From positions 26,367-90,366 of the forward strand of contig JADHVF010000001.1 of NCBI GenBank assembly GCA_016784145.1: a stretch of 64,000 bases of DNA. The letters are read 5' to 3'. This document shows, one piece after another, positions 1 through 64,000 of the stretch. Numbering within the stretch: position 1 is the first letter of the stretch; every line of letters starts with the position of its first letter. The notes under the pieces are model-generated. The model did not search any database and had not been told where the DNA came from. It was given only the letters and a program-made list of their open reading frames with translations. Source of the DNA: Patescibacteria group bacterium. GTDB taxonomy: Bacteria; Patescibacteriota; Patescibacteriia; UBA2591; UBA6264. The position numbers and the translations under genes were made by a program.

Positions 1-2502
1 GATGAATATTTAGAATCATTAGAACCAATATCTGTTGAAGCAGAACCAATTGTTGCAGATATTAAGATAGATGCTTATGGAGATGAATATGTAGAGTTTG
101 CTGGTGAAAAATTTTATCAACCAGCTGGAGCTGAAATACTATCAACAACTGTTGATGGACATCCAGCAATTGAATTAATAAATACAGATGGCCAGACAAT
201 AGAAATTGTTGATTTTGGAGAAAATGGTGGATTAAAGTATTCAGCAGAATGGCCTACAGGAGAAGTTGATTATGTTGATTACAATGTATTAGGACATGAC
301 GGGTTAGTGGAAAATGGTTTTACAGAAAAGCCATGGATCAATGAATTTAATGAAGTTTTAAATGCTGAAACATTTGACGAAACAAAAGCTAAAGATTTAT
401 TATCAGATACATTACAAAAAGGTGGTTATTTAAAAGATGCTCAAGAAACAAAAGTATTTTTGCAAGTTTTGGGAGGGGAAGATGGCCATATAGACAAAAA
501 TCTTGGTGGACTTTTAGCAGGTTCTGGTAAATTTGATGAAAATGTTTTGAAAGATGCTACTGAACACTTTAAGCAAGCCACAACTAGTGAAGAATTGCCT
601 GATAGTGAAAATTGGACGCCAAGATATATTTATAATGAGGAAGGAGAGGCAGAATTAACAAATTTTCGAAAAATCGGCTGGCATAAATATGAAATTTCCC
701 ATCAAGATGGTAGTATTGAATCAATCAAGGGAGCAGGATTTCTTGGCAAAGATACTGCTGAAGACAAGCTTCAAGATTTAATGACTAAAAAAGTAGTTGA
801 AGACGTTGAACCAGTGACCCCTGACGTTGAACCAGTGACGACAGGGGGAGAGCCAGTGACGACAGAGGGAGAACCAGTGACGACAAAGGAAGAGTCAGTG
901 ACGACAAAGGAAGAGTCAGTGACGACAGAAGAAGAGTCAGTGACGACAGAGGGAGAACCAGTGACCTCTGAGGGTGAACCAGTGACTCTTGATATTGAAC
1001 CAGTAACTCCTGAGGGTGAAGTAACTGAAGAGGTTGTTCCAAAAACCACAGATGCGGAAACCCTTGACGTTGAACCAGTGACTCCTGATGTTGAACCAGT
1101 ATCAGAAATTCCAACATTTGATAGTGTAATTGCTAAAGGGGATAGTACATTCTCGTCAGACAATAAAGAAGAACTTCTAGCAACAATAAATAAATGGCAA
1201 AATACTCCAGAAGGAACAAAACAAGAAATCACAAATTATTTAGGAGAAAATGGGTCATATCCAAGTGCTGAAAAATATATTATAACTCAAACTCCTAATA
1301 ATACAGCCCAGATTGATTTTTTTAATAAAGATGATGAAATGTTGGGAAGCAGTTATACAAGCGGGAGCTTTAGGACTGAACTGCCAACAGGAGGTGCTGA
1401 CAGTCTAGCAGCAGAAGGTGATAGCGCTGAAGAAGTTGTTCCAAAAACCACAGATGCGGAAACCCCTGATGTTGAACCAGTGACCCCTGATGTTGAACCA
1501 GTGACTCCTGACGTTGAACCAGTGACTCCTGACGTTGAACCTGCTGAACAACTATTGGATAATCAAGCGACTCAGCTATCAAATGGTGAGATTACAGCAA
1601 AGGATTTTATTAATAATAGGCTGAAAGCTAATGATGGGATGATTCATAAATCAGGATCTAATAATGATTTTAGTGGGGATATGGAAAAAATATATTATAG
1701 TAGTAATTTATCTACTGATGATAAAATTAAAGTTTTGCAAGAAATTAATGAAGAAATAGAATCTAATAATCGTTATAAAGTAATTAGTGGTAGCATAAAG
1801 GAAAATCTTGAATTCTTAGAAAGACGGCAAAGCTATGAAAAATTTATGAGTAGTGATGTTTATGATGAAAGAATAACAGCATTAAATGAAATATTTGAAA
1901 GCAAGGATGTTGACGAAGGCATTGTTATGATTAATCGAAAAATATTCTCAAGAGATGCGGAGGGCGACATTTCTTATTTGGGGGATAATTTTAGTACCAA
2001 AGATCAATTTATACCAGTTAAGATAGATGCTGGGAATATAAATGACATAGCAGAAGGGAATATAGAGTTAGACCCTGTAGAAACCACAGAGCCAGTGACG
2101 ACAGAGGGAGAACCAGTGACTTCTGAGGGTGAACCAGTGACTTCTGAGGGTGAACCAGTGACTTCTGAGGGTGAACCAGTGACTTCTGAGGGTGAACCAG
2201 TGACGACAGAGGGAGAGCCAGTAACTTCTGAGGGTGAACCAGTGACTCCTGATGTTGAACCAGTGACTCCTGACGTTGAACCAGTGACAACAGAGGGAGA
2301 GTCAGAGATAGTTCCTGATTCAAAATTTGGTACTTATGACGAGTTTAGTAAAACCGCTGAGGCCATGACAGTCGGCACTAAGTTTAATATGGGCGGGATT
2401 GAATTTATGAGATTGACTGAGTATGGCGATATTTTAGTAGTAGAAGATGGTTCAATTATAAAAGATAAAGAAGATTGGCAGGAATTTTTAAAGAAACAAT
2501 GA
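1..2502 (+). CDS. Large acidic repeat-containing secreted/surface protein (5' end outside window; frame 1 is open from nt 1, so the ATG at 307 in the ORF track is internal)
   Basis: Frame 1 translates without a stop from nt 1 (DEYLESLEPISVEAEPIVADIKIDAYGDEYVEF...) into the 731-aa ORF. The protein is Glu/Asp/Thr/Pro-rich with four arrays of EPVT[PT][DE][VG] heptads and has no recognisable catalytic motifs. Confidence 0.55.
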   Translation, partial: DEYLESLEPISVEAEPIVADIKIDAYGDEYVEFAGEKFYQPAGAEILSTTVDGHPAIELINTDGQTIEIVDFGENGGLKYSAEWPTGEVDYVDYNVLGHDGLVENGFTEKPWINEFNEVLNAETFDETKAKDLLSDTLQKGGYLKDAQETKVFLQVLGGEDGHIDKNLGGLLAGSGKFDENVLKDATEHFKQATTSEELPDSENWTPRYIYNEEGEAELTNFRKIGWHKYEISHQDGSIESIKGAGFLGKDTAEDKLQDLMTKKVVEDVEPVTPDVEPVTTGGEPVTTEGEPVTTKEESVTTKEESVTTEEESVTTEGEPVTSEGEPVTLDIEPVTPEGEVTEEVVPKTTDAETLDVEPVTPDVEPVSEIPTFDSVIAKGDSTFSSDNKEELLATINKWQNTPEGTKQEITNYLGENGSYPSAEKYIITQTPNNTAQIDFFNKDDEMLGSSYTSGSFRTELPTGGADSLAAEGDSAEEVVPKTTDAETPDVEPVTPDVEPVTPDVEPVTPDVEPAEQLLDNQATQLSNGEITAKDFINNRLKANDGMIHKSGSNNDFSGDMEKIYYSSNLSTDDKIKVLQEINEEIESNNRYKVISGSIKENLEFLERRQSYEKFMSSDVYDERITALNEIFESKDVDEGIVMINRKIFSRDAEGDISYLGDNFSTKDQFIPVKIDAGNINDIAEGNIELDPVETTEPVTTEGEPVTSEGEPVTSEGEPVTSEGEPVTSEGEPVTTEGEPVTSEGEPVTPDVEPVTPDVEPVTTEGESEIVPDSKFGTYDEFSKTAEAMTVGTKFNMGGIEFMRLTEYGDILVVEDGSIIKDKEDWQEFLKKQ
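803..1030. repeat. Tandem 21-bp repeats (gttgaaccagtgac[gt]cctga[ct]-type) encoding EPVTxxx heptads, array 1 (approximate bounds)
   Basis: Direct reading shows repeated ccagtgacgacagagggagaa / gaaccagtgac units in frame with the CDS. Confidence 0.8.
1440..1548. repeat. Tandem 21-bp repeats, array 2 (4x cctga[ct]gttgaaccagtgac)
   Basis: Near-identical 21-mers. The preceding 40 bp (gaagaagttgttccaaaaaccacagatgcggaaaccc) also duplicate nt 1024-1066. Confidence 0.8.
2088..2300. repeat. Tandem 21-bp repeats, array 3 (about 10 units gaaccagtgacttctgagggt)
   Basis: Five consecutive identical 21-mers (ccagtgacttctgagggtgaa) plus variants. They encode TEGEPVTSEGEPVTSEGEPVT... Confidence 0.85.
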
Positions 2503-2586
2503 AGGAAAAAAAGACGTGTCTCTTAATGGTCGTTGTTTTGTTGACTCACTATTAGAGATTTACATCATTTAATTTAAATAAAAAAA

Positions 2587-2613
2587 GGATCTGTCGTTGA
2601 CAGAACCTTTTTG
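2587..2613 (+). terminator. Rho-independent terminator after the surface-protein gene
   Basis: The stem pairs ggatctgtc with gacagaacc (one mismatch) around loop gtt, followed by ctttttgg. Confidence 0.5.
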
Positions 2614-2940
2614 GTTAACTTTACTTTTTCTTAAAGTGCTATACAATAGCAGCATATTTTTTATTTTTTGTTAATCTCTTTAAAAATTTATAAATGGTTC
2701 CGTATTTTGAACGAAATTCGAATTTTTTTCAAAGAAAATCTCGAACAAGAATAAGGTGCGTTTTTCTGCCTACCAACAGGTAGGTCTACATTTTTTAGTT
2801 TTTTCCTACGCAATTTTTTTCTCGCCTGCGCTGAGGATTAGGTGGGCAGGTAAAAGGAAAAGGCGATTTTTCTGCTCGGCTTTGGTGCTAAATCGTGTGG
2901 CATAGTGAATCTTCGCAAGGATTATTTGTCCGATTTTGGC

Positions 2941-2969
2941 TTGTTAAAAACTAATTTTTATGGTATAAT
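2941..2969 (+). promoter_or_regulatory. Sigma70-type promoter for gyrB (TTGTTA-17-TATAAT with TGg extended -10)
   Basis: ttgtta at 2941-2946, a 17-nt spacer, then tataat at 2964-2969 preceded by tgg. It lies 38 bp upstream of the gyrB ATG. Confidence 0.5.
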
Positions 2970-3006
2970 ATTGGTATGTTAATAAATAAATCAACGTTCT
3001 AATTCT

Positions 3007-5070
3007 ATGAATACAAAGGCAAACCAGAAGGATACTCAAAATAAAAAACAAGCAAAAAAAAGTTCTTATGGAGCTAGTCAAATTACTGTTTTGGAAGGGT
3101 TGGCGCCAGTTAGAAAAAGGCCGGCAATGTATATTGGCTCAACTGGTTCAAGAGGGTTGCATCATTTAATTTGGGAATGTGTTGATAATGGAATTGACGA
3201 AGCAATTGCAGGTCATTGTAATAGAATAGAAATAGAACTTTTGCCTGAATCAAAGATTAGAGTTAGTGACAATGGTAGAGGAATTCCAGTTGATATTCAT
3301 AAGCAAGCAGGTGTGTCAGCTTTAGAAGTTGTTATGACTAAGCTTCATGCTGGAGCAAAATTTAGTTCAGAAACATACAAGGTGTCAGGAGGGTTGCACG
3401 GGGTTGGCATTTCTGTTGTTAACGCCTTGTCGTCTAAAATGAGAGCAGAAGTTAAAAGGGAAGGTAAGTTATGGGTGCAAGAATATAAAGAAGGAAAACC
3501 ATTAAGGAAAGTTAAATCAATTGGTAAATCAACAAGTACAGGGACCACGGTTATTTTTCAGCCAGATTTTAGTATATTTGATGAAAATGAATTTAAATGG
3601 GAGGTAATACTTTCTCATTTAAGACAACAGGCCTATTTAACAAGTGGGCTGATTATTAAAATTATTGATAGCAGAGAAGAAAAAGATAAGCGATCTTATA
3701 AGTTTTATTTTGAAGGAGGAGTTAGTTCTTTTGTTCGACATCTGAACAGAACAAATGAGTGTCGTCACGAAAATATTTTTTATATGAAAAAAGAAGTTGA
3801 TGATGTTTTTGTAGAAATAGGACTTCAATATACAGAGGATTATAAAGAAACTATTTTTGGGTTTGCTAATAATATTTATACACCAGAAGGAGGAACTCAT
3901 ATTTCTGGGTTCAGAACTGCTTTAACCAGAACTTTAAATAATTTTGCTAGAGAAAAAGGATATATAAAAGAAAAGGATTCTAATCTGACAGGGGATGATG
4001 TGAGAGAGGGGTTAACAACTGTTGTTAGTGTGAGATTACCAAATCCTCAGTTTGAAGGGCAGACAAAGGCAAAGCTTGGTAATGCCGAAGCAAGGTCATC
4101 TGTTGATACGGCTTTTTCAACTATTTTTAAAGAATTTTTAGATGAAAATCCAAAAGATTTTCAAGCAATTATTCAGAAATGTATTTTAGCATCAAATGCC
4201 CGTAAAGCTGCCAGAACAGCCAAGGAAGCGGTTTTAAGGAAAGGGGTTTTAGATAGTTTGTCATTGCCTGGCAAGTTATCAGATTGTTCTTCTAAAAAAC
4301 CAGAAGAAAGTGAATTATTCATAGTTGAGGGAGATAGTGCCGGAGGCTCGTGTAAAATGGGGCGGGACAGAAATTATCAGGCGATTTTACCGTTAAGGGG
4401 CAAAATACTTAATGTTCAAAGAGCTAGGTTGGATAAAATTTTAGCAAATCAAGAATTAAAATCATTAGTGATTGCTATGGGAACAGGAATTGGAGAACAG
4501 TTCAATATAGCCAAACTAAGATATCATAAAATAATTTTAATGGCTGATGCAGATAGTGATGGCATGCATATTAAAACACTTTTATTAACATTTTTTTATC
4601 ATTATTTCCCAGAATTAATTAAAAAAGGATATGTATATGTGGCCATGCCTCCTTTATATAGACTGAAGAAAGGGAAAAAAGTTATTTATGTTTTTACAGA
4701 GGAAGAAAAAGAAAGAGAACTAGCCAAGTTACAAAAAGTAAAAGACGTAAAACCGGCCAAAGCAACTACGATTGTAAAAGGGTTTAGAACTAAAAGCATT
4801 GGAGAAGATACAGATAAACAAGAAGTTCAAGAGGACCCAACCAAATTACCAGCAGTCAGTATTCAGAGATATAAAGGGTTAGGCGAAATGAATCCAGATG
4901 AGTTATTTGACACAACCATGGACCCAGACAAAAGGTTGTTAAAAAAGATAGAGATACAAGACCTTGAATCAGTTGATGAAGTTTTTGAAATTTTAATGGG
5001 CAAGGAAGTTGCACCGAGAAAAAGATTTATTCAAACCCATGCTAAAACAGTTAAAAATCTTGACATTTAA
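3007..5070 (+). CDS. gyrB: DNA gyrase subunit B
   Basis: The GHKL ATPase motif GLHHLIWECVDNGIDEAIAGHC is present. Toprim motifs EGDSAGGS and PLRGKILNV are present, as is the C-terminal QRYKGLGEM region. Length 687 aa. Confidence 0.9.
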   Translation: MNTKANQKDTQNKKQAKKSSYGASQITVLEGLAPVRKRPAMYIGSTGSRGLHHLIWECVDNGIDEAIAGHCNRIEIELLPESKIRVSDNGRGIPVDIHKQAGVSALEVVMTKLHAGAKFSSETYKVSGGLHGVGISVVNALSSKMRAEVKREGKLWVQEYKEGKPLRKVKSIGKSTSTGTTVIFQPDFSIFDENEFKWEVILSHLRQQAYLTSGLIIKIIDSREEKDKRSYKFYFEGGVSSFVRHLNRTNECRHENIFYMKKEVDDVFVEIGLQYTEDYKETIFGFANNIYTPEGGTHISGFRTALTRTLNNFAREKGYIKEKDSNLTGDDVREGLTTVVSVRLPNPQFEGQTKAKLGNAEARSSVDTAFSTIFKEFLDENPKDFQAIIQKCILASNARKAARTAKEAVLRKGVLDSLSLPGKLSDCSSKKPEESELFIVEGDSAGGSCKMGRDRNYQAILPLRGKILNVQRARLDKILANQELKSLVIAMGTGIGEQFNIAKLRYHKIILMADADSDGMHIKTLLLTFFYHYFPELIKKGYVYVAMPPLYRLKKGKKVIYVFTEEEKERELAKLQKVKDVKPAKATTIVKGFRTKSIGEDTDKQEVQEDPTKLPAVSIQRYKGLGEMNPDELFDTTMDPDKRLLKKIEIQDLESVDEVFEILMGKEVAPRKRFIQTHAKTVKNLDI

Positions 5071-5093
5071 TTTTTATATGTTATGATTTTATA

Positions 5094-5116
5094 GGACCCG
5101 CCCAGGGGTCATTTTA
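5094..5116 (+). terminator. Weak hairpin plus T-run after gyrB
   Basis: ggaccc gcccag gggtc followed by atttt. The stem is short (5-6 bp), so confidence is low. Confidence 0.3.
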
Positions 5117-5138
5117 AGAATTTTTTATTTAAAAATAT

Positions 5139-5321
5139 ATGGTAAAAAAATTCACAGATTATATTAAAAATTCAATTATAGAATTAAGAAAAGTTGAGTG
5201 GCCAAGCAGAGAACAAGCAATAAAACATACTATACTTGTTGTTGGGGTGAGTCTTGTAGTAGCTGCTTTTTTAGGAGTAATTGATTTTATATTAACTAAT
5301 GTTTTGCAACTAGTAATTTAA
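5139..5321 (+). CDS. secE: Preprotein translocase subunit SecE
   Basis: A 60-aa protein with a single C-terminal TM helix (ILVVGVSLVVAAFLGVIDFIL) sits immediately upstream of nusG, the conserved secE-nusG arrangement. Confidence 0.7.
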   Translation: MVKKFTDYIKNSIIELRKVEWPSREQAIKHTILVVGVSLVVAAFLGVIDFILTNVLQLVI

Positions 5322-5341
5322 TTTTTATTTTTTAAAAAAAT

Positions 5342-5887
5342 ATGCCAAAGCAAATACAAAAAGAAGGCCGTCAATGGTATGCAATTCATGTTTATTCGGG
5401 CTATGAAGAAAATGTTTCAGAAACATTAAAAAAAAGAATTAAATCAATGAACATGTCTGATAAGATTTTTGAAGTATTGGTTCCAACAGAAAAGAAAATC
5501 AAAGTTAAAAATGGTAGGCGTAGGACTATTGTTGAAAAAATTTTTCCTGGATATGTTTTAGTTAGAATGGTTGTTGATGATGATTCTTGGTATGCTGTTA
5601 GAAATACACCAAGTGTGACAGGTTTTATTGGGTCGGGAGTGACGCCAACGCCTTTGTCTGATCAAGAAATAAAGTCAATAAAAAAGAGAATGAAAATAGA
5701 GGAGCCAAAGTACAAGATAGATATTGCTATTAATTCGCCAGTTAAAATAATAGATGGCCCGTTTAAGGGATTTGAAGGAAGAGTTTCAGAGGTGGATGAA
5801 GCTAGAGGGAGAATAAAGGTATTAATTTCAGTTTTTGGTAGAGAAACTCCAGCTGAATTAGATTTTTTGCAAATTAAAAAAATATAG
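5342..5887 (+). CDS. nusG: Transcription termination/antitermination factor NusG
   Basis: N-terminal [12 protein letters not shown] and a C-terminal KOW motif ([19 protein letters not shown]). Conserved position before rplK. Confidence 0.85.
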
Positions 5888-5907
5888 GATTAAGATTTAT
5901 ATTCTTT

Positions 5908-6330
5908 ATGAAAAAAATAAAAAGCACAATTAAATTACAAATTATGGCAGGGCAAGCAACTCCTGCTCCTCCTATTGGTCCAATTCTTGGACAGCACGGG
6001 CTTAATATAGCTGAATTTTGTAAGCAATTTAATGATAGAAGCAAGGATATGTCGGGCGACATTATTCCTGTTAGGATAACTGTTTTTCAGGACAATACAT
6101 ATTCTTTTGTTTTAAAAACGCCCTTAGCGTCTTCATTGATTAAAAAAGCTGTTAATGTTAAAAAAGGATCAAGTAGCCCTCTTCAAGAAAAAGTGGGCAA
6201 AATATCTAAATCCAAGATTGAAGAAATAGCTAAAATTAAAATGCCTGACCTAAATACTAATAATCTTGAGCAGGCTTGCAAAATTATACAAGGAACAGCC
6301 AGACAGATGGGAATAGAGACAGAAGAATAA
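5908..6330 (+). CDS. rplK: 50S ribosomal protein L11
   Basis: [30 protein letters not shown] is the characteristic L11 N-terminal domain. Confidence 0.9.
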
Positions 6331-6349
6331 ATAATTATATAAGTATTTT

Positions 6350-7027
6350 ATGAAAAGCAAGAAACATCAAAACATATCCTCAAAAATAGATAAATCTAAA
6401 TTATATAGTTTAGATGAAGCAATTGATTTTATTAAGAAAAATCCAGTTGTGAAATTTGAAGAATCAATTGAAGCACATATTCATTTAGGGATAAATCCAA
6501 TTAAGACAGAGCAAAAGGTTAGGGGGTCTATTTTATTACCAAATCCAATGCCAAAGAAAATCAAAATAGTTGCTTTTGTGTCTGACAAGCAGAAGAAATC
6601 AGCCAAAGAAGCAGGGGCTGACTTAGTTGGAGGAGAAGATTTGATTGATCAGATTAGTAAAGAAAAAAAATGTAATTTTGATATAGCTGTAGCAGAGCCA
6701 GCCATGATGCAAATATTGTCTAAAATAGCAAAAGTTTTAGGACCAAAAGGGTTAATGCCAAGTGAAAAAGCAGAAACGCTTGGCAATGATGTTTCTAGTA
6801 TAATTAAGCAAATCAAGGCAGGTAAAATTTTCTTTAGAAATGATGCAGGAGCAAATATTCATTGTGCTATTGGTAAGTCTTCATGGGAAGCAGGCAAAAT
6901 AAAGGAAAACCTTGATGCTCTTTTAACTTTATTAAAAAAAATAAAACCCTCTGGAACAAAGGGTGAATTTATTAGAAAAATTTTTATTTGTTCAACAATG
7001 GGGCCTGCAATAGAAATTAGTTTATAG
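6350..7027 (+). CDS. rplA: 50S ribosomal protein L1
   Basis: GADLVGGEDLIDQI and LGPKGLMP motifs. Conserved position after rplK. Confidence 0.9.
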   Translation: MKSKKHQNISSKIDKSKLYSLDEAIDFIKKNPVVKFEESIEAHIHLGINPIKTEQKVRGSILLPNPMPKKIKIVAFVSDKQKKSAKEAGADLVGGEDLIDQISKEKKCNFDIAVAEPAMMQILSKIAKVLGPKGLMPSEKAETLGNDVSSIIKQIKAGKIFFRNDAGANIHCAIGKSSWEAGKIKENLDALLTLLKKIKPSGTKGEFIRKIFICSTMGPAIEISL

Positions 7028-8414
7028 TTCTTTTTTTGATACTTGGCCCATTCGGCTTATCTTCTATATCAAATCCTAATTTATTAATTTGTTTTCTTAG
7101 TTTATCAGATTCTTCCCATTCTTGATTGTCTCTCATTACTTGGCGTTGAATAGCCATTTTTTTTATTTTAGCAGGAATTTTTGCCTGTTTTTTAATTTTA
7201 TCAAGCCCAAGACAGAGAACTTTATCAAAATCTAATATAGTGGCCAGTTTGTCTGCTTGTTTGTGATTACTTTTTATAATATCCCACATAATAGCAATTG
7301 CTGCTGGCGTATCTAAATCATTATTAATGGCTGTTTGAAATTTTTTCTGGTATAATTTTATTATTTTGCTTGGACGATTATATGATGATATTGTGTTATA
7401 TAGATTATTTAATGCATTTTGGCTTGATTTTAAGTTTTGCCAGGAAAAGGAAAGAGGAGACCTATATTTAGCGCTTAAACAGAGATATCTGTATGCAATT
7501 GGATTAAAATTTTTGGCAATTAGGGTTGATAGAGTTATAAATGTTTCTTTGCTTTTTGACATTTTGGCTTTATCAAGAATAAGAAATTCATTGTGTACCC
7601 AATAATTTGCTAGTGGTTTGTGGTTAATTGCTTGTGCTTGTGCAATTTCGTTTGTGTGATGAACAGGGATATGGTCAATTCCTCCAGTATGAATGTCAAA
7701 CGGTTGTTTTAAGTATTTAACTGACATGGTTGAACATTCAATGTGCCAGCCAGGCCATCCTTTTCCCCAAGGAGAATCCCATTGCATGATATGATTTTTA
7801 TTTTTAGGGGTTGATTTAAGCCAAAGAGCAAAATCGGTTGGAGTTTTTTTAGTAGGGTTTACACAAACTCTGGCTCCGTGTAAAAGATTTTCAATGTCTA
7901 TTTTAGCAATTTTTCCATAATTTTTAAGCTTGGCAGTATCAAAATAAATTCCATCAGCTGTTTCGTAGCAATAGCCATTTTTTTCAATTTTTTTAATATC
8001 TGATATCATGTCTTCAACATGTTCAGTTGCTTTTGCCCATTTACTAGGATGAGAAATATTTAATTTTGTAATATCAGATTTAAATGCATTAGTATAAAAA
8101 TTAGATATTTGTTTCATTGAATTAATATCTAGTTTTTTACCCTCCCTTTTAATGGCTGTTATTATCTTGTCTTCGCCTTCATCTTGGTCAGAAGTTAGAT
8201 GTCCAACATCAGTAATATTTATTACATGTTTTATTTTATAATCATTATATTCCAATGTTTTTTTTAGTATATCAGCAAAAATATATGCCCTTAAGTTTCC
8301 AATATGGGCATAATTATAAACAGTTGGACCACAACTATATAACCCAACCTGTTTTAGTTTAATTGGTCTAAATATTTCTTTTTTTCTTGTTAGAGTATTA
8401 TATAATTTTATCAT
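7017..8414 (-). CDS. cysS: Cysteinyl-tRNA synthetase
   Basis: Class I HIGH motif (YNYAHIGNLRAY), KMSKS motif (AKMSKSKETF), CGPTVY N-terminus and the WPGWHIECS zinc-site motif. Confidence 0.9.
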   Translation of the reverse strand: MIKLYNTLTRKKEIFRPIKLKQVGLYSCGPTVYNYAHIGNLRAYIFADILKKTLEYNDYKIKHVINITDVGHLTSDQDEGEDKIITAIKREGKKLDINSMKQISNFYTNAFKSDITKLNISHPSKWAKATEHVEDMISDIKKIEKNGYCYETADGIYFDTAKLKNYGKIAKIDIENLLHGARVCVNPTKKTPTDFALWLKSTPKNKNHIMQWDSPWGKGWPGWHIECSTMSVKYLKQPFDIHTGGIDHIPVHHTNEIAQAQAINHKPLANYWVHNEFLILDKAKMSKSKETFITLSTLIAKNFNPIAYRYLCLSAKYRSPLSFSWQNLKSSQNALNNLYNTISSYNRPSKIIKLYQKKFQTAINNDLDTPAAIAIMWDIIKSNHKQADKLATILDFDKVLCLGLDKIKKQAKIPAKIKKMAIQRQVMRDNQEWEESDKLRKQINKLGFDIEDKPNGPSIKKRTIN

Positions 8415-8419
8415 TTTTA

Positions 8420-9361
8420 TTAAAGTATTTTTTTTCTTTTAAAGTTATATATCATAATTAGAACAATCATTATCATTACAGCAATAATCCAAAAAAATGC
8501 AAATTTATGACCTGAAAAAGGGATATGGTCTAACCCCATACTAAAGAGGCTGGCTAGCAATGTTAATGGCAATATAATTACAGAAATAATAGTCAAGATT
8601 TTAATAATATTGTTTAGTTTGAACGAAATTAAAGAATTGTTAGTTGTTTCAATTGCTTGAATTATTTGATTCATGCTTTCCATATCTCGCCAGTTTTTTT
8701 CAGTGCTTTCAATCAATTTATCAAAATAAAATTTTATTTCTTCTAAAGAAGGTTTTAGGTTGTTTCTTTCAATAAATTTTAAAAGGATTGTTTTATGTAG
8801 TCGTATTACTTTTTTGATATTAATAATATTTGTTTTAGCAATTAGAATTTCGTTAACCATGCCTTTTTCTCTGCCTGCAAATATTTGTTTTTCAATATTT
8901 TGTATATTATTATTTATGATGTCTAAAATTGGTTCACAATTTTTTAATAATCTCTTCAAAATTTGATATACAAGAAAGTGAGTTTCTATAAAATATTTTT
9001 CTTTTTCTTCTGTTGATATTTTACAGGAATTGAAAAAATTAATTAAATCAGGTAATTCGTTTTTATGTAAAGTAATAATCAAGTCAGAGTAAATAAAAAA
9101 GTTAATCTCAGATGATGTAATTTTTCTTGTTTTTTTATGATAAATAGGAAAATGTAATGATAAAAAAGTATATTTTGAAGTTTTTTCAATTTTTTGATGA
9201 TTGGCATCAGACAAGCACTCATCTATATGTTTTTGATTTATATCAAAATTTTTGGTTAAATATTTTAATTCTTGGTTGTTTAGTTTTGAAATATTTACCC
9301 AAGTTATTTTGTCTGATTTAATTTTTTGTATAATAGATATTGCCATATTTATATAATACAA
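8420..9361 (-). CDS. CorA-family divalent cation transporter with a variant signature loop
   Basis: 313 aa with two C-terminal TM helices and a terminal YNFKRKKIL, matching the CorA YFKRKxWL tail. The loop after TM1 reads FSMGLDHIPF instead of the canonical YGMNFxxMPE. Confidence 0.6.
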   Translation of the reverse strand: MYYINMAISIIQKIKSDKITWVNISKLNNQELKYLTKNFDINQKHIDECLSDANHQKIEKTSKYTFLSLHFPIYHKKTRKITSSEINFFIYSDLIITLHKNELPDLINFFNSCKISTEEKEKYFIETHFLVYQILKRLLKNCEPILDIINNNIQNIEKQIFAGREKGMVNEILIAKTNIINIKKVIRLHKTILLKFIERNNLKPSLEEIKFYFDKLIESTEKNWRDMESMNQIIQAIETTNNSLISFKLNNIIKILTIISVIILPLTLLASLFSMGLDHIPFSGHKFAFFWIIAVMIMIVLIMIYNFKRKKIL

Positions 9362-9408
9362 TTTTTAAATAATTTGCCAAGTGTTAAAAAAATGGTAATA
9401 TTAAGAAT

Positions 9409-10350
9409 ATGATTGAACAAAAAATATCAAAGAATATTTTATTAGCCCCTTTTACAACTTTTAAAATTGGTGGTCAAGCCAAATATTTTTTAAAAGTCAA
9501 AAAAGTTCAAGATATAATTAAAGCTATTCAGTGGGCTAATAAAGAAAAAGTAGATTTTTTTATATTAGGAGGCGGGAGCAATGTTTTATTTTCAGACAAA
9601 GAATTCAATGGGTTAATAATAAAAATTGAGAGTATAAAGAATGGTATGGTTGTTTTGCCTAAGCAATCAGGTCATTTAAGAGTAATTGCTTGGGCTGGTA
9701 ATAATTTATCTCAATTAATTAATTTTGTATCAAGTAGGGGTGGGAAGGGATTAGAGCACATGGCAGGCATCCCTGGTACAATTGGAGGAGCTGTCCGAGG
9801 TAATGCTGGGGCATTTGGAGTGTCAATGTCTGATTTTGTGGAACAAGTGAGTGTTTTAAGGGATGGCAAAATCATTGATTTGAGAAATAAAAATATAAAG
9901 TTTTTTTATAGAGATAGCATTTTTAAACATAATCAAGATGTTATTTTAAATATAGTTTTACGGTTTGGTAAAACATCTTCTATTGAAAGTAAAAAAATAA
10001 TTCAAGCTAACATTAAGCAAAGAAGAAAATTTCAGCCGAAAGAACCAAGCGTTGGCTGTATTTTTAAAAATATAAAACTTAATGATATCCCATTTCAAAT
10101 AAAAAAAAGTGATTTAATTTCAGATAATTTTAAGAAATTAGGAATGATTCCAGCTGGACTACTGATTGATAAATGTGGGTTAAAGGGAGAGATTATCAAC
10201 GATGCTCAAATTAGTACACAACATGCTAATTTTATAATAAATAAAAAAAATGCTAAATCAGAAGATGTTGTGGCTCTTATTAAAAAAATTAAAAAATGTG
10301 TTAAAGATAAATTCAATATTAATTTAAGGGAAGAAATTAAATATGTCTGA
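9409..10350 (+). CDS. murB: UDP-N-acetylenolpyruvoylglucosamine reductase
   Basis: FTTFKIGGQAKYF, ILGGGSNVLF and GIPGTIGGAVRGNAGAFG are FAD-binding MurB motifs. Confidence 0.8.
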   Translation: MIEQKISKNILLAPFTTFKIGGQAKYFLKVKKVQDIIKAIQWANKEKVDFFILGGGSNVLFSDKEFNGLIIKIESIKNGMVVLPKQSGHLRVIAWAGNNLSQLINFVSSRGGKGLEHMAGIPGTIGGAVRGNAGAFGVSMSDFVEQVSVLRDGKIIDLRNKNIKFFYRDSIFKHNQDVILNIVLRFGKTSSIESKKIIQANIKQRRKFQPKEPSVGCIFKNIKLNDIPFQIKKSDLISDNFKKLGMIPAGLLIDKCGLKGEIINDAQISTQHANFIINKKNAKSEDVVALIKKIKKCVKDKFNINLREEIKYV

Positions 10351-11008
10351 CCCTAAAATGCAACATAATTTTAAATCGTTCAAGATATATATTTTGGGAG
10401 TATTTTGTTTATTGATATTTTTTTTGTCCATGTGGTTACCAACAGCAGAGATAGTTTTAACTACTTTCCCGGAACCATTAATTGCTGATTTTAGAATAAA
10501 GTTAAATGCTAGCGTGAATGATATTTTTTTTAACTTAGAAACTATTCCGGCTGAAGTTGTGTCTCTCAATCAATTTAACAAACAAGAGGATAGCAGGTTT
10601 ATTAATGGATTGATTGATGAGGATAACAGAAATATAATTATTTTTAAAGAGGATGATTTATTAAAATTCGTGGATTATAAAATAAAAGATATCTCAAAGG
10701 GCTCTTTGACTAACAAAAACATTATTTCAATTAATCCTGATAAGTGGCAAGTAGAAGTATTGAAAAAAGATTTTATTAATAAAAATGCGTTGATAAGCTT
10801 AAAAATAAATGAACAGGTTGTTAGAGATTATGATTATAATTCTTTAAGAGGTAAGATTGTTTCAAAAAAAATTAATCAAGCCAAAATAGAAATTAAAAAA
10901 TATTTAATAGTAGAAGACATTGTTATTAATGTTTGGCCTGGCTTTAAAAAACAAATGCCAATGTTCGAGAATAGAATGAAAATTAAAGTAAAACATAATA
11001 TAAATTAG
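10343..11008 (+). CDS. Hypothetical bitopic membrane protein (possibly FtsQ/DivIB-like; unsupported beyond position and topology)
   Basis: N-terminal TM helix (IYILGVFCLLIFFLSMWL) followed by a soluble domain. It overlaps the murB stop by 8 nt. Confidence 0.35.
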   Translation: MSDPKMQHNFKSFKIYILGVFCLLIFFLSMWLPTAEIVLTTFPEPLIADFRIKLNASVNDIFFNLETIPAEVVSLNQFNKQEDSRFINGLIDEDNRNIIIFKEDDLLKFVDYKIKDISKGSLTNKNIISINPDKWQVEVLKKDFINKNALISLKINEQVVRDYDYNSLRGKIVSKKINQAKIEIKKYLIVEDIVINVWPGFKKQMPMFENRMKIKVKHNIN

Positions 11009-11018
11009 AGTTTTGTTT

Positions 11019-11047
11019 ATAAAAAACCTTGACACTTTAAATATAAA
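11019..11047 (+). promoter_or_regulatory. Sigma70-type promoter upstream of infA (TTGACA-17-TAAAAT)
   Basis: ttgaca at 11019-11024, a 17-nt spacer, taaaat at 11042-11047. Confidence 0.5.
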
Positions 11048-11070
11048 AATGTAAAATATTAATTACATTT

Positions 11071-11301
11071 ATGTCTAATAACAAAAATTTATCAAAAGAC
11101 TTTATTATAATAGAAGGAGAAGTTGAAGAGTTATTACCTTCAGCCACTTTTAAGATAAGGCTTGATAATGATAAAACTATTCTAGCTCACTTGTCAGGGA
11201 AAATGAGAATACATAGAATAAGAATTTCTCCAGGTGACAAAGTAAAGCTCGAAGTAAGTCCTTATGATACATCTAAAGGAAGGATAGTTTATAGGTTTTA
11301 A
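11071..11301 (+). CDS. infA: Translation initiation factor IF-1
   Basis: S1-like fold sequence [54 protein letters not shown]. Confidence 0.9.
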
Positions 11302-11312
11302 TTTAAATTTTT

Positions 11313-11426
11313 ATGAAAGTACGTTCTTCAGTAAAAAAAATATGTCAATCGTGTAAAGTAATCCGAAGGAAAGGGAGGGTTCGTGTTATTTGTAAAAATC
11401 CAAAACATAAACAAAGACAAGGGTAA
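11313..11426 (+). CDS. rpmJ: 50S ribosomal protein L36 (37 aa; absent from the ORF track because it is under 60 codons)
   Basis: Manual translation gives [37 protein letters not shown] with the C-x2-C...C...H zinc ribbon. Conserved infA-rpmJ-rpsM position. Confidence 0.85.
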
Positions 11427-11438
11427 GCATTATTATTT

Positions 11439-11828
11439 ATGGCAAGAATATCAGGGATTAATTTACCATTAAACAAAAGAGCAGAAATAGGCTTGACCTA
11501 TATTTTTGGGATTGGGAAGAGTACATCAAATAAAATATTAGAAACAGTTAAAATAGATAAAAATAAATTAATAAAAGATTTGTCTGAAGGGGAAGTAGAA
11601 AAAGTTAGGTCTATTATCGAAAAAAATTATAAAGCAGAAGGAGTATTAAAACGACAAATCCTGGACAATATAAAAAGATTAAAACAGATTAATTCTTATA
11701 GAGGCACGAGACATTCAAAGAGGTTGCCAGTTAGAGGGCAAAGAACAAAAACAAATAGCCGGACAATAAGAGGAAATGTTAGAAAAAAAGGAGCTAGTGG
11801 AAAAAAAGCGTCTGGTAAAAAAGTTTAA
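11439..11828 (+). CDS. rpsM: 30S ribosomal protein S13
   Basis: MARISGINLP N-terminus and a basic C-terminal tail. Confidence 0.9.
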   Translation: MARISGINLPLNKRAEIGLTYIFGIGKSTSNKILETVKIDKNKLIKDLSEGEVEKVRSIIEKNYKAEGVLKRQILDNIKRLKQINSYRGTRHSKRLPVRGQRTKTNSRTIRGNVRKKGASGKKASGKKV

Positions 11829-11845
11829 AATTGTAAATTTATTTT

Positions 11846-12223
11846 ATGGCAAGTAAGAAAAAAAATATTATTAAAAATATTAGAAAAGGACAGGTTCATA
11901 TTAAAGCAACTTATAATAATACAATTGTTAGTATTACGGATCAGTCAGGAAATGTTGTTGCTTGGGCTAGCGCTGGAAAATTAGGATTTAAGGGCCCTAA
12001 AAAAGCAACTCCATATGCTGCTAGTGTTATTGTTAAACATGCGATTGATAAAGCAAAAGAATATGACTTTAAGGATGCGCAGGTTTTTGTAAAAGGAGTT
12101 GGCATGGGGAGGGAATCAGCCATTCGATCGATTTATGCAAATGGTATTAATATATTATCAATAAAAGATGTTACTTCTATTCCTCACAATGGATGTAGGC
12201 AAAGGAAGCCAAGAAGAGTTTAA
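11846..12223 (+). CDS. rpsK: 30S ribosomal protein S11
   Basis: IVSITDQSGNVVAWASAGKLGFKG and a C-terminal PHNGCRQRK. Confidence 0.9.
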   Translation: MASKKKNIIKNIRKGQVHIKATYNNTIVSITDQSGNVVAWASAGKLGFKGPKKATPYAASVIVKHAIDKAKEYDFKDAQVFVKGVGMGRESAIRSIYANGINILSIKDVTSIPHNGCRQRKPRRV

Positions 12224-12234
12224 TTTTATTTATT

Positions 12235-12867
12235 ATGAAAGCAACCCCAAGATGTAAAATTTGTAGACGAGAAGGCGTAAAACTTTTTTTAAAGGGAGAT
12301 AGGTGCTCAACTTCTAAGTGTTCTTTTGTTAAGAAGAAATATCCACCTGGAATACATGGACCAACCCAACGAATTAGAAGAACAGAGTATGGTATTCAGT
12401 TGAGAGAGAAACAAAAATTAAAAAGATTTTTTGGAATTTCAGAAAAACAATTAAGAAATTATTTTGCCAAGGCACAGAGATTAAAAGGAAATTCAGAAAC
12501 AAATTTTTTAAAATTATTAGAAAAAAGACTAGACAATGTTGTTTATAGGGGTGGGATAGCTAAATCAAGAAGACAAGCAAGACAGATTGTTAGTCACGGG
12601 AATGTTTTAGTGAACGGGATAAGATTAAATATCCCTTCTCATCAAGTAAAGGCTGGAGATTTGATTAAAATTAAAGACAAGCAAGGAGTAGTTAAATTTA
12701 TAAAAGAATCAATTGGCCAAGCTAGTAAAAAAGATCAAGAATCAATCCCGTTATGGCTTAGTTTTGACTCTAAAAAACTAGAAATAAAGGTTTTAAAAGA
12801 AATTTCAGAAGAAAGTTTACCAAAAGAGTTTAATACAGGACTAATCATTTCTTTTTTAAGTAGATAA
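12235..12867 (+). CDS. rpsD: 30S ribosomal protein S4 (zinc-ribbon form)
   Basis: N-terminal CKICRREG...CSTSKC, then an S4 RNA-binding domain (RLDNVVYRGGIAKSRRQARQIVSHGNVLVNG). Confidence 0.9.
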   Translation: MKATPRCKICRREGVKLFLKGDRCSTSKCSFVKKKYPPGIHGPTQRIRRTEYGIQLREKQKLKRFFGISEKQLRNYFAKAQRLKGNSETNFLKLLEKRLDNVVYRGGIAKSRRQARQIVSHGNVLVNGIRLNIPSHQVKAGDLIKIKDKQGVVKFIKESIGQASKKDQESIPLWLSFDSKKLEIKVLKEISEESLPKEFNTGLIISFLSR

Positions 12868-12885
12868 AAAAAATAATATAATTTT

Positions 12886-13779
12886 ATGGAGAAAAATTTT
12901 TTAGCAAAGAAAATTAAATATACAGAAGATTCAACCAATAAAAATAAAGGATTAATAGAGATAGAGCCATGTTATCCGGGTTATGGAATAACCTGGGGGA
13001 ATGCGATTAGAAGAGTTTTGTTATCATCTCTTGAGGGCTCGGCTGTTACTTGCATAAAAATAAAAGGAACAAAGCATGAATTTTCTGTTATTGATAATAT
13101 AAAAGAAGATGTAATGGAGATTATCTTGAATTTAAAATTATTAAGATTTAAAATTTTAAAAAATCAAGATGAGCCAATCAAATTAACATTATCAGTCAAA
13201 GGAGAAAAAAAAGTTTTAGGAAAGGACATTAATGAATCTTTAAGTGCAGAAGTAGTTAATAAGGATTTAGTGATTGCAAATTTAACAGATAAGCAAGCAA
13301 AATTAGATATAGATATTTGGGTTGAAAAAGGATATGGGTGGGTATCATCAGAAGACAAATCAAGGCAAGGGCTTGATGTTGGTGTGATTGTGGTTGATTC
13401 CATTTTTAGCCCTATTTTAAATGTTGGGTTAAATATAGATGATGTTCGTGTTGGGAAAAGAACAGATTTTGACAAAATTAGTTTACGAATAGAAACAGAT
13501 GGCATTATTAGTCCGATTGATGCTTTTCTTAAGGCATCAAAATTATTATCATCTCAATTTGATTTTTTTATTAATTTGACTAATTCAGAGGACGAGAAGC
13601 CTAAAAAGGTAGTTAAAAAAATTGCTAAGAAAGTCCCTGTTAAGAAAAAAGTTGTTAAAAAAGCAGTTAAGAAAGTCCCTGTTAAGAAAAAAGTTGTTAA
13701 AAAAGCAGTTAAGAAAGTCCCTGTTAAGAAAAAAGTTGTTAAAAAAGCAGTTAAGAAGAAAACAATCAAGAAAAAATAA
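12886..13779 (+). CDS. rpoA: DNA-directed RNA polymerase alpha subunit with N-terminal domain only and a lysine-rich repeat tail
   Basis: The N-terminal domain is recognisable (LIEIEPCYPGYGITWGNAIRRVLLSSLEGSAVTCIKIKG). After about residue 228 the sequence becomes KKVVKKIAKKVPVKKKVVKKAVKK repeated, with no alpha-CTD-like sequence. Total 297 aa. Confidence 0.8.
   Translation: MEKNFLAKKIKYTEDSTNKNKGLIEIEPCYPGYGITWGNAIRRVLLSSLEGSAVTCIKIKGTKHEFSVIDNIKEDVMEIILNLKLLRFKILKNQDEPIKLTLSVKGEKKVLGKDINESLSAEVVNKDLVIANLTDKQAKLDIDIWVEKGYGWVSSEDKSRQGLDVGVIVVDSIFSPILNVGLNIDDVRVGKRTDFDKISLRIETDGIISPIDAFLKASKLLSSQFDFFINLTNSEDEKPKKVVKKIAKKVPVKKKVVKKAVKKVPVKKKVVKKAVKKVPVKKKVVKKAVKKKTIKKK
13627..13752. repeat. Three perfect 42-bp tandem copies (aagaaagtccctgttaagaaaaaagttgttaaaaaagcagtt) encoding KKVPVKKKVVKKAV inside rpoA
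   Basis: Copies at 13627-13668, 13669-13710 and 13711-13752 are identical on direct reading. Confidence 0.9.
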
Positions 13780-13798
13780 AGCGAATTAAGATAATTAT

Positions 13799-14149
13799 AT
13801 GAGACACAGGAAAAAGGGGAAAATTTTAGGAAGAAAATATGCTCAAAGAAAAGCACTATATAGAGATTTAAGCAATGCTTTGATTTTAAATGATAAAATA
13901 AAAACAACAGAAGCTAAAGCAAAGGCAGTTAAGCCTATAGTTGAAAGATTAATAACAAGGGCAAAAGAAAATAGTATTACTAATTATAGAAGAATAAATT
14001 CATTTTTACAGAGTAGGGAATCAACTAAAAAAATTTTAGAAGAAATAGGACCAAAATACAAAACTAGACCAGGTGGGTATTCTAGAATTATTAAAACAGG
14101 TCCAAGAAAAGGAGATAATGCAAAAATGGTAATATTGGAACTTGTTTAA
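13799..14149 (+). CDS. rplQ: 50S ribosomal protein L17
   Basis: MRHRKKGKILGRKYAQRKALYRDL N-terminus. Conserved position after rpoA. Confidence 0.9.
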   Translation: MRHRKKGKILGRKYAQRKALYRDLSNALILNDKIKTTEAKAKAVKPIVERLITRAKENSITNYRRINSFLQSRESTKKILEEIGPKYKTRPGGYSRIIKTGPRKGDNAKMVILELV

Positions 14150-14155
14150 AATTAT

Positions 14156-14518
14156 ATGTCAAAAATAAAAATAGATAGAAAAATTCAAAAATTAGACGCC
14201 CGGGGAGAGATTTTAGGAAGATTTGCTAGTCAGATAGCTCAATTGCTTATGGGTAAAGGGAAAGAGAGTTATGTTCCAAATGTTGATGTTGGGGATATTG
14301 TTATTGTTAAAAACATGGATAAGATAAAAGTTACTGGCAATAAATTAAAACAAAAAAAATATTATAGACATAGTGGATATACTGGTAATCTGAAAATAAA
14401 AAAAATGGAAGAAATACTAGAAGAATCTCCTGAAAAATTGTTGGAGTTTGCTGTTTTTAACATGTTGCCTAAAAATAAATTAAGAAAACCAAGAATGAAA
14501 AGATTGCGGTTTGAATAA
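14156..14518 (+). CDS. rplM: 50S ribosomal protein L13
   Basis: ARGEILGRFASQIAQLLMGKGKESYVPNVDVGDIVIV matches the L13 N-terminal region. Confidence 0.85.
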   Translation: MSKIKIDRKIQKLDARGEILGRFASQIAQLLMGKGKESYVPNVDVGDIVIVKNMDKIKVTGNKLKQKKYYRHSGYTGNLKIKKMEEILEESPEKLLEFAVFNMLPKNKLRKPRMKRLRFE

Positions 14519-14545
14519 AATGTTTTTTATTTTTGGAAAATAAGT

Positions 14546-14576
14546 ATTTAGGGGTTTAACCCCTAAATTTTTTTTA
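14546..14576 (+). terminator. Rho-independent terminator after rplM
   Basis: A 9-bp stem (atttagggg / cccctaaat) with a 5-nt loop, followed by a T9 run. Confidence 0.75.
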
Positions 14577-14612
14577 CATTGCTTTAATTAATAAAAATGT
14601 TAATATATATTT

Positions 14613-15116
14613 ATGTTAGAGATAAAAAAATATAATAATTCTTGCTTAAGGGTTAAATGCAAAAAAGTTGAACAGGTTACAGAACAAGTAGAAGTATTTA
14701 CAGAGAAGATGTTAAAAACAATGCATTTAAATGATGGTATTGGGTTATCTGCTCCACAAGTAGGGGATAATAGGAGAATTATTGTTATTGATATAAACCC
14801 GATTATAGGAAAAAAAAATAAAGGGTTGTTTTCTTTGATAAATCCTGAGATAATAAAAACAAGCGAAAAATATATTAAAATAAATGAAGGTTGTTTAAGT
14901 TTGCCAGGGGTAAATTTAAAGATTAAAAGACATAAAACAATCAAAGTAAAGGCATACTCAGTAAAACATAAAAAAGAAATTATTATACAAGCAAGCGGGT
15001 TGCTTTCAGCTGTTCTACAGCACGAAATTGATCACCTGGATGGAGTTTTGATTATTGATAGGGTGGGTTTTTTTGCAAAAAGAAAAGCATTAAAAAGAAT
15101 AGATAGTAATTATTGA
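14613..15116 (+). CDS. def: Peptide deformylase
   Basis: GIGLSAPQVG, EGCLS and HEIDHLDG are the three deformylase motifs. Confidence 0.85.
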   Translation: MLEIKKYNNSCLRVKCKKVEQVTEQVEVFTEKMLKTMHLNDGIGLSAPQVGDNRRIIVIDINPIIGKKNKGLFSLINPEIIKTSEKYIKINEGCLSLPGVNLKIKRHKTIKVKAYSVKHKKEIIIQASGLLSAVLQHEIDHLDGVLIIDRVGFFAKRKALKRIDSNY

Positions 15117-15236
15117 TTACTAATTATTGATTATTGATTACTGATTATTGATTACTAATTATTGATTACTGATTATTGATTACTAATTATTGATTACTAA
15201 TTATTGATTATTGATTACTAATTATTGATTACTAAC
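15106..15236. repeat. About 9 tandem copies of a 14-15-nt AT-rich unit (TAATTATTGATTAC[TA/TG]) starting inside the def 3' end
   Basis: Direct reading shows the units. The same family recurs at 15340-15410 and, inverted, at 38655-38790. Confidence 0.7.
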
Positions 15237-15259
15237 ACATGGGAGTGAGGCCCGATTAA

Positions 15260-15334
15260 GCGGGAGTAGTTCAGTGGTAGAATGTCTGCTTCCCAAGCAG
15301 AAGATCGCGGGTTCGATCCCCGTCTCCCGCTCCA
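15260..15334 (+). tRNA. tRNA-Gly (anticodon CCC), with genomically encoded CCA
   Basis: Cloverleaf folds manually. The acceptor pairs gcgggag with ctcccgc, the anticodon loop is ttCCCaa and the T-loop is ttcgatc. The 3' end is tcca. Confidence 0.85.
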
Positions 15335-15339
15335 GCAAG

Positions 15340-15410
15340 ATAATGATTAGTAATTATTAATTACTAATTATTAATTATTGATTACTAATTATTGATTATT
15401 CGTCACTAAT
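15340..15410. repeat. Degenerate copies of the TAATTATTGATTAC repeat between the two tRNAs
   Basis: taatgattagtaattattaattactaattattaattattgattactaattattgattatt. Confidence 0.5.
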
Positions 15411-15452
15411 ATACAGGGGCCAGACCCCTTTAAGCGGGGATTAACCCTTTAG

Positions 15453-15524
15453 GCCGATGTAGCTCAGTGGTAGAGCAATCCTCTCGTAAAGGATAGGTCG
15501 TCGGTTCAACTCCGACCATCGGCT
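15453..15524 (+). tRNA. tRNA-Thr (anticodon CGU), no encoded CCA
   Basis: The acceptor pairs gccgatg with catcggc (all 7 Watson-Crick pairs). The D-stem is gctc/gagc, the anticodon stem atcct/aggat with loop ctCGTaa, and the T-arm gtcgg-ttcaact-ccgac. Confidence 0.8.
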
Positions 15525-15540
15525 TTGTTAAAAAATATTT

Positions 15541-16224
15541 ATGATAAAATTCGTTAATGTAAGTAAATTTTATAAACCAGACACATATGCTTTAAAAGAT
15601 GTTTCTTTTTTAGTAAAACCATTGGAATTTGTTTCTGTGGTTGGACAGTCAGGAGCAGGGAAAAGCACTATATTTAAGTTGTTAATTTCTGAAGAAAAAG
15701 CGACCAGCGGTAAAATTATTATAGGAGATTGGGATATTACAGATATTAGACCAAATGAAATACCAGTATTGAGAAAACAAATTGGGGTTGTTTTCCAAGA
15801 TTTTAAATTATTACCCAGAAGAACAGTTTATGAAAATATTGCTTTTGCGTTGAGTATAATATCTACTCCTAAGAAAAAAATTCCAACCATTGTTGGCCAG
15901 GTTTTAAAAATAGTTGGTATTGAGAGCAAGCAAGATCTTTTTCCGGAAAATCTTTCATCTGGAGAAGCTCAAAGAGTTGCTATTGCTAGAGCATTAGCTC
16001 ATCACCCAAAAATACTTATTGCTGATGAGCCAACAGGGAATCTTGATCCCATTACAACTAGAAGTATAGTTGAATTATTTGCAAAGATAAATAAACTTGG
16101 AACAACAATTTTGTTAGTTACTCATAATAGGGAAGTAGTTAATTTTTTAGGGAAAAGAGTGATTACATTAGACCGAGGGAATATTATCAGTGATCAGATT
16201 AATCATGGAAGATATGTTATATAG
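15541..16224 (+). CDS. ftsE: Cell-division ABC ATPase FtsE-like
   Basis: Walker A (GQSGAGKST), ABC signature (LSSGEAQRVAIARAL) and Walker B (ILIADEPTGNLD). Length 227 aa fits FtsE. No ftsX follows. Confidence 0.7.
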   Translation: MIKFVNVSKFYKPDTYALKDVSFLVKPLEFVSVVGQSGAGKSTIFKLLISEEKATSGKIIIGDWDITDIRPNEIPVLRKQIGVVFQDFKLLPRRTVYENIAFALSIISTPKKKIPTIVGQVLKIVGIESKQDLFPENLSSGEAQRVAIARALAHHPKILIADEPTGNLDPITTRSIVELFAKINKLGTTILLVTHNREVVNFLGKRVITLDRGNIISDQINHGRYVI

Positions 16225-16307
16225 TTAAAAAAAAGTTTGAAATTTTTAATATTTATGTGTTATAATTATACTAACTATAGTAATAAATAAATTTAAAATA
16301 AAAATTT

Positions 16308-16565
16308 ATGGCAAAAGAAAAACAAATTGGAAAAATTACCCATTATTTTGGAAATATTGGAGTATGTGTGATAGAATTAACAGCCGGGATTAAAATAGGA
16401 GATAAAATTCATATTGTTGGAGGAGAAAGAGATGTTGAGCAGGTTGTTGATTCAATGCAAGTTGAACATGAAAGTATTAAAAAAGCAAAAAAAGGAGATG
16501 CAGTAGGGCTTAAGGTTGATGAAATAGTTAAAAATGGAGATAAGGTTTTTTTAGTTAAAGAATAA
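16308..16565 (+). CDS. Small hypothetical protein resembling a standalone EF-Tu domain-II-type beta-barrel
   Basis: GKITHYFGNIGVCVIELTAGIKIGDKIHIVGGE...GDAVGLKVDE resembles the G-x-V-x-x-G...G-D-x-x-x-x pattern of translation-factor domain II. Similarity judged by eye only. Confidence 0.35.
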   Translation: MAKEKQIGKITHYFGNIGVCVIELTAGIKIGDKIHIVGGERDVEQVVDSMQVEHESIKKAKKGDAVGLKVDEIVKNGDKVFLVKE

Positions 16566-16639
16566 TTTATTAAAAATAAAAATTGATAAATTAAAAATTC
16601 TATTAAAATAGAATTAGTATTTTTGTTTCTTATTTTTTT

Positions 16640-16867
16640 ATGTCAGATAAAAAAAATTCATTAGACAAAATATCCATTCCAAGGAATAAATTAATTAACA
16701 TGGGATTAATTATTGTTATTTTTAATCCTTTTCCATCTGGATTAATTTATGGATTTTTTTTATTTAAAAATCCGAAAACAAAAAAATATGGGGAGCTAAT
16801 GATAATTTGCTCACTATTTTGGGGGGCTATTTCTTTGGCTTTGACTCAAAAGTATTTCCCCGGTTAG
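16640..16867 (+). CDS. Small hypothetical membrane protein
   Basis: 75 aa with two hydrophobic segments. No known motifs. Confidence 0.3.
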   Translation: MSDKKNSLDKISIPRNKLINMGLIIVIFNPFPSGLIYGFFLFKNPKTKKYGELMIICSLFWGAISLALTQKYFPG

Positions 16868-16967
16868 ATAAGCAAGGCATCTAAAATAAAGTGATTATAT
16901 AATAACTATTAATTAATGGTTATTATTGTTTTTAGGTTCTCTTATTGATTTTTTTATGTTGTGGTTC

Positions 16968-16995
16968 TTGACAGATTTTTTATTACATTTATAAT
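16968..16995 (+). promoter_or_regulatory. groESL promoter (TTGACA-16-TATAAT)
   Basis: ttgaca at 16968-16973 and tataat at 16990-16995, immediately abutting CIRCE. Confidence 0.6.
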
Positions 16996-17022
16996 TAGCA
17001 CTAGGCATGTTAGAGTGCTAAA
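16995..17022 (+). promoter_or_regulatory. CIRCE operator (HrcA binding site) TTAGCACT-N10-GAGTGCTAA
   Basis: ttagcactaggcatgttagagtgctaa matches the CIRCE consensus TTAGCACTC-N9-GAGTGCTAA. It overlaps the -10 element upstream of groES. Confidence 0.8.
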
Positions 17023-17061
17023 AGGTCAAATAAAAATAAAATAAATTAATTATTAAAAATT

Positions 17062-17355
17062 ATGACTAAAATTAAACCATTAGGAAGTCGGTTAATAGTT
17101 AAGCCGATTATTAAAAATGATGTAACTGAATCAGGTATTATTTTACCTGAGACCATGGACAAGGAAAAGCCAATTATGGGAGAAGTTGTTTCCATTGGGA
17201 GTGGCAAAGTACTTGATAATGGTCAAAGAGAGACAATTGATTTAAAGGTCGGCGACAAAATTTTGTTTGAAAAGTATGGGTCAGATGAATACAAAATAGA
17301 TGATCAAGAATTTTTAGTTGTTGATTATGACAGAGTGGTTGCAATTATAAATTAA
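17062..17355 (+). CDS. groES: Co-chaperonin GroES
   Basis: MTKIKPLGSRLIVKPI...ESGIILPE...GEVVSIGSGK. Confidence 0.9.
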   Translation: MTKIKPLGSRLIVKPIIKNDVTESGIILPETMDKEKPIMGEVVSIGSGKVLDNGQRETIDLKVGDKILFEKYGSDEYKIDDQEFLVVDYDRVVAIIN

Positions 17356-17382
17356 AAAATTATAAATTAAAATAAACTATAT

Positions 17383-19035
17383 ATGGCAAAACAAATTTTA
17401 TTTAATGAAAAAGCCAGAGAGGCTTTAAAAAAAGGTGTAGATAAATTGACTAATGCAGTCAAAGTAACGCTTGGTCCTATCGGTAGAAATGTTGCTATAG
17501 ATAAAGGGTTTGGGTCTCCAACCCTAACAAATGACGGAGTAACAGTAGCTAGGGAGATTGAATTAAAAGATAAATTTGAAAATGTTGGAGCTCAATTGCT
17601 TCAAGAAGTTGCTTCAAAGACCAATGATATTGCTGGAGACGGGACTACAACAGCTGTGTTGTTAGCTCAATCTATTATTAAAGTTGGGTTAAAAAATGTT
17701 ACTGCTGGATCAAATCCATTAATGATTAAAAGAGGAATTGATAAGGGAGTAAAAGCAGTTATTAAAGAATTAAAAGATAATATTGCGGGACCTGTCAAAA
17801 CAAAAGAAAGGATTAGACAGGTTGCTTCTATTTCTGCAAATGATGAAGAAATAGGAAAAGTTATTTCAGAGGCAATGGAGTCTGTTGGCAAAGATGGAGT
17901 AATTACTGTTGAGGAGTCACAATCTTTTGGCATGGAGCTTGATATTACAGAAGGGATGCAGTTTGATAGTGGATATGAATCTCCTTATATGGTGACTAAT
18001 GCAGATAAAATGTCGGCTGAGTATAAAGATTCATTAATTCTTTTAACAGATAAAAAAATCTCAGTTTTAAGTGAGATATTGCCTTTAATGGAAAAAATGG
18101 CTCAAGCAGGAAAAAAAGATTTAGTTATTATAGCTGACGAAATTGAAGGAGAAGCATTAGCAACATTTGTTGTTAATAAAATAAGAGGAGCGTTTAATGT
18201 TTTAGCTGTTAAGGCGCCTGGTTTTGGAGACAGGAAAAAAGAAATGTTGAAAGATTTGTCAATTTTGACTGGCGGAAAAGTTATTTCAGAAGAACTCGGC
18301 ATAAAATTAGAAAACATTGGGTTAAAAGATCTAGGCAAGGCAAGGAGAGTCATTTCTACTAAAGATTTTACTACGATTGTAGATGGCGCTGGCAGTAAAA
18401 AAGATATAGAAGATAGAATTACTAACATTAAAAAACAAATAGAGTTAAATTCTTCAGAGTTTGATAAGGAAAAATTACAAGAAAGATTAGCCAGAATGGC
18501 AGGAGGAGTAGCTATTATTAAAGTTGGAGCTGTGACAGAAACAGAGATGAAAGAAAAAAAATTCAAGGTTGAAGATGCTGTCAACGCTACTAAGGCTGCT
18601 GTTGAAGAAGGAGTTGTAGTTGGAGGAGGAGTGGCTTTAATTCGTTGTTTACCTTGTTTAGATAATGTGCGTGTTTTTGGGGACGAAAGAATTGGTATAA
18701 AAATATTAAAAAGAGCATTAGAAGAGCCATTAAGGCAAATAGCTGATAATTCAGGTAAAGATGGTGGAGTTATTTCAGAAAAGGTTAAAAAAAATCAGGG
18801 AAATTATGGATATAATGCACATACAAACAAGTTTGAAGATTTGGTGGAAACAGGTGTTATTGACCCAACCAAAGTAACCAGAACAGCATTGGAAAATGCA
18901 GCTTCTATTGCTTCGTTATTTTTAACAACAGAAGCAATTATAACTGATGAACCAGCTGAGGAAGGAAATACTTGTGGCACTTCCCCTGCTTCTGCAGGAG
19001 GAGGAATGCCAGGCATGATGCCAGGCATGATGTAA
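17383..19035 (+). CDS. groEL: Chaperonin GroEL
   Basis: [13 protein letters not shown], the (A)[13 protein letters not shown]-terminal tail, 550 aa. Confidence 0.95.
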
Positions 19036-19056
19036 ATTAGATAAATTATTCTAAAG

Positions 19057-19090
19057 AAGAGGACTTAATTTCTTTTAGGTCCTCTTTTTT
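19057..19090 (+). terminator. Terminator after groEL
   Basis: An 8-bp stem pairs aagaggac with gtcctctt and is followed by tttttt. Confidence 0.55.
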
Positions 19091-19153
19091 ATCTTGTTAT
19101 ATTTTTGTATAATGTTATAATTTGTTATAATATAAAATATAATTTATAGATTT

Positions 19154-19543
19154 ATGACCCTTAAAAGATATCTCAATTTAATGGTAATATTAACAATTAT
19201 TTGCTGGGCTTTATGTCTTTTAGTGCTTGTATTTATTAATCCATGGAAAACAGGATTAAATGGATATGTGCTTTTTTATGCAAGTTTATTTTTGGCAATA
19301 ATTGGCACATTGGCTTTATTGGGATTTGTTATAAGGGCAAAAATTGGAAAGAAAAAGCCAGTATTTAAACAAGTGGAAGTGTCTTTTAGGCAGGCAATTT
19401 GGACATCTTTTTTAATTATTGGTGTTTTAATTCTGTTGAGTTTAAGGATTTTAAGATGGTGGAATTTTTTATTTATGATTTTATTTTTTATAGCTTTGGA
19501 GCTTTTTTTCCTCACTTCTAGTAAAAAATATAAATATGATTAA
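19154..19543 (+). CDS. Hypothetical polytopic membrane protein
   Basis: 129 aa with 4 predicted TM segments. Overlaps the pheS start by 8 nt. Confidence 0.4.
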   Translation: MTLKRYLNLMVILTIICWALCLLVLVFINPWKTGLNGYVLFYASLFLAIIGTLALLGFVIRAKIGKKKPVFKQVEVSFRQAIWTSFLIIGVLILLSLRILRWWNFLFMILFFIALELFFLTSSKKYKYD

Positions 19544-20576
19544 TAAAATTGAAGCAATTAAAAAGAAAGCAATTGAAGAAATTGATAAAGCAAAAAACAT
19601 AGAGTTGCTTGCCAAAATTTGGAGAAAATATTTTGGCAGAAAGAACGGAGAGCTTAGTAATATTTTAAGAGATATTAAAAATATTCCCAAAAACAGAAGA
19701 AAAGAAGTTGGTTCTTTTGCAAACAAGAGCAAGCTTATAATTGAAAACAATATAGCTAGTAAGAAACAAGAATTAAGTTTATCAACCAAATCTTCTTTAA
19801 TTGATAAAATAGATATTACTTTGCCTGGCAAAAACATAGATTTCGGTCACTTACACCCCATTACTCAGATTAGACGTAAAGTATCTGAGATTTTTTCCTC
19901 CATGGGATTTGAGATTTTAGAAGGATATGAATTAGAGACAGATTATTATAATTTTGAAGCATTGAATATTCCGGCCGGGCATCCAGCCAGAGATATGTGG
20001 GACACATTTTGGTTGTCTGAAGACAAGAATTCAAAGAAAAAAGATAAATTTTTATTACGAACACATACATCTCCTATGCAAGCTAGAGTAATGGAAAAAA
20101 AAGACCCACCATTGCGAGTAATTGTGCCTGGTAGATGTTTTAGGCCAGAAGCAACTGATGCATCTCATGAGCATACATTTTATCAATTGGAAGGGTTTGT
20201 TGTTGATGAAGACATTACAATTTCTAACTTAATATATACATTAAGAAGTTTTCTCTCTTCTTTATTTAAAGAAAGCATTGAAGTAAGATTGAGGCCGGGT
20301 TATTTTCCTTTTGTTGAACCAGGGTTTGAATTAGATTTTCAATGCGTTTTTTGTAAGGGAAGGGGATGTTCTGTTTGTAAAAAAACTGGGTGGGTTGAAC
20401 TAATACCTTGTGGAATGATACATCCAAAAGTTTTTGAACACGCGGGTTATAAAAAAGGAAAATACACTGGATTTGCTTTTGGGGCTGGGCTTGACAGAGT
20501 TGTAATGATGAAAGCAAGAATTGATGATATTAGGTGGTTTCATAAAGGTGATTTAAGATTTATAAAACAATTTTAA
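19536..20576 (+). CDS. pheS: Phenylalanyl-tRNA synthetase alpha subunit
   Basis: Class II motifs FRPEATDASHEHTFYQLEG and GFAFGAGLDR. Confidence 0.9.
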   Translation: MINKIEAIKKKAIEEIDKAKNIELLAKIWRKYFGRKNGELSNILRDIKNIPKNRRKEVGSFANKSKLIIENNIASKKQELSLSTKSSLIDKIDITLPGKNIDFGHLHPITQIRRKVSEIFSSMGFEILEGYELETDYYNFEALNIPAGHPARDMWDTFWLSEDKNSKKKDKFLLRTHTSPMQARVMEKKDPPLRVIVPGRCFRPEATDASHEHTFYQLEGFVVDEDITISNLIYTLRSFLSSLFKESIEVRLRPGYFPFVEPGFELDFQCVFCKGRGCSVCKKTGWVELIPCGMIHPKVFEHAGYKKGKYTGFAFGAGLDRVVMMKARIDDIRWFHKGDLRFIKQF

Positions 20577-20577
20577 T

Positions 20578-22908
20578 ATGGACTTATCTTATAACTGGTT
20601 AAAACAACTTACTAAAACTAAAAAAACTCCAAAGCAGTTGGCAGATATTTTTAGTATGCATACGGCTGAAGTTGAAAGAGTAACCAAGCCAATAGATTGC
20701 TTGAAAGATTTAATAGTTGCTGAAATTATTAAAATAGCTAAACATCCGAATGCAGATAAGTTAAAAATTGTAACAGTAAAAACAGTTGTTAATAAAAAAA
20801 ATAAAATATTTAAAATAGTTTGTGGAGATTTAAATATTAAAAACAAGCAAAAAGTACCATTGGCATTATCAGGAACAAAACTTATTAATGACCTAGAAAT
20901 AACCAAAAGCACTATCAGGGGAATAAAATCAGATGGAATGCTTTGTGCAGAGGATGAAATGGGAATAGGTAGTGACCATGAAGGGATTTATGTTTTTCCT
21001 AAAAACATAAAAGTAGGCATGAGGGTTGACAAGGCATTGGGACTTGATGATTCTATTTTGGAAATAGAGAATAAATCAATTACTCATAGAGCAGATTTAT
21101 TTAATCATATTGGTTTTGCTAGAGAAATGGCAGTATTGGGGGTTGGCAATTTTGATGAATCTTTATTTGACAAGCAAAAGAAATTAAACCTAAAAACAAA
21201 TATCAATTTAGATATTAAGGTTAAAGATAATATTTCCTGCTCAAGATATATGGCGATTGTGATGGATAATATAAAAATTGAACCATCTCCAAGATGGATG
21301 CAAGAGAAATTAATGTGTTTAGGGCTTAAGCCAATAAATAATGTGGTTGATATTACGAATTATATTTTAAATGAAATTGGACAGCCATTACATGCATTTG
21401 ATTTTGATAGAATTTCAGGTAATAAAATTTTAATTCGCCCGGCGGTTAATAAAGAGAAATTATTATTATTAGATGGTCAAGAATATAGTTTAAATAAAAA
21501 TGATTTAATAATTTCTGACAAAAATAGACCAATTGCTTTGGCTGGTATAATGGGAGGAGAGTTTTCAGGCATAAACAATAATACAACTACAATTGTTATT
21601 GAGTCGGCTAATTTTAATGGTCCTATGATAAGGAGAAGTTCCAGGATTTCGGGGATTAGAACAGATTCTTCTATTAGGTTTGAAAAAGGTTTGCCGATTA
21701 ATTTTCCAGCCATTGGACTACTAAGAGCTGTTGAACTAATAAAACAATTAGCACAAGGTAGAGTGATTAGTAAAATATATGATATTCAAAGTGAGACTGC
21801 TTCTAAAAAAATAAAAAAACCAGTTAATATAAAGTTTAATTTTGATGAGGCAGCTAAATTTATTGGTAGTAAAATAAATAAACAAGCAGTAATTTTAATT
21901 TTGAAAAAGTTAGGGTGTAAAATAATTTTAAATCAAAAACAAAGTATAACTATTATTCCTCCAATTCATAGACCGGATTTAAATATTTTTCCAGATATAA
22001 TTGAAGAAATAATTAGAGTTCAAGGGACGACTAATATTGTCCCAAAACCAATAAAAACAGAATTAAAGCCAGTTTTATTAAGTGATGACTTCTTTTTAGA
22101 TGATAAGTTAAAAAATATTTTAGTTGGGATTGGATTTGATGAAGTTTATAATTATTCTTTTTATGGAGATTCAGGATTGAATAATTTTATTGTTGGGAAT
22201 TTATATCATAAAAAAATAAAAAATCCTTTAAATCCAGAACAAAAATATTTAAGAGTGAGTTTAATTCCAGGACTTCTAAAAAATGCTGTTAATAATTCTA
22301 AATATTTTTCAAAATTTAAAATTTTTGAAACTGGTAAAGTATTCTTAAAAAAAGAAGAAAAAAATATAGCTGGATTGATTTTTGGGAAATATAAAAATAT
22401 TTATCTTGAGATAAAAGGAGTAGTTGAATTATTTTTAGACAAAATAAGGATTAGTAAAAATAATTTGGAATATAAAACCAAATCAAATAATATTGTAGAA
22501 ATATTTTATAAAAAAAAGAAAATAGGCGTTATTGTAACCATTGACAAGCAAACAGCTGTTTTTGAATGTAATATCAATTTTTTGGATAATTTAAGAGATA
22601 AACAAGGTTTTTATAAACCAATTTCTCTTTTTCCTTCCATTAAAAGAGATATGGCATTTTTAATTGAGAAAAAAAATAAATGGAAAGATATTTTTGATAC
22701 AGTCAATAACATTGACCCATTAATTAAATCAGTTGATTTATTTGATGTTTTTGAAGATAAAAAATTCAAAAACAAACAAAGTATTGCTTTTCGTCTTATT
22801 TTTCAATCTAATAAAAAAACAATTGAGTCTGAAGAGGTTGATAGAATTCAATCAGTCATTACAACCAGGTTGGCTAAAAAATTTAAGGCAAAATTAAGAG
22901 ATTTTTAG
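20578..22908 (+). CDS. pheT: Phenylalanyl-tRNA synthetase beta subunit
   Basis: N-terminal tRNA-binding domain (KHPNADKLKIVTV), B3/B4 and B5 regions, 776 aa. ATG overlaps the pheS stop. Confidence 0.85.
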   Translation: MDLSYNWLKQLTKTKKTPKQLADIFSMHTAEVERVTKPIDCLKDLIVAEIIKIAKHPNADKLKIVTVKTVVNKKNKIFKIVCGDLNIKNKQKVPLALSGTKLINDLEITKSTIRGIKSDGMLCAEDEMGIGSDHEGIYVFPKNIKVGMRVDKALGLDDSILEIENKSITHRADLFNHIGFAREMAVLGVGNFDESLFDKQKKLNLKTNINLDIKVKDNISCSRYMAIVMDNIKIEPSPRWMQEKLMCLGLKPINNVVDITNYILNEIGQPLHAFDFDRISGNKILIRPAVNKEKLLLLDGQEYSLNKNDLIISDKNRPIALAGIMGGEFSGINNNTTTIVIESANFNGPMIRRSSRISGIRTDSSIRFEKGLPINFPAIGLLRAVELIKQLAQGRVISKIYDIQSETASKKIKKPVNIKFNFDEAAKFIGSKINKQAVILILKKLGCKIILNQKQSITIIPPIHRPDLNIFPDIIEEIIRVQGTTNIVPKPIKTELKPVLLSDDFFLDDKLKNILVGIGFDEVYNYSFYGDSGLNNFIVGNLYHKKIKNPLNPEQKYLRVSLIPGLLKNAVNNSKYFSKFKIFETGKVFLKKEEKNIAGLIFGKYKNIYLEIKGVVELFLDKIRISKNNLEYKTKSNNIVEIFYKKKKIGVIVTIDKQTAVFECNINFLDNLRDKQGFYKPISLFPSIKRDMAFLIEKKNKWKDIFDTVNNIDPLIKSVDLFDVFEDKKFKNKQSIAFRLIFQSNKKTIESEEVDRIQSVITTRLAKKFKAKLRDF

Positions 22909-22915
22909 AAAATAT

Positions 22916-23905
22916 ATGAAATATGATATTATTACAATTGGAGGAGCTATGAGAGATATCTTTTTTTATACAAAAGAAGGGAAAATCATAGAAACCCCTA
23001 AAGACAGGTTATGTGATAGCATAATCGGCTTTGAAGTTGGCTCAAAAGCATATATTGATAAGGTTTATTTTCAGGGTGGCGGAGGAGCAAATAATACGGC
23101 GGCTGGTTTTGCAAGCATGGGTATAAAAACAGGAATCATAGCTAGAGTAGGCGATGATAAAGAAGGAGAGTCCTTGTTATTGGAGATGAACAAGAGAAAA
23201 ATAAGCACAGATTTAATGCAAATAGATAAAAAAAATAGCACAGGCTTTTCTTTTATTCTTGGGCTTACTAGGAAAAGAAAGCATGTGATTTTTGCTTATA
23301 GGGGAGCTAGTGATTATTTTGTTTTCCCTTTTAATTCATATAAATCATTAAAAGCAAGTTGGTTTTATATATCTTCGTTAAGTTGTGTTGATTGGCCAGT
23401 AGCCATGAAAAATATTTTTAAAGTAATTAAAGCATCAAAAACATTAGTTGGTTGGAACCCAACTAATGTACAGATAAGCTCAGGCTATAATGGTTTGAAA
23501 AAATTTTTACAAATGACAGATGTTTTTGTTTTGAATGAAGACGAAGCAAGGGAATTAGTTCTTTCCAGAAAAAAAATTAAAGATTTAAATGTGCGCTCTC
23601 TTATTAAGGAAATTTATGATATGGGGCCTAAAATTGTTGTAATTACAGTTGGGCCAAGAGGAGCTTATGCTTATAATGGGCAGAAAATTTTTTATCAAAT
23701 GGAAATGCCTGCTAAAGTAATTAATGCCACGGGCGCGGGTGATTCTTTTTCTTCAGGTTTTATTGGTAGTTTATTTTATCATCCCGGAGATATAAGCAAT
23801 GCTTTGCGCTGGGGGGTGGCAAATTCTACTTCAGTAATAAAAAAAACAGGGGCACAAATAGGCCTCTTAAATAAGCGTCAAATAAATAAATATCCTGATA
23901 TTTAG
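22916..23905 (+). CDS. PfkB-family carbohydrate kinase (ribokinase-like)
   Basis: The N-terminal GG motif is GGGGANNTAAGFASMG. The C-terminal ATP/anion-hole motif is GAGDSFSSGF. Confidence 0.7.
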   Translation: MKYDIITIGGAMRDIFFYTKEGKIIETPKDRLCDSIIGFEVGSKAYIDKVYFQGGGGANNTAAGFASMGIKTGIIARVGDDKEGESLLLEMNKRKISTDLMQIDKKNSTGFSFILGLTRKRKHVIFAYRGASDYFVFPFNSYKSLKASWFYISSLSCVDWPVAMKNIFKVIKASKTLVGWNPTNVQISSGYNGLKKFLQMTDVFVLNEDEARELVLSRKKIKDLNVRSLIKEIYDMGPKIVVITVGPRGAYAYNGQKIFYQMEMPAKVINATGAGDSFSSGFIGSLFYHPGDISNALRWGVANSTSVIKKTGAQIGLLNKRQINKYPDI

Positions 23906-23910
23906 AAATT

Positions 23911-25773
23911 ATGAAAAAAATAAAAACACCTTTAGATAAACTTCATAATCTTTATGTTAAAGATTATGAAAAACTTTATAAAGAGTCGATTGATAATCCA
24001 AATAAGTTTTGGGAGAAAATTGCTAATGAATTGGAATGGTATAAGCCATGGAGAAAGGCTTTGAAGTGGAGACGATTATTTGCTAAATGGTTTGTTGGGG
24101 CTAAATGTAATATTATTCATAATGCAATAGATAGACACATTAATTCAGGTAATGGGAACAAGACAGCCTTACTATGGGAGGGACAAGATGGCACAGAAAG
24201 AAAGTTTTCTTATAATGAACTAAATGAACAAGTATGTAAAACAGCTAATGCTTTTAAGAGCTTGGGGATAACTAAAGGAGATAGAATAAGTATTTATTTA
24301 CCAAGAGTGCCAGAACAAATAATTGCAATGCTTGCTTCTGCTAAAATAGGAGCAATTCATAGTGTTGTTTATTGTGGCTTTAGCGTAGAAGCATTAAAAA
24401 CAAGAGTTAAAGATGCTAATGCTAAAATTGTAATTACCACGGATGGCTATAATTATCATGAAAAACTTATAAAAACAAAAGAAATTGTTGATAAAGCAAT
24501 TAAAGACATAGTTAGTGTCAAAACATTGTTAGTAGTTAGAAGATTGGGAAACAAAGTAGACATGAAAGACTCAAGAGATATTTATTATGATGAATTAATT
24601 GCTCAACAAAGTTCAAAATGTAAGACAGAACAATTAAGCTCTGACACGCCCTTGTTTATTTTATATACTTCTGGAACAACTGGAAAACCAAAAGGAGTGA
24701 TACATGTTCATGGTGGATATATGGTCGGAATTTATATTACCCTCAAGTGGATTTTTAATATTCATTCAAATGATGTTTGGTGGTGCACTGCAGACCCTGG
24801 TTGGATTACAGGTCATTCGTATATTGCTTATGCTCCCTTTATATGTGGGACAACCCAGTTTTTTTATGAAGGTCCACCATTGTATCCTACTCCTGGAAAA
24901 TGGTGGGAATTGATTGAAAAATATAAGGTTACAAAATTTTATAGTACTCCAACGGCTATTCGTGCTTCAATGAAATATGGAGAAAAATGGCCTCAAAAAT
25001 ATAGCTTAGATTCCCTTAAAATACTTGGCAGTGTTGGCGAACCAATTAATCCAGAGGCTTGGCATTGGTATTATAAGTACATAGGGCAAAACAGATGTCC
25101 AATAATGGATACTTGGTGGCAGACAGAAACAGGCATGCAGATGATAACTAGTTTTCCTGTAACAGAATTAAAACCAGGCTCAGCTGGCAGACCATTTTTT
25201 GGAGTTAAGGCAGAGGTTGTTGATAAAAATGGAAAACAGCTACCAGTTAATAAAGATGGCTTTTTAGTTATTAAATCACAATGGCCAGCCATGCTTAGAA
25301 CTTTATATAAAAATAAAAAAAGATATAAAAAAGTATATTTCAAGGAGATAAAAGGGGCATTTTTTGCTGGAGATGCAGCTAAAATAGATGAAGATGGTTA
25401 TTTTTGGATACAAGGGAGAACAGATGATGTTTTAAAGGTATCGGGATATAGATTTGGCACAGCTGAATTAGAGAGCGCTTTCGTGAGTTATCCAGACATT
25501 GTTGAAGCAGCTGTAATAGGTGTTCCTGACGAGATTAAGGGAGAAGCAATTAAAGCATTTGTTATTTTAAAACAAGGTTGTGAAAAATCAGAAGAATTAA
25601 AAAAGAAAATTGCTAATCATGTCAGAACAGAAGTTGGTCCAATTGCTAAACCAAGAGAAATTGATTTTGTTGATTCTTTACCAAAAACAAGAAGTGGCAA
25701 AATTATGAGAAGGATACTAAAGGCAAAAGAGTTGGGGAAAGAGATAGGAGATACATCGACTTTAGAAAATTAA
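23911..25773 (+). CDS. acs: Acetyl-CoA synthetase (AMP-forming)
   Basis: AMP-binding motif YTSGTTGKPKGV, WWQTETG, YFAGDAA and C-terminal SLPKTRSGKIMRR. 620 aa. Confidence 0.75.
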   Translation: MKKIKTPLDKLHNLYVKDYEKLYKESIDNPNKFWEKIANELEWYKPWRKALKWRRLFAKWFVGAKCNIIHNAIDRHINSGNGNKTALLWEGQDGTERKFSYNELNEQVCKTANAFKSLGITKGDRISIYLPRVPEQIIAMLASAKIGAIHSVVYCGFSVEALKTRVKDANAKIVITTDGYNYHEKLIKTKEIVDKAIKDIVSVKTLLVVRRLGNKVDMKDSRDIYYDELIAQQSSKCKTEQLSSDTPLFILYTSGTTGKPKGVIHVHGGYMVGIYITLKWIFNIHSNDVWWCTADPGWITGHSYIAYAPFICGTTQFFYEGPPLYPTPGKWWELIEKYKVTKFYSTPTAIRASMKYGEKWPQKYSLDSLKILGSVGEPINPEAWHWYYKYIGQNRCPIMDTWWQTETGMQMITSFPVTELKPGSAGRPFFGVKAEVVDKNGKQLPVNKDGFLVIKSQWPAMLRTLYKNKKRYKKVYFKEIKGAFFAGDAAKIDEDGYFWIQGRTDDVLKVSGYRFGTAELESAFVSYPDIVEAAVIGVPDEIKGEAIKAFVILKQGCEKSEELKKKIANHVRTEVGPIAKPREIDFVDSLPKTRSGKIMRRILKAKELGKEIGDTSTLEN

Positions 25774-25787
25774 GATATCAGCTAAAT

Positions 25788-26864
25788 ATGAATGATACTA
25801 AAATAACAATAGTCATTATAAATTATAATGGATTAAAATATCTCCCTGATTGTTTTGATAGTTTGAGCCAGCAAACATTTTTGCCTATTAAAGTTATTGT
25901 TGTGGATAACAATTCAATTGATGGCAGTAGAGATTATTTAAAAAAATGGAAAACAAGTAAGTTTAAGTTTGAAATTATTTTAAATAAAAAAAATAGAGGA
26001 TTTGCGGAAGCAAACAATCAAGCAATGATAGAAGATCTTAATAGTCGTGATTCTAGTGATTATATTTTTATGTTAAATCAGGATACTGTTATGGACAAAA
26101 ATTGCCTACTTGAATTATCAAGCCAGGCAAGTTTTTTTTCAAGAAAAAAGATTTTTGCATGGCAACCATTAATTCTATGTTTTTCAGATAAAAAATTAAT
26201 TCAAACATCGGGAGACAAGATTCATTTTTTAGGATTTGGTTATTCAGGAGATTTTAAAAAGCCAATAACTGAATTTTTAGCCACCAAAACATCTGAATTT
26301 CCTAGTATTACATATGCTTCTGGAGCAGGTATGTTTATAAATACAAAAGCATTAAAGCAAGTGGGATTACTGGACAAGGATTTGTTTATGTATCACGAAG
26401 ATTTAGACATTTGTCTTAGAGCGAGATTTTTAGGATATGATATTTTATTAAATGACAAGGCAATTGTTTATCATAAATATACAGAAGAAATTTCAAATCT
26501 TCGTTGGTACTGGTCAGAAAGAAATAGACAATTAACTTTATTAAAATTTTATAAAACAAGTACACTGCTATTGCTTTATCCGTTGATTTGGGCAATGGAT
26601 ACAGGCGTTTTATTTTTTAGTATTTTTGATGGTTGGGGGCGCTTGAAAATAAAAAGTTATTTTTCCTGTTCTTTACAAATATTTAAGGTATTAAAAAAAA
26701 GAAAAAGGATCCAGGGGTCTAGAAAAATTAATGACAAAGAATTTGCTACCTTGTTGGAAAGTAAATTTGATTTTGCTGGCTTTGAACATCCTTTAATAAA
26801 ATATTTAGTAAATCCAATCTTTGGCTTTATTTGGAATATTTTAAAAAAAATTATTATATGGTAA
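25788..26864 (+). CDS. Family-2 glycosyltransferase
   Basis: ITIVIINYNGLKYLPDCFDSL...VIVVDNNSIDGS is a GT2 N-terminus with DxD-type motifs. Confidence 0.7.
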   Translation: MNDTKITIVIINYNGLKYLPDCFDSLSQQTFLPIKVIVVDNNSIDGSRDYLKKWKTSKFKFEIILNKKNRGFAEANNQAMIEDLNSRDSSDYIFMLNQDTVMDKNCLLELSSQASFFSRKKIFAWQPLILCFSDKKLIQTSGDKIHFLGFGYSGDFKKPITEFLATKTSEFPSITYASGAGMFINTKALKQVGLLDKDLFMYHEDLDICLRARFLGYDILLNDKAIVYHKYTEEISNLRWYWSERNRQLTLLKFYKTSTLLLLYPLIWAMDTGVLFFSIFDGWGRLKIKSYFSCSLQIFKVLKKRKRIQGSRKINDKEFATLLESKFDFAGFEHPLIKYLVNPIFGFIWNILKKIIIW

Positions 26865-27130
26865 TTTTTTTAATTTATAATTCTTAATATAGTTGTAGTC
26901 ATTTTGAGAAAGATTATAAGCCCTTTAATATCAGTAGCAGTAGTTACAAAAATAGAAGAACCTAGAGTTGGATCCAGGTTTATTTTTTTTAAAATATTTA
27001 GAGCAGAATAGTTTGCTCTTTTTCTATGAAGTCATAATAATATTTCTTGATTCTACAAAATAGTAATTTTTGGCTTAAAAGTCAATTTTATCTTGCTTTT
27101 TAAGTTAATTTTAAATATAATAAAAGTTAT

Positions 27131-28306
27131 ATGAGCATGAAAATAGCCCACATTGTTTCAACTTTTCTACCATATAAGGGAGGCATGGGAAATGTTTGTT
27201 TGAAAGAAGCAGAGGCCATGGCCAAACAAGGGCATAAAATTATTGTTTTTACTCTTGATAAAGGGAAAAGGAGTAATACTAAAATAGATAATCTCAACAT
27301 TGAATACATAAAACCAATCTTTAGATATGGCAACACTGGTTTTGTGCCGAATATTTATAAAAAATTAAAACAATTTGACATTATTCATATCCACTGGCCA
27401 TTTATTGGTGGAGCAGATGTGGTTATTTTGTGGAAATATATTAGCAGAAGCAAAATTCCAGTGGTTGTTCAGTATGACATGGATTTAGTAGATACTGGCA
27501 TAAGAGGGGTTGTCTTTAATATTTACAATACTTTTTTTAATTTTTTGTTTGCAAGAATTGCTGATAAAATAATTGTTAATTCTTTTGACTATGCTCGTCA
27601 TACAAATATAAAGAAATATTTAAAAAAATATAAAGAAAAATTTTTACAAATTCCTCATGGTGTTGATGATAAAAGGTTTTATCCATCTAAAAAAAATGAG
27701 GAATTATTAAAAAAATATAATATTCAAAAACAAGATAAAGTTATTTTATTTGTAGGTGGACTTGATAGAGCTCATTATTTTAAAGGCATTGGTATTTTAA
27801 TAAAAGCATATCAAAAATTGATATTAGAATATAAAATCAGGGGAGTAAAATTATTAATTATTGGTAAAGGGGATTTACTTGTTAAATATAAAAAATTAGC
27901 AAATAAGTTAAATATAAGTAGAAATATAATTTTTACTGGTAGCGTTTCAGATGAATCTTTGCCAGATTATTATAATTTATCAGATATTTTTGTATTAGCA
28001 TCAACAACAAGATCAGAATCATTTGGTCTTGTTTTGCTTGAAGCAATGGCTTGTCAAAAGCCAGTTATAGTATCAAATCTTCCTGGGCCAAGGAAGCTGG
28101 TTAAAGATAATGGTCTTGTTTTTGAAATAAATGATTATAAAGATTTGGCAAGGAAAATAAAAGCATTGCTAAAAGACGAGATTAAAAGAGAATATTTTGG
28201 AGAACAAAGTTTAGTTTTGGTTAAAGAAAAATATCAATGGCAAAAAATAAACAAAGAACTAGGTCAAGTTTATGAAAAAATTATCAATAATCAAAGAAAT
28301 AAATAA
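27131..28306 (+). CDS. Family-4 (GT-B) glycosyltransferase
   Basis: N-terminal KIAHIVSTFLPYKGGMGNVCLKEA...GHKIIVFT and C-terminal EAMACQKPVIVSN (E-x7-E region). Confidence 0.7.
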   Translation: MSMKIAHIVSTFLPYKGGMGNVCLKEAEAMAKQGHKIIVFTLDKGKRSNTKIDNLNIEYIKPIFRYGNTGFVPNIYKKLKQFDIIHIHWPFIGGADVVILWKYISRSKIPVVVQYDMDLVDTGIRGVVFNIYNTFFNFLFARIADKIIVNSFDYARHTNIKKYLKKYKEKFLQIPHGVDDKRFYPSKKNEELLKKYNIQKQDKVILFVGGLDRAHYFKGIGILIKAYQKLILEYKIRGVKLLIIGKGDLLVKYKKLANKLNISRNIIFTGSVSDESLPDYYNLSDIFVLASTTRSESFGLVLLEAMACQKPVIVSNLPGPRKLVKDNGLVFEINDYKDLARKIKALLKDEIKREYFGEQSLVLVKEKYQWQKINKELGQVYEKIINNQRNK

Positions 28307-30551
28307 GGATAAATATTTAATTTTCAGCATAACATCATTGTTGTCAGTTATTATTTGGTATTTTAATTTTGAATTTTGGCAAAATCAAATTCTTTATTTT
28401 TTTATTTTTTTTATTTATGTAGTTATAAATTCAAGTTGTCTTGGTAAAATATTGGGGTACTTTGGATTCGAAGAAGAGTTACAATTTATTTTTGGAATAT
28501 TTGCATTACTTTATTTGATTGCGTTTGGCATGGCAATTCCGATAGTTTTTTTCAAGATAACACCTGTTTGGTTGTTATGCTTGCTTTTATGTTTATCTTT
28601 GATTTTGTCTTTTATTTCAAAAAAAATTAAATATTCTTCAAAAAAAATTACTTTAATTAAATCAAAATTTATTTTTAAAGTACCGAAGGCAAATATTGTT
28701 TTTGGTGTTTTTCTTTGGTTGTTTTGTTTTTTTCTTTTGTTTTATTCTAGGACAGGTCAATATATTCGTTCTCCATGGACAGTTATTCATCCTCTATATC
28801 TTTATGCTTGGGCTGGAATTATTTTTATGACGGGTTGCCTTGTTTTTTCAAAAATAAAATTAAAATATTTTTTAATAATAATTGTTTTAATGTCTTTTTT
28901 AACCCATGCTTATTTGTTGATTCCATATAAGTCTGGTTTTGGTGGAGACAAGTGGAGACACATTGGGGCAGCCAAGTCATTAATGCAAGGAAATGCATAT
29001 AAGCCCTCCTTGTTAGATGAGGAAATTACATATAAAGAGTTTGGTTCTTTTAAAATTCCAGAAGTATTTATTGCTGGCAATAAAACTTCATATGCAAACA
29101 TGTGGGGGATGACAATTGCTTTATCATGGTTGTTAGGTGTTGATGTTTTTTACATTGATTTGATTTTAGGGATTATTCTTTTTTCGCTTTTTTTACCCTA
29201 CTTGCTTTTAAAAATAGGGAGTTTTATATCTCAAAAAAAGACATTTTTATTTTTATTTGTTTTGTCTTCATTTTTGTTTTATCCTTTGCAAGCATATGCA
29301 AGTATTACCGTCCCAATGAGTTTTGCTTTTTTGCCTTTTTTGTTTTCTCTAATTTTTTTATTAAAATATTTTTCAGAAAAATTTAGTTCTAAAAAATTAT
29401 TTTATTATCTTTTGTTTTTTAGTATATTTTTGTATTTTAATTATATTTTATATTTAATTTTATTTATAGAAATTTTATTTTTACTTATTTTGTTTAAAAA
29501 TATTTCATTTAAAAAATTATCAAGTATAAAAATTATTTTATTATTAGTTGGTTGTTTTATGCTGTTGTTATTTTTTATTCCTATTTTAGATACATATAAT
29601 AATTATTCATGGTTTAAGGATGATATTCCAAGTATTGGAAAAAGTTTTAAAGAATTTTCTAAAAATATTTTATATTCAAATGTAATATTCCCTAGAAGTT
29701 ATGGCTTTGAACAGGACAATTGGCTTTATGCTACAACAGGATTAAATTTAAGCAGGTCAATTCTATCTGAAATTTTGCCATGGAATTTTATTTTAACACC
29801 ATTGCTTTGGGTAATTATATTATTTGGAATAATTTTTTATAAAAAATTAAAACAACCTAAAATAGTAATATTGTTTCTTTTTCTTTTAATATTGGTTTTT
29901 GCAAGTCAAATGATAGCTACTTACTTTATGGAAGGCAATCATATTTTTAGTAAACGTCTCGTTATTTTTAGTTCGTTTTTAGTTATGATTTTATTATCCT
30001 GGGGAGGTCATCAATTAGTAGAAAATTTATCATTAAAGTTTTTTTCTTTTAAGGCAATTGTTTATTTGCTGGCTTTATTTTTCTCTCTGGTGGCTACTAG
30101 TGTTTATATGTCAGGGCCAAAGTTCCAAGTAGTAACTGCTGATGAATATCAATCAGCTAAATATGTTTGGCAAGCAATAGAATCAGAGGTTTCTGAAACA
30201 GGGAATGCTTGTGTGCTTGCAAATACGTGGCCATTATTGGCCTTGGAGGCAGTTTCAAGTCGGCAGATTTTAACTGGAGGGTTTCCTTTTTATTATGAGT
30301 ATAGACAACCAGAAAGAGTTCAATTATTTCAGAACATGAATGAATCTCCTTCTGTTCGTTATTTAGATAAATCCATAGAAATCACTAAGTCAAAAAATTG
30401 TTATTTCATGACTGAATCAAGATGGATTTTATTTGATAAAAGGGAAGAAATAGTTGAGCAAATAGATAAAATAATAGGGGGTCATATTAATATTGGTAAG
30501 GTTATGATATGGAAATATCAACCAAATCATTTAATAAAAAATAGTTTATGA
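28272..30551 (+). CDS. Large polytopic membrane protein (at least 14 TM), possibly a GT-C-type glycosyltransferase or glycan polymerase
   Basis: 759 aa and highly hydrophobic. Operonic with GT2/GT4: it overlaps the GT4 3' end by 35 nt. No diagnostic motif recognised. Confidence 0.4.
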   Translation: MKKLSIIKEINKDKYLIFSITSLLSVIIWYFNFEFWQNQILYFFIFFIYVVINSSCLGKILGYFGFEEELQFIFGIFALLYLIAFGMAIPIVFFKITPVWLLCLLLCLSLILSFISKKIKYSSKKITLIKSKFIFKVPKANIVFGVFLWLFCFFLLFYSRTGQYIRSPWTVIHPLYLYAWAGIIFMTGCLVFSKIKLKYFLIIIVLMSFLTHAYLLIPYKSGFGGDKWRHIGAAKSLMQGNAYKPSLLDEEITYKEFGSFKIPEVFIAGNKTSYANMWGMTIALSWLLGVDVFYIDLILGIILFSLFLPYLLLKIGSFISQKKTFLFLFVLSSFLFYPLQAYASITVPMSFAFLPFLFSLIFLLKYFSEKFSSKKLFYYLLFFSIFLYFNYILYLILFIEILFLLILFKNISFKKLSSIKIILLLVGCFMLLLFFIPILDTYNNYSWFKDDIPSIGKSFKEFSKNILYSNVIFPRSYGFEQDNWLYATTGLNLSRSILSEILPWNFILTPLLWVIILFGIIFYKKLKQPKIVILFLFLLILVFASQMIATYFMEGNHIFSKRLVIFSSFLVMILLSWGGHQLVENLSLKFFSFKAIVYLLALFFSLVATSVYMSGPKFQVVTADEYQSAKYVWQAIESEVSETGNACVLANTWPLLALEAVSSRQILTGGFPFYYEYRQPERVQLFQNMNESPSVRYLDKSIEITKSKNCYFMTESRWILFDKREEIVEQIDKIIGGHINIGKVMIWKYQPNHLIKNSL

Positions 30552-31411
30552 GATATAAAAAAATTATCTTATATTTTTATCGTTTAATTCTTTGCTTATT
30601 TTTAGTTTGTTTTTTTGCTTGGTTATTTAATAAAAATATAATTCCACAAGGACATTTATTTTTGTCAAAGGATTTTTGCTCTAAATCAAGTTTTGTTTCT
30701 AATTTATATCCCGAAAATAGAGTTGGAGAAATTGAAATAGATGAAAATTCTAATTGTTGGCAAAAAATTTTTGTAGAGCCGGTTTATTTTAAAACAAAAA
30801 TTCCTAGAACTTTTACAAGAGCATCTGTAAAAATAAGTTACTCTAATCCAGATCAAGCTATTTTTCAAGTAGGATTGATGAAAAAAAGAATCAATCCACT
30901 TGATTGGAATTTTAAATTAAAATTAATTGAAAATAAAATTTTTGATGAACTAGATTGGCATAAATTAACAAGGGAAAATGTTACATTATGGCAAAAAGAA
31001 AAAAAGTTTAATACTATTCATGAATATGTTAATAATGTCCCTGATGATCAAAAAACAGTCACATTTTATTATCAGTTTGATGAACAGGCAATAAAGGATA
31101 AAACAAAAGTGGTTGGTTGGAATAGAAAAACTCCATTAGAATATGTTGACTATATTATTGCTAAATATGAGCCACCCCAGGTCATGGGAGAATGGAAGGA
31201 AAAAACAATAGAGTTTTTAGTTGGGCCAGATTATATGAATAACCATGCTTTGGAATTTATAATATCTTCTCCGGGATTAACAGTTAATCGTAATGAAATT
31301 AAAATTAATAAAATAGAAATTAATTTATATAGAAAAAATAGTAATTTCAAGATTTTTATAGAAGACATTGTTTTCTATTTGTCTAAAAAAATAGCTAAAA
31401 TTATAAATTAA
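30548..31411 (+). CDS. Hypothetical membrane-anchored protein, translationally coupled to the preceding gene
   Basis: ATGA overlap with the upstream gene, N-terminal TM helix, 287 aa. Confidence 0.4.
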   Translation: MRYKKIILYFYRLILCLFLVCFFAWLFNKNIIPQGHLFLSKDFCSKSSFVSNLYPENRVGEIEIDENSNCWQKIFVEPVYFKTKIPRTFTRASVKISYSNPDQAIFQVGLMKKRINPLDWNFKLKLIENKIFDELDWHKLTRENVTLWQKEKKFNTIHEYVNNVPDDQKTVTFYYQFDEQAIKDKTKVVGWNRKTPLEYVDYIIAKYEPPQVMGEWKEKTIEFLVGPDYMNNHALEFIISSPGLTVNRNEIKINKIEINLYRKNSNFKIFIEDIVFYLSKKIAKIIN

Positions 31412-31414
31412 ATT

Positions 31415-31624
31415 ATGAAATATTTAAGATTAATTTATACTCTAGTTAAAGAATTATGGCTTACATTGATTGGCTTGTTATTAGTTTTATTTATACTTGA
31501 AGATATTCAGCCAGGTTTTGTAAGTTTTTGGGTGGATTTAAATTTATTTTTATTAATAATTACTGTTAGTGGATTTTTGACATTATTCTTATCAAGAATT
31601 GGTTGTCAAAACTGTAAAAAATGA
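31415..31624 (+). CDS. Small hypothetical membrane protein
   Basis: 69 aa, two TM segments. Confidence 0.3.
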   Translation: MKYLRLIYTLVKELWLTLIGLLLVLFILEDIQPGFVSFWVDLNLFLLIITVSGFLTLFLSRIGCQNCKK

Positions 31625-31639
31625 TAAAATAAGAACATT

Positions 31640-32569
31640 ATGATATATATTTTATTTATTATTTTATTTATTATTCTTTTGGGAGGATTTGCAGGGTTAT
31701 TTTATTTTTTTAATAATAGGTTTAAAGAGCTTAAAGAAAAAAATAATCAAGATGGTTCTTTTCTAATGCTAAATCAAAATTTACAAAATTTTCAAAATTC
31801 AGTCAGTAATCGTCTTGAGAAAACTTCGGATATTATTTCTCAATTAAACAAAGAATTAGGAGGCATGAAAGAAATAGGTCATCAAATGCAGTTGTTTCAA
31901 GATTTTTTAAAATCTCCAAAAGCAAGAGGAGGGATAGGAGAGCAGGTTTTAAAAAATTTACTTGAACAATATTTCTCAAAACAGCATTTTAGTTTTCAGC
32001 ATAAATTCAAAACAGGCAAGATAGTTGATGCTATTTTAAAAACAAAAGAGGGGATAATACCGATTGATTCGAAGTTTTCGCTTGATAATTTTAGAAAATT
32101 AATAAAAGCAAAGTCAACTCAAGAAGAACAGAAAATTAAAAAATTATTTATTCGTGATATTAAAAATCACATTGACAGTATTTCCAAAAAATATATTCTT
32201 CCAGATGAAGGCACGGTTGATTTTGCAGTAATGTATGTTCCCTCTGAAGCGGTTTATTATGAGATTATTAAAATGGAAGAAAAAATTGATGATTATGCTA
32301 GAGAAAAAATGGTTTATTTTGTTTCACCAAATTCTTTTTATTATTTTCTTAGAATTATAATGATTGGAATGCAAGGACAAGAAATACAAGAGAATTCAAA
32401 ACAACTTTTACGAGTATTAACAACAGTCCAAAAAGATATGAGCAAGTTTAATACAATTTTAGGATTAGTTAATACTCATATTAATAATGCTAAAAATGCT
32501 GTTGATCAAGCAAATAATCAATATACAAAATTAATGGGCAAAGTTGATCAGGTTAAATTATTAAAATAA
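31640..32569 (+). CDS. rmuC: DNA recombination protein RmuC-like
   Basis: N-terminal TM segment and a coiled-coil region. Conserved RmuC-like blocks are IVDAILKTKEGIIPIDSKF and DFAVMYVPSEAVYYEI. Confidence 0.5.
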   Translation: MIYILFIILFIILLGGFAGLFYFFNNRFKELKEKNNQDGSFLMLNQNLQNFQNSVSNRLEKTSDIISQLNKELGGMKEIGHQMQLFQDFLKSPKARGGIGEQVLKNLLEQYFSKQHFSFQHKFKTGKIVDAILKTKEGIIPIDSKFSLDNFRKLIKAKSTQEEQKIKKLFIRDIKNHIDSISKKYILPDEGTVDFAVMYVPSEAVYYEIIKMEEKIDDYAREKMVYFVSPNSFYYFLRIIMIGMQGQEIQENSKQLLRVLTTVQKDMSKFNTILGLVNTHINNAKNAVDQANNQYTKLMGKVDQVKLLK

Positions 32570-32572
32570 TTT

Positions 32573-33700
32573 ATGAATTTTATTAAAGCCGTGGCTATTT
32601 TAATGGGGACTGTAATTGGAGCTGGCATATTTGGTCTGCCTTTTGCTTTTTCAAAATCAGGCTTTTTGATCGGAGTAGTGTATTTGTTTTTATTTTTTAT
32701 AGTATTATTGATAGGAAAATTTTGTTATGCAGAATTAATATTAAGAACCAAAGATGACTTAGAGATGCCAGGATATGCTAATAAATATTTGGGCAAATGG
32801 GGGAAGACATTAATTACAGTATCTTTAGTTCTTGGAATATATGCAGCCTTAACAGCTTATACAATTGGTGTCGGAGAATTTTTAGACATTATTCTTTCTC
32901 CTTTAATTGGTGGCACTCCTTTTGTTTGGTCTTTTATTTTTTGGGCTTTTGCAAGCATTGTAGTTTTAATTGGCATTAATGTTATTTCTCGGTTAGAAAT
33001 GTTTATGTCGGCTGGTCTTATTTTTGTTGTTTTTTTTATATTTATATTAACTTATCCCCATGTTGATATAAATAATTTAAAAATAATTAATTTTGACAAC
33101 ATATTTTTTCCTTATGGAATTGTTCTTTTTGCATTAGGAGGGGCAACAGCAATTCCTCTTATGAGAAAAATATTAACCAAACAAGTTAAATTACTAAAAC
33201 CAGCTATTATAGTTGGATTGATTATCCCTGTTTTAATTTATATAATTTTTTCAATTTCTATTATGGGAGTAACAGGAGTTAATACAACAGAAACAGCTCT
33301 GGCAGGGTTAAAAACAGTTGTAAATGGAAAAATAATATTAGTTGGTGGAATTTTTGGAATCTTAGCCATGTCCACTTCTTTTTTAGCTCTAGCATATGTT
33401 CTTCGTCAATTGTTTCAAATTGATTATAATATTCCATTATTTTTTTCATGGCTGTTAACAATTTCTGTACCAATGATTTTATTTGCTTTAGGTTTAAAAA
33501 GTTTTGTAAAAGTAATTGGATTTTCCGGAGGGATATTAGCTGGTTTGCAAAGCATGATTTTAATTGCTAGCTATTATAAGGCCAAGAAAATAGGGGACAG
33601 GAAGCCAGAGTTTTCTTTTAATCTTCCCAGGCCGTTTGCTTATTTAATTTATTTTATTTTTATAATTGGAATTATTTATCAGTTTGTTTATTCTTTTTAA
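32573..33700 (+). CDS. Amino-acid permease (aromatic/hydroxy amino acid permease-like)
   Basis: 11 predicted TM segments. The N-terminal MGTVIGAGIFGLPFAFSKSGF resembles the TnaB/Mtr/TyrP family. Confidence 0.45.
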   Translation: MNFIKAVAILMGTVIGAGIFGLPFAFSKSGFLIGVVYLFLFFIVLLIGKFCYAELILRTKDDLEMPGYANKYLGKWGKTLITVSLVLGIYAALTAYTIGVGEFLDIILSPLIGGTPFVWSFIFWAFASIVVLIGINVISRLEMFMSAGLIFVVFFIFILTYPHVDINNLKIINFDNIFFPYGIVLFALGGATAIPLMRKILTKQVKLLKPAIIVGLIIPVLIYIIFSISIMGVTGVNTTETALAGLKTVVNGKIILVGGIFGILAMSTSFLALAYVLRQLFQIDYNIPLFFSWLLTISVPMILFALGLKSFVKVIGFSGGILAGLQSMILIASYYKAKKIGDRKPEFSFNLPRPFAYLIYFIFIIGIIYQFVYSF

Positions 33701-33756
33701 AATATATTTTTTTTATTAATGGTCTCTGTTAATCAGGGATTTTTTGTTTAAAAAAG

Positions 33757-33860
33757 TTATCCACAGTCAGTGGTTGATAGGTGGTAAAAAATGGTTTATA
33801 ATATAAGCATCGTGTAAGCCTGTGGAGAAAAGTGGGGATAACTTAATAAAACTGTGGAAA
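33757..33860 (+). promoter_or_regulatory. mraZ promoter region with GTGG-repeat (MraZ-box-like) operator
   Basis: GTGG motifs at 33770, 33781, 33822, 33832 and 33854 with 10-11-bp phasing, plus the inverted copy TTATCCACA at 33757-33765. TTGATA at 33774-33779 and TATAAT at 33797-33802 are separated by a 17-nt spacer. Confidence 0.5.
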
Positions 33861-33867
33861 ATTATAT

Positions 33868-34299
33868 ATGTTTATAGGGGAATATAATTATTCAATAGAT
33901 GATAAAAATAGACTGGGAATTCCAGTTAAGTTTAGGTCTGAACTATTAAAAGGGGCTGTTGTCACAAAAGGTATTGACGACTGCCTTTCTTTATATACAA
34001 AGGAAGAGTGGAGAAAATATGTAACCAAGATATCTGCTATGCCAACTAGTAAGTTTAAAAATAGAGCTTTTCAAAGATTAATGTTGGCTGGAGCAATGGA
34101 TGTAAAAATAGATAAACAGGGAAGAATTACTTTGCCTGATTATTTAAAAAAATATGGCAAGATTAAAAAAAAGGTAGTAATAGCTGGGCTTTATAATAGA
34201 TTAGAAATATGGGACGAGAAAAAGTGGGATGAATATAGAAAAAAATCAGAAGCAAGTAGCTCTGAAATAGCAGAAACACTTGATGACATAGGGTCATAA
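33868..34299 (+). CDS. mraZ: Transcriptional regulator MraZ
   Basis: Duplicated MraZ domains (DDKNRLGIPVKFR and DKQGRITLP). Confidence 0.85.
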   Translation: MFIGEYNYSIDDKNRLGIPVKFRSELLKGAVVTKGIDDCLSLYTKEEWRKYVTKISAMPTSKFKNRAFQRLMLAGAMDVKIDKQGRITLPDYLKKYGKIKKKVVIAGLYNRLEIWDEKKWDEYRKKSEASSSEIAETLDDIGS

Positions 34300-34308
34300 A
34301 ATTTTAAC

Positions 34309-35181
34309 ATGCATATACCCGTTCTTTTAAATGAAGCAATTCATTATCTTAATCCAAAACCAGGCCAAAATTTTATTGATTGTACGATTGGACAATTAGG
34401 GCATTCAATTAAAATTTTAAATAAAACAAAACCAAGTGGAAAAATACTCGGGATTGATTTATCTAAACAAGCAATTGAATCTAGCCAAAAGCAACTTAAT
34501 AATATAGGAATTTTTGACAGGGCTGTTTTGGTAAATGATAATTTTGCAAATTTAAAAAAAATTGTTCAATCTAAAAAAATTAAACCAATACATGGCATTT
34601 TATTAGACCTCGGACTTTCAACAAACTTGATAGAAGAGAGTAATAAGGGATTTAGTTTTATGAGAGAGGAATTACTTGACATGAGATATGGTAAAACACA
34701 ATCAGGTCTCACGGCCATGAAAATACTTAATGGTTATTCAGAGCAAGACCTAGCAGATATTTTTTATGAATATGGAGGAGAAAGAAATTCTAGAAAAATA
34801 GCCAGGAATATTATTGAAAAAAGAAAAATTAAAAAAATAAAAACAACTGCAGAATTAAGAGATATTGTTATAAATTCTTTTAAACAAGGATTTCATGTTA
34901 AGTCGTTGGCAAGGGTTTTTCAAGCGTTAAGAATCGAAGTAAACAATGAATTAAATAATTTAAAACAGGTATTAGAACAGAGCATTGATGTATTGGAGCT
35001 AGGCGGAAGAATTGTCGTGATTAGTTATCATTCTTTGGAAGACAGGATTGTTAAGAGATTTTTTAAAACACAAGAGCAAATTAAAATTTTGACTAAAAGA
35101 CCAATAACCCCAAGCAAGCAAGAGATTGAATTAAATAAGAGGTCAAGAAGTGCTAAGCTTAGGGCTGGAGAAAAAAAATAA
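34309..35181 (+). CDS. rsmH: 16S rRNA (cytosine1402-N4)-methyltransferase RsmH (MraW)
   Basis: MHIPVLLNEAI N-terminus, a SAM-binding DCTIGQLGHS motif and LLDLGLST. Confidence 0.85.
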   Translation: MHIPVLLNEAIHYLNPKPGQNFIDCTIGQLGHSIKILNKTKPSGKILGIDLSKQAIESSQKQLNNIGIFDRAVLVNDNFANLKKIVQSKKIKPIHGILLDLGLSTNLIEESNKGFSFMREELLDMRYGKTQSGLTAMKILNGYSEQDLADIFYEYGGERNSRKIARNIIEKRKIKKIKTTAELRDIVINSFKQGFHVKSLARVFQALRIEVNNELNNLKQVLEQSIDVLELGGRIVVISYHSLEDRIVKRFFKTQEQIKILTKRPITPSKQEIELNKRSRSAKLRAGEKK

Positions 35182-35185
35182 TAAT

Positions 35186-35491
35186 ATGGCACAAACAAAA
35201 ACAACAATAATCAATTTTACTTTATTAAATTGTATTTTTATTATTTTATTTTTAGCTTTAACAGGAGCTTTATTGTATCAATCAAATTCAATGGTTTATT
35301 ATGGGTTGGAGATTGATAAAAATAATGATATGCTTCAAGACCTTTTGATTCAAAATGAATATTTAACAAAAAAAATAGTTAGTTTTAATTCAATGGAGAA
35401 TATTTCCTATGTTTCCAAAAATTTAGACATGGTTAAGGTCGAAAAATTTGATTATATTGCTTTAAATCAAGAAGTATTTGCTCAAAAATAA
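35186..35491 (+). CDS. ftsL: FtsL-like cell-division membrane protein (start moved to ATG 35186; the ORF track begins at 35150 inside rsmH)
   Basis: About 100 aa with a single TM helix (FTLLNCIFIILFLALTGALLY) and a leucine-rich periplasmic helix. It sits between rsmH and ftsI. Confidence 0.4.
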   Translation: MAQTKTTIINFTLLNCIFIILFLALTGALLYQSNSMVYYGLEIDKNNDMLQDLLIQNEYLTKKIVSFNSMENISYVSKNLDMVKVEKFDYIALNQEVFAQK

Positions 35492-35497
35492 ACCAAT

Positions 35498-37294
35498 ATG
35501 AAAAACATGACAGGGCGCTTAAAAATAACTATTGTTTTAGTTATTTTTCTTTTTGGCTTCGTGATAATTGCTCGACTTTTTGAGTTACAAATTTTAAAAA
35601 AGGATCATTTAAGGGGCTATTCGCTTCATAGAGATGATTCTTTAGTTAAATTAATCCCAGCTAGAAGAGGGGAAATAATTATAAAAGAAGACAAGGAAGA
35701 ATATAGATTAGCAGTTAATTCTAGAAAATATAATTTAATTGTTTCTCCAAGACAAATAGATAAAGAAAGTTTAGACAATTGGATAATGCAAATAAGTCCT
35801 TATTTAGACATAGAATATGAATTAAATGATAAAGATGTTGAATTGATTGAGGAGAATAAAACCACTGCAGATTTGAAATTTTTATTTTCTCGTCTTTCTT
35901 CTAAAACAGATTCTTATGAATTATTAAAAAAAGAAGTAGAAGTAGAGGAGGTTCAGCAAATAAAAAAGCTTGGATTAGCTGGCATAAGCTTTGAGCCACT
36001 AGAGAGAAGATTTTATCCTGAAAAAAATATTTTTTCTCATTTAATTGGTTTTTTAAGTAAAAATCAAGATTGTTTTGAAGAGCAAAATTGCCCTAATGCA
36101 AAAGGTCAATATGGAATAGAAGAATTTTTTGACAAAACACTGGCTGGAGAAAATGGCGAGTATAAGTCAGATGTTGATGCTCTGGGTAATATTATTCCTT
36201 CTCAAAGATATATTATTAAGCCAGCTAAAGATGGGGCAGACATTATAATTACAATTGATCGCTCCATACAGTTTTTTGTATGCAATACCCTGGTTGAGGC
36301 TGTTAATGAATATGAGGCTGAATCAGGGTCAATTTTGGTAGCCGATCCAAAGACAGGTGCAATCTTAGCCATGTGTAACTATCCTTTTTTTGATTCTAAT
36401 AAGTTTTTTGAGGAAGACATTTCTCTATTTAAAAATAATGCAATTTCTTCTGCATTTGAACCAGGGTCTGTTTTTAAGGTAATCACAATGGCTATGGGAA
36501 TTGATTTAGGATTAGTTAAACCAGAATCAACATATAATGATAAGGGATATATTGAGATAGAGGATTATATTATAAAAAACGTTGATGAAAAAAGTTTTGG
36601 GATTACCACCATGAACAATGTCTTGGAACAATCTATAAATACAGGGGCAGTTTTTGTGGCTGATTTAATTGGAATAAATAATTTTAGAAATTATACAAAA
36701 AAGTTTGGGCTGGGCAGTTTAACAGGCATAGGATTGGCAGGGGAAGCAAAGGCAAACATAGATAATTTAACTAAAAAATCAAAAACATATCTAGCCACAG
36801 CATCTTATGGGCATGGTATATCAGTTACCCCCATTCAAATGCTTAATGCAATTTCAGTAATTGCTAATTCAGGAAAATTAATGAAGCCATATATAGTTAA
36901 GTCAATTATAAGCCCTGACAAAGAAAAAATTATTTATAGTCCTGAATTTATTAGACAGGTTATTTCCCCATATACTGCTGCGACAATAACTTCAATGATG
37001 GTTTCTGTGCTTGAAAACGGGTATGGTAGAAGGGCAAAAGTTAAAGGATATCAAGTATCTGGCAAAACAGGAACAGCTATTATTCCTAAAAAAGGAGGAG
37101 GATATTTGGAAGAAGGCGTGATTCATTCTTTTGTTGGGTTTGCTCCTGCTTTTAATCCCAAGTTTGTTGCTTTAGTTAAGTTGGATAAACCCAAGCAACA
37201 TCGTTTTGCAGATTTAACTTCTGCTCCTTGTTTTGGAAAAATTGCAGAATTTATTTTAAATTATTATAATGTACCATTAGATAAAGAAAATTAA
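35498..37294 (+). CDS. ftsI: Penicillin-binding protein 2/FtsI-type transpeptidase
   Basis: N-terminal TM anchor. The catalytic motifs are SVFK (SxxK), SIN (SxN) and KTGTA (KTG). Confidence 0.8.
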   Translation: MKNMTGRLKITIVLVIFLFGFVIIARLFELQILKKDHLRGYSLHRDDSLVKLIPARRGEIIIKEDKEEYRLAVNSRKYNLIVSPRQIDKESLDNWIMQISPYLDIEYELNDKDVELIEENKTTADLKFLFSRLSSKTDSYELLKKEVEVEEVQQIKKLGLAGISFEPLERRFYPEKNIFSHLIGFLSKNQDCFEEQNCPNAKGQYGIEEFFDKTLAGENGEYKSDVDALGNIIPSQRYIIKPAKDGADIIITIDRSIQFFVCNTLVEAVNEYEAESGSILVADPKTGAILAMCNYPFFDSNKFFEEDISLFKNNAISSAFEPGSVFKVITMAMGIDLGLVKPESTYNDKGYIEIEDYIIKNVDEKSFGITTMNNVLEQSINTGAVFVADLIGINNFRNYTKKFGLGSLTGIGLAGEAKANIDNLTKKSKTYLATASYGHGISVTPIQMLNAISVIANSGKLMKPYIVKSIISPDKEKIIYSPEFIRQVISPYTAATITSMMVSVLENGYGRRAKVKGYQVSGKTGTAIIPKKGGGYLEEGVIHSFVGFAPAFNPKFVALVKLDKPKQHRFADLTSAPCFGKIAEFILNYYNVPLDKEN

Positions 37295-37296
37295 TT

Positions 37297-38589
37297 ATGT
37301 TTTTAAGTATCATAGAAAATTTTTTAGCAATACTTGCTAAAAAAACAATTAAAAAATATAAACCAGTAATTATTGGAATTACTGGCAGTGTTGGCAAGTC
37401 CAGCACAAAAGAAGCTGTTTATACTATTTTAAGCAATCATATTTTTTGTAGAAAAAATATTAAAAATTATAACAATGAAATAGGCCTACCATTAACTATT
37501 ATTGGATATGATTCGCCCGGGAAAAATGTTTTTGGATGGTTAAAAATATTTTTATTATCTTCCTTTAATCTTTTTTTTACAAAAAAGGATTACCCAAAAG
37601 TGTTAATACTTGAAATGGCGGCTGACAGGATTGGAGATATTGCTTATTTAAGAGATATTGCTCTTCCTAGTAGGGGAATAATAACAGCTATCAGCCCAGC
37701 TCATAGTGAATTTTTAGGAGGGCTTGATAATATTGCTAGAGAAAAACAAGCCATTATTAAAAAATTATCAAGTAATGATTGGGCAATTTTAAATGCTGAT
37801 GATGAAAGAATTATTCCAATGAAACAGATTACTAGGGCAAAAATAATAACTTTTGGCAATTCAATTGATGCGGATGTTAGAGTTATTTATTCATCAATGG
37901 AACAGGAAATAAAAGACAACCAGGTTAAAATAAAAGGAATAAAAATTCAGGTTAAATATAAAGATGATATTATTTCATTGTTTTTGCCCGGGATGGTTTC
38001 TTTATCAAGTATTTATTCTGTGTTAGCAGCTATTTCGATTGGAATAACATTTAATATTAAGACTAAAGACATGGTTAATTCGTTTAAGAGGTATAAACCA
38101 TTAAAAGGAAGAATGAATCCGCTTAAAGGCATAAACAAGACATTAATAATTGATGATACTTATAATTCTTCTCCTAGAGCAGCTATGTCTGCTTTAAATA
38201 CATTTGCCAAGATAAATACATCTTCTCAAGCTAAAAAATGGGTTATTATGGGAGACATGAAAGAACTTGGAGTATTGTCTGAAAAATCTCATTACGAAGT
38301 TGGACAGCTGGTGGCAGGAATGAATTTTGATTATTTAATTACAGTTGGAGAAGAATCTAGAGCATTAGCACAAGGAGCTGAAGAATCAGGTATGAATGAT
38401 AATAATATATTTAGCTTTCATGATTATCGCAAGGTTATTGATTTTTTAAAGCAAAGATTGAAAACAGGAGATATTATTTTAATAAAGGGCTCTCAGGCGT
38501 CAAGAATGGAGCAGATTGTTAAGGAAATAATAATGGATTCAGGCAAGGCAAAAGATTTACTAGTAAGGCAAAATCCTACTTGGTTATAA
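37297..38589 (+). CDS. murF: UDP-N-acetylmuramoyl-tripeptide--D-alanyl-D-alanine ligase (MurF-type Mur ligase)
   Basis: ATP P-loop GITGSVGKSSTKEAV and MurF-like DDTYNSSPRAAMSAL (DDxYNANP). 430 aa. Confidence 0.65.
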   Translation: MFLSIIENFLAILAKKTIKKYKPVIIGITGSVGKSSTKEAVYTILSNHIFCRKNIKNYNNEIGLPLTIIGYDSPGKNVFGWLKIFLLSSFNLFFTKKDYPKVLILEMAADRIGDIAYLRDIALPSRGIITAISPAHSEFLGGLDNIAREKQAIIKKLSSNDWAILNADDERIIPMKQITRAKIITFGNSIDADVRVIYSSMEQEIKDNQVKIKGIKIQVKYKDDIISLFLPGMVSLSSIYSVLAAISIGITFNIKTKDMVNSFKRYKPLKGRMNPLKGINKTLIIDDTYNSSPRAAMSALNTFAKINTSSQAKKWVIMGDMKELGVLSEKSHYEVGQLVAGMNFDYLITVGEESRALAQGAEESGMNDNNIFSFHDYRKVIDFLKQRLKTGDIILIKGSQASRMEQIVKEIIMDSGKAKDLLVRQNPTWL

Positions 38590-38596
38590 TGTTTAT

Positions 38597-38910
38597 CTTG
38601 AGCACGAATCTTCCTAAGAATCACTTAGAGGCCTTGCCCCTAAGTAGAATAGAAATTAATAATCAGTAATCAATAATCAATAATCAACAATCTCAATTAG
38701 AATCACTTAGGGGCCTTGCCCCTAAGTAGAATAGAAATTAATAATCAGTAATCAATAATCAGTAATCAATAATCAATAATCAATAATCTCAATTAGAATC
38801 ACTTAGGGGCCTTGCCCCTAAGTAAATATTGAGCACGAATCTTCCTAAGAATCACTTAGGGGCCTTGCCCCTAAGTAGAATAAGCAGAGTAAGTAGAGTA
38901 AGTAGATTGT
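38597..38910. repeat. Composite repeat region built from a GC-rich hairpin unit, an AT-rich spacer family and a short tandem repeat
   Basis: Four copies of gaatcacttag[ag]ggccttgcccctaagtagaat (a 9-bp stem cttaggggc/gcccctaag with loop ctt). They alternate with AATAATCAGTAATCAATAATCA-type spacers. A 54-bp terminal direct repeat (ttgagcacgaatcttcctaagaatcacttagNggccttgcccctaagtagaata) sits at 38597-38650 and 38829-38882. An (agtaagtag)x3 tandem repeat follows at 38883-38909. Confidence 0.85.
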
Positions 38911-38926
38911 TTTCATGTAGATGGGA

Positions 38927-40498
38927 TTAGAGGGATTTGATCATATAGGTGTTTTTGAGTCTATATCCTAGTTTGCGGTAATATTCTCTAGTGCCAATGC
39001 CGGCTATTATTGACATCTTTTTACAACCTCTTTGTTTAGCGATTTTAGTTGCTGCTAATATTAATTTTTTTCCTAATCCTAGATGCTGAGTTGCTTTATG
39101 CGGCTGTTTACTTGAATCAATTTCAATTAATTGTCCATATGTATGCAATTCTCTTATTAGGGCTGTTGAGCTGTTGGTTGGCAATCTTAATCTAATAAAA
39201 GCAGCTAATTTATCTTGTTTAGTGTCATTAAAAGATAACCATATTTCTTGTCCATCAGAGGCAGTATATTCTTTGTTTAATAATTTCAAGTTTTTAATTG
39301 TTATTTGTTTGTCTTTTATCTCTCTGCATCTAATGCATTTACATTTTAGTTTCATGTCTTTCATTTTTTCTTGAATTATCTCTCTTAAATTTGAAGTCTT
39401 GCTACCTGCTTCAATTTGCCAAGCAGGAATATCGCGAATTAATCGATTAATTCTAACATATCTAGGAGTGATTGATTTTATTTTAATAATTAAGTCAATT
39501 AATTGTTCGTCAGTATATGGTTTATAATTATTGTTTTTCCAAATATCAAACAATTTAGATCCTTTAGTAATTACACAAGGATATATTTTAAGCATGTCTG
39601 GCTGAAACACAGGATTAGTAAAAATTTGTTTAAACATGGCTAGATCTTTTTTAATTGAAGACCCTAATAATCCAGGCATCATATGATAACATATTTTAAA
39701 GCCGCTATTTTTTAATAATTTAGTTGCCTTAATTATTTCTTTTGTTTTATGTCCTCGATTATTTTTTTCTAAAATATCATCATAAACAGATTGAACCCCG
39801 ATTTCTACTCTTGTGCAACCAAGTTTTCTCATTCTCTTGATTTCTGTCTTGTTAATATAATCAGGCCTTGTTTCTAGTGTTAATCCAATAATACGATGTT
39901 TGGCTGTTTCATTTTTTTTCTGAGCAGATAGCAAAGTTTTACTTTTTGCTTGATTGGCTGCGTCAAAACATTTTTTGATAAACCAAATTTGATATTGTTT
40001 AGGCAAGTAACTCCAAGTACCCCCAATTACAATTAATTCAATTTTATCAACAGGGTGACCGGTTTGTTTTAATGATTTTATTCTCGTCACCACTTGTTTA
40101 TATGGATCAAAATCAAGTAATTTTGCTCTTTCAACAGCTGGTTCGCCTGATAGATAGCTTTTTGGAATACCAGCTTCAGTTGGGCAATAAATACAATCTC
40201 CAGGACATGGCCATTGTTTAGTTAGGACAGCCACGACAGCTACACCAGAAAGAGATCGGACAGGTCTTTTTTTTAATTGATTTTCAAAAAATGGAATTAT
40301 ATTTATTTTGTTTGTTGCTCGGGTTTGTTTGTATGCACTTAAAATATCAATGTTGCTAATCATGTTGATATTTAATTTTTTTGAAATTTTTCTTTTCCAT
40401 TTTAAAAAATCATCAAAATTATTAATTTTGCTTGATTTAATTTCCTGGGTTAATTTATAATTATTTATTTTATTTGCCATTGATTTTAATATTAGCAT
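38927..40498 (-). CDS. elp3: Elp3-family radical SAM/GNAT protein (tRNA wobble-uridine carboxymethylation enzyme homolog)
   Basis: The radical SAM motif is WPCPGDCIYCP (CX3CX2C). Conserved Elp3 blocks are SGVAVVAVLTK, ETRPDY, VEIGVQS, YVRINRLIRDIP and IRELHTYG. The C-terminal GNAT motif A is QHLGLGKKL, followed by GIGTREYYRKLGY. The protein aligns block-for-block by eye with yeast Elp3 as recalled. Confidence 0.85.
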   Translation of the reverse strand: MLILKSMANKINNYKLTQEIKSSKINNFDDFLKWKRKISKKLNINMISNIDILSAYKQTRATNKINIIPFFENQLKKRPVRSLSGVAVVAVLTKQWPCPGDCIYCPTEAGIPKSYLSGEPAVERAKLLDFDPYKQVVTRIKSLKQTGHPVDKIELIVIGGTWSYLPKQYQIWFIKKCFDAANQAKSKTLLSAQKKNETAKHRIIGLTLETRPDYINKTEIKRMRKLGCTRVEIGVQSVYDDILEKNNRGHKTKEIIKATKLLKNSGFKICYHMMPGLLGSSIKKDLAMFKQIFTNPVFQPDMLKIYPCVITKGSKLFDIWKNNNYKPYTDEQLIDLIIKIKSITPRYVRINRLIRDIPAWQIEAGSKTSNLREIIQEKMKDMKLKCKCIRCREIKDKQITIKNLKLLNKEYTASDGQEIWLSFNDTKQDKLAAFIRLRLPTNSSTALIRELHTYGQLIEIDSSKQPHKATQHLGLGKKLILAATKIAKQRGCKKMSIIAGIGTREYYRKLGYRLKNTYMIKSL

Positions 40499-40552
40499 TT
40501 TTTTAAGAATTTGTCTTTTTTATTTTTAAAAAAAATGTTAGAATATAATATA

Positions 40553-41218
40553 ATGAAACAAATAAAAGTTAGGCAGATTTTAGATAAAAGTAAACAAGCC
40601 TGGGAAGAAATAGCTGACGAATTTTCCAAATCAAGGGAAAATCTTTGGCCTGAATTATCTCCCTTAACAAAGTATGTGAAAGATAATAATTCTGTACTTG
40701 ATTTAGGATGCGGGAATGGACGTGTTTATGATCTATTTAAACATAGAAATATAAAATATACTGGTATTGATAAATCAGCCAAATTGATTGCCAAGGCAAA
40801 ACAAAGGATTCAAGCATCAAATGCTAATTTTATTGTTGGAGATGCGTTAAACATGCCATTTAAACAATCAAAGTTTGATGTTATTTTTAGCATTGCTTTT
40901 TTGCATCATATTCCAACTAAAAAATTACAATTAAAAACTCTAAATGATTGTTATAATATTCTTAAGCCAGGAGGAATTATGATTATAAGTGTGTGGAATT
41001 TTTGGCAAATTAATTTAATTAAAAAATATAAAATTTGGCAAATTTTTCTGGGCCAAAAAAACATCCTTATTCCTTTTACTTTAAAATCTAAAAAAATAAT
41101 GCGTTATTATTATGTTTTTAGATTTAAAGAGTTTCAGACAAGAATAAAATCAGCTGGTTTTTTAATTTTTAATAAAAAGAAAAGTCATAATTTTACTATA
41201 TTTGCTAAAAAGAAATAA
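40553..41218 (+). CDS. Class I SAM-dependent methyltransferase, Trm9/ALKBH8-methyltransferase-like (start moved to ATG 40553; the ORF track uses a TTG at 40511)
   Basis: SAM motif I (VLDLGCGNGR) is present. The flanking blocks AWEEIADEFSKSRENLWPEL, AFLHHIPT and ISVWNF parallel the Trm9 blocks IAPHFSxTRYKPWP, AVVHHWST and IYCWA as recalled, but this is unverified. Confidence 0.55.
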   Translation: MKQIKVRQILDKSKQAWEEIADEFSKSRENLWPELSPLTKYVKDNNSVLDLGCGNGRVYDLFKHRNIKYTGIDKSAKLIAKAKQRIQASNANFIVGDALNMPFKQSKFDVIFSIAFLHHIPTKKLQLKTLNDCYNILKPGGIMIISVWNFWQINLIKKYKIWQIFLGQKNILIPFTLKSKKIMRYYYVFRFKEFQTRIKSAGFLIFNKKKSHNFTIFAKKK

Positions 41219-41227
41219 TTTAAATAT

Positions 41228-42622
41228 ATGCAAATTTCTGAAAAAATTTTTAAAGCATATGATATCCGCGGGATTTACCCTGATGAAATAAATGAGATTT
41301 CCTCTTATAAAATAGGTCTGGCTTTTATTAAATTTTTGAAATTAGTTACAAAAATAAGGAGAAGAAAATTAAAAATAATAGTGGGGAAAGATGCACGCTT
41401 TTCTTCTCCCGAGATTTTTAAATCTTTTGTTTCAGGAGCGCTAAGACACGGGGTTGATATAATTGATATTGGAACAGTGTCAACAGATGCTTTATATTTT
41501 GCCCTTAATTTTCTTGAGGCAGATGGTGCAGCCATGATTACAGCCAGTCATAACCCCCCAGAGTATAATGGGATCAAACTAGTGGCCAGGATTTCTTTTA
41601 ACAAGAAAAAACCATATGCTAAATTTATATGTTCGGACTGGGGAATGGATAAGATAAAAGAATATGCCTTGGATGAAATTCCTTTAAAGGCAGATAAAGG
41701 AGGAGAACTTACTCATTATAATATTACTTCAAAATATTTAGACCATATTTTTTCTCTAATAGATATGGACGGGACAGAAGACATAAAAGCAGTAATTGAT
41801 TGTTCTGGTGGGACGGGGTCAGTTCTTATGAAAGAATTAGCAAAAGAAATTTCAGCTGATTTGCTTTTTATATATTCTACCTTGGATAGTAAATTTTCAA
41901 ATCATTTACCAAATCCATCTATAAAAGAAAATCTTGAAGATTTACAAAAAGAGGTGATAAAACAAAAGGCTAATTTTGGATTGATTTTTGATGGAGATGG
42001 AGATAGGGCTGTTTTTGTTGATGAAAATGGAGATATTATAGAGACAAGTATGATTATTTCCATGTTCTCAGAGTATTTTTTAAAGAAAAACCCAAAATCT
42101 ACTATTGTATATAATCTTACCTGTTCAAAAGCAGTGCCAGTTATAATAAAGAAAAATAAAGGCAAGCCAGTAAAAACAAGAACAGGGCATGCGTTTATGA
42201 AAGATGCTGCTAGAGCCAATCAAGCGATTTTTGGTGGAGAAATATCAGGACATTTTTATTATCAAGATATTTTTTATGCAGAATCAGGAGGATACACGCT
42301 TTTATTGATGTTAAAAATTTTATCACAGAGTAAACAACCCTTGTCATCTATAATTAAAAAATATAAACATTATTATTGGATTGGAGAAAATAATTTTAAA
42401 GCTATAGATAAACAAGGAGTTATTAAATTGTTAGCAAAAAAATATAGGCATGGAAAAAAGACATGGTTGGATGGCCTGACAGTTGAATTTAAAACTTGGT
42501 GGTTTAATGTTAGAGAATCTCATACAGAACCTTTGCTTAGAGTTGTTGTTGAGGCAAAAACAAAAGATTTTGCTAAAAAGAAATTAGCAGCTATTTCAAA
42601 AATAATAAAAAACCAAAATTAA
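41228..42622 (+). CDS. Alpha-D-phosphohexomutase (phosphoglucomutase/phosphomannomutase/GlmM family)
   Basis: Active-site Ser loop TASHNPPEYNGIKL, metal loop FDGDGDRAVFVDENG and sugar-binding GGEISGH. Confidence 0.75.
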   Translation: MQISEKIFKAYDIRGIYPDEINEISSYKIGLAFIKFLKLVTKIRRRKLKIIVGKDARFSSPEIFKSFVSGALRHGVDIIDIGTVSTDALYFALNFLEADGAAMITASHNPPEYNGIKLVARISFNKKKPYAKFICSDWGMDKIKEYALDEIPLKADKGGELTHYNITSKYLDHIFSLIDMDGTEDIKAVIDCSGGTGSVLMKELAKEISADLLFIYSTLDSKFSNHLPNPSIKENLEDLQKEVIKQKANFGLIFDGDGDRAVFVDENGDIIETSMIISMFSEYFLKKNPKSTIVYNLTCSKAVPVIIKKNKGKPVKTRTGHAFMKDAARANQAIFGGEISGHFYYQDIFYAESGGYTLLLMLKILSQSKQPLSSIIKKYKHYYWIGENNFKAIDKQGVIKLLAKKYRHGKKTWLDGLTVEFKTWWFNVRESHTEPLLRVVVEAKTKDFAKKKLAAISKIIKNQN

Positions 42623-42656
42623 TGGTTTTTCTTATTTTGAATATTGTTTGGGAATA

Positions 42657-43637
42657 TTAAATTATTCCCATTTTTTTCTTAACTTCAAGTATTGTTTGAG
42701 TAGCAATTATTTGAGCTTGCTGAGCTCCTTTTTTTATAATTGCTTGAATCATAGCAGGATTTTGTTCTAATTGTTTTCTTTTGGCTTGAATTGGTTCTAA
42801 TTCTTTCATTATATTTTTAAATAATATTTGCTTGCAATCAAGGCAACCGAATTTTGCTTTAGTACAAGCATCAACTACTTTGTTTAGTTCTTGTTTTGAT
42901 GAAAAAATTTCATGAAAATTATAAATATTACATTTATTTGGATTGCCAGGGTCTTTGATTGTTTTTCTGGCTGGGTCTGTCATGGCTGAAGCTATTTTTT
43001 TCCAAATAGTTTCTTTTGAGTCAGTCATGGCAATATAAGTATTTTTGTCAAAAGATTTACTCATTTTTCTAGTAGGGTCAATTAAACTCATTATGCGACG
43101 GGATTTTGTTAATAATGGTTTTGGCTCAGGAAATGTTTTTCCAAATTTTTTATTAAACTTTCTAGCAATTTCTCTAGCTAATTCAATGTGTTGAACCTGG
43201 TCTTCTCCAACTGGTACAACTTCTGCCTTGTAAAGCAATATATCGGCTGTCATTAAAATAGGATAATTTAAAATACCAGCATTTACATCTTTGGGATATT
43301 TTATCATTTTTTCTTTAAATTGGGTCATTCTTTTTAAGCTGCCAATAGATGTAATAGAGTTTAAAAGCCAGGCTAATTCAGTATGTTCTTTGACATGAGA
43401 CTGAACAAATATAATTGACTTTTGAGGGTCAATTCCACAGGAAACGAAATCAAGTACAGTATTAATCACTCGGGCTGGTAGCTTGTCAGGGTCATATGGA
43501 GATGTGATAGCATGATAGTCAACCACACAAAATAAGCTTTGGTATTTATCTTGCAACTTAGCCCAATTTTTAATTGCTCCTAAATAATTTCCAATATGGA
43601 TTGTTCCAGATGGTTGAATGCCACTAAATAATTTCAT
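42657..43637 (-). CDS. trpS: Tryptophanyl-tRNA synthetase
   Basis: HIGH motif (TIHIGNYLGA) and KMSKS motif (RKMSKSFD). 326 aa. Confidence 0.9.
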   Translation of the reverse strand: MKLFSGIQPSGTIHIGNYLGAIKNWAKLQDKYQSLFCVVDYHAITSPYDPDKLPARVINTVLDFVSCGIDPQKSIIFVQSHVKEHTELAWLLNSITSIGSLKRMTQFKEKMIKYPKDVNAGILNYPILMTADILLYKAEVVPVGEDQVQHIELAREIARKFNKKFGKTFPEPKPLLTKSRRIMSLIDPTRKMSKSFDKNTYIAMTDSKETIWKKIASAMTDPARKTIKDPGNPNKCNIYNFHEIFSSKQELNKVVDACTKAKFGCLDCKQILFKNIMKELEPIQAKRKQLEQNPAMIQAIIKKGAQQAQIIATQTILEVKKKMGII

Positions 43638-43714
43638 AGTATTATTATACCATTTTTTATAATTTTTTCAACATAAAGGGTTTAAAAATATAGAGAATTT
43701 GTTATAATTTATAG

Positions 43715-44338
43715 ATGCCAGAATCTTTTATCATAGCCCCTCTTTTATTAGGTCTTTCAACTGGAATATATTGTTTTGTTTATTGTATTCCTTTTATTGC
43801 TCCAGTAATGATTTCTGAGAAAAGAGGCAAACAACAAGACATTAAGACACTTACTCATTTTATTCTAGGTAGATTAATTGGCTATATTTTATTTGGGGCT
43901 GTGTTTGGTTATTTAGGGGAAAGTATTAATAATGATAATTTAAATATTATCTTGAATATTGCTCTTGTTTTAATGTCTTTGATTTTAATCTTACATGCTT
44001 TTGGTTTGTTAAGGTCAACTAAATCTTCGTTTTGTGCTAATATTAAAAAACATAATAAAAAATTCCCACTATTAATGGGTTTTTTTATGGGGATAAATGT
44101 TTGCCCGCCATTTTTAATGTCATTGGCTTACATTTTCACTCTTAATAGTGCTTTAAAAGGTATTATTTATTTTTTAATGTTTTTTGTTGGCACCACTCTT
44201 TATTTTATTCCTTTAGTGCTTTTAGGGTTGTTAAATAAAATGAAAGAGTTCCAACTTGTCGGCAAAATTTCAGGGCTAATAGTTGGTTGCTTGTTTTTGT
44301 TTTATGGAATATATAATATCATTTTACTAATAAATTAA
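43715..44338 (+). CDS. CcdA/DsbD-like membrane protein (putative transmembrane thiol-disulfide electron conduit)
   Basis: Six predicted TM segments. A Cys-Pro pair lies in TM1 (YCFVYCIPF) and another in TM4 (GINVCPPF), the pattern seen in CcdA/DsbD-family proteins. Family assignment is by motif only. Confidence 0.4.
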   Translation: MPESFIIAPLLLGLSTGIYCFVYCIPFIAPVMISEKRGKQQDIKTLTHFILGRLIGYILFGAVFGYLGESINNDNLNIILNIALVLMSLILILHAFGLLRSTKSSFCANIKKHNKKFPLLMGFFMGINVCPPFLMSLAYIFTLNSALKGIIYFLMFFVGTTLYFIPLVLLGLLNKMKEFQLVGKISGLIVGCLFLFYGIYNIILLIN

Positions 44339-44347
44339 TAAAAAAAT

Positions 44348-44662
44348 ATGGATAGAAACAAAATTAATAGAATTTTATTTAAAATATCAAATTATGCAGG
44401 ACCTTTGTTGGGAATTATTATGTTGATATATATTATATCGGGCTATGGCATAACCAAAGGGATTATGTCTCCCTTGTTAGCCAAATCCTTGCATAGCAGA
44501 TTGTTGCCAATTCCTTTATTCATGGTAATTGGTTTGCATGCTTTTATTAAAATGAATTTTAATTTAAGAAAAAGAGTTAGTAAAGATATAATTGCAGATA
44601 TTTGGACAATTATTTTATTTGGTCTATTTATGTTGGCTGGTCTTTATTTATACTTTTTATGA
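44348..44662 (+). CDS. Small hypothetical membrane protein (3 TM), translationally coupled to the downstream radical SAM gene
   Basis: Its stop TGA overlaps the ATG of the next gene (ATGA at 44659-44662). Confidence 0.35.
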   Translation: MDRNKINRILFKISNYAGPLLGIIMLIYIISGYGITKGIMSPLLAKSLHSRLLPIPLFMVIGLHAFIKMNFNLRKRVSKDIIADIWTIILFGLFMLAGLYLYFL

Positions 44663-45765
44663 TTAGGAAAATAGGAGCAATTTTATTTTTAATAATAATT
44701 ATCTTTTTAGTTGGATTTTTGATTTATGGTTCTGAAAAAAATAAAGACCAAATTGATTTTTATCCAGCCAAATATTATCAAACATTAGGGAATAAAATTG
44801 TTCAATGTAATTTATGTCCTAGAAAATGTATTTTATCGCCAGGAGAAATAGGGGTTTGTAAGGCCCGAAAAAATGTTGATGGAGAATTAAAAACAATGGT
44901 TTATAACAAGGTGGCAGCAGCCCATGTTGATCCCATAGAGAAAAAACCACTTTATCATTTTTTGCCAGGCACAACAGCTTATTCTATTTCAACAGCTGGT
45001 TGTAATTTACAATGCAAGTTTTGTCAGAATTGGCAAATTGCTCAAGTTTTTCCATGGGAAGCAACCTCAATGGAGATGTCTCCGCAAGAGGTTGTTGATA
45101 ATGCCTTGGCTAGTAATGCTAAGGCAATTGCTTATACTTATGGAGAGCCAACTATTTTTTATGAATACATGTATGATATTGCTAAATTGGCTCATAAAAA
45201 TGGGCTTAAAAATGTGGTGATTAGTGCTGGATATATAAATCCAGAGCCATTGCAAGACCTTTTGGAATATATTGATGCTTACAAAATTGATTTTAAGGGA
45301 TTTTCTCCTGATTTTTACAAAGAAATGACTTTAGGAGAATTAGAGCCAGTGTTAGAAACAATGAAAATTATAAAGCAATCAGGCACTTGGTTGGAAATTG
45401 TCAATTTAGTTATTCCAGGAGAAAACGATAATGATGAAAATTTGAAAAATTTAGCTTTATGGATAAAAGATAACTTAGGAGAAGATGTTCCGTTACATTT
45501 TCTTAGGTTCCATCCAGACTATAAATTGTTAAATGTTCCTCCAACTCCAATTAATACTCTAAAAAAAGCTAGACAAATAGCTTTAAACGCAGGACTAAAT
45601 TATGTTTATACGGGCAATATTTATGACCCGGATGGCAGTATTACGTATTGTCCTGACTCAGGGGATGTAGCCATTAAAAGGCAAGGTTTTTTTCTTTTAG
45701 ATAATAATTTAGATAAAAATGGCTATTGTTCGCCTGACTCGCAAGTGCCAGGAATTTGGCAATGA
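44659..45765 (+). CDS. AmmeMemoRadiSam-system radical SAM enzyme (PFL-activase-like) with an apparent N-terminal TM helix
   Basis: The N-terminal Cys cluster CNLCPRKCILSPGEIGVC precedes the canonical radical SAM motif GCNLQCKFCQN (CX3CX2C). The overall length fits the family. The predicted start MIRKIGAILFLIIIIFLVGFLIYG is a hydrophobic helix. The ORF-track start at 44602 lies inside the upstream gene. Confidence 0.75.
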   Translation: MIRKIGAILFLIIIIFLVGFLIYGSEKNKDQIDFYPAKYYQTLGNKIVQCNLCPRKCILSPGEIGVCKARKNVDGELKTMVYNKVAAAHVDPIEKKPLYHFLPGTTAYSISTAGCNLQCKFCQNWQIAQVFPWEATSMEMSPQEVVDNALASNAKAIAYTYGEPTIFYEYMYDIAKLAHKNGLKNVVISAGYINPEPLQDLLEYIDAYKIDFKGFSPDFYKEMTLGELEPVLETMKIIKQSGTWLEIVNLVIPGENDNDENLKNLALWIKDNLGEDVPLHFLRFHPDYKLLNVPPTPINTLKKARQIALNAGLNYVYTGNIYDPDGSITYCPDSGDVAIKRQGFFLLDNNLDKNGYCSPDSQVPGIWQ

Positions 45766-45774
45766 TTTTATTAT

Positions 45775-47304
45775 ATGAAAAAGAAATATTTAAAAATTAG
45801 TTTTTGGTTTTTGTTAATAATAGTAATTTGTTTGCTTTGGTTATCTTGGCAGGTCAAAAAAAATCAACAATTATATTCATTACTCCCTATTGAACAAGCA
45901 CAAGTAAAAATTATTAGAAGCCCGGCAGTGGCTGGAACTTTTTATCCTTCATCTCCATCTGTTTTGAAAAACACTATCAATCAATTTTTAGACAAAGTGC
46001 AAATAATAGAAACAGATAATCAAATAATGGGGTTAATATTGCCTCATGCGGGCTATCAATATTCGGGCCAGGTAGCTAGTTATGGAATTAAGCAATTAGC
46101 AGGGCAATCAATAGACACAATTATTTTAATTGGCAATAGTCATTATGATAGGTTTGACGGAATCTCTGTTTATGAACAAGGATATTATAAAACACCCTTG
46201 GGGGAAGTCAAGATAGATTCTGTTTTAGCGAGCAAGATTATCAATGCTAATAAGCGAATTTTTTTTAGAACTAAAGCGCATGAGCAAGAACATGGTTTGG
46301 AGGTTGAGTTACCTTTATTACAACAAGTATTAGATAATTTTAAGATTGTGCCGATTATGTTTGGAAATGGTAGCGATGATGATTATAAAATTTTAGCTGA
46401 AGCAATTGTTAAACACACGGCTAATAAAAATGTTTTATTAATTGCTAGTTCTGACTTATCTCATTATCCGTCCAGAAATCATGCGAGAATTGCTGACTTA
46501 AAAACAATTGATTCAATTTTAACTGGAGAGGTTGATCAATTTAAAAATACTATACTTAAATTAAAGCAAGAGGGGATTCCAAATGCCTCAACCTTTGCTT
46601 GTGGACAGGATGCTATAAAAACAGTGATGCAGGCATTGAAACAAATGAATGCAAATGAAATTAAATTATTTAATTATGCTAATTCAGGCGATGTTATAGA
46701 GACAGAGCAAAAAGTGGTTGGATATACTAGTATTGGTTTTTTTGGAGCCAGAAGAGGGGATTTATTGAATAAATTAGAAAAAGAAAAACTTTTACAGATT
46801 GCTAAACAAACAATAACATCGCATGTTTTAAATAAAAAAATTCCTGAATTCGAAATTAATTCAGGCAAATTAAAAGAAAATTTAGGAGCCTTTGTCACCA
46901 TAAGAAAACAGGGGAGACTAAGAGGTTGTATTGGTAGGTTTTCTCCAACAACAGTTCCATTACATCAAGTTGTATCTGAAATGGCTATATCTGCCTCTTC
47001 AAATGATAGTAGATTTCCGCCAGTTCAACCAAATGAGTTAGCAGAGCTTGATTACGAGGTTTCTGTTTTAAGTAATTTGATAAAAATTGATGATTGGCAA
47101 GAAATTGAATTAGGTAAGCATGGTGTGCAAATCAGGCAGGGCATGAGAAGTGGCGTGTTTTTGCCACAAGTTGCTACTGATAACAATTGGGACATAAATA
47201 GGTTTATGGGTGAGTTATGTTCTCAAAAAGCAGGGCTGGCATATGATTGCTGGAAAAATAATAATGTTGAAATTTATGTTTTTACGGCCCAGGTTTTCGA
47301 ATAG
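45775..47304 (+). CDS. Fused Memo-like (AmmeMemoRadiSam protein B) and AMMECR1 (protein A) protein with an N-terminal signal anchor
   Basis: The Memo/MEMO1 motifs are AGTFYPSSP, LPHAGYQYSG and IGNSHY. The AMMECR1 motifs are GAFVTIRKQGRLRGCIGRF and GVFLPQVA. The N-terminus MKKKYLKISFWFLLIIVICLLWL is a hydrophobic segment. 509 aa. Confidence 0.8.
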   Translation: MKKKYLKISFWFLLIIVICLLWLSWQVKKNQQLYSLLPIEQAQVKIIRSPAVAGTFYPSSPSVLKNTINQFLDKVQIIETDNQIMGLILPHAGYQYSGQVASYGIKQLAGQSIDTIILIGNSHYDRFDGISVYEQGYYKTPLGEVKIDSVLASKIINANKRIFFRTKAHEQEHGLEVELPLLQQVLDNFKIVPIMFGNGSDDDYKILAEAIVKHTANKNVLLIASSDLSHYPSRNHARIADLKTIDSILTGEVDQFKNTILKLKQEGIPNASTFACGQDAIKTVMQALKQMNANEIKLFNYANSGDVIETEQKVVGYTSIGFFGARRGDLLNKLEKEKLLQIAKQTITSHVLNKKIPEFEINSGKLKENLGAFVTIRKQGRLRGCIGRFSPTTVPLHQVVSEMAISASSNDSRFPPVQPNELAELDYEVSVLSNLIKIDDWQEIELGKHGVQIRQGMRSGVFLPQVATDNNWDINRFMGELCSQKAGLAYDCWKNNNVEIYVFTAQVFE

Positions 47305-49510
47305 ATAGAATTAAAATAAACCACAAATTTATTATTGATATAAATGCTAGGCTATTAATTATTCCGAAAATAGGAATTAAAATTAATGAAGGCAACAAAC
47401 AGCCTAACATTGAGCCAATTAAATCAGCGCTATATATGGTGCCTGTTTTATTATCAAGGTTTGTTTGAGATAATAGAAAAATATTATTTGAAATTGGAAA
47501 GATGGCTGCTCCTATAAAACCAGTCATTAGCAAGATTATTAAAATAATAATTTCAGATAGAACATGACTTATATTTATTAACAAAGGCAAAATTCCTATA
47601 AGGATAATTGGAAATATTATTAAAATTAAGTGCATTTTAATTAAATCATTAAAATCTTTTTTTGATTGACCATAAAATATGCCTAGGGCCATACCAATAA
47701 AAAATACTGATATTAATAGAGAAATTCGGAGATAAATATGGCCAATAATTGATTGATACGTAAAAATAGTTATTATTTCTAAGGCCATCAAACAAAATCC
47801 GCCTATGATTATTGAAATTATAGGTAATTTTTTTAATAATTGTTGTTTTGACTTTGATAAATATAAAGATATTGTTAGTAATAACATGGCAAAGATTTCC
47901 CAAAAATATGAGGATAAGGTTTTTAATAATTTTGAGAAATTTAAATAAAAATGATCTAACCAGAATAAGTTTTGATAAAAATAGGCAATTGGTTTGAACA
48001 TTTTATTTGTGGCTGCTTGTTTATTTTCATCAAACAATTCAATCATTTTGACTGAGCGAGGATTGGTCATGCGGTATTTAATATAATCTTTATTTATAAA
48101 TTTAGTGTTAATGTTTCTTTGGCTAATTCTACTTGATAAAATTTTAGAACTGATGCCAGTATAAGGGTTTTTGTGTCCTAAAAATAAATTTGATTCATCT
48201 GCTAAAACAGATACTCTTGGAAAAACTTGTTTTAAAGTTTTGTATAAAGATGCATTAAGATTAGCTAGATTGCCAGTCATAGAGCTTAATGAAGAAGACA
48301 TGTGAGTTGCTATTATGCCACTATTGGCTAGTTTTTTATGAGTTATTTGAATGAATTCTTGAGTATAAAATCGGTTAGTGTGAGCAGTCGAAGGATTAGG
48401 TATGTTTATGATAATAAAATCAAATTGTTCATTTGTTTTGTTTAAAAAATAAAAGGCATCTTTGTTAATAATTTTTACTTTATCATTTTTTAATGCTTGG
48501 CGAGCTTGTTTTGAAATATATTTTTTAAATATGTTTAATTTTTGTTTGTCTGGCTCTACGTAATAAACCTGGTCAGGATTATGCTTCAATGTTTCTTCAA
48601 GGGCTTGAGAAAGGTTATTGCCTATTAAAAGAATTTTTTTAGGAGATGAATGATGTAGCAATGATAAATGAATAAAACTTTCATAAAACAAGGCTTCCTT
48701 GTCTGAATAAATAAGCTTATTGTTTAAATAAAAATTATGTTGTGAGTCAATTTTTGTGACAGCAATGTTTCCATAATAAGAGTTGCTGGTGGCTAACAAT
48801 TCTTGATTTTTGAACCTAAGAGATTGTGTGGCTGTGTTTAGTTGTTTCAAATATGGAGAAAATGAAAGAAAAATTAGTATTATTATTAAAATGCTTGTAA
48901 AAATTTTTATTAAAAAATAGGGTGGTTTTTTATGAACAAGCAAAAGTATCATGCTTAGATTTATTACAAGTAGAATCAAAGCAACAAAGAATTCATTAAA
49001 TCTAATAAACCAAAAACTAAATAAAAAACCTCCAATTATAAAGCCGATTATTTCTAAAAAATAGGCTTTATTTATTTCTTTAATTTTATTTTGATTAAAT
49101 AATTTAGAAATAATTTTACTGGCTATTGTCCACCATAATCCTAATGTAATACATAAAGGAGCTGGAATTATAAAGGCAAATACAAAAGAATGAATTAAGT
49201 TTGGAATTTCTCCTGCCAGTCCTAGATATAATTTTACAATTCTAATTAAAAATATTTCCAGTAAAAATAACCACCCTATCCAAAAATGGATTTTGACAAG
49301 GGAATATAAGTCTTGTTTAGATTTGTTTAAATATTTTTTGAAAAAACCACTGCCAAAAGCAATCCATCCTAACCAAGCAGCTAAAATTATGCCAATAAAA
49401 AATTCATTGCCATAAAAAGTGGAAATCGCTTCCCTTATAATAATTGATTGAGTTATAATAGAACTAATCCCCAGTACAAAAATAGATGTTAAAGCATTTT
49501 TCTTCCTCAT
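47282..49510 (-). CDS. Polytopic membrane protein with a central spermidine-synthase-like (PABS/class I methyltransferase fold) domain
   Basis: About 14 TM segments flank a soluble domain. Within it, KKILLIGNNLSQALEETLKHNPDQVYYVEPD and FDFIIINIPNPSTAHTNRFYTQEF parallel the spermidine synthase GGGDGG...VEID and DVIIxDxxDP...LFTxEFY blocks. The glycine-rich motif is degenerate. Confidence 0.5.
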   Translation of the reverse strand: MRKKNALTSIFVLGISSIITQSIIIREAISTFYGNEFFIGIILAAWLGWIAFGSGFFKKYLNKSKQDLYSLVKIHFWIGWLFLLEIFLIRIVKLYLGLAGEIPNLIHSFVFAFIIPAPLCITLGLWWTIASKIISKLFNQNKIKEINKAYFLEIIGFIIGGFLFSFWFIRFNEFFVALILLVINLSMILLLVHKKPPYFLIKIFTSILIIILIFLSFSPYLKQLNTATQSLRFKNQELLATSNSYYGNIAVTKIDSQHNFYLNNKLIYSDKEALFYESFIHLSLLHHSSPKKILLIGNNLSQALEETLKHNPDQVYYVEPDKQKLNIFKKYISKQARQALKNDKVKIINKDAFYFLNKTNEQFDFIIINIPNPSTAHTNRFYTQEFIQITHKKLANSGIIATHMSSSLSSMTGNLANLNASLYKTLKQVFPRVSVLADESNLFLGHKNPYTGISSKILSSRISQRNINTKFINKDYIKYRMTNPRSVKMIELFDENKQAATNKMFKPIAYFYQNLFWLDHFYLNFSKLLKTLSSYFWEIFAMLLLTISLYLSKSKQQLLKKLPIISIIIGGFCLMALEIITIFTYQSIIGHIYLRISLLISVFFIGMALGIFYGQSKKDFNDLIKMHLILIIFPIILIGILPLLINISHVLSEIIILIILLMTGFIGAAIFPISNNIFLLSQTNLDNKTGTIYSADLIGSMLGCLLPSLILIPIFGIINSLAFISIINLWFILILSIRKPGP

Positions 49511-49564
49511 AAATATATTATAACATATATATACAGATAATTTCTAGTTTGTTATGCTTTTAAT

Positions 49565-50035
49565 ATGAAAATCCTACTTGTTTTTTATTCTAGAACTAAA
49601 ACAACAGCCAAGCTTGCTAAAGTAATGGCAGGCAAAATTGATTGTGATTCAGAGGAGATTATTGACACATTTGATAGACAAGGAGCAAGAGGTTATTTGA
49701 TTTCAGGCAAACAAACAATTCAGAAAAAATTAACATTACTTGAACCAATTAAAAATAAACCAGATTCATATGATTTAGTGATAATTGGCACTCCTGTTTG
49801 GGTTTTTACAATGTCAGTTCCAATCAGAACTTATATAAATAATTATTATAAGCAGTTTAAGCAAGTAGCTTTTTTTTGCACGCAAGGAAGCAAGGGGCAT
49901 GAGAAAACATTTAAACACATGGAAGAGCTATGTAAGCAAAAGCCGATAGCTGTGATTGATTTTACAACTAAGCAGATTATAAATCACGAGTATTCTATTA
50001 AATTAAAAAAATTTATTCAAGCAATAAAAACTTAG
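49565..50035 (+). CDS. Flavodoxin-like fold protein
   Basis: MKILLVFYSRTKTTAKLAKVMA resembles the flavodoxin N-terminal MKIxIVYxSxTGNTE loop. 156 aa. Confidence 0.4.
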   Translation: MKILLVFYSRTKTTAKLAKVMAGKIDCDSEEIIDTFDRQGARGYLISGKQTIQKKLTLLEPIKNKPDSYDLVIIGTPVWVFTMSVPIRTYINNYYKQFKQVAFFCTQGSKGHEKTFKHMEELCKQKPIAVIDFTTKQIINHEYSIKLKKFIQAIKT

Positions 50036-50044
50036 TAAATTGTT

Positions 50045-50078
50045 AATTAAAAAATACTAGCAATTAATTGCCAGTATT
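50045..50078. terminator. Bidirectional hairpin terminator between convergent genes
   Basis: tactagcaatt/aattgccagta stem (one mismatch) flanked by an A-run and a T-run. Confidence 0.5.
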
Positions 50079-50097
50079 TTTATTTTTGAAAGATTGA

Positions 50098-50628
50098 TTA
50101 TTGATTGACTTGTCTATTACGGAACATTCTTTGATGATTTTCATATTCTGGCATCACCTGAAATTTATACCTATTCATCATGCCGCCATTATATCTTTGA
50201 TAAAATTGTCTCATTGGGCGATGTTTAATCCAGAAAACATCAAGACCAGAATAATTTATTAACCAACCAGCTAATAAAATAGCCAAAATAAAACTAGTTG
50301 ATATCAAAACAAAATTTTTCTTATATGAAAAATCAAATTTTTTTAAAAGCCAGACACTAATTCCAATACCGATAATAGCTAAGCCAAGTGCCCACCAAGG
50401 GAAACTTGCTAATAGTTGTTGGTAATGAAATTCTTTCATTCGGCCATGTGTCCGCCAGGAAAATGTTACTAAACTTATTGAAAATATTGTTAAAATAGCA
50501 ACTCCAGTTAAACCAGTAATCATGGTTAGTGAATTTAAAACAAATTGCCATTTTGGTTTTATTTTAATTTTCTTTTTTTTAATTAAAGACATTACATTTT
50601 GTTGTATTTTGTCTATTTTTTTTGACAT
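50098..50628 (-). CDS. Putative membrane anti-sigma factor (by position and topology only)
   Basis: It overlaps the 3' end of the ECF sigma gene by 16 nt. It has a short cytoplasmic N-terminus and 3-4 TM helices. Confidence 0.35.
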   Translation of the reverse strand: MSKKIDKIQQNVMSLIKKKKIKIKPKWQFVLNSLTMITGLTGVAILTIFSISLVTFSWRTHGRMKEFHYQQLLASFPWWALGLAIIGIGISVWLLKKFDFSYKKNFVLISTSFILAILLAGWLINYSGLDVFWIKHRPMRQFYQRYNGGMMNRYKFQVMPEYENHQRMFRNRQVNQ

Positions 50629-51155
50629 ATTTTTTTCATTAAAATTTTAGCTCGCTTAATTCTTGTCCCGACTGTATTAACTGGCACTCTCAAAATATCA
50701 CTAATTTCTGAATATGATTTTTCTTCTATAAAAAATAAAGTTAATGGTTCGGAATATAAAAGAGGGATTTGAGATAAGCAATTGTGTATCATTGCTTGTA
50801 TTTCTTTTTTAGTAAATTCCATTTCAATATCTTCTTCGCTTTTAAAATCCATCTTGTCTGTTATTGGTAGTTCGTATTTATTTTTTTTAATAGCATTAAT
50901 TGCTTCGTTATGAACAATTCTATATATCCATGAAGAAAATTTTTTCTTTATATTAAAATTATTTAAGTTAATAAATGCTTTAATGAAAGAATTTTGTACA
51001 ATATCAGCAGCATCATCATTGTCATTGATTAGGTAATTAGAATATCTAATAAGTTTATTTTGATATCTGTTTATTATCTGACTATAAGCTTCTTCGTCTT
51101 TTGTACGGACATATTCTATTATTTGTTCGTCTGTCATTTTTTTTAATTCTTTCAT
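50613..51155 (-). CDS. ECF-type RNA polymerase sigma factor (sigma-70 family group IV)
   Basis: Region 2 is DIVQNSFIKAFINLNNF...WIYRIVHNEAINAIKK. The region 4 HTH is SYSEISDILRVPVNTVGTRIKRAK. 180 aa. Confidence 0.75.
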   Translation of the reverse strand: MKELKKMTDEQIIEYVRTKDEEAYSQIINRYQNKLIRYSNYLINDNDDAADIVQNSFIKAFINLNNFNIKKKFSSWIYRIVHNEAINAIKKNKYELPITDKMDFKSEEDIEMEFTKKEIQAMIHNCLSQIPLLYSEPLTLFFIEEKSYSEISDILRVPVNTVGTRIKRAKILMKKICQKK

Positions 51156-51240
51156 TCTTTTGATTTTTATTTAAAAAGTTTAAATACACAAAACTCCAAT
51201 TTTTTTGGAGTCTTGTGCCTTAATTAAACCATGGAATTTT

Positions 51241-51690
51241 TTAATTGTTCAAGGTTTTGTATCCGTGCTCAATATTCATGTGTTCAAAATTACATTCGTC
51301 CTCGCATGATTCATGATCGTGTCTTCCTTGGTCATATCCTCGGTGCATTCCTCGTCCAACTCCTAATCCTAATTCGGCTCGTATTTCATTAGCCCCTTCA
51401 ATGTCTCCTTGTTCTCTAAGATTATGCATGTCTGCGAAAAGGTGAAAATTTTCTTCATTGACAATATCTTTTACTATTCCTTTGCCTGTCATTAACTCGA
51501 GCCAGGCATTATAATCGTTATTAGCGAATGCTTCTTCCATTGCTTTGTGTCTGTCAGGAGTACAGTCAGACCCCCTAAGAGCACTATCGCTATAATATGA
51601 TGCAGAACTAAAGCTAGTTGTTGTCAATCCTACCACAATACCCATTAAGGCAAAAGCAGAAATAGAAATTAGAATTTTTTTAGTACTCAT
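51241..51690 (-). CDS. Secreted hypothetical protein with a His/Cys/Asp/Glu-rich C-terminus (possible metal-binding)
   Basis: N-terminal signal-peptide-like segment (ISISAFALMGIVVGLTTTSFSSASYY). The C-terminus reads GRGMHRGYDQGRHDHESCEDECNFEHMNIEHGY. Confidence 0.4.
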   Translation of the reverse strand: MSTKKILISISAFALMGIVVGLTTTSFSSASYYSDSALRGSDCTPDRHKAMEEAFANNDYNAWLELMTGKGIVKDIVNEENFHLFADMHNLREQGDIEGANEIRAELGLGVGRGMHRGYDQGRHDHESCEDECNFEHMNIEHGYKTLNN

Positions 51691-51825
51691 ATTATTTTTA
51701 TATTTATTTATTAATAATTATCGACCTTTCTGATTATTATACAATAGAAAGATCGTTTTTATTTCATTTTAATAATTTATAATTTTAGATTTATTTGTAA
51801 GCATATGGTTTCAAAAAATATATAA

Positions 51826-51910
51826 TGCCAGAGGAGGGACTCGAACCCACAAGCCCGTAAAGGCATACGGCTCTGAACCGTACGTGTTTACCAATTTCAC
51901 CACTCTGGCT
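51826..51910 (-). tRNA. tRNA-Leu (anticodon CAG), class II with long variable arm
   Basis: The reverse complement folds with an acceptor stem pairing gccagag with ctctggc. The anticodon stem is tacgg/ccgta with loop ttCAGag. The variable arm is gcctttacgggc and the T-arm is tgggttcgagtccc. No CCA is encoded. Confidence 0.85.
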
Positions 51911-51934
51911 ATATATTAGTTATTGATTATTATT

Positions 51935-53638
51935 TTATTTAATGACTCTTTTTGTTTGAATATACCATTTTTCAATTTCAATAAATCGGTCTTTTGAAAA
52001 CCTTAGATTGCCCGTTTGTATATCTTTTATTCTATGGTCAACTGCATAAGTGTAAGTAGGATTATAAAGAAATATAGTTGGGGCATTTAATGAGATTATT
52101 GTTTGAAATTCATTATAATATTCTTGCTTTTTATTTTTATCCTTAGTTATATTTGCCTTTTCAAGTAATTCGTCAATTCTTCGGTTGCTAAATCCAGACA
52201 AATTAAGTCCAGGAGAATTTGATTGAGAGGAGTGCCAAAAAGCATAAGGATTAGTCTTAAAATTTTCTAAAATTCCAAAAATTAAACAATCAAAATCCCT
52301 GGCAGTAATTATTTCTCTTGTTTGTTCAGGAGAAAGAATGGTTAACTTTGTTTTAATCCCATTGTTTTCCCATGTTTTTTGTATTATTTCGGCTGTCAGG
52401 CGGTGTTCAAAAGTATTGATAGTTTTTATGTCTATTTTTAAAATTTCATTATTTTTTTGCCAGAAGCCTTGTTCATTAATTTTCCATCCATTTTGTTGCA
52501 GTTCTTGTTCTGCTAATCCTTGATTATGAGGATATTTTGTTATACTTGAATTAAAATAATCAGAGCTTGGTAATATTGGTCCGTTAATAATAATTCCATT
52601 ATTATTAAAAACCTCTTCGGCTATTTTTTCTTTTGGCGTTAGATATGATAATGCCTTTCTAATTGTTTTTTCTTTTAATATTGAGTCATCTCTGTTGTTC
52701 AAAAACATGGCACTATAATATGGTAAATTGAATTGATGATAATTTATGTTTTTATTTTGTTCTATTTCTCCTTTCATTTCTCTGGCTAGATATCCTAGTC
52801 CATTTATTTGTTTATTATTTATTGCTTGTTCGGCAATTTCAAAGCTTGGAAAAAATTTGAAAATTATTTTTTCTAAATATGCTGGCTGGTTATAATAATT
52901 ATCATTTCTTGTAAATTCATATGACTTTATGTTCTCGTGTGTATCTTTGGTCAAAGATGAAAATTTAAATAAGCCACTGCCAACAGGTTTTATATTAAAC
53001 TCTGTCTGACCGAAGTTTTCAGCTGGTATTTGTTCCCAGATATGTTTGGGGAGAATTTTAAAAGTTAGATATTCTTCAAAATCAAGTAATTCTTGTTCAG
53101 ACGAAAATTCTACACAATTTTCGTTTATTATTGATATTTTTACATTTTTAAATATTCTAGCTAAAGGATTTTGTGGGACAGATTGTTTTATGAAATTAAA
53201 AGTAAAGATAACATCATCAACAGTCAGTTTTTTGTTGTCGTGCCACAAAATGTCATTTTTTAGACAGGTTGTGTATTTTTTCTTGTCAAAATTTATGTAT
53301 AATTCTTTGGCCAAATCATTAATTGGTTCCAATTTTTTATTATATTTTAAAAGTCCTGAGAAAATTAATTTTGATAAAGATAAATCAACCTCATTATTTG
53401 ATAGAATTGGATTAATTATATTTGGTTGGCCAACAATTCCTTCTATATATGTACCACCGCTGACTGATTTTACTTCTGATTTAATAAAATAAACTCTAGC
53501 AATAAGAAAAAAAAGAGATATAAATCCAATTATTGATAATAAAAGAATAATCTCTTTTTCTTTGGTTGTTAAAAATTTGTTCAAATATTTAATTTTTTTT
53601 AATACAGGTAGTTTAAATTTAAAATACTTGGCAAGCAT
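51935..53638 (-). CDS. Extracellular solute-binding protein, family 5 (peptide/nickel/opine-type SBP-like)
   Basis: N-terminal TM anchor followed by a domain of about 520 aa with an SBP5-like N-terminal block (KKLTVDDVIFTFN...). No permease or ATPase genes are adjacent. Confidence 0.45.
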   Translation of the reverse strand: MLAKYFKFKLPVLKKIKYLNKFLTTKEKEIILLLSIIGFISLFFLIARVYFIKSEVKSVSGGTYIEGIVGQPNIINPILSNNEVDLSLSKLIFSGLLKYNKKLEPINDLAKELYINFDKKKYTTCLKNDILWHDNKKLTVDDVIFTFNFIKQSVPQNPLARIFKNVKISIINENCVEFSSEQELLDFEEYLTFKILPKHIWEQIPAENFGQTEFNIKPVGSGLFKFSSLTKDTHENIKSYEFTRNDNYYNQPAYLEKIIFKFFPSFEIAEQAINNKQINGLGYLAREMKGEIEQNKNINYHQFNLPYYSAMFLNNRDDSILKEKTIRKALSYLTPKEKIAEEVFNNNGIIINGPILPSSDYFNSSITKYPHNQGLAEQELQQNGWKINEQGFWQKNNEILKIDIKTINTFEHRLTAEIIQKTWENNGIKTKLTILSPEQTREIITARDFDCLIFGILENFKTNPYAFWHSSQSNSPGLNLSGFSNRRIDELLEKANITKDKNKKQEYYNEFQTIISLNAPTIFLYNPTYTYAVDHRIKDIQTGNLRFSKDRFIEIEKWYIQTKRVIK

Positions 53639-53648
53639 TTTAATAAAA

Positions 53649-53864
53649 TTAAATAATTAAACGAACAATTCCTAAAACAAGAAATGAAACAGATAATACA
53701 ATTGTTGTTCTAAATATTATTTTTTCAGCTCCTCTCTTGGTGTGATATACTTCGCCACCACCACCCATTAAACTAGATAATCCGCCTCCACGTGATTGCA
53801 AAAGTACTCCAACTATAAGGAGAAAAGAAACAATAATTTGTGTTATGCTTAATATTTTTTCCAT
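53649..53864 (-). CDS. secG: Preprotein translocase subunit SecG-like
   Basis: 71 aa with two TM helices flanking a Gly-rich loop (LLQSRGGGLSSLMGGGGEVY), which is typical of SecG. Confidence 0.55.
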   Translation of the reverse strand: MEKILSITQIIVSFLLIVGVLLQSRGGGLSSLMGGGGEVYHTKRGAEKIIFRTTIVLSVSFLVLGIVRLII

Positions 53865-53879
53865 GATATATAAATTTTA

Positions 53880-54701
53880 TCACTTTTTAAAATTTTGTAA
53901 ACTCTTTGAAGATGAAATTAGTAAATTTTTAAATAAATAAGCAATAGTTAATGGACCAACTCCGCCAGGAACGGGGGACAAATAAAGATTGCTTGTTTTC
54001 TCACTTGTATCAACATCCCCAAATATTTTTTGCTGTCTTCTAGTAAATCCAACATCAATGATAATAGAGTTGTTTTTTAACATGGCTGGTTTTATTATTT
54101 TAGGAATACCAAGTGCACTTACTAATATATCTATTTTTTTGAAATCTTTAGTAAGTTGTTTTATGTTGTGAGTTAAGCTTTTGTAAAGAGATTGAGCTTG
54201 TTTTTCTTCAAATAACTTTACCAAGGGTCGGACAAAAATAGGGTTTTTAGACAAAATAACAAACTTCTTATTTTTAACTGACTTGTTAGTAGATTTAATT
54301 AATTCAATAATTGCTTGATGAACTGGTGATACAAATTTTGTTTTGGAATGAAAGCCATCAATGTCTTTGAAAGGAGAAATTTTAGCAACAATTTTTGAGG
54401 CATTTAATTTTTTGGGCAAAGGCATTTGAACTATAATTCCATGAATTGCTTTGTCTTTATTTAATTGTTCAATTAATTTTAATATTTTTATTTGAGTTAC
54501 ATCATATGAAAAAGAAATTTTTTTAAAATTAACATTTATTCGTTTAGCAAATTTTTCTTTTAATTTTGTATAAATAATTGATGAAGGATTTTTACCAATT
54601 AAAATCACAGCCAAGCCAGGTCGAAGATTATTTTTAGCAATCTTTTTTTTTAGATTTGTTTCAATTTTGTTAGCCAGTTTTTGGCCATCTAATATTTTCA
54701 T
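53880..54701 (-). CDS. folD: Bifunctional methylenetetrahydrofolate dehydrogenase/cyclohydrolase
   Basis: MKILDGQKLANKI N-terminus, PGLAVILIGKNPSS, and NADP-binding SPVPGGVGPLTIAYLFKN. Confidence 0.9.
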   Translation of the reverse strand: MKILDGQKLANKIETNLKKKIAKNNLRPGLAVILIGKNPSSIIYTKLKEKFAKRINVNFKKISFSYDVTQIKILKLIEQLNKDKAIHGIIVQMPLPKKLNASKIVAKISPFKDIDGFHSKTKFVSPVHQAIIELIKSTNKSVKNKKFVILSKNPIFVRPLVKLFEEKQAQSLYKSLTHNIKQLTKDFKKIDILVSALGIPKIIKPAMLKNNSIIIDVGFTRRQQKIFGDVDTSEKTSNLYLSPVPGGVGPLTIAYLFKNLLISSSKSLQNFKK

Positions 54702-54703
54702 AT

Positions 54704-55942
54704 TTATTTAGTTAATTTGCTAACTCTTTTTTTGACTTCTTTTAAAATTTTTTTATTATCAATATTATAAATAACCTTAGCAATTAATTTTCCAATAATT
54801 TTCATTTCTTTTTCCCTAAAGCCCATGGTTGTTAGGGCAGGAGTGCCTAACCGGATGCCAGTAGGATTAAAAGGATTTTGCTTGTCATAAGGAATTATAT
54901 TTTTATTGACATAAATGTTTGTTTTTTCTAGGGCAAGTTCTGCTTGCTGACCAGTTATATTTGTGTTTATTAAATTAATTAAAATTAAATGATTATCAGT
55001 GTTATTTGAAATTAAATTTAATCCCTGTCTTTTCAGCTCTTGTGCTAATGCTTTGGCATTTTTAACAACTTGCTTGGCATATTTTTTAAAATTAGGTTGA
55101 CTGGCTTCTTTTAGGGCTACAGCAATACCAGCCATGGTGTTATTATGAGGACCTCCTTGCATGCCTGGAAAAATCATTTTATCTATTTTTGCAGCATATT
55201 TATGCTTGCACATAATTATTGCTCCTCTGGGGCCTCTTAATGTTTTGTGGGTGGTAGTTGTAATAATATCTGTATATGGAGCAGGGGATGGGTGACATTG
55301 TCCAATGATCAATCCAGCAATATGCGAGATGTCTGCCATTGAAATTGCTCCTATTTTTTTGGCTATTTGATGAAAGCGTTTGAATTTTATAATCCTAGGA
55401 TAAGCAGTTGCTCCTGAAATAATTATTTTTGGTTTGTGCTTGATTGCTAATCTTTCTACTTCATCATAATTAATTAAATGGGTCTTGGGATCAACATTGT
55501 ATTGGATGAAATCAAATATTTTGCCAGATAAATTAACCTTATGACCGTGAGTTAAATGCCCGCCACCAGATAAACTCATGCCCATAATTTTATCACCTGG
55601 TTTTAATAGGGCAAAATAAACGGCCAGATTAGCTGGCGAACCAGAATAGGGTTGGACATTGGCATGTTGGACATTGAATATTGCTTTTGCTCGTTCAATG
55701 GCAACTTGCTCGATTTTATCAATAAATTGATTGCCAGTGTAATATCTTTTTTGAGGATATCCTTCAGAATATTTATTGCTTAAAATAGAGCCAATTGTTT
55801 TTAATACATTGTTAGAAACAAAATTTTCAGAAGCAATTAAAACCAGTCCATTTGTTTGGCGTTGTTTTTCTTGTTTAATCAATTTTTGTATTTTTAAATC
55901 AGCCATTTGTTTAATAATAAAATAAAAGTAGGGTTTTGTCAA
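54704..55942 (-). CDS. glyA: Serine hydroxymethyltransferase
   Basis: GSPANLAVY, SLSGGGHLTHG and the PLP-lysine loop TTTTHKTLRGPRGA. Confidence 0.9.
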   Translation of the reverse strand: MTKPYFYFIIKQMADLKIQKLIKQEKQRQTNGLVLIASENFVSNNVLKTIGSILSNKYSEGYPQKRYYTGNQFIDKIEQVAIERAKAIFNVQHANVQPYSGSPANLAVYFALLKPGDKIMGMSLSGGGHLTHGHKVNLSGKIFDFIQYNVDPKTHLINYDEVERLAIKHKPKIIISGATAYPRIIKFKRFHQIAKKIGAISMADISHIAGLIIGQCHPSPAPYTDIITTTTHKTLRGPRGAIIMCKHKYAAKIDKMIFPGMQGGPHNNTMAGIAVALKEASQPNFKKYAKQVVKNAKALAQELKRQGLNLISNNTDNHLILINLINTNITGQQAELALEKTNIYVNKNIIPYDKQNPFNPTGIRLGTPALTTMGFREKEMKIIGKLIAKVIYNIDNKKILKEVKKRVSKLTK

Positions 55943-55991
55943 TTTTAGATAATCTTTACTTTTATTGAATTTTTTGCTATTGTAAATATAT

Positions 55992-56063
55992 GGCCCTGTC
56001 GTCTAATGGTCAGGACGCATGATTCTCAATCATGTAACAGGGGTTCGACTCCCCTCAGGGCTA
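55992..56063 (+). tRNA. tRNA-Glu (anticodon CUC)
   Basis: The acceptor pairs ggccctg with cagggct (G1-U72 wobble). The D-stem is gtct/ggac, the anticodon stem catga/tcatg with loop ttCTCaa, and the T-arm agggg-ttcgact-cccct. No CCA. Confidence 0.75.
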
Positions 56064-56082
56064 CTTAAAAATTAATAATTTT

Positions 56083-56280
56083 ATGGAAAACAAAAAAAAG
56101 GCCTCTATTTCAGAAAAGCAGAATAAAAAAAAGAAAATTAAAATCAAGGATTTTTTTGATAATAATCCTACATTATGGAAAGTTGTTTGGGAATTTTATT
56201 GGAGAATGGTTGTTATAGGCATTTGTCTTGGTATGGTTGTAATGATTGTATTTTCTGTTTTAGGGATGTTATTTAATTAA
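56083..56280 (+). CDS. Small hypothetical membrane protein
   Basis: 65 aa with a Lys-rich N-terminus and one TM helix. Confidence 0.3.
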   Translation: MENKKKASISEKQNKKKKIKIKDFFDNNPTLWKVVWEFYWRMVVIGICLGMVVMIVFSVLGMLFN

Positions 56281-56430
56281 TTAAAAAGTAAACATAAATT
56301 TAAAAAGAGAAAAATTTTATCGTGGATTATTTTTTGAGAGTGCTATTTATTACATTTTTCTTGGTATTATTTTTTTAGTTTATAAATAAATTCATAAAAA
56401 TAAGCATAATAAATAATTGATATAAATATT

Positions 56431-56841
56431 ATGAATTTTGAAAAAATAGGGCAACCAGATGGAAACCAAGAGAAAAAAAAAGAAGAAAAGAATAAAAAAA
56501 GATTTTTTAAAGATCTTGTTAATAAAATGATGCCAGAAAAAGGGATTGATGTTAATATAGAAGAATTGCCAAATGTTGTTGGCCTAGAAATTGATAAATT
56601 AAGAAAGCATTATAATAAAGCTAATGAAAATGGCCTAATTCATTTAAGAGACATAAAAAAATTTGATTCAAGTGATGACAGGATTGTTAAGTATAAGATA
56701 TGGGTGCACATTGATAAGCATGATGATCATGGAAAGGGATATATAGGAAGTGAACACAAGACTTATGAGGCAGAAGTGAAAGATGGTGTTCTTGTAAGAT
56801 TTAATCAAGTATCCTCATTTTTTAGAGGGTCTAACTGGTAA
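56431..56841 (+). CDS. Hypothetical protein
   Basis: 136 aa with a Lys/Glu-rich N-terminus. No recognisable motifs. Confidence 0.35.
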   Translation: MNFEKIGQPDGNQEKKKEEKNKKRFFKDLVNKMMPEKGIDVNIEELPNVVGLEIDKLRKHYNKANENGLIHLRDIKKFDSSDDRIVKYKIWVHIDKHDDHGKGYIGSEHKTYEAEVKDGVLVRFNQVSSFFRGSNW

Positions 56842-56868
56842 AAAATTTATTTAGTACAATTGAATAAT

Positions 56869-57023
56869 TAAATTATTAAGAAAGCAGGGTAGGGAACTGA
56901 CCCAATGATCCTGCTAGCAACCCTTAAAATAATTTTTTAAGAAGGTGCTAATTTCAGCCCTAAAATAGGGGAAGATAAAGGTCTATTATTTGTTTATCTC
57001 TTTCCTCTAGGAAAGAGCTTTTT
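56869..57023 (+). promoter_or_regulatory. SAM-I (S-box) riboswitch with terminator/antiterminator expression platform, leader of metK
   Basis: The core aligns with B. subtilis yitJ. UUAUUAAGAAAGCAG matches the P1/J1-2 segment. AGGGAACUGACCC...GCAACC matches P2. AAGGUGCUAAUUUCAGCC matches P3. GAAGAUAAAG matches the 3' strand of P1. The terminator is an 8-bp stem (ctctttcc / ggaaagag, loop tcta, then cttttt) at 56998-57023. The antiterminator is agataaa (56973-56979) paired with tttatct (56992-56998). Confidence 0.8.
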
Positions 57024-57036
57024 AAATTAAAAACAT

Positions 57037-58191
57037 ATGAAAAAATATTTAACATCAGAGTCTGTAACAGAAGGACATCCAGATAAATTAGCAGATCAAA
57101 TATCAGATGCTATTTTGGATGTTTATCTGAGAAAAGATTTTAAGTCACGAGTTGCTTGCGAAACATTAATAACAAAAGATAATATTATTGTGGCTGGCGA
57201 AATTACTTCTAGTGCACAAGTAGATATTGAACAAATCGTTAAAAAAGTTGTTAATAATGTTGGCTATAATAATCCTGATTATGGTTTTGATATTAATAAT
57301 TGTGAGATTAGGGTATTTATTCAAAAGCAATCTCCAGATATTTCTCAGGGAGTTAATGCAATTAAATTAACAGCCATTGGGGCAGGTGATCAAGGATTAA
57401 TGTATGGCTATGCAACTAACGAAACAGATGAATACATGCCCCTGCCAATTGTTTTAGCGCATAAACTTACCAAACAATTAATGCTTATTAGAAAGAGTAA
57501 AAAATTGGCTTATTTAAGACCTGATGGAAAAAGTCAGGTAACAGTAGAATACAAGAATAATAAACCAAGCAAAATAAATAATATTGTCGTGGCAGCACAG
57601 CATAATCCTAAGATTGACATAAATCAATTAAGGGCAGATATTATTAAAAATGTCATTCAACCAGTTATTCCTCAAAAAATGTTTACTTCTAATATTAAAT
57701 ATTTTATTAATACCACGGGCCGTTTTGTATTTGGTGGTCCAGCAGCAGACACTGGTTTAACAGGACGAAAAATTATTATTGATACATATGGAGGAGCAGG
57801 TAGACATGGTGGGGGATGTTTTTCCGGAAAAGATCCAAGCAAGGTTGATAGAAGTGCTAGCTATGGAGCGCGTTGGGTGGCTAAAAACATAGTAGCCGCG
57901 GGGTTGGCAGATAAAATTGAAATACAGTTGGCCTATTCTATTGGTAAAGCTCAACCATTATCAATTAACATAGATACTTTTAATACTGCCAAGCTAGCAG
58001 ATGAAAAAATTATTAAAATAATAAACAAAGTATTTGATTTAAGACCAGGTATGTTAATTAAAGAACTTGATTTATTAAGGCCAATTTATCAGCCAACGGC
58101 TAAATACGGACATTTTGGCAGGGATGATTTGGATTTGCCATGGGAAAAGTTAAACAAGCTAAATTCAATTAATTCCTTATTAAGTAGATGA
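57037..58191 (+). CDS. metK: S-adenosylmethionine synthetase
   Basis: [34 protein letters not shown] and [17 protein letters not shown] motifs. Confidence 0.9.
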
Positions 58192-58200
58192 AATAAAAAG

Positions 58201-58230
58201 AAAAGCCCTGTTTTTTAACAGGGCTTTTTG
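58201..58230. terminator. Bidirectional Rho-independent terminator hairpin (copy 1 of an identical 30-nt element)
   Basis: A 12-bp stem (aaaagccctgtt / aacagggctttt) with loop tttt, flanked by an A-run and a T-run. Confidence 0.8.
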
Positions 58231-58242
58231 ATGAGAGATTTA

Positions 58243-58623
58243 TTAGCAAAGAATCACCTTATCAATCCTTTTAATATCTTGATCAGGAATTTTGTGTAGG
58301 TTTTTTATTTCCTTCCAAATACAGACCTGGACATGCTTGTTAGTGGTAATATTATAGTGGTTATCTTTCATTGCTAGAACTTTTTCTGGTACATTTTTAA
58401 GTGCTTCAGAAATTAATAATAGTTCTTTCTTATTCAGGTCTTCAAAGATACCATCTTCTGTTATTAAAAGGATGCACTTTAGGGCTAGATTATTATCTGG
58501 GTGTCTTGAAAAATAAGTGATTATTTTTTTCATAAATCTCTTTTTTTCATTGATTAACTCTATTAGCCCTTTAATTTTTAGGGCCATTTCTAGAGAGTGA
58601 ATCCCTGGAGTTTCCATAATCAT
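58243..58623 (-). CDS. Hypothetical protein (cassette gene 1)
   Basis: 126 aa with no recognisable motifs. It runs divergently from the next gene. Confidence 0.4.
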   Translation of the reverse strand: MIMETPGIHSLEMALKIKGLIELINEKKRFMKKIITYFSRHPDNNLALKCILLITEDGIFEDLNKKELLLISEALKNVPEKVLAMKDNHYNITTNKHVQVCIWKEIKNLHKIPDQDIKRIDKVILC

Positions 58624-58726
58624 CTCCTTTTTTATTTTGATGTACTATGCATTAAGATATCATTTTTTAGTGTTTTTGTCAAGATATTACAAAGTCCTTG
58701 CTTTTTTTAGTATTTTTGCTATTATT

Positions 58727-58996
58727 ATGAATATGAAGAAAATATTTGAAAATTTTGACAGAGAAAGTATTCCTGAAAAATTAACAGACAAAGAGGCAAT
58801 GGAGATTGTTAATAATATTCATGACAATAGATTGACTCTAGACAAAAATCATTCAGAATATTTTAATATTTTAATTAATGACAAGACAAATAGAAGCGCA
58901 AAAATTCTCAAAAGAAAATTTGTTTTACTAGAAAATAAAGATATAGTAAAAATAGAGGACTATTTAAGACAAGTATTAAGTGAAATTGATAAATAA
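58727..58996 (+). CDS. Hypothetical protein (cassette gene 2; start moved to internal ATG MNMKK)
   Basis: 89 aa and Lys/Asp-rich. The upstream part of the ORF-track ORF (58637) would leave a 13-bp divergent gap and is hydrophobic nonsense-like. Confidence 0.35.
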   Translation: MNMKKIFENFDRESIPEKLTDKEAMEIVNNIHDNRLTLDKNHSEYFNILINDKTNRSAKILKRKFVLLENKDIVKIEDYLRQVLSEIDK

Positions 58997-59066
58997 TTCT
59001 TTGTGAAAGAGAGGCCATGACAATCAATTTATTGAGACAAGGCCTATTAGCAAGATGATTAAAGAA

Positions 59067-59096
59067 AAAAGCCCTGTTTTTTAACAGGGCTTTTTG
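59067..59096. terminator. Bidirectional terminator hairpin, identical copy 2 (aaaagccctgttttttaacagggctttttg)
   Basis: 30/30 identity with 58201-58230 on direct reading. Confidence 0.8.
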
Positions 59097-59214
59097 TTAT
59101 TGTGATGTCATTAAAATGGATTACGCGCTTGTTTTTTTGTTTTTTTTACTTTTTAGATTTTAATGAATTGGTCAATGTTAATAAAATTTATTTTAATATA
59201 TATATTGTCAATGT

Positions 59215-61425
59215 TTATTTAATTAATGGTTTATATCTTTTCATTAGCAAGGCGTTAGAAATAACGCTAACAGAAGAAAAAGCCATGGCTCCAGCTGCAA
59301 TACTAGGGGATAGCAGTGATTGAGTCATAGAGTAAAAAGCTCCAGCAGCAACTGGAATACTAATTGTATTATAAAAAAATGCCCAAAAAAGATTTTGTTT
59401 TATTTTTTTAAGGGTATATTTACTTAAATCAATGGCTGTTACAACATCTCGCAAATCGTCTTTAATTAATACTATTTCTCCTGTTTCCACGGCAATGTCA
59501 CTGCCAGATCCAAGTGCAATACCAATGTCAGCCTGGGCTAAAGCAGGAGCATCATTAATACCATCCCCGACCATGCACACCTTGTATCCTTGTTTTTGTA
59601 GTTTGGCTATTTCAGCTGCTTTATCTGAAGGCAGGACATCTGCTAAAACTTTATCCATGCCAAGCTGTTTAGCAATTGCTTGCCCAACCATAATATTATC
59701 TCCTGTAATAATGCCTGTTTTTTTGTTTAATTTATGAAGTTTAGCAATTGCTAATTGAGAATATTCTTTTAATGTATCGGCAATAGCGATAATTCCATGG
59801 ATTTTTTTATCAACACTTAATATTACACAGGTTTTTCCGCTTGCTTCTAAGTTTTGTAGTTTTTTTTCAATCAAATCAATATTAATTTGATTTTCTTTTA
59901 TTAGAGCTGGTTTACCCAATAATATTGTTTGATTATTTATATCTGCCTTTATTCCTTTTCCTAAAATTGCTTGAAAGTTTTTAGCTTCAAGTAAATTTAT
60001 TTGCTTCTCTTTAGCTTTGTTAATGATTGCTTGTGCTAAAGGATGTTCTGAATACTTTTCAATTGAAGCTGCTAATTGTAGTATGGTTTGTTCATTTGTG
60101 TTTTGGGTTATTTTAATTATATCAGTGACAGTTGGTTCTCCTTTTGTTAATGTGCCTGTTTTGTCAAAAATTATAAAATCAACATTTTTGGCTTTTTCTA
60201 GTGCCTGACTGCTTTTAATTAAAATGCCATATTTGGCTGCTAATCCAGTTCCAACCATTATGGCGGTTGGAGTGGCTAACCCTAAAGCGCAGGGGCAGGC
60301 AATGATAAGAACAGCCACAAAAGCTGTTAAGGCAAAAGCAAATGATTTACCTAATAATAACCAGGTTGTTAACGCTATGATGGCTATAAAAATAACAGCT
60401 GGCACAAAATAAAGAGCAGTTTTATCAGCCAAAAGTTGAATTGGCGGTTTAGACCCCATGGCTTTCTCTACGGTTTCAATAATTTGAGATAACATAGTAT
60501 CTTTTCCAATTTTAGTTGCTTTAAATTTTAAAAAACCTGTTTTGTTGATGGTTCCTCCAATAACTTGCTCATTAATATTTTTTTCAACTGGAATACTTTC
60601 TCCGGTAATCATTTTTTCATCAACGCTTGAATAGCCATCAATAATAATTCCATCAACTGGAATTTTTGCTCCTGGCTTAATTAAAATAATATCATTTACT
60701 TTTACTTCTGATACGTCTATTTTTACTTCTTGATTGTCTTTTAAAATTATTGCCTGCTTTGGCTGAAGCCCAATTAATTTTTTAATTGCTTGGCTAGTTT
60801 TTCCCTTTGTAATGGCTTCAAGATATTTTCCTAAATTAATAAAAATTAAAATAAAGACAGCGCTTTCATAATATAAATCTTGTATGATGGTTTTATAGCC
60901 AAATATCAATGATAAAGAAATTGCTAAACTATAAACATAAGCAGATAGGGTTCCAATAAAAACCAATGAATCCATATTTGGTTTGAGTTGTAATAAATTT
61001 TTAATTCCATTTGTCCATATTTTAATAGAAAATCCAATAACAACAGAGGCAAAAATAAATTCGATTATATGAGTATTTGTTTCTATAAAATAGGGGATTG
61101 GCAGACCAATCATTTTCCCCATAGACATATAAACAACAGGTAGCCCAAATATAAAGCTAAAAATAAGGCGTTTTTTTAGAGAGGAGGAATAATCATTGGT
61201 GTTTACTTCCTCTTTTGACTGAATTTTATATCCTAGGTTATTAATAATTTTAGTTATTTGTTTGAGGTTGATTTTATTGATATCAAAATCTAAATAAGCC
61301 TTTTCATTGGCAAAATTTACATTAATTGAATTTACTCCCTCTGTTTTTTTTAGTTTATTTTCAATAATTGTTGAACAAGAAGCGCAATGCATGCCTTTTA
61401 TTTTTAATATTTCTTTTTTTTCCAT
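59215..61425 (-). CDS. copA: Copper-translocating P1B-type ATPase
   Basis: The N-terminal HMA domain carries GMHCASC. The TM segments carry CPC (ACPCALGLATP) and MxxSS (MAFSSVSV). The phosphorylation site is DKTGTLT, with GDGINDAPAL downstream. 736 aa. Confidence 0.85.
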   Translation of the reverse strand: MEKKEILKIKGMHCASCSTIIENKLKKTEGVNSINVNFANEKAYLDFDINKINLKQITKIINNLGYKIQSKEEVNTNDYSSSLKKRLIFSFIFGLPVVYMSMGKMIGLPIPYFIETNTHIIEFIFASVVIGFSIKIWTNGIKNLLQLKPNMDSLVFIGTLSAYVYSLAISLSLIFGYKTIIQDLYYESAVFILIFINLGKYLEAITKGKTSQAIKKLIGLQPKQAIILKDNQEVKIDVSEVKVNDIILIKPGAKIPVDGIIIDGYSSVDEKMITGESIPVEKNINEQVIGGTINKTGFLKFKATKIGKDTMLSQIIETVEKAMGSKPPIQLLADKTALYFVPAVIFIAIIALTTWLLLGKSFAFALTAFVAVLIIACPCALGLATPTAIMVGTGLAAKYGILIKSSQALEKAKNVDFIIFDKTGTLTKGEPTVTDIIKITQNTNEQTILQLAASIEKYSEHPLAQAIINKAKEKQINLLEAKNFQAILGKGIKADINNQTILLGKPALIKENQINIDLIEKKLQNLEASGKTCVILSVDKKIHGIIAIADTLKEYSQLAIAKLHKLNKKTGIITGDNIMVGQAIAKQLGMDKVLADVLPSDKAAEIAKLQKQGYKVCMVGDGINDAPALAQADIGIALGSGSDIAVETGEIVLIKDDLRDVVTAIDLSKYTLKKIKQNLFWAFFYNTISIPVAAGAFYSMTQSLLSPSIAAGAMAFSSVSVISNALLMKRYKPLIK

Positions 61426-61442
61426 AATTTTATTTTTTTTAA

Positions 61443-62939
61443 TTAATATGCCCTAATTATAGAACCACAACCACAACTTGGGATGCCACAATCTCCGCCA
61501 CATGAGCCACTGCTTCCAGTAGTGCCTCCACAACTTCCTTCAGGTAAATTAAGTGATTCTTTGTAGATAGTTTCTCTTGACGGTTGTTTGTTTTCATCAG
61601 TGACAATAAATTTGCCCCAAACCATTTGCATCCAGCAAGAAAACTTAATTTCACCAACTTTGGTTGGTGTAAATTCAATAATATTTTTACCTTGTTTTAA
61701 TTTTTTTCTTATATTATATCCATCATGCAGAATGATTTCATCAGTGCATCTGGTCATTTCTTTTGCAGTAATAATCCATCTAACAGGAACGCCTTTTTTA
61801 ATATATATAACATTTGGATCATATCCTCTGTATTTAATTGCCATATTAACTGTTTGATATTCCTTAACATCGCCAGTTACTATAAACTCTGTTTGGGCAC
61901 TTGATTCTCGTGGCACAAATTCCCTAAAGCCATATCCAAAATTAGTCAAACCTCTGTTAATCATAAATAATCCAAGTATTATCACTACAATTCCTGATAT
62001 TTTCATTACTTGTTTAATTTTATCTTTACTAATTAAAGAAATAAAATTACCAAAACCAAACATTAATGGCACTGTTCCTAATGCATATATTCCCATTGAA
62101 AGAGCTCCTCTGACAATGCTCCCAGATGCTAGGGCATATATTTGCATTGCTTGCAATGGTCCACAAGGCATAAGGCCATTAAGTAAACCAATGATAAAAG
62201 GTCCCTTTGGTTTTCTAGTATGTCTTTGTGAGTAAAGAAATTTTCCCATAAAAGATGGCATTTTAAGTTTGATTTTTTCAAACCAGGACATACTGGTAAT
62301 AAAAGATAATCCCATTAAAATCATAAAAATACCAGCTATTAAGATAACACTGCCTGTAAAAGTAGGGTTGATGGCAAAAAATGATCCCAATCCACCTAAA
62401 ATTCCGCCAACCATTGTATAAGATATTGTTCTTCCAAGATTGTATTGAATATGGGGCCAAGAAGCTTTTGTTTGTTTATCTCCCTTGGCATGATGTCTGG
62501 CCGTATAAGCAACTACTAATCCTCCACACATACCAACACAATGAAAGCTAACCAAGATGCCAATTAAAAAAATAAGCCAATAACTTATTTTGGCTTCATT
62601 TAATTTAGCTAGTAATTCAAGTGCACCAGAATTTTTAATTAAAACATAAACAATGATTAGTAAAATAAATAATCCAGAAGCAATTAACATCTTCTTCTTT
62701 TTATTTACTTGTGCTTTTGTTTTTTTAATCTTTTCAACCTTATATTTTAATTTTTCAATTTTAGCAAAAATTTTTCGTTGAGATATTTGGTTGTCATCAA
62801 ATTCTATTTCAGTTTTTCCAGTAACATGGTCAACTGTAATATCTTTAACTCCTTTTAAAATATCAACTTCTGTTTCAATCAATGTCTTGCAACTTTGACA
62901 ATGAGTTCCTTTGATTTTGATTTTGATTTTTTTAAGCAT
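61443..62939 (-). CDS. HMA-domain membrane protein with DsbD/CcdA-like Cys-Pro TM motifs and a C-terminal cupredoxin-like/Cys-rich domain
   Basis: N-terminal HMA (GTHCQSCKT). The TM region carries HCVGMCGG and GLMPCGPL. The C-terminal soluble domain has H...FSCWMQM, a candidate Cu-ligand set, and ends in a cysteine-rich tail CGGTTGSSGSCGGDCGIPSCGCGS. Confidence 0.45.
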   Translation of the reverse strand: MLKKIKIKIKGTHCQSCKTLIETEVDILKGVKDITVDHVTGKTEIEFDDNQISQRKIFAKIEKLKYKVEKIKKTKAQVNKKKKMLIASGLFILLIIVYVLIKNSGALELLAKLNEAKISYWLIFLIGILVSFHCVGMCGGLVVAYTARHHAKGDKQTKASWPHIQYNLGRTISYTMVGGILGGLGSFFAINPTFTGSVILIAGIFMILMGLSFITSMSWFEKIKLKMPSFMGKFLYSQRHTRKPKGPFIIGLLNGLMPCGPLQAMQIYALASGSIVRGALSMGIYALGTVPLMFGFGNFISLISKDKIKQVMKISGIVVIILGLFMINRGLTNFGYGFREFVPRESSAQTEFIVTGDVKEYQTVNMAIKYRGYDPNVIYIKKGVPVRWIITAKEMTRCTDEIILHDGYNIRKKLKQGKNIIEFTPTKVGEIKFSCWMQMVWGKFIVTDENKQPSRETIYKESLNLPEGSCGGTTGSSGSCGGDCGIPSCGCGSIIRAY

Positions 62940-63011
62940 GTTTTTTTTATTATTTTATTATTTATTATTTTATTTTTGAGAGGCTCAGCCTCTGAGGAGT
63001 TTCAAGCAAAA

Positions 63012-63281
63012 CTATTTGCAAGTGTTGTTTTTATTATTACAAGTTTTTGTTTGTTTAAATTTAATATATGAATAAATTGCCAATATCAAAAAAATTATTG
63101 ATATGATTATAAGTAATTTATTATAAGATACTAACCAGGCACTAAAAGAAGCAATTCCAAGAAAAGATAAAATAGCTGCTCCTGTTAAGGTACAACACCA
63201 CCCCAGTAGGCCGATGATGCCTAATCCGCCTGTAAGAAAAGAGATTATAGATAAAAAAATTGTTTTTAATTTATTGTTCAT
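63012..63281 (-). CDS. Small membrane protein with a vicinal Cys pair in TM1 (MerT-like feature)
   Basis: 89 aa with GLLGWCCTLTGAAIL in TM1 and a C-terminal C-x8-C (KTCNNKNNTCK). Confidence 0.35.
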   Translation of the reverse strand: MNNKLKTIFLSIISFLTGGLGIIGLLGWCCTLTGAAILSFLGIASFSAWLVSYNKLLIIISIIFLILAIYSYIKFKQTKTCNNKNNTCK

Positions 63282-63286
63282 TTTAA

Positions 63287-63412
63287 TTATTGATTTATTA
63301 AATCACACTCTCCTTTAATAATTTGACAAGATGAATTAGTATTATTAATTAAAGTTTTTCTAATAAAAATACTAGTTAAAACTATTAAAAAAACTATAAT
63401 AAATTTTTTCAT
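63287..63412 (-). CDS. Possible 41-aa exported peptide with a C-x5-C motif (not in the ORF track)
   Basis: Manual translation gives MKKFIIVFLIVLTSIFIRKTLINNTNSSCQIIKGECDLINQ. It begins with a signal-peptide-like segment and lies between two metal-related genes. No other support. Confidence 0.2.
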   Translation of the reverse strand: MKKFIIVFLIVLTSIFIRKTLINNTNSSCQIIKGECDLINQ

Positions 63413-63420
63413 ATATTTAT

Positions 63421-64000
63421 TTAAAAAAGGTTAGCAATTTTTTCGAGCTCTGATAGAGTAATTTTTATTTTTCCATTCTCGTTTTTTAAGTTTGGATTGA
63501 TTGGCGCTGGATTACAACCACCCTTTTCAGTTGCAATTTTAGCTAAAGGATATTTATTTCCACAAGCATCACAAGTCATAAAATCACCCTCTTTTTTAAA
63601 TCCTAATCTAGCATCAAAACAAACTTGGCAGGCATTGGCAGCTGCCCTATAAACACCATTTTTGTCTTTAACAACAAAATAATAAACGACTTTTCCATTA
63701 GGAAGTTCTGTATTGTAATAATGAAATCCATCAACATCAATATCACTTGCATTTAAGATTACTTTATTGCTTAATAACGAAAGATTTTGTCCATTTTCTC
63801 CATTAAACTTAATATTAGGCAATTTCATAGATGCTTTAAAAGGGATTGTGTTTTGTGAAAAAGTTGGTTGATTTGTTGAACATTTTAATAATTCTTTTAA
63901 TTCAGGTAGTTTTTTGTATCCACTATATAGTTTTTCATTTATTACAAAAGTCGGAACTGTCCTGAATTGATGTCGAACTTGTCCAGTATTAGCATTGATT
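63421..64000 (-). CDS. Thioredoxin-fold domain fused in frame to a CxxC...CxxC (DUF2318-like) Cys-rich domain; N-terminus beyond window end
   Basis: The - strand frame stays open from 63828 to the window end. It encodes ...GQVRHQFRTVPTFVINEKLYSGYKKLPELKELL, a glutaredoxin/thioredoxin cis-Pro region. Downstream are ACQVCFDARLG and MTCDACGNKYP. Confidence 0.5.
   Translation of the reverse strand, partial: INANTGQVRHQFRTVPTFVINEKLYSGYKKLPELKELLKCSTNQPTFSQNTIPFKASMKLPNIKFNGENGQNLSLLSNKVILNASDIDVDGFHYYNTELPNGKVVYYFVVKDKNGVYRAAANACQVCFDARLGFKKEGDFMTCDACGNKYPLAKIATEKGGCNPAPINPNLKNENGKIKITLSELEKIANLF

What the first reader, a model, noticed from the sequence alone, without database searches (positions are those of the whole stretch)
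12886..13779. RNA polymerase alpha subunit whose C-terminal domain is replaced by a histone-H1-like lysine-rich tandem repeat
The alpha N-terminal dimerisation/assembly domain is clear. After about residue 228 the protein consists of KKVVKKIAKK followed by three copies of KVPVKKKVVKKAVK. At DNA level these are three perfect 42-bp repeats at 13627-13752, which suggests recent expansion. No helix-hairpin-helix alpha-CTD sequence is present. Alpha-CTD normally contacts UP elements and activators. A polylysine tail would instead give sequence-nonspecific DNA affinity.
Basis: partly seen in the sequence, partly recalled or inferred. Interest (0 to 1): 0.55.

Follow-up and report, generated by a model that had tools for sequence, protein, structure and literature searches.

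The report
RNA polymerase alpha with polylysine tail
This is the RNA polymerase alpha subunit gene of an uncultured Parcubacteria (CPR) bacterium in which a disordered 58-residue tail, more than half lysine, replaces the usual C-terminal domain that contacts DNA and activators; a whole clade shares this, which suggests these bacteria hold promoter DNA differently.

Summary
ORF 12886-13779 (+) is rpoA, in the conserved S13-S11-S4-rpoA-L17 operon. Residues 1-236 form a confident alpha N-terminal domain. Residues 240-297 are 31 K, 17 V, 4 A, 3 P, 2 I and 1 T (net +31), predicted disordered, and include three perfect 42-bp repeats at 13627-13752. No alpha-CTD was found by Pfam, a custom profile over all six frames of the window, profile-profile comparison or structure prediction. 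L17 starts 19 nt after the stop, so no hidden C-terminus fits.

This is a lineage trait. Of the 120 closest homologues (Patescibacteria/Parcubacteria), 107 lack the CTD and about 74 carry Lys-rich tails. One sister clade ends in an acidic linker plus KKKRGRPKK, an AT-hook-like motif; other relatives have no tail or keep the CTD. A 99.9%-identical strain has two repeat units instead of three.

The best reading is a flexible polycationic tether that binds nucleic acid without sequence specificity, most likely upstream promoter DNA, in place of the alpha-CTD/UP-element contact. That function is inferred, not shown.

The searched literature has one sentence noting alpha-CTD loss in Parcubacteria. 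I found nothing on the replacement tails. I class it as a new variant of a known kind, of moderately high interest.

The parts
12886..13779 (+). rpoA coding sequence (297 codons plus TAA stop)
   Evidence: ORF list. Pfam PF01000 + PF01193. TIGR02027 above its cut-off. Same gene between S4 and L17 in L001.
12886..13584 (+). alpha N-terminal domain (residues 1-233), for dimerisation and beta/beta' assembly
   Evidence: AlphaFold2 pLDDT about 90 for residues 4-236. Foldseek matches solved RpoA NTDs with target-normalised TM about 0.9. phmmer aligns query 19-237 to E. coli alpha 21-240.
13585..13602 (+). short acidic hinge SEDEKP (residues 234-239), at the position where the E. coli inter-domain linker begins
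   Evidence: Sequence. Mapping to E. coli alpha.
13603..13776 (+). Lys-rich tail, residues 240-297 (31 K, 17 V, 4 A, 3 P, 2 I, 1 T; net +31), predicted disordered; replaces linker plus alpha-CTD
   Evidence: Composition. pLDDT <50 and no secondary structure for 239-293. No PF03118. hhalign against the CTD profile gives probability 0.02%.
13627..13752 (+). three perfect tandem 42-bp units, each encoding KKVPVKKKVVKKAV; a diverged partial unit lies upstream from 13603
   Evidence: Exact identity of the three units. TRF period 42, 3.7 copies. L001 has exactly one unit fewer.
13799..14149 (+). rplQ (ribosomal protein L17), starting 19 nt after the rpoA stop; leaves no room for a CTD exon
   Evidence: ORF list. 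Pfam Ribosomal_L17 for the identical gene in L001.
12235..12867 (+). rpsD (ribosomal protein S4), the upstream operon neighbour
   Evidence: ORF list. Pfam Ribosomal_S4/S4 for the L001 equivalent.
13554..13907 (-). antisense shadow ORF (117 aa, F/L/T-rich). This and the +2-frame ORF 13622-13789 are by-products of the repeat, not genes.
   Evidence: ORF list translations. No profile hits in the six-frame search.

Best explanation
The gene encodes the only alpha subunit seen at the canonical rpoA locus of an uncultured, AT-rich (29.7% GC) Parcubacteria/Patescibacteria bacterium.

What is shown. The N-terminal domain is intact and should assemble core RNA polymerase normally. The flexible linker and the helix-hairpin-helix alpha-CTD have been replaced by a 58-residue, intrinsically disordered, polycationic tail. 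The tail evolves by tandem-repeat expansion and contraction while staying strongly basic.

What is inferred. The two tails per polymerase (about +60 charge in total) leave the enzyme at the point where the alpha-CTD tether normally emerges, on the side facing upstream DNA. They act as electrostatic tethers to nucleic acid, probably with a preference for the AT-rich minor groove. The most likely target is DNA upstream of the -35 region. This would supply the general, activator-independent part of alpha-CTD function: an UP-element-like increase in promoter binding and upstream wrapping. The activator-docking role would be lost. Sister lineages that end in an acidic linker plus a KKKRGRPKK AT-hook-like motif appear to solve the same problem with a different minimal DNA-binding module.
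For: Identity and integrity of the NTD.

Absence of the CTD:
- Pfam at E<=10 finds none.
- A custom profile built from 13 Parcubacterial CTDs, run against all six frames of the window, gives a best E of 0.02, inside NusG.
- hhalign of the tail profile against the CTD profile gives probability 0.02%.
- The tail has pLDDT <50 and no secondary structure.
- rplQ starts 19 nt downstream.

The architecture is real rather than an assembly artefact. An independent ENA contig, 99.8-99.9% identical, has the same end.

Lineage-wide conservation of the basic character despite sequence turnover:
- 107 of the 120 best homologues lack PF03118.
- About 74 have tails with net charge at least +8, and +16 to +36 in the query's clade at only 57-65% NTD identity.
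- Different relatives carry their own perfect repeats of 12, 13, 14 or 20 aa. L002 has a 36-bp DNA repeat.

The tail is not a simple product of AT bias:
- K-rich tails occur at 34-45% GC.
- CTD-bearing genomes span 32-48% GC.
- The three lowest-GC genomes (25-27%) have mixed tails.
- The tail lacks N, F, Y, L, S, D and E, which make up much of the local proteome. Residue types absent from the tail are 59% of that proteome, and D+E alone are 10%.

Independent pointer to DNA binding: 13 of the 120 homologues and 9 GTDB species representatives end in K/R-flanked RGRP after an acidic linker of 35-55 residues.

Precedent: lysine repeats replace the canonical C-terminal DNA-binding domains of actinobacterial topoisomerase I and stabilise the enzyme-DNA complex (PMC5714199).
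Against: - No experiment or tool here measures DNA binding. The function is inferred from charge, position and analogy.
- A polycation binds RNA, polyphosphate and acidic membranes as readily as DNA.
- Some related lineages have no tail at all (233-238 aa proteins), so a tail is not essential once the CTD is gone.
- Perfect repeats and length variation are also what neutral slippage in an AT-rich genome produces.
- The AT-hook match is below Pfam's gathering score (9-14 bits against 17.4).
- Only 64 kb of this genome could be searched for a trans-encoded CTD.
- The exact copy number (3 versus 2) could be affected by short-read assembly of a perfect tandem repeat.
Confidence: 0.6

Rival explanations
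1. Tolerated low-complexity filler. After the alpha-CTD was lost during genome reduction, replication slippage in A-rich sequence produced a lysine-codon-rich 3' extension with no specific function.
For: - Three perfect 42-bp units and a 2-versus-3 copy difference between near-identical strains.
- Tail sequences are not alignable across the clade except for the lysines.
- Tail-less alpha subunits exist in related lineages.
- The genome is 29.7% GC.
Against: - A strong net positive charge (+16 to +36) persists across the whole clade despite sequence turnover.
- Acidic residues and the AT-favoured residues N, F, Y and mostly I are excluded.
- Tail type does not track GC.
- No other ORF in the window has a comparable segment.
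- A sister clade conserves a specific KKKRGRPKK ending.
Confidence: 0.15
2. The tail binds RNA or the ribosome rather than DNA. It might hold nascent transcripts or couple RNA polymerase to the lead ribosome, a role partly served elsewhere by NusA/NusG and the alpha-CTD.
For: - Polycationic tails bind RNA well.
- Parcubacteria carry other basic C-terminal extensions tied to the ribosome. uS19 has an Ala/Lys-rich extension (PMC9297842).
- A positively charged YidC C-terminus that binds ribosomes is discussed for this group (PMC4508563).
Against: - The tail occupies the attachment point of a domain whose general role is DNA contact.
- Sister lineages put an AT-hook-like, DNA minor-groove motif at the equivalent position.
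- There is no direct evidence either way.
Confidence: 0.15
3. The tail anchors RNA polymerase to another polyanionic surface, such as acidic membrane lipids or polyphosphate, or drives H1-like nucleoid compaction or condensates. It does not act at promoters.
For: - The KKxx periodicity with V/A/I could form a cationic amphipathic surface (sequence).
- The composition resembles linker-histone tails (own knowledge).
Against: - One proline per 14-residue unit and many beta-branched valines disfavour a helix.
- The model shows no helix.
- This reading does not explain the AT-hook-like variant in sister clades.
Confidence: 0.07
4. Artefact. A frameshift, mis-assembly or wrong genetic code hides a normal alpha-CTD.
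For: - Perfect tandem repeats are hard to assemble.
- In other CPR lineages an in-frame TGA splits rpoA into apparent NTD and CTD genes (L086).
Against: - No CTD-like sequence in any frame of the window.
- rplQ begins 19 nt after the TAA stop.
- A second assembly agrees.
- More than 100 homologues from many projects share the architecture.
Confidence: 0.02

Closest known systems
Canonical bacterial RNA polymerase alpha subunit (E. coli RpoA: NTD 1-235, flexible linker, CTD about 249-329)
   Same: Same N-terminal domain (PF01193 + PF01000; query 19-237 aligns to E. coli 21-240). Same operon position between rpsD and rplQ. A flexible C-terminal appendage leaves the NTD at the same point.
   Different: There is no helix-hairpin-helix CTD (PF03118), so the known UP-element and activator contact surfaces are absent. 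A disordered tail of net charge +31 takes its place.
Alpha subunits lacking the CTD: Hodgkinia and Tremblaya endosymbionts, Euglena chloroplasts, and a one-sentence mention for Parcubacteria (PMC8321222)
   Same: Loss of the alpha-CTD with retention of the assembly domain, in reduced genomes. [quoted passage not shown]
   Different: Those cases are presented as erosion or loss. Here, and across the clade, the CTD is replaced by a conserved class of basic tail, or by an AT-hook-like ending. I did not find this described. The reference cited for Parcubacteria (PMC4508563) does not contain the word 'polymerase' in its main text.
C-terminal lysine repeats of actinobacterial topoisomerase I (PMC5714199)
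   Same: A canonical C-terminal DNA-binding region of a housekeeping DNA enzyme is replaced by lineage-specific lysine repeats of variable length. In TopA these stabilise the enzyme-DNA complex.
   Different: Different enzyme and phylum, and no homology. The TopA function is shown experimentally; the function here is inferred.
Linker histone H1 C-terminal domain and bacterial H1-like basic proteins (Chlamydia Hc1, mycobacterial HupB tail, Pseudomonas AlgP) - own knowledge
   Same: A disordered K/A/P/V-rich repeat region with very high positive charge and PxKK-like elements.
   Different: No winged-helix or HU globular domain and no S/TPKK motifs. The tail is attached to RNA polymerase rather than to a chromatin protein. 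The resemblance is in composition only.
AT-hook (HMGA-type RGRP motif, Pfam PF02178)
   Same: Sister-lineage alpha subunits end in KKKRGRPKK after an acidic linker. The canonical AT-hook binds the AT-rich minor groove (own knowledge), which is also the mode of the alpha-CTD on UP elements.
   Different: The window protein has no RGRP. In the relatives the Pfam score is below the gathering threshold.
Archaeal RpoD / eukaryotic Rpb3-AC40
   Same: Homologous assembly-platform subunits that naturally lack an alpha-CTD (Pfam family names).
   Different: The window protein is clearly of the bacterial type (TIGR02027; best structural matches are bacterial alpha).

Membership tests
Bacterial RNA polymerase alpha subunit (RpoA) | Rpb3/Rpb11-type dimerisation domain interrupted by the RpoA insert domain | tested here: met
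   PF01193 (27-225, E 1e-16) and PF01000 (57-175, E 3.7e-27). The predicted fold matches solved alpha NTDs with target-normalised TM about 0.9.
Bacterial RNA polymerase alpha subunit (RpoA) | Reaches the curated equivalog score (TIGR02027) | tested here: met
   241 bits against a cut-off of 227.8, matching only model positions 2-232 of 298. The longer PRK05182 sub-models fall below their cut-offs because the CTD is missing.
Bacterial RNA polymerase alpha subunit (RpoA) | Conserved position in the rpsM-rpsK-rpsD-rpoA-rplQ operon | tested here: met
Bacterial RNA polymerase alpha subunit (RpoA) | C-terminal helix-hairpin-helix domain (PF03118) on a flexible linker | tested here: not met
   No PF03118 at E<=10. 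Custom CTD profile negative in all six frames of the window. hhalign probability 0.02%. Tail predicted as coil with pLDDT <50.
Bacterial RNA polymerase alpha subunit (RpoA) | Alpha-CTD supplied in trans by a separate gene elsewhere in the genome | not testable with these tools
   Only the 64-kb window could be searched, and it was negative. Short PF03118 proteins in the database were contig-end fragments, a TGA-split rpoA, or stand-alone genes in unrelated contexts.
Linker histone H1 / H1-like proteins | Winged-helix globular domain (linker_histone) | tested here: not met
   Pfam reports only the two RNA polymerase domains.
Linker histone H1 / H1-like proteins | Long disordered K/A/P-rich C-terminal tail with S/TPKK-type motifs | tested here: inconclusive
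   The tail is 53% K with V, A and P and is predicted disordered. It has no S/TPKK and shows no detectable homology: a tail-only database search returned nothing.
AT-hook motif (PF02178) | RGRP core flanked by basic residues | tested here: not met
   Absent from the window protein. Present in 13 of the 120 homologues and 9 GTDB loci, but only 9-14 bits against a gathering score of 17.4.
Lysine-repeat C-terminal DNA tethers (actinobacterial TopA type) | Tandem lysine-rich repeats replacing a canonical C-terminal DNA-binding domain of a DNA enzyme | tested here: met
   This is an analogy of architecture, not homology (PMC5714199).
Lysine-repeat C-terminal DNA tethers (actinobacterial TopA type) | Demonstrated stabilisation of the enzyme-DNA complex | not testable with these tools
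   Needs biochemistry.

The most novel reading that the evidence does not exclude
A large part of the Parcubacteria radiation has given up the alpha-CTD and, with it, classical UP-element and class I activator contacts. In its place these bacteria use interchangeable minimal DNA tethers on the alpha subunit: a poly-lysine repeat tail in some clades and an acidic linker plus AT-hook in others. Promoter strength in these AT-rich, regulator-poor genomes would then be set largely by electrostatic or minor-groove capture of upstream DNA. This would be a natural RNA polymerase architecture not yet characterised.
Probability: 0.4. Interest if true: 0.75.

Novelty: new variant of a known kind. Interest (0 to 1): 0.6.

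Why it matters
The alpha-CTD is the textbook docking point for UP elements and for many transcription activators. A major, ubiquitous and mostly uncultured bacterial radiation that lacks it must organise promoter recognition and regulation differently.

The tail variants amount to a natural experiment. Poly-lysine tails, AT-hook-like endings, no tail and a retained CTD all sit on closely related N-terminal domains. That makes the question testable by swapping tails onto E. coli or B. subtilis alpha, or by reconstituting CPR polymerase.

It also matters for annotation. These genes are labelled simply as 'subunit alpha' and fall below several full-length model cut-offs. It is also relevant to designing expression systems and promoter predictions for CPR genomes.

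Tried and rejected
- **More strains of the same species.** An exact 30-nt flank pattern found nothing in metagenome contigs. Only one further strain (L001) could be compared.
- **What else carries similar tails.** A database search with the 58-aa tail alone gave no hit at E<=0.001, because the bias correction removes low-complexity matches.
- **Stand-alone alpha-CTD genes.** A profile of 11 Parcubacterial CTDs returned only short PF03118 proteins. The eight whose contexts I inspected were as follows.
  - Contig-end fragments of normal rpoA next to rplQ: P0121, P0137, P0138.
  - A broken rpoA: P0124.
  - An rpoA split by an in-frame TGA: P0143/L086.
  - Small alpha-CTD-like genes in unrelated, non-ribosomal contexts: P0147, P0149, P0151.
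  - None bears on the K-rich lineages.
- **Source of the published statement on Parcubacteria.** The cited paper (PMC4508563) has no occurrence of 'polymerase', 'RNAP', 'alpha' or 'CTD' in its held main text.
- **Pfam AT_hook on sister-clade proteins.** The match sits at the extreme C-terminus but is below threshold. I call it AT-hook-like only.
- **Hidden or frameshifted CTD.** Rejected.
- **Pure AT-bias origin of the tail.** Rejected as a sufficient explanation.
- **The two overlapping ORFs, 13622-13789 (+) and 13554-13907 (-).** These are repeat shadows, not genes.

Full report
**Observation**

The ORF at 12886-13779 (+) encodes 297 residues. Pfam finds the Rpb3/Rpb11 dimerisation domain (PF01193, residues 27-225) split by the RpoA insert domain (PF01000, 57-175). 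It finds no alpha-CTD family (PF03118) even at E<=10. NCBIfam's rpoA equivalog TIGR02027 is passed (241 bits against 227.8), but only over model positions 2-232 of 298.

The three 42-bp units at 13627-13752 are identical base for base, and each encodes KKVPVKKKVVKKAV. Tandem Repeats Finder reports period 42, 3.7 copies and 94% matches over 13603-13757.

- The last helix of the N-terminal domain runs to about residue 236.
- A hinge, SEDEKP, follows at 234-239.
- The lysine-rich part begins at residue 240, nt 13603.

**Context**

The gene lies in the conserved order infA, rpsM, rpsK, rpsD, rpoA, rplQ, rplM. The window is 29.7% GC. It carries ordinary housekeeping genes of a small genome: gyrB, nusG, rplK, rplA, cysS, murB, def, groEL, pheST, the mraZ/mraW/PBP/mur cluster, glyA, folD and metK.

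All close homologues come from Patescibacteria/Parcubacteria metagenome-assembled genomes. The best GTDB species representative is only 65% identical over the N-terminal domain (L002). The organism is therefore an unrepresented Parcubacteria lineage.

**No hidden alpha-CTD**
- rplQ starts at 13799, 19 nt after the TAA stop.
- A profile built from 13 Parcubacterial alpha-CTDs was run with all filters off against every stop-to-stop segment of the window in six frames. The best E-value was 0.02, inside NusG.
- A profile of Lys-rich tails compared with a CTD profile by hhalign gave probability 0.02%.
- AlphaFold2, using a 45-sequence alignment, models residues 4-236 at pLDDT about 90. It leaves 239-293 below 50 with no secondary structure.
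- The folded part matches solved alpha N-terminal domains, with target-normalised TM about 0.9 over 220-229 aligned columns.
- phmmer aligns query 19-237 with E. coli alpha 21-240. The tail therefore begins where the E. coli inter-domain linker begins (own knowledge of E. coli domain limits).
- An independent ENA contig (L001) is 99.8-99.9% identical over 6.8 kb, with 9 mismatches. It has the same 3' end with exactly one 42-bp unit fewer.

The architecture is real. Only the copy number is uncertain: it may be a true polymorphism or a collapse of a perfect repeat in short-read assembly.

**The tail**

Residues 240-297 are 31 K, 17 V, 4 A, 3 P, 2 I and 1 T, net +31. Residue types that never occur in the tail make up 59% of the local proteome, and D+E alone make up 10%. 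The tail is the most K/R-rich 30-residue segment among 115 ORFs of the window: 17/30 against 14/30 for the next. Lys-rich tails are thus not a general habit of this genome segment.

**Comparative picture**

Of the 120 best database homologues, only 13 carry PF03118. Classifying the C-termini gives:

| C-terminus | Count | Notes |
|---|---|---|
| Clearly basic tail | about 74 | net +16 to +36 in the query's own clade, at 57-65% NTD identity |
| Acidic linker of 35-55 residues ending in KKKRGRPKK (AT-hook-like) | 13 | see the Pfam score at the end of this section |
| Essentially no tail | 7 | 233-238 aa proteins |
| Short mixed or acidic tail | the remainder | usually with a terminal basic patch |

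In a neighbour-joining tree of the N-terminal domains these classes are largely clade-specific, and the CTD-bearing sequences mostly group apart.

The same mosaic appears in 80 GTDB species representatives:
- 25 have a CTD (for example Portnoybacteria and many Moranbacteria).
- 11 are K-rich (for example Nealsonbacteria, including the complete genome CP179887.1).
- 9 are AT-hook-like.
- 6 are tail-less (for example Uhrbacteria).
- The rest are mixed.

Nealsonbacteria and Uhrbacteria both sit in NCBI's Parcubacteria group.

Several CTD-bearing relatives already have Lys-rich linkers, such as P0105 with AKAKAPAKAKKAVKKAVKSKK before the CTD, and P0107. This suggests, by inference only, that a basic linker came before CTD loss.

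Other points from the comparison:
- Tail type does not follow base composition. K-rich tails occur at 34-45% GC, CTD forms at 32-48%, and the three lowest-GC genomes (25-27%) have mixed tails.
- Relatives carry their own, different perfect repeats of 12, 13, 14 or 20 residues. L002 has a 36-bp DNA repeat. The tails turn over by repeated expansion while keeping their charge.
- The Pfam AT_hook model matches the extreme C-terminus of three sister-clade proteins, but below threshold: 9-14 bits against 17.4.

**Mechanism**

The following is shown:
- The alpha assembly domain is intact.
- The CTD is absent.
- A disordered polycationic tail sits at the CTD's attachment point.
- The basic character is conserved across the lineage despite sequence turnover.

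The rest is inferred. Each polymerase carries two such tails. Fully extended, 58 residues could span on the order of 200 Å. They would bind nucleic acid electrostatically, perhaps with a preference for the AT-rich minor groove.

The most economical target is upstream promoter DNA. There the tail would reproduce the general, activator-independent contribution of alpha-CTD/UP-element contacts, and the activator-docking surface would be lost.

Two observations favour DNA as the target. Sister lineages place an AT-hook-like minor-groove motif at the end of a tether of similar length. Lysine repeats also replace the canonical C-terminal DNA-binding region of actinobacterial topoisomerase I and stabilise its DNA complex (PMC5714199).

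I put about 0.6 on this reading. The structural part is close to certain. The DNA-tether function is roughly even odds.

**Rivals**
1. Neutral slippage filler, 0.15. Perfect repeats, length variation and tail-less relatives support it. Conserved charge, exclusion of AT-favoured and acidic residues, independence from GC and the conserved AT-hook-like ending in a sister clade argue against it.
2. RNA or ribosome binding, 0.15. Parcubacteria do have other basic C-terminal extensions linked to the ribosome: uS19 (PMC9297842) and YidC (PMC4508563).
3. Other polyanion targets or nucleoid compaction, 0.07.
4. Artefact, 0.02, effectively excluded.

**Literature**

Full-text searches combined alpha-CTD or rpoA terms with Patescibacteria, CPR or Parcubacteria, and with lysine-rich or AT-hook. 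[quoted passage not shown] That paper also notes CTD-less alpha subunits in Hodgkinia, Tremblaya and Euglena chloroplasts.

The paper it cites for Parcubacteria does not mention the polymerase in its held main text.

I found no description of the replacement tails, their clade-specific classes or the AT-hook-like variant. This covers the searchable library only and does not prove absence from the literature.

**Verdict**

CTD loss in this group is known in passing. The systematic replacement by polycationic or AT-hook-like tails appears undescribed, so I rate it a new variant of a known kind, with interest 0.6.

**Limits**
- No whole genome was available to exclude a trans-encoded CTD.
- No biochemical test was possible.
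- Tail classes were assigned by simple charge and motif rules.
- The tree is a quick neighbour-joining tree.
- E. coli domain boundaries, H1-like protein comparisons and AT-hook binding mode rest on my own knowledge.

Noticed in passing
homologues P0062, P0078, P0079, P0081, P0084, P0088, P0091, P0097, P0103, P0109, P0115, P0119, P0120; loci L005, L006, L007, L009, L018, L038, L041, L054, L059 (3' end of the rpoA match): A sister clade of CTD-less alpha subunits ends in a variable acidic linker followed by a conserved KKKRGRPKK (AT-hook-like) motif at the extreme C-terminus. The Pfam AT_hook match is sub-threshold (9-14 bits against 17.4).
   Followed up: partly
window 56870-56981 (+), upstream of ORF 57037-58191: A SAM (S-box) riboswitch at 61.7 bits against a gathering score of 44.4. 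It lies directly upstream of metK (S-adenosylmethionine synthetase; all three Pfam domains).
   Followed up: partly
window 14156-15116: rplM (L13) is followed by a peptide deformylase gene and two tRNAs instead of rpsI (S9). In other Patescibacteria loci (L085-L087, L089, L090) S9 follows L13 directly. L001 has the same S9-less arrangement.
   Followed up: no
L086 992-1915: rpoA is called as two adjacent genes, NTD (220 aa) and CTD (86 aa). The cause is an in-frame TGA at 1652-1654 (...AQHFA*VADE...). This probably reflects an alternative genetic code (UGA sense, as in Gracilibacteria/Absconditabacteria) rather than a true split.
   Followed up: partly
L082 3624-3908; L084 4001-4201; L088 936-1220: Small stand-alone ORFs (66-94 aa) that match the alpha-CTD profile. 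They lie outside ribosomal operons, among unrelated genes (MatE, DinB, GntR, ABC transporter and others), in unidentified organisms. They may be free alpha-CTD-like proteins.
   Followed up: partly
homologues P0105, P0107, P0108, P0112: CTD-bearing Parcubacterial alpha subunits whose inter-domain linker is already Lys-rich (for example AKAKAPAKAKKAVKKAVKSKK). This may be an intermediate on the way to the CTD-less K-rich form.
   Followed up: no
window 307-2502, 10343-11008, 28272-30551, 30548-31411: Four sizeable ORFs (731, 221, 759 and 287 aa) with no Pfam family at E<=1e-4. The 221-aa ORF is conserved next to murB in L001.
   Followed up: no
window 47282-49510 (-): A 742-aa ORF in which only residues 277-410 match a spermine/spermidine synthase domain. 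The rest is unassigned.
   Followed up: no
window 11439-11828 (C-terminus of S13): Ribosomal protein S13 ends in a short basic repeat, KKGASGKKASGKKV. This is the only other notable basic C-terminal repeat near rpoA.
   Followed up: no
L002, L006, L009, L010, L012 and others (record titles): Many third-party (TPA) assemblies whose rpoA and operon are clearly of the Patescibacteria type are titled 'uncultured Gammaproteobacteria', 'Bdellovibrionales' or 'Saccharibacteria'. The record-level taxonomy is probably wrong.
   Followed up: no

Follow-up and report, generated by a model that had tools for sequence, protein, structure and literature searches.

In the textbook account, U34, the wobble uridine of tRNA, is modified in bacteria by way of MnmEG or CmoAB, and mcm5U synthesis of the Elp3/Trm9 type is a trait of eukaryotes and some archaea; in both, Trm9 requires a partner protein, Trm112. 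Some bacteria are already known to have Elp3, and that of Dehalococcoides mccartyi (DmcElp3) was described in PMC6367351 as ‘a rare example of bacterial Elp3s’. Trm9 homologues have been found in only some Archaea (PMC2584109), where Sulfolobus solfataricus has its genes for Elp3 and Trm9 in a cluster (PMC2584109) and the Haloferax volcanii Trm9 has been validated as a Trm112 partner (PMC6144793), and clustering of Elp3 with the Trm9 family was earlier taken as a sign of a prokaryotic mcm5(s2)U-like pathway (PMC2584109; PMC6144793). A 2017 review stated that a Trm9-type methyltransferase is not detectable in bacteria. A bacterial Trm9 orthologue and its conserved pairing with Elp3 appear to be undescribed in the literature that we searched, and open-access searches for Elp3, Trm9, tRNA modification or MnmE/G in CPR/Patescibacteria returned no relevant paper.

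The stretch of 64000 nucleotides analysed here (the window) comes from a Patescibacteria (CPR) chromosome and is unmistakably bacterial, encoding NusG, bacterial-type L11 and L1, MurB, MurF, FtsI, FtsE and RsmH. Both open reading frames that an earlier note on this DNA had described as a divergent Elp3/methyltransferase pair were found, and are laid out as follows:

38927..40498, minus strand: Elp3 gene (radical SAM plus GNAT/KAT, predicted to carboxymethylate tRNA U34), 523 aa
40499..40552, no strand: AT-rich, very short divergent intergenic region common to both genes, presumed bidirectional promoter region
40553..41218, plus strand: gene for a Trm9-like class I SAM-dependent methyltransferase, 221 aa

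We consider it likely that this pair is a two-gene U34-modifying module that follows the archaeal/eukaryotic route, U34 → cm5U → mcm5U. The pathway had been termed ‘eukaryote-type’, which holds in so far as it is eukaryotic, but not strictly, since it is archaeal too. The methyltransferase ORF extends from a TTG at 40511 to 41218 (235 aa), and its true start is almost certainly the ATG at 40553, because homologues begin at the same alignment column and all gene callers pick this codon. With this start the two genes begin 55 nt apart, exactly the distance that had been claimed; some gene callers place the Elp3 start six codons later, at 40480 (517 aa), which makes the intergenic distance 72 nt. 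A scan of 40499..40552 picked out the promoter-like hexamers TTTAAA and TATAAT with an 18 nt spacer, ending at 40554 on the plus strand, and consensus-like sites in this intergenic region were not above shuffled expectation. As the promoter region is common to both genes and only tens of nucleotides long, Elp3 and the methyltransferase are probably co-expressed. The GC content is even over the pair.

The assignment of the first protein as an Elp3 homologue is borne out by a full-length match to NCBIfam TIGR01211 (aa 16–523 against profile positions 2–522 of 522) with 584.3 bits, above the cutoff of 350, and an E value of 2e-175. It contains the Pfam domains Radical_SAM, Radical_SAM_C and Acetyltransf_1, its closest solved structures are archaeal, bacterial and eukaryotic Elp3 proteins (Methanocaldococcus infernus Elp3, hereafter MinElp3, E 7e-141; D. 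mccartyi Elp3, E 3e-120; eukaryotic Elp3, E 1e-110), and its NCBI record, MBL7053638.1, already carries the name Elp3. The motifs recognized earlier are all present, namely CPGDCIYC (CX3CX2C) at aa 98–105, QHLGLG at aa 471–476 and GIGTREYYRKLGY at aa 500–512. The principal features of this protein are:

40271..40498, minus strand: basic N-terminal extension, aa 1–76, with 15 Lys/Arg versus 5 Asp/Glu
40184..40207, minus strand: radical SAM [4Fe-4S] triad C98-X3-C102-X2-C105 (CPGDCIYC), seen in the sequence and aligned with CPHGKCIFC of MinElp3
39326..39343, minus strand: linker Cys triad CKCIRC (C386, C388 and C391; aa 386–391), aligned with RCRCIRC of MinElp3
39071..39088, minus strand: GNAT acetyl-CoA-binding motif QHLGLG (aa 471–476), seen in the sequence

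The CKCIRC triad is probably the linker Zn-binding site. According to the accessible text of PMC6367351, a three-Cys linker Zn motif is kept in bacterial and archaeal Elp3 and is missing in eukaryotic Elp3; since that text names only C384 and C389 among the MinElp3 Zn cysteines, the assignment rests on the alignment. In addition, K152, K268, E450/H452 and Y506 align with K150, K266, Q461/H463 and Y517 of MinElp3, in which K150, K266, Q461 and Y517 are needed for tRNA-induced acetyl-CoA hydrolysis and the H463A variant is still active; E450 is a glutamate, like E386 of DmcElp3 at the Q461 position. Alignments with the PDB chains begin only at approximately aa 64–77, beyond most of the basic extension, and in PMC6367351 such a tRNA-binding extension is assigned a role in MinElp3 and described as absent from DmcElp3.

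Neither Pfam nor NCBIfam has a curated model that identifies the second protein, and its NCBI record (MBL7053639.1) bears no more specific name than ‘class I SAM-dependent methyltransferase’. Its Pfam matches are the generic Methyltransf_11/25/31 and UbiE/COQ5, and every NCBIfam match is far under its cutoff (DVU_1556 family, 61.5 bits against 155; CpaM, 60 against 180; UbiE/MenG TIGR01934, 57.7 against 158; BioC, 54 against 185; CmoA, 38 against 193). By phmmer, the top PDB match is Yarrowia lipolytica Trm9 (5cm2_Z, E 1.9e-15), which aligns from residue 4 to 193 with aa 41–233 of the 235-aa ORF. The alignment extends along the entire enzyme, with the C-terminal RYY...N region, for Trm9 alone; generic methyltransferases cover only the Rossmann core. 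A family profile gave the same ranking (Trm9 3e-28, 102 bits; next match 7e-22, 81 bits), as did a Foldseek search with an AF2 model of the protein (pLDDT 95.4), in which 5cm2_Z was again the top match (E 1.2e-16, TM 0.83) and the next methyltransferases followed at 2e-15. Trm9 thus leads the generic class I methyltransferases by a moderate margin (~20 bits by profile and, with Foldseek, an E value of 1e-16 versus 2e-15), which is to be expected of a Rossmann fold, and the identity to Y. lipolytica Trm9 is only ~25–30%. In the reciprocal direction, Y. lipolytica Trm9 matched this ORF alone in the window and, among 3683 ORFs, all of its 123 matches fell within this methyltransferase cluster. 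Both the Elp3 and the Trm9-like identifications hold in reciprocal tests. Many homologues also carry the JGI KO-based names TRM9 or ALKBH8.

We then compared the residues that are essential in yeast Trm9 (ScTrm9), and all eight have counterparts, seven of them identical and one changed from Trp to Phe: R29, D72, H116, W145, W168, R241, Y243 and N271 correspond to R28, D73, H119, W148, F175, R184, Y186 and N213 respectively. The motifs in which these residues lie are:

40622..40651, plus strand: N-terminal motif FSKSRENLWP (R28, W32), matching TRYKPWP of Y. lipolytica Trm9
40697..40723, plus strand: SAM-binding motif I, LDLGCGNGR (aa 49–57), from the alignment
40901..40909, plus strand: LHH (H118, H119), aligned with H115/H116 in IAVIHH of ScTrm9, the catalytic and U34-recognition histidines
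40991..41008, plus strand: VWNFWQ (W148, ScTrm9 W145; Q152, ScTrm9 Q149), from the alignment
41102..41113, plus strand: RYYY (R184, Y185, Y186), aligned with R241-Y242-Y243 (‘RYYH’) of ScTrm9
41189–41191, plus strand: N213, counterpart of ScTrm9 N271

Among 118 family members, seven of the eight positions are conserved in 88–97%. The residue itself is kept in 93% at R29, 96% at D72, 88% at H116 (H119 here; the preceding H118 is His in 86%), 96% at W145, 91% at R241, 46% at Y243 (and 92% at the neighbouring Y185) and 91% at N271, and the position of F175 (in IPF), where ScTrm9 has W168, is aromatic in 97% and Trp in 75%. Within alignment A1, R28, W32, D50, G52, C53, G54, N55, R57, G71, D73 and W148 are invariant, with D73 (in GID) being the acidic SAM-binding residue. 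Mutational data for ScTrm9 (PMC4678810) give these positions functional weight: R29 has been proposed to bind the carboxylate of cm5U and activity of R29A is strongly lowered, D72A abolishes SAM binding, H116A, W145A and W168A are inactive, and R241A, Y243A and N271A are strongly impaired. The Trm9-like blocks pointed out in the earlier note are verified independently by sequence, profile, fold, reciprocal search and essential residues, and the protein is predicted to be a tRNA (carboxymethyluridine34-5-O)-methyltransferase.

The linkage between the two genes was examined by scanning a genome collection with an alignment of the methyltransferase family; a scan with the single methyltransferase sequence retrieved no loci, its peptide patterns being too specific. 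A lack of co-occurrence with Elp3, which the earlier note had named as grounds for refutation, is decisively contradicted: Elp3 adjoins the methyltransferase upstream and in divergent orientation in 71 of the 80 genome loci found via the methyltransferase, 77 of which have upstream room, and six loci with sufficient upstream sequence had no Elp3 nearby. Starting from Elp3, the methyltransferase was found beside it in 38 of the 59 metagenome loci with upstream room, mostly where Elp3 is at least 46% identical to that of the window. Some loci with close Elp3 sequences have no methyltransferase nearby. Elp3 proteins from loci without the methyltransferase, 37–44% identical to the window Elp3, were compared with the solved structures and are equidistant from the Dehalococcoides and Methanocaldococcus enzymes. 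Wherever both genes occur, chiefly in Patescibacteria genomes, they are head to head (116/116 loci, with a median start-to-start gap of ~30 nt). No third partner around the pair is comparably conserved, and the neighbours that do recur are housekeeping genes present in part of the loci: MurF and, by sequence reading, ORFs resembling SHMT, FolD, GreA, a NUDIX hydrolase, a LOG-like protein and an 89-aa beta-barrel.

The window also contains genes for the synthesis of both cofactors:

23911–25773: acetyl-CoA-synthetase-type gene (ACAS_N plus AMP-binding)
56870–56981: SAM riboswitch preceding metK (RF00162, 61.7 bits; gathering score 44.4)
57037–58191: metK

Although the acetyl-CoA synthetase and the riboswitch-controlled SAM synthetase are thus present as described, the suggestion that they serve the pair as cofactor suppliers did not survive, since they lie ~15 kb away, are housekeeping genes and are not among the conserved neighbours in related loci.

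In the pathway that we propose, a stand-alone Elp3 would use its basic N-terminal extension and its central cleft to bind tRNA, its [4Fe-4S] cluster would cleave SAM to generate a radical, and this radical, together with acetyl-CoA bound by the GNAT domain, would place a carboxymethyl group on C5 of U34 to give cm5U. The Trm9-like enzyme, using SAM, would then methyl-esterify the cm5U carboxylate to yield mcm5U. We infer the Elp3 step from homology to the biochemically characterized archaeal and bacterial enzymes and the second step from homology, the catalytic residues that are conserved and the linkage of the two genes; the pair itself is passed on as a unit through many Patescibacteria lineages.

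The alternative that deserves most attention, although we regard it as rather unlikely, is that the methyltransferase is coupled to Elp3 but catalyses a reaction different from that of Trm9, so that the end product is not mcm5U. It might act on another atom of an xm5U side chain or on another Elp3-derived intermediate, or serve as a structural or tRNA-handling partner. The universal, tight head-to-head linkage proves coupling and not chemistry, and the identity to Y. lipolytica Trm9 is low. The family varies at the position of Y243, and the window protein has Phe in place of W168. A crude regular-expression search for a Trm112/YcaR-like motif, covering the window and 160 related loci from partial genomes, found no such ORF. 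Chemistry beyond cm5U at U34 is also known to differ among lineages (PMC3110198; PMC2584109). Against this, the residues by which Trm9 positions the cm5U carboxylate and the uracil ring (R29, H115/H116, W145, R241 and N271) are kept in at least 86% of the family, and the SAM-binding motifs are intact, which leads us to predict an active methyltransferase and not a scaffold.

That the protein is instead a generic or small-molecule methyltransferase (of the UbiE, BioC or arsenite type) lying next to Elp3 by coincidence is very improbable. The generic Pfam matches, and the names ‘class I SAM-dependent methyltransferase’ or ‘UbiE’ that NCBI and some JGI homologues bear, would fit such an assignment, but the scores of the small-molecule NCBIfam models quoted above (e.g. 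58 bits against 158 for TIGR01934) and the conservation of Trm9-specific residues beyond the Rossmann core speak against it, and it is essentially refuted by the synteny with Elp3 in all loci with both genes across many lineages. Patescibacteria are, moreover, generally described as being without most biosynthetic pathways, and a methyltransferase of quinone or biotin synthesis would therefore fit poorly here. We give equally little credence to the idea that Elp3 is here a protein (lysine) acetyltransferase or a non-tRNA radical-SAM enzyme with the methyltransferase serving that process. It draws on the historical label ‘histone acetyltransferase’, which still persists in PDB names; however, the window Elp3 has lost neither the N-terminal extension that binds tRNA nor any catalytic residue, its conserved partner looks like a tRNA methyltransferase, and in bacterial, archaeal and eukaryotic Elp3 acetyl-CoA hydrolysis is triggered by tRNA only and not by histone or tubulin peptides (PMC6367351).

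A broader proposal, which we advance tentatively and with some doubt, is that much of the Patescibacteria/CPR has no MnmE/MnmG(/MnmC) and uses instead a stand-alone, N-extended Elp3 with a Trm112-free Trm9 as a self-sufficient system. Homologues of MnmG and MnmA were not found in the window and 167 related loci (1.93 Mb), and the lone MnmE match there spans just a GTPase domain; as these are partial genomes, the missing MnmG and MnmA are only weak evidence of absence. If this proposal is true, these bacteria would have tRNAs with mcm5U-type nucleosides, so far considered eukaryotic/archaeal, and would show another deep translation-related trait linking CPR with archaea and eukaryotes, whether ancestral or anciently transferred.

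Taken together, the window and more than 100 related loci reveal a Trm9-like enzyme tightly paired with Elp3 over a large bacterial radiation. If the U34 → cm5U → mcm5U reading of the pair is correct, mcm5U-type wobble chemistry would reach the third domain of life, and the debated relationship of CPR bacteria to other organisms would gain a further character, one from the translation apparatus. Mechanistic work on enzymes linked to human disease would have a compact Elp3 plus Trm9 pair at its disposal, one that might need neither Elongator nor Trm112, and thousands of entries named ‘class I SAM-dependent methyltransferase’ could be re-annotated.

Compared with MinElp3 (PDB 6IA8) and DmcElp3 (PDB 5L7J), the window Elp3 has the same full-length radical SAM plus GNAT architecture, and it shares with them the Cys triad, the cysteine motif of the linker and the residues of the acetyl-CoA site; neither of the known systems requires other Elongator subunits. 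The window protein differs from DmcElp3 in having a basic extension of ~75 aa, typical of the archaeal/eukaryotic enzymes, from MinElp3 in its CX3CX2C radical SAM motif (CX4CX2C in MinElp3), and from both in belonging to a conserved pair with a Trm9-like methyltransferase. The latter is a class I methyltransferase of the same size as yeast Trm9 and the methyltransferase domain of ALKBH8 (5CM2, Yarrowia Trm9–Trm112), shares with Trm9, outside the Rossmann core, R29, H115/H116, W145, W168 (aromatic here), R241, Y242/Y243 and N271, and like Trm9 acts after Elp3 in the predicted pathway. However, its host is bacterial, its gene stands head to head with that of Elp3 in an arrangement not comparable in eukaryotes, and it is without the AlkB and RRM domains of ALKBH8. 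The S. solfataricus and H. volcanii precedents are archaeal, whereas the window pair is bacterial; in the Asgard (Promethearchaeota) relatives examined, whose methyltransferases are the most distant homologues found, the Trm9-like gene does not adjoin Elp3, its divergent neighbour of 542–543 aa being another protein. Finally, MnmE–MnmG(–MnmC), which produce cmnm5U/mnm5U, have the same U34 target and the same purpose of restricting or tuning wobble decoding of purine-ending codons, but are wholly unrelated in their enzymes and their GTPase- and FAD/folate-dependent chemistry.

The divergent ORF pair described in the earlier note lies exactly where it had been placed:

38927-40498, minus strand, Elp3 gene, 523 aa
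40511-41218, plus strand, methyltransferase ORF as listed from a TTG; 221 aa from the ATG at 40553

ATG 40553 is almost certainly the methyltransferase start, because it marks the alignment column in which the homologues start and was chosen in every public gene call, and from this start follows the distance of 55 nt between starts that had been reported. Some gene callers begin Elp3 at the next ATG (40480; 517 aa), which leaves 72 nt between the genes. The space between the two divergent starts is AT-rich, and the G+C content is approx. 30% across the window, the composition showing no shift at the pair. The window DNA is clearly bacterial, as judged from its encoded NusG, bacterial-type L11 and L1, CysRS, MurB, FtsE, PheS, PheT, GroEL, GyrB and RsmH, and from PBP/FtsI-like and MurF-like ORFs directly upstream. 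The NCBI entries place both proteins on a 237-kb contig of 'Patescibacteria group bacterium'; MBL7053638.1 already carries the name Elp3, and the name given to MBL7053639.1 is no more specific than 'class I SAM-dependent methyltransferase'.

The Elp3 protein matched TIGR01211 (NCBIfam) end to end (584 bits; cutoff 350), contained the Pfam domains Radical_SAM, Radical_SAM_C and GNAT, and had as its closest solved relatives the Elp3 proteins of M. infernus (MinElp3, E 7e-141) and D. mccartyi (DmcElp3, E 3e-120), with eukaryotic Elp3 at E 1e-110. The motifs quoted in the earlier note were all located, i.e. CPGDCIYC at aa 98-105, QHLGLG at aa 471-476 and GIGTREYYRKLGY at aa 500-512, and the protein retains both the radical-SAM triad (C98, C102 and C105) and a linker Cys triad (C386, C388 and C391). 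Lin et al. (PMC6367351) showed K150, K266, Q461 and Y517 of MinElp3 to be required; their counterparts in the alignment are K152, K268, E450 and Y506, and DmcElp3 likewise has a Glu (E386) at the Q461 position. According to the same paper, archaeal Elp3 needs an N-terminal extension for tRNA recognition. The window protein has an extension of approx. 76 residues that is rich in Lys/Arg (15 K/R versus 5 D/E), whereas DmcElp3 has none. The full-length match above cutoff, the matches to solved Elp3 proteins and the retained triads and acetyl-CoA residues establish, at the level of sequence, that this protein belongs to the Elp3 family, from which its activity is predicted.

Pfam assigned the methyltransferase to generic families only (Methyltransf_11/25/31). 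Every NCBIfam match was far under its cutoff, as with UbiE/MenG at 58 bits against 158. The best sequence match in the PDB was Yarrowia lipolytica Trm9 (YlTrm9; chain Z of 5CM2, a Trm9–Trm112 complex) with an E value of 1.9e-15, and no other match aligned over the full enzyme with its C-terminal region, the remaining PDB methyltransferases aligning over the Rossmann core only. With a profile of 38 methyltransferase homologues, Trm9 was matched at 3e-28 (102 bits) and the next chain at 7e-22 (81 bits). An AlphaFold2 model (pLDDT 95.4) also placed 5CM2 chain Z first in Foldseek (E 1.2e-16, TM 0.83), with generic methyltransferases close behind, as expected for such a fold.

Mutation of R29, D72, H116, W145, W168, R241, Y243 or N271 in yeast Trm9 confers zymocin resistance (Letoquart et al., PMC4678810). 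By use of the printed alignment and a numbering table for the yeast and Y. lipolytica proteins, these residues were mapped to R28, D73, H119, W148, F175, R184, Y186 and N213 of the window protein respectively, seven being identical and one a Trp-to-Phe change (W168 to F175). Across 118 family members from the related loci, conservation was 93, 96, 88 and 96% at R29, D72, H116 and W145, and 97 (aromatic), 91, 46 and 91% at W168, R241, Y243 and N271. In the reciprocal search with YlTrm9, the methyltransferase ORF was the sole match in the whole window (E 1e-16), and against 3683 ORFs from 160 related loci every match (123/123) fell in the methyltransferase cluster. Automated KO-based names at JGI are 'TRM9' or 'ALKBH8' for many homologues and UbiE for others; some family members already bear the TRM9 label in IMG. 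Sequence, profile, fold, essential residues and reciprocal search all point to Trm9, in agreement with the resemblance that the earlier note had drawn.

Co-occurrence of the two genes across genomes, whose absence the earlier note had listed among the grounds for refutation, was evident from both directions of search. A search of one genome for each GTDB species, with the family alignment of the methyltransferase as query, gave 80 loci, almost all from Patescibacteria MAGs by their record titles and spanning Parcubacteria/Paceibacterota, Nealson-, Buchanan-, Magasanik-, Falkow-, Portnoy-, Kuenen- and Campbellbacteria, Gracilibacteria, Peregrini-/Peribacteria and many automatically labelled bins. 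By tblastn, 71 of these loci have a full Elp3 gene directly upstream in divergent orientation; of the nine others, three are truncated by a contig edge, giving approx. 71/77 with enough upstream sequence. Conversely, the Elp3 protein as query yielded 80 metagenome loci. Of these, 59 extend 700 nt or more upstream, and among them the methyltransferase was adjacent and divergent in 38, elsewhere in the locus in two and absent from 19. Several more, in which the contig ends just upstream of Elp3, show partial methyltransferase copies, and the methyltransferase is never present in loci in which Elp3 shares only 37-44% identity with that of the window. When both sets were pooled, 116 loci carried both genes, head to head in every case (116/116), with an extrapolated start-to-start gap of approx. 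30 nt (median) that was 150 nt or less in 101. No other neighbouring gene family in the related loci was as conserved as the pair. This head-to-head conservation indicates that Elp3 and the methyltransferase are a conserved functional module, not chance neighbours.

A recurrent trio lies downstream of the methyltransferase in one subgroup (positions 6277-7592 of locus L008, with equivalents in about 20-34 related loci); read from sequence, its members are a LOG/TIGR00725-like protein of approx. 190 aa, an 89-aa translation-factor beta-barrel-like protein and an MgtC-like membrane protein, with no evident link to tRNA modification. One locus labelled 'Pacearchaeota archaeon' (L056, DAOPTN010000030.1) has the methyltransferase with Elp3 approx. 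0.9 kb upstream, and the closest relatives of the window (L001, L002, L005-L007 and others; Elp3 identity 61-65%) carry the label 'uncultured Gammaproteobacteria bacterium'. These automatic MAG labels look unreliable, or else reflect mis-binning or transfer. The remotest methyltransferase homologues, from Promethearchaeota/Asgard (L161-L164; approx. 31% identical), stand head to head with a conserved protein of 542-543 aa. This partner has no Pfam match on record and is not Elp3; the Asgard arrangement is a different conserved pairing.

Further features of the window are as follows:

23911-25773, acs-type gene
38624, 38706, 38802 and 38855, copies of the palindrome ACTTAGGGGCCTTGCCCCTAAGT
44602-47304, complete AmmeMemoRadiSam system
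47282-49510, gene for a 742-aa protein
56870-56981, SAM-I riboswitch (RF00162, 61.7 bits), directly upstream of metK
57037-58191, metK

The acs-type gene, metK and riboswitch exist as the earlier note had said, but the role it gave them, supplying cofactors to the pair, did not hold up: they lie approx. 15 kb away, are not conserved neighbours, and gave no evidence of a functional cluster with the pair. A SAM-I riboswitch before metK is an ordinary arrangement and shows no link to the Elp3 pair. The GC-rich palindrome (21-23 nt) is present four times in the intergenic DNA (38600-38900) where the MurF-like gene and Elp3 converge at their 3' ends, its copies lying within direct repeats of approx. 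82 nt that are interleaved with short repeats of the AATAATCA type. By chance no copy would be expected, and the rest of the window has none. Two copies score as terminator-like hairpins on the minus strand, and the array may represent stacked bidirectional terminators or a small repetitive element. The AmmeMemoRadiSam system, approx. 3.4 kb downstream of the pair, consists of a radical SAM enzyme (TIGR04337, 393 bits) and, after it, a protein in which a MEMO1-like part (protein B) is fused to an AMMECR1-like part (protein A); this is a further module of unknown function that has relatives in eukaryotes and archaea. In the 742-aa protein the sole domain is a central one of the spermidine/spermine-synthase type (aa 277-410), and the protein is far longer than ordinary spermidine synthases. 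No NCBIfam match at E 1e-12 or 1e-15 was obtained for ORFs 307-2502 (731 aa), 10343-11008 (221 aa), 28272-30551 (759 aa), 30548-31411 (287 aa) and 31640-32569 (309 aa), nor a Pfam match at E 1e-5 for the 759-aa ORF; CPR genomes commonly contain such unassigned ORFs.

Sequence comparison and structural modelling together show, at the level of sequence and fold, the identity of both enzymes, with intact cofactor and catalytic motifs and a conserved linkage. By analogy with the biochemistry of their homologues, the stand-alone Elp3 would convert U34 into cm5U with SAM and acetyl-CoA, and the Trm9-like enzyme would then form mcm5U by methyl esterification with SAM. Co-expression is suggested by the promoter region that the two genes share within tens of nucleotides; hexamers resembling promoter elements are present between the genes, but without statistical enrichment. 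We consider it probable that the pair works as an Elp3/Trm9 mcm5U pathway. Trm112 is the working partner of Trm9 in eukaryotes and in Haloferax (PMC6144793), and a crude search of the window and related loci, which are genome fragments only, revealed no Trm112-like ORF.

According to a 2017 review (PMC5372719), a methyltransferase of the Trm9 kind is not detectable in bacteria, in which MnmEG and MnmC produce the mnm5U found at U34. Replacement of this bacterial pathway by the pair was probed with E. coli MnmG, MnmE and MnmA as queries against the window and 167 loci (1.93 Mb in total): MnmG and MnmA had no match and the sole MnmE match covered the GTPase domain only. Several matches would be expected if all three genes were present at random positions in every genome of approx. 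1 Mb; the outcome is therefore weak evidence that they are rare.

Our literature search, conducted mostly outside subscription journals, found no paper in which CPR/Patescibacteria are linked with Elp3, Trm9 or wobble modification. The literature, including PMC6367351, already records Elp3 as established in 'some bacterial clades' or 'numerous bacteria', so this half of the pair is not new. The enzymology is also known, whereas its systematic occurrence throughout a large bacterial radiation goes against a view stated in the field. Clustering of Elp3 and Trm9 in Sulfolobus solfataricus has led to the prediction of an mcm5s2U-like archaeal pathway (PMC2584109; PMC6144793), and the pair is best classed as a bacterial, CPR-wide instance of the known Elp3/Trm9 mcm5U pathway.

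Follow-up and report, generated by a model that had tools for sequence, protein, structure and literature searches.

We conclude that the window, the whole 64,000-nucleotide stretch of DNA analyzed here, probably carries the Patescibacteria version of an extracytoplasmic AmmeMemoRadiSam variant, a five-gene membrane module made up of genes A, B, C, and D plus the convergent gene E, which we examined in a comparison of 170 related loci. Judged from sequence, the anchored domains of C and D most probably face outward and not toward the cytoplasm. For a radical SAM (rSAM) enzyme this is surprising because, to our knowledge, SAM and low-potential electron donors, like Fe-S assembly, are known only inside the cell; literature searches turned up no rSAM enzyme described as exported. 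The AmmeMemoRadiSam system, which comprises AMMECR1 (TIGR04335), Memo (TIGR04336), and a radical SAM protein (TIGR04337), was delineated through comparative genomics; Burroughs et al. (2019, J Biol Chem 294:10211) reportedly proposed that it is linked to the modification of nucleotide bases and isoprenoids. As an earlier note on this DNA had claimed, all three hallmark proteins are encoded here; the families are adjacent, each scores above its curated cutoff, and conservation extends to the metal-site residues of Memo, to RGCIG in AMMECR1, and to the two Cys motifs of the rSAM protein. The window differs from the canonical system in that Memo and AMMECR1 form one protein with a signal anchor, the rSAM enzyme has a TM anchor (in relatives, Tat or Sec targeting), and three membrane proteins (A, B, and E), none of which passes any curated NCBIfam model, are conserved partners.

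Genes A (43715..44338), B (44348..44662), C (44659..45765), and D (45775..47304) are tightly packed on the plus strand, with spacings of 9 nt (A-B), -4 nt (B-C), and 9 nt (C-D), and E (47282..49510) converges on D from the minus strand, the two 3' ends sharing 23 nt. Every ORF in the earlier note exists as stated. The one for C opened at TTG 44602; the start kept in homologues is ATG 44659, which overlaps the TGA stop of B in the ATGA coupling that had been described, and no start-codon reassignment strips the N-terminal helix of C or D. A promoter-like site with a TG (TTTAAA-16-TATAAT, 43681..43708, plus strand) ends 7 nt 5' of the A start and, from its sequence, may be the promoter of the operon, in which case the leader would be very short; such sites occur in the region at chance level (43 found, 40 expected). 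The order A-B-C-D or A-C-D with E convergent recurs in L081, L082, L086, L088-L107, L001, L002, L022, and the P0248 contig, and computed linkage of the five families extends over Patescibacteria, Omnitrophota, and further lineages. Clustering of all ORFs from the first 87 loci revealed neither a further conserved family nor a gene for a precursor peptide or another conserved substrate.

The rSAM enzyme C (TIGR04337, 393.7 bits, cutoff 220) begins with a TM anchor (residues 5-23, 44671-44727), followed by the extra N-terminal Cys cluster noticed previously, found as the 4-Cys motif CNLCPRKCILSPGEIGVC (44806-44859), and by the CX3CX2C core CNLQCKFC (45001-45024). Its C-terminal ribbon is down to two Cys (45649-45729), a reduction from four that characterizes the A-linked TM-type rSAM group, the window included. 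The 509-aa protein D matched both TIGR04336 (252.7 bits) and TIGR04335 (167.4 bits), in agreement with the fusion that had been recognized from the sequence. It consists of an N-terminal signal-anchor helix (residues 8-25, 45796-45849), a Memo domain (45916-46734), and an AMMECR1 domain (46786-47298) with RLRGCIG at 46915-46935. A hydrophobic N-terminal helix was present in 105 of the 120 best D homologues, most D orthologues had SPI cleavage sites or lipoboxes, and homologues of C either were fused to B or carried a TM anchor or signal peptide. The helices of both proteins are thus real and conserved, and the membrane association first suggested for this cluster stands.

Sidedness was assessed from signal-peptide motifs, the positive-inside rule, and crude custom predictors, and rSAM type was scored for 129 homologues. 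Twin-arginine signals were found in 57 of these (46 RR and 11 KR), and a Sec signal, TM anchor, or B fusion in 40; TIGR01409 exceeded its 16.7-bit cutoff in 6 of 18 rSAM N-termini tested. For the 57, folded and cluster-loaded export is predicted, as in Tat-exported Fe-S proteins (hydrogenase small subunits, NrfC/DmsB-type). The rSAM proteins of Omnitrophota have classic Sec signal peptides, whose short h-regions and AxA-type cleavage sites leave them unable to serve as stable anchors. In ten B-C fusions the rSAM domain lies across the membrane from the K/R-rich N-terminus and loop 2, so that this domain is predicted to be outward. The flanks of the D helix carried net charges of +1.9 (N-flank) and +0.1 (C-flank), an N-in bias, and the window's C showed a modest charge bias, with MIRK before the helix and net 0 after it.

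The most widely conserved partner is E, which lay outside the coordinates of the earlier note but was found as described there, a spermidine-synthase-like membrane gene downstream. E was adjacent in 62 of 97 loci with an exported rSAM and 4 of 28 without one (one of the four being a frameshift artefact; Fisher p=3e-6, too strong a value because the loci share ancestry and are not independent). It stands beside exported rSAM genes across phyla, directly 3' of Tat-type C in many metagenome loci. In Bacteroidales operons it is placed between D and C. The 742-aa protein has 14 TM helices (7+7), and a spermidine-synthase-fold domain (Spermine_synth, 79.5 bits; residues ~220-534, 47909-48853) separates the two bundles. 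On the family-averaged TM map, K/R counts for the two membrane sides were 21.1 and 5.3, and the soluble SAM-fold domain is predicted to be outside, on the K/R-poor side. The domain retains motif I and the acidic residue that binds ribose; in place of the GGGDG Asp and the DxxDP motif, which hold the aminopropyltransferase catalytic Asp residues, it has the family-conserved N-x-P-x-P...NRFYTxEFF. As the dcSAM-selecting Asp is absent as well and all SpeE equivalog cutoffs are missed, we rejected E as a normal aminopropyltransferase. Like the membrane-bound spermidine-synthase-like proteins (NCBIfam PRK03612 and the fused MFS/spermidine synthase NF037959), it has a multi-TM region at the N-terminus and, after it, a Spermine_synth Rossmann domain; PRK03612 aligns over residues 10-409 at 156.5 bits, far below its equivalog cutoff of 472. 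Unlike those proteins, E follows the domain with another 7-TM bundle, has the DxxDP and the GGGDG Asp replaced, and combines a domain predicted outside the cell with genomic linkage to exported rSAM genes. Because its TM helices hold conserved polar residues and its SAM-fold domain is predicted outward, E is perhaps the best candidate to bring SAM outside or to use it there.

The two membrane genes upstream of C had been proposed as partners, and their linkage is kept in related loci. A is a 207-aa, six-helix protein of the DsbD_2/CcdA-like family (Pfam DsbD_2 PF13386, 86.9 bits, E=2e-24). Cys-Pro motifs had been read in its TM1 and TM4, and both, C20-x3-C24-x-P26 (43772-43792) and C130-P-P (44102-44110), are invariant among homologues, so that three invariant membrane cysteines are computed to keep a CcdA-like arrangement. 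A differs from CcdA/DsbD transporters (e.g., Thermus CcdA, PDB 5VKV) in belonging to the DsbD_2 branch, in the extra invariant Cys in TM1 (CxxxC), in having no thioredoxin-like periplasmic partner among the first 87 loci clustered, and in being tied to a radical SAM enzyme and not to cytochrome c maturation. The survey of related loci for linkage to this gene found it conserved: A occurred in 35 of 40 loci whose rSAM was TM/Sec-anchored or B-fused and in 0 of 57 with a Tat-type rSAM (35/40 versus 0/85 for Sec/TM-type versus other loci, Fisher p=5e-26, again overstated by non-independent loci). All three A homologues hand-picked for long contigs were located in the same gene cluster.

B (104 aa, three TM helices) had no family match in Pfam and NCBIfam profile searches. 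It carries an invariant H49 (44492-44494) on a short outer-face helix, an invariant H64 (44537-44539) within TM2, and a K/R-rich loop between TM2 and TM3. Its structure model, a three-helix bundle, resembles the SdhD haem-b anchor, a match that is suggestive only because this fold is common. Compared with the SdhC/SdhD and FrdC/FrdD anchors, B has no detectable sequence similarity, no SdhA or SdhB partners, and a second invariant His on the outer-face helix, and its family is fused to cytochrome-b5-like domains or, in some relatives, covalently to C; a homologue at 37% identity likewise sits in a module cluster. B probably works as a dimer, with haem or some other metal bound to it, and relays electrons through the membrane to the cluster of the rSAM enzyme. 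The haem reading is weakened by the fact that Patescibacteria typically do not make haem. The suggestion that reducing power reaches the system through the membrane draws its support mostly from B, with its two invariant His, SdhD-like model, and cytochrome-b5-like fusions.

A tether at the inner face, with the C and D helices as N-out/C-in anchors that hold cytoplasmic enzymes there, would leave the enzymes with cytoplasmic SAM and flavodoxin or ferredoxin, and A, B, and E as membrane partners or substrate providers. We consider it unlikely, even though it would keep SAM, Fe-S assembly, and low-potential donors where they are known, and even though some TM-type rSAMs have more positive charge after the helix (RRERSFR in L001, KKETVRR in L082). 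We know of no mechanism for 4Fe-4S assembly after Sec export or for SAM supply outside the cell, which counts against the outward reading. The tether is also in line with F, a flavodoxin-like gene without a signal peptide (49565..50035, plus strand; Flavodoxin_4, 39.5 bits) that adjoins E in the window, as a ferredoxin does at the equivalent position in L088 and L090. Those two loci are closely related, and no F homologue was found in any of the 170 loci; F is a mere neighbor and not a conserved module member. The tether further conflicts with the cleavable SPI and lipoprotein signals of D orthologues, the 57 twin-arginine signals, the Omnitrophota signal peptides, the orientation of the B-C fusions, and the K/R-poor side of the E domain. 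Of the earlier interpretation, membrane association and the A/B partnership remain; the anchored domains are more probably outward than cytoplasmic, and of the flavodoxin link only the presence of F downstream held.

The rSAM enzymes anSME and QhpD remain in the cytoplasm. C could similarly be a PflA- or anSME-like maturase of D or another exported protein, with only the modified product working outside and the helices and partners merely coupling modification to export; we hold this to be quite doubtful. Its nearest characterized relatives are protein-modifying activases (PflA at 65.9 bits, YjjW activase, and NrdG), and the lipoprotein D of Prevotella loci is accompanied by an adjacent, shorter rSAM without a signal, so the two enzymes need not share a compartment. 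A published rSAM enzyme that stays in the cytoplasm matures a Tat-exported effector (PMC13128918). As with anSME/AtsB, QhpD, and the HXS system, rSAM chemistry would serve an extracytoplasmic product, but here the rSAM itself bears an export signal. Maturation inside leaves unexplained both the Tat/Sec signals of most homologous rSAM proteins and the tracking of exported rSAM genes by E, and the clustered loci lack a substrate gene. It is very improbable that A is a metal or anion permease and E an unrelated polyamine enzyme in a neighborhood of general envelope housekeeping, not one machine. That reading can cite the source annotation of A homologues ("sulfite exporter TauE/SafE family protein"), the UreH-like metal (nickel) permeases presumably also included in PF13386, and the matches of E to spermidine synthase structures (E=1e-16 to 1e-9). 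It is opposed by the confinement of A to Sec/TM-type loci, the shared cluster of the hand-picked homologues, the catalytic losses of E, and its position in Bacteroidales operons; metal delivery by A is, moreover, compatible with the extracytoplasmic module.

In the extracytoplasmic module that we favor, D would be a membrane protein of type II topology whose two catalytic domains would lie outside, and C would be inserted N-in/C-out, which would place its Fe-S/SAM domain outside too, beside the outward domain of E. Lineages with Tat signals would export the rSAM enzyme folded, with its clusters already loaded; Sec/TM-type lineages, the window included, would export it unfolded and would therefore need A and B. 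A would pass thiol-based reducing equivalents outward, so that the numerous cysteines of cluster ligands and active sites would stay reduced, or might instead deliver metal. Together, A and B probably supply electrons and cofactors and E perhaps SAM, such that C, D, and E would jointly act on a substrate in the outer leaflet of the membrane or in the cell envelope, for which the obvious candidates would be lipid- or isoprenoid-type molecules and surface proteins.

Four closely packed genes on the + strand (A, B, C, and D) span positions 43715-47304 of the window, which is low-GC DNA (about 30% G+C). A encodes a 207-aa CcdA-like membrane protein (Pfam DsbD_2 PF13386, 86.9 bits), B a 104-aa three-TM protein for which the family search returned no match, C a radical SAM (rSAM) enzyme starting at ATG 44659 (TIGR04337, 393.7 bits; cutoff 220), and D a 509-aa Memo-AMMECR1 fusion. 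Residues 48-320 of D form the Memo part (TIGR04336, 252.7 bits, cutoff 26; Pfam Memo, 206.4 bits) and residues 338-508 the AMMECR1 part (TIGR04335, 167.4 bits, cutoff 99; Pfam AMMECR1, 178.7 bits). C carries the CX3CX2C motif as CNLQCKFC (residues 115-122) and an N-terminal 4-Cys motif. Because all three hallmark proteins pass the curated models, the locus belongs to the computationally defined AmmeMemoRadiSam system. Gaps of 9 nt separate A from B and C from D, and the TGA stop of B overlaps the ATG of C; C and D were adjacent in 44 of the first 80 related loci. The gene cluster as described in the earlier note was confirmed in every detail (ORFs, coordinates, and family matches). A promoter and terminator scan of the region gave counts no higher than chance level.

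Convergent on D, and overlapping it by 23 nt, lies E (47282-49510, - strand), whose 742-aa product is polytopic and contains a Spermine_synth domain. It is followed by F (49565-50035), a Flavodoxin_4-like gene (39.5 bits). Just past F sits an ECF-type sigma factor gene (Sigma70_r2/r4_2) and then an overlapping gene for a 176-aa membrane protein without a family match (50098-51155, - strand), the latter probably an anti-sigma factor. Elsewhere in the window, the gene for an Elp3-like 523-aa protein (Radical_SAM, Radical_SAM_C, and GNAT; 38927-40498, - strand) is divergent from a class I methyltransferase gene (40553-41218, + strand). This pair recurs beside the D homologue of locus L084 (547-aa Radical_SAM/Radical_SAM_C protein and Methyltransf_11), and in Patescibacteria the two may act as a bacterial Elp3/Trm9-like pair in tRNA wobble-uridine modification.

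The window was compared with 170 related loci, 80 from species-representative genomes (D profile), 80 from metagenomes (C search), and 10 from exact-protein look-ups, and the ORFs of these loci were searched with the window proteins and family HMMs. An 11th look-up, of the contig carrying the B homologue P0248, was used as a gene list only and is additional to the 170. The loci came mostly from uncultured MAGs, with at least one cultured isolate, Draconibacterium sp. IB214405 (L056), in which D has no signal and neither C nor E is adjacent. In Patescibacteria and close relatives, we observed A-B-C-D with convergent E (L081, L082, L089, L091-L107) or A-C-D with convergent E (L088, L090); L086 has A-B-C-D, a gene without a Pfam match convergent on D, and just a short downstream fragment that matched E. 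Omnitrophota carried A-C-D (L001, L002) or A-B-C-D (L022), each with convergent E, or the layout C-D-A (L006, L008, L014, L027, L035, L047). Among Bacteroidales and others, the genes ran D-E-C along a single strand (L010, L011, L015, L030, L037, L040, L042, L055, L061), and at many metagenome loci E directly followed C, even without D close by. In a reverse search, all three A homologues that were unmatched to D and chosen for their long contigs lay inside the same cluster, as did a B homologue at 37% identity. Some Patescibacteria (L083, L084) encode a TM-anchored Memo-AMMECR1 fusion without an adjoining rSAM gene; here D is preceded, immediately or one gene away, by a ThiI/tRNA_Me_trans-like (PP-loop) gene (L083:5828-6751, L084:7075-8004), with a MJ0043_C-domain gene nearby.

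Clustering of all ORFs in the first 87 loci revealed no conserved family beyond A-E, and the conserved module consists of these five genes. The earlier note had read the locus as a membrane-tethered system made of A-D, pointing also to the flavodoxin-like neighbor and to flavodoxin as the usual rSAM reductant, a reading that stands in part. A-D is conserved, A and B recurring with C-D in Patescibacteria and Omnitrophota; the corrections are that E, which had been left outside the cluster, belongs to the module, that the orientation is predicted to be outward, and that the flavodoxin link is not conserved. F had no homologue at any of the 170 loci and was rejected as a conserved dedicated reductant. 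The equivalent position holds a 71-aa ferredoxin only in L088 (12764-12979) and L090 (12563-12778), and IscS and NifU in L081 only (15293-16817), which may reflect lineage-specific cytoplasmic electron or Fe-S supply, or coincidental placement.

The hydrophobic helices that open C and D are no artefact of start-codon choice. Among the top 120 homologues of D (at 48-62% identity and, with few exceptions, about 500-530 aa long), 105 have the helix ahead of the Memo domain, and the rSAM helix is likewise kept, with C homologues starting at the position matching MIRKIGAILF, i.e., at ATG 44659. A TTG at 44602 was rejected as the start of C, this stretch being B's 3' end in a different reading frame. 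Orthologues of D outside Patescibacteria have Sec signal peptides (e.g., ...LTGPAMA before DQIRKPAVAG and ...LTASA before QVRK) or lipoprotein signals (e.g., ...LLLCSC, ...LPAQGC, and ...VVLAC). TM-type D proteins have a net charge of +1.9 before the helix versus +0.1 after it (100 sequences), a bias that argues for an N-in and C-out orientation.

Among 129 rSAM homologues, the N-terminus was twin-arginine of the RR-x-F-L-K type in 46, a KR variant of it in 11 (mostly Bacteroidales), a Sec signal peptide or TM anchor in 30, fused to B in 10, without a signal in 28, and unclear in four. The Tat h-regions were weakly hydrophobic, and 6 of 18 tested N-termini passed the Tat model TIGR01409 (NCBIfam, cutoff 16.7 bits) at 17.5-22.3 bits, several others falling just under the cutoff. 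In Omnitrophota, the rSAM proteins combine short h-regions with AxA-type sites (e.g., MKKSLLLLILLLSVLFPAIGA before DQ), which make stable anchoring impossible. Window C has neither a twin-arginine motif nor a moderately hydrophobic h-region; it opens instead with MIRK and a very hydrophobic 19-residue helix, a predicted SRP/Sec-type anchor with a modest charge bias. At L009 (6400-6830), an apparent frameshift splits the rSAM TM anchor (MLKKIIFNIVIIIVLIMIGSAII...EAKYY) from the remainder, and this enzyme was rejected as a signal-less case because the frameshift hides the anchor from a naive ORF call. Predicted export or anchor signals are borne by C and D across the clade.

Ten relatives encode B and C as a single protein of 442-443 aa (L091-L095, L097-L099, L102, L103; e.g., L091:2686-4017), composed of a two-His 2-TM module, a K/R-rich loop, an anchor helix, and the rSAM domain, with the rSAM helix as the third TM segment. 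In the window, B and C are separate genes that share an ATGA overlap, and B has an extra third helix compared with the fusions. In the fusions, the charge is +2 to +3 at the N-terminus and usually +4 (+3 in one), with zero acidic residues, in the loop leading into the last helix (RNLLRRIPIK), necessarily on the same side; the flank after the last helix has a net charge of +1 to -2, with a positive value in just one of the ten. This pattern suggests that the rSAM domain and the K/R-rich segments are on opposite sides of the membrane, and the MIRK of window C aligns with the end of the K/R-rich loop. E gave a comparable signal, with a soluble domain (about 315 residues) flanked on either side by seven TM helices; the topology was read from a family-averaged alignment map of hydropathy and from loop charges, as crude per-sequence hydropathy gave inconsistent TM counts. 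Its loop K/R amounted to 21.1 on the N-terminal side versus 5.3 on the soluble-domain side (mean of 21 sequences). The three lines, from D, C, and E, agree in predicting that the catalytic domains are outside the cytoplasmic membrane. Window C has lost half the cysteines of the family's C-terminal CxxC...CxxC ribbon, which here (45649-45729) reads C-x-x-S...C-x-x-(G/D) with two Cys left; the ribbon is also two-Cys in L081, L082, L086, L088, L091, L100, L105, L001, and L022, the TM-anchored, A-linked group; Tat-type and cytoplasmic homologues retain all four Cys. The loss in the A-linked group fits an extracytoplasmic setting.

The membrane partners were distributed according to rSAM type. A was found at 35 of 40 loci with a TM/Sec-type or B-fused rSAM, at none of the 57 Tat-type loci, and at none of the 28 signal-less ones (Fisher p 5e-26), B at 22 of the same 40 and at none elsewhere, and E at 62 of 97 loci with an exported rSAM versus 4 of 28 signal-less loci (Fisher p 3e-6), one of these four being the L009 frameshift artefact; the counts are lower bounds, many contigs being short, and the p-values are optimistic because the loci are related to one another. 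A simple reading is that an rSAM enzyme working outside always requires E, and that A and B are needed when the enzyme is exported unfolded, as opposed to via Tat with its clusters preloaded.

E has the Spermine_synth fold (PF01564, 79.5 bits) and matches solved spermidine and thermospermine synthases (E=8e-16 and weaker). However, the Asp of the SpeE GGGDG loop, which selects dcSAM over SAM, is missing: the window has IGNNLSQ, and the family consensus is G-x-G-x-(N/S/T)-G. The catalytic D-x-x-D-P is replaced by N-x-P-x-P...N-R-x-Y-T-x-x-F-F (NRFYTxEFF; NIPNP in the window), conserved in at least 80% of 21 sequences, and the ribose-binding acidic residue is retained. E also misses the NCBIfam SpeE-type equivalog cutoffs (PRK03612, 156.5 versus 472; PRK00811, 101.4 versus 260; TIGR00417, 87.4 versus 249.55; NF037959, 37.5 versus 40). 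Its soluble SAM-fold domain is non-canonical and predicted to face outward. A Pfam scan assigned the TM halves to no family; they contain conserved polar residues (Q21, R26, N35-E36, E153, Q586, and D696 among others), a pattern more suggestive of a transporter or an enzyme than of passive anchoring. That E supplies SAM is a rather unlikely reading.

A shares with CcdA/DsbD the conserved Pro-adjacent Cys in TM1 and TM4. Both C24-x-P26 and C130-P-P are invariant (35 and 12 sequences), and C20 is an extra invariant Cys, so that the pattern can be called CcdA-like by sequence. Unlike those proteins, window A matches only DsbD_2 and not Pfam DsbD PF02683, although a few close homologues have a precomputed PF02683 match besides. 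No thioredoxin-fold acceptor (ResA, CcmG, or TlpA type) was conserved within the first 87 loci, a count made at the locus, and a partner elsewhere in the genome is possible. By analogy, A may be a thiol conduit, at somewhat less than an even chance.

B has in common with the haem-b anchors SdhC and SdhD a bundle of three TM helices; at the sequence level, H64 in its TM2, invariant in 24 sequences, is a candidate for the haem axial ligand. It is modeled as an SdhD-like two-histidine bundle. Because SdhA/SdhB-type catalytic subunits of complex II occur at none of the loci, B is no complex II subunit, and the claim is limited to its working like one. Homologues came from an exhaustive representative search, as a word-indexed protein search matched B alone, and PDB sequence and profile searches gave nothing useful for B or A. 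Nine family representatives are longer, at 196-251 aa, and carry B at the N-terminus. All seven long relatives scanned (P0254, P0269, P0270, P0272, P0273, P0278, P0283) consist of B, a Ser/Thr/Pro/Asn-rich linker, and a Cyt-b5-like domain of the haem/steroid-binding type (29-44 bits; cutoff 23.7), as also at L171:6001-6672. These fusions suggest that B is a membrane module which repeatedly accompanies redox domains, and they speak indirectly for haem binding. P0254 is solitary: its neighbors are an ArsP permease and an ABC transporter, and rSAM genes are absent from its surroundings. An electron wire is a plausible role for B, at slightly less than an even chance.

Taken together, we moderately favor an outward-facing AmmeMemoRadiSam variant with dedicated membrane partners. 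C and D could instead be tethered at the cytoplasmic face, an arrangement compatible with ordinary biochemistry and with flavodoxin or ferredoxin as neighbors; this clashes with the topology of the B-C fusions and with the presence of cleavable, lipoprotein, and Tat signals, and we regard it as unlikely. Less probable still is a maturase split between compartments, with D or some other exported protein as the target of the rSAM enzyme. The nearest characterized relatives of C are protein-radical activases, and Prevotella and relatives (L038, L048, L054, L057, L062, L066, L067) have what looks like such a split arrangement, pairing a D with a signal or lipoprotein peptide with a signal-less rSAM of about 287-321 aa that has no C-terminal ribbon, and with neither E nor A nearby. 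Co-localization of C and D is thus not universal.

Under the outward-facing reading, C, D, and the soluble domain of E would cooperate at the membrane's outer face on a substrate in the membrane or envelope. The export route of C would differ between lineages: Tat, with the enzyme already folded, in some phyla, and Sec, with the chain unfolded, in Patescibacteria and Omnitrophota. B, probably a dimer that binds haem or some other metal, would ferry electrons over the membrane to C, A would hold exported cysteines reduced or supply a metal, and E would deliver SAM to the outside or consume it there. The full version, a complete rSAM machine outside the membrane (Tat- or Sec-exported C, SAM via E, electrons via B and/or A) that together with D modifies lipid or envelope, is somewhat improbable as a whole. 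If true, the full version would entail SAM export, low-potential electron export, and possibly Fe-S cluster maintenance outside the cytoplasm, none of which is currently known to us. Several observations count against the outward-facing reading in general: we know of no route for SAM export or for Fe-S assembly following Sec export, Patescibacteria are generally without haem synthesis, the charge bias of window C is modest, and in Prevotella loci a lipoprotein D adjoins a signal-less rSAM.

Apparently new are the signals for export or anchoring, the three partners in the membrane, and the pattern of Tat-type versus Sec-type with A and B. In the literature searched, no radical SAM enzyme was described as exported or Tat-targeted, and we found nothing on AmmeMemoRadiSam function, DsbD_2, or membrane spermidine synthases. 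The nearest published case is the HXS defence system, where a cytoplasmic rSAM enzyme matures a Tat-exported effector (PMC13128918); there only the effector is exported, whereas in the C clade the rSAM enzyme itself has predicted export signals.

Radical SAM enzymes are treated as strictly cytoplasmic because they depend on SAM, on Fe-S assembly, and on electrons of very low potential. This view is challenged by a widespread clade with Tat, Sec, or anchor signals, which also predicts new transmembrane routes for SAM and electrons. Memo and AMMECR1, both ancient and linked to human disease, have to our knowledge no known biochemical function. The membrane variant would narrow the search by placing their chemistry at the membrane or envelope, and supplies three new partner proteins as well as compact D-E-C operons in Bacteroidales-type organisms. 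In Patescibacteria, the module may help reduced episymbionts remodel their surface.
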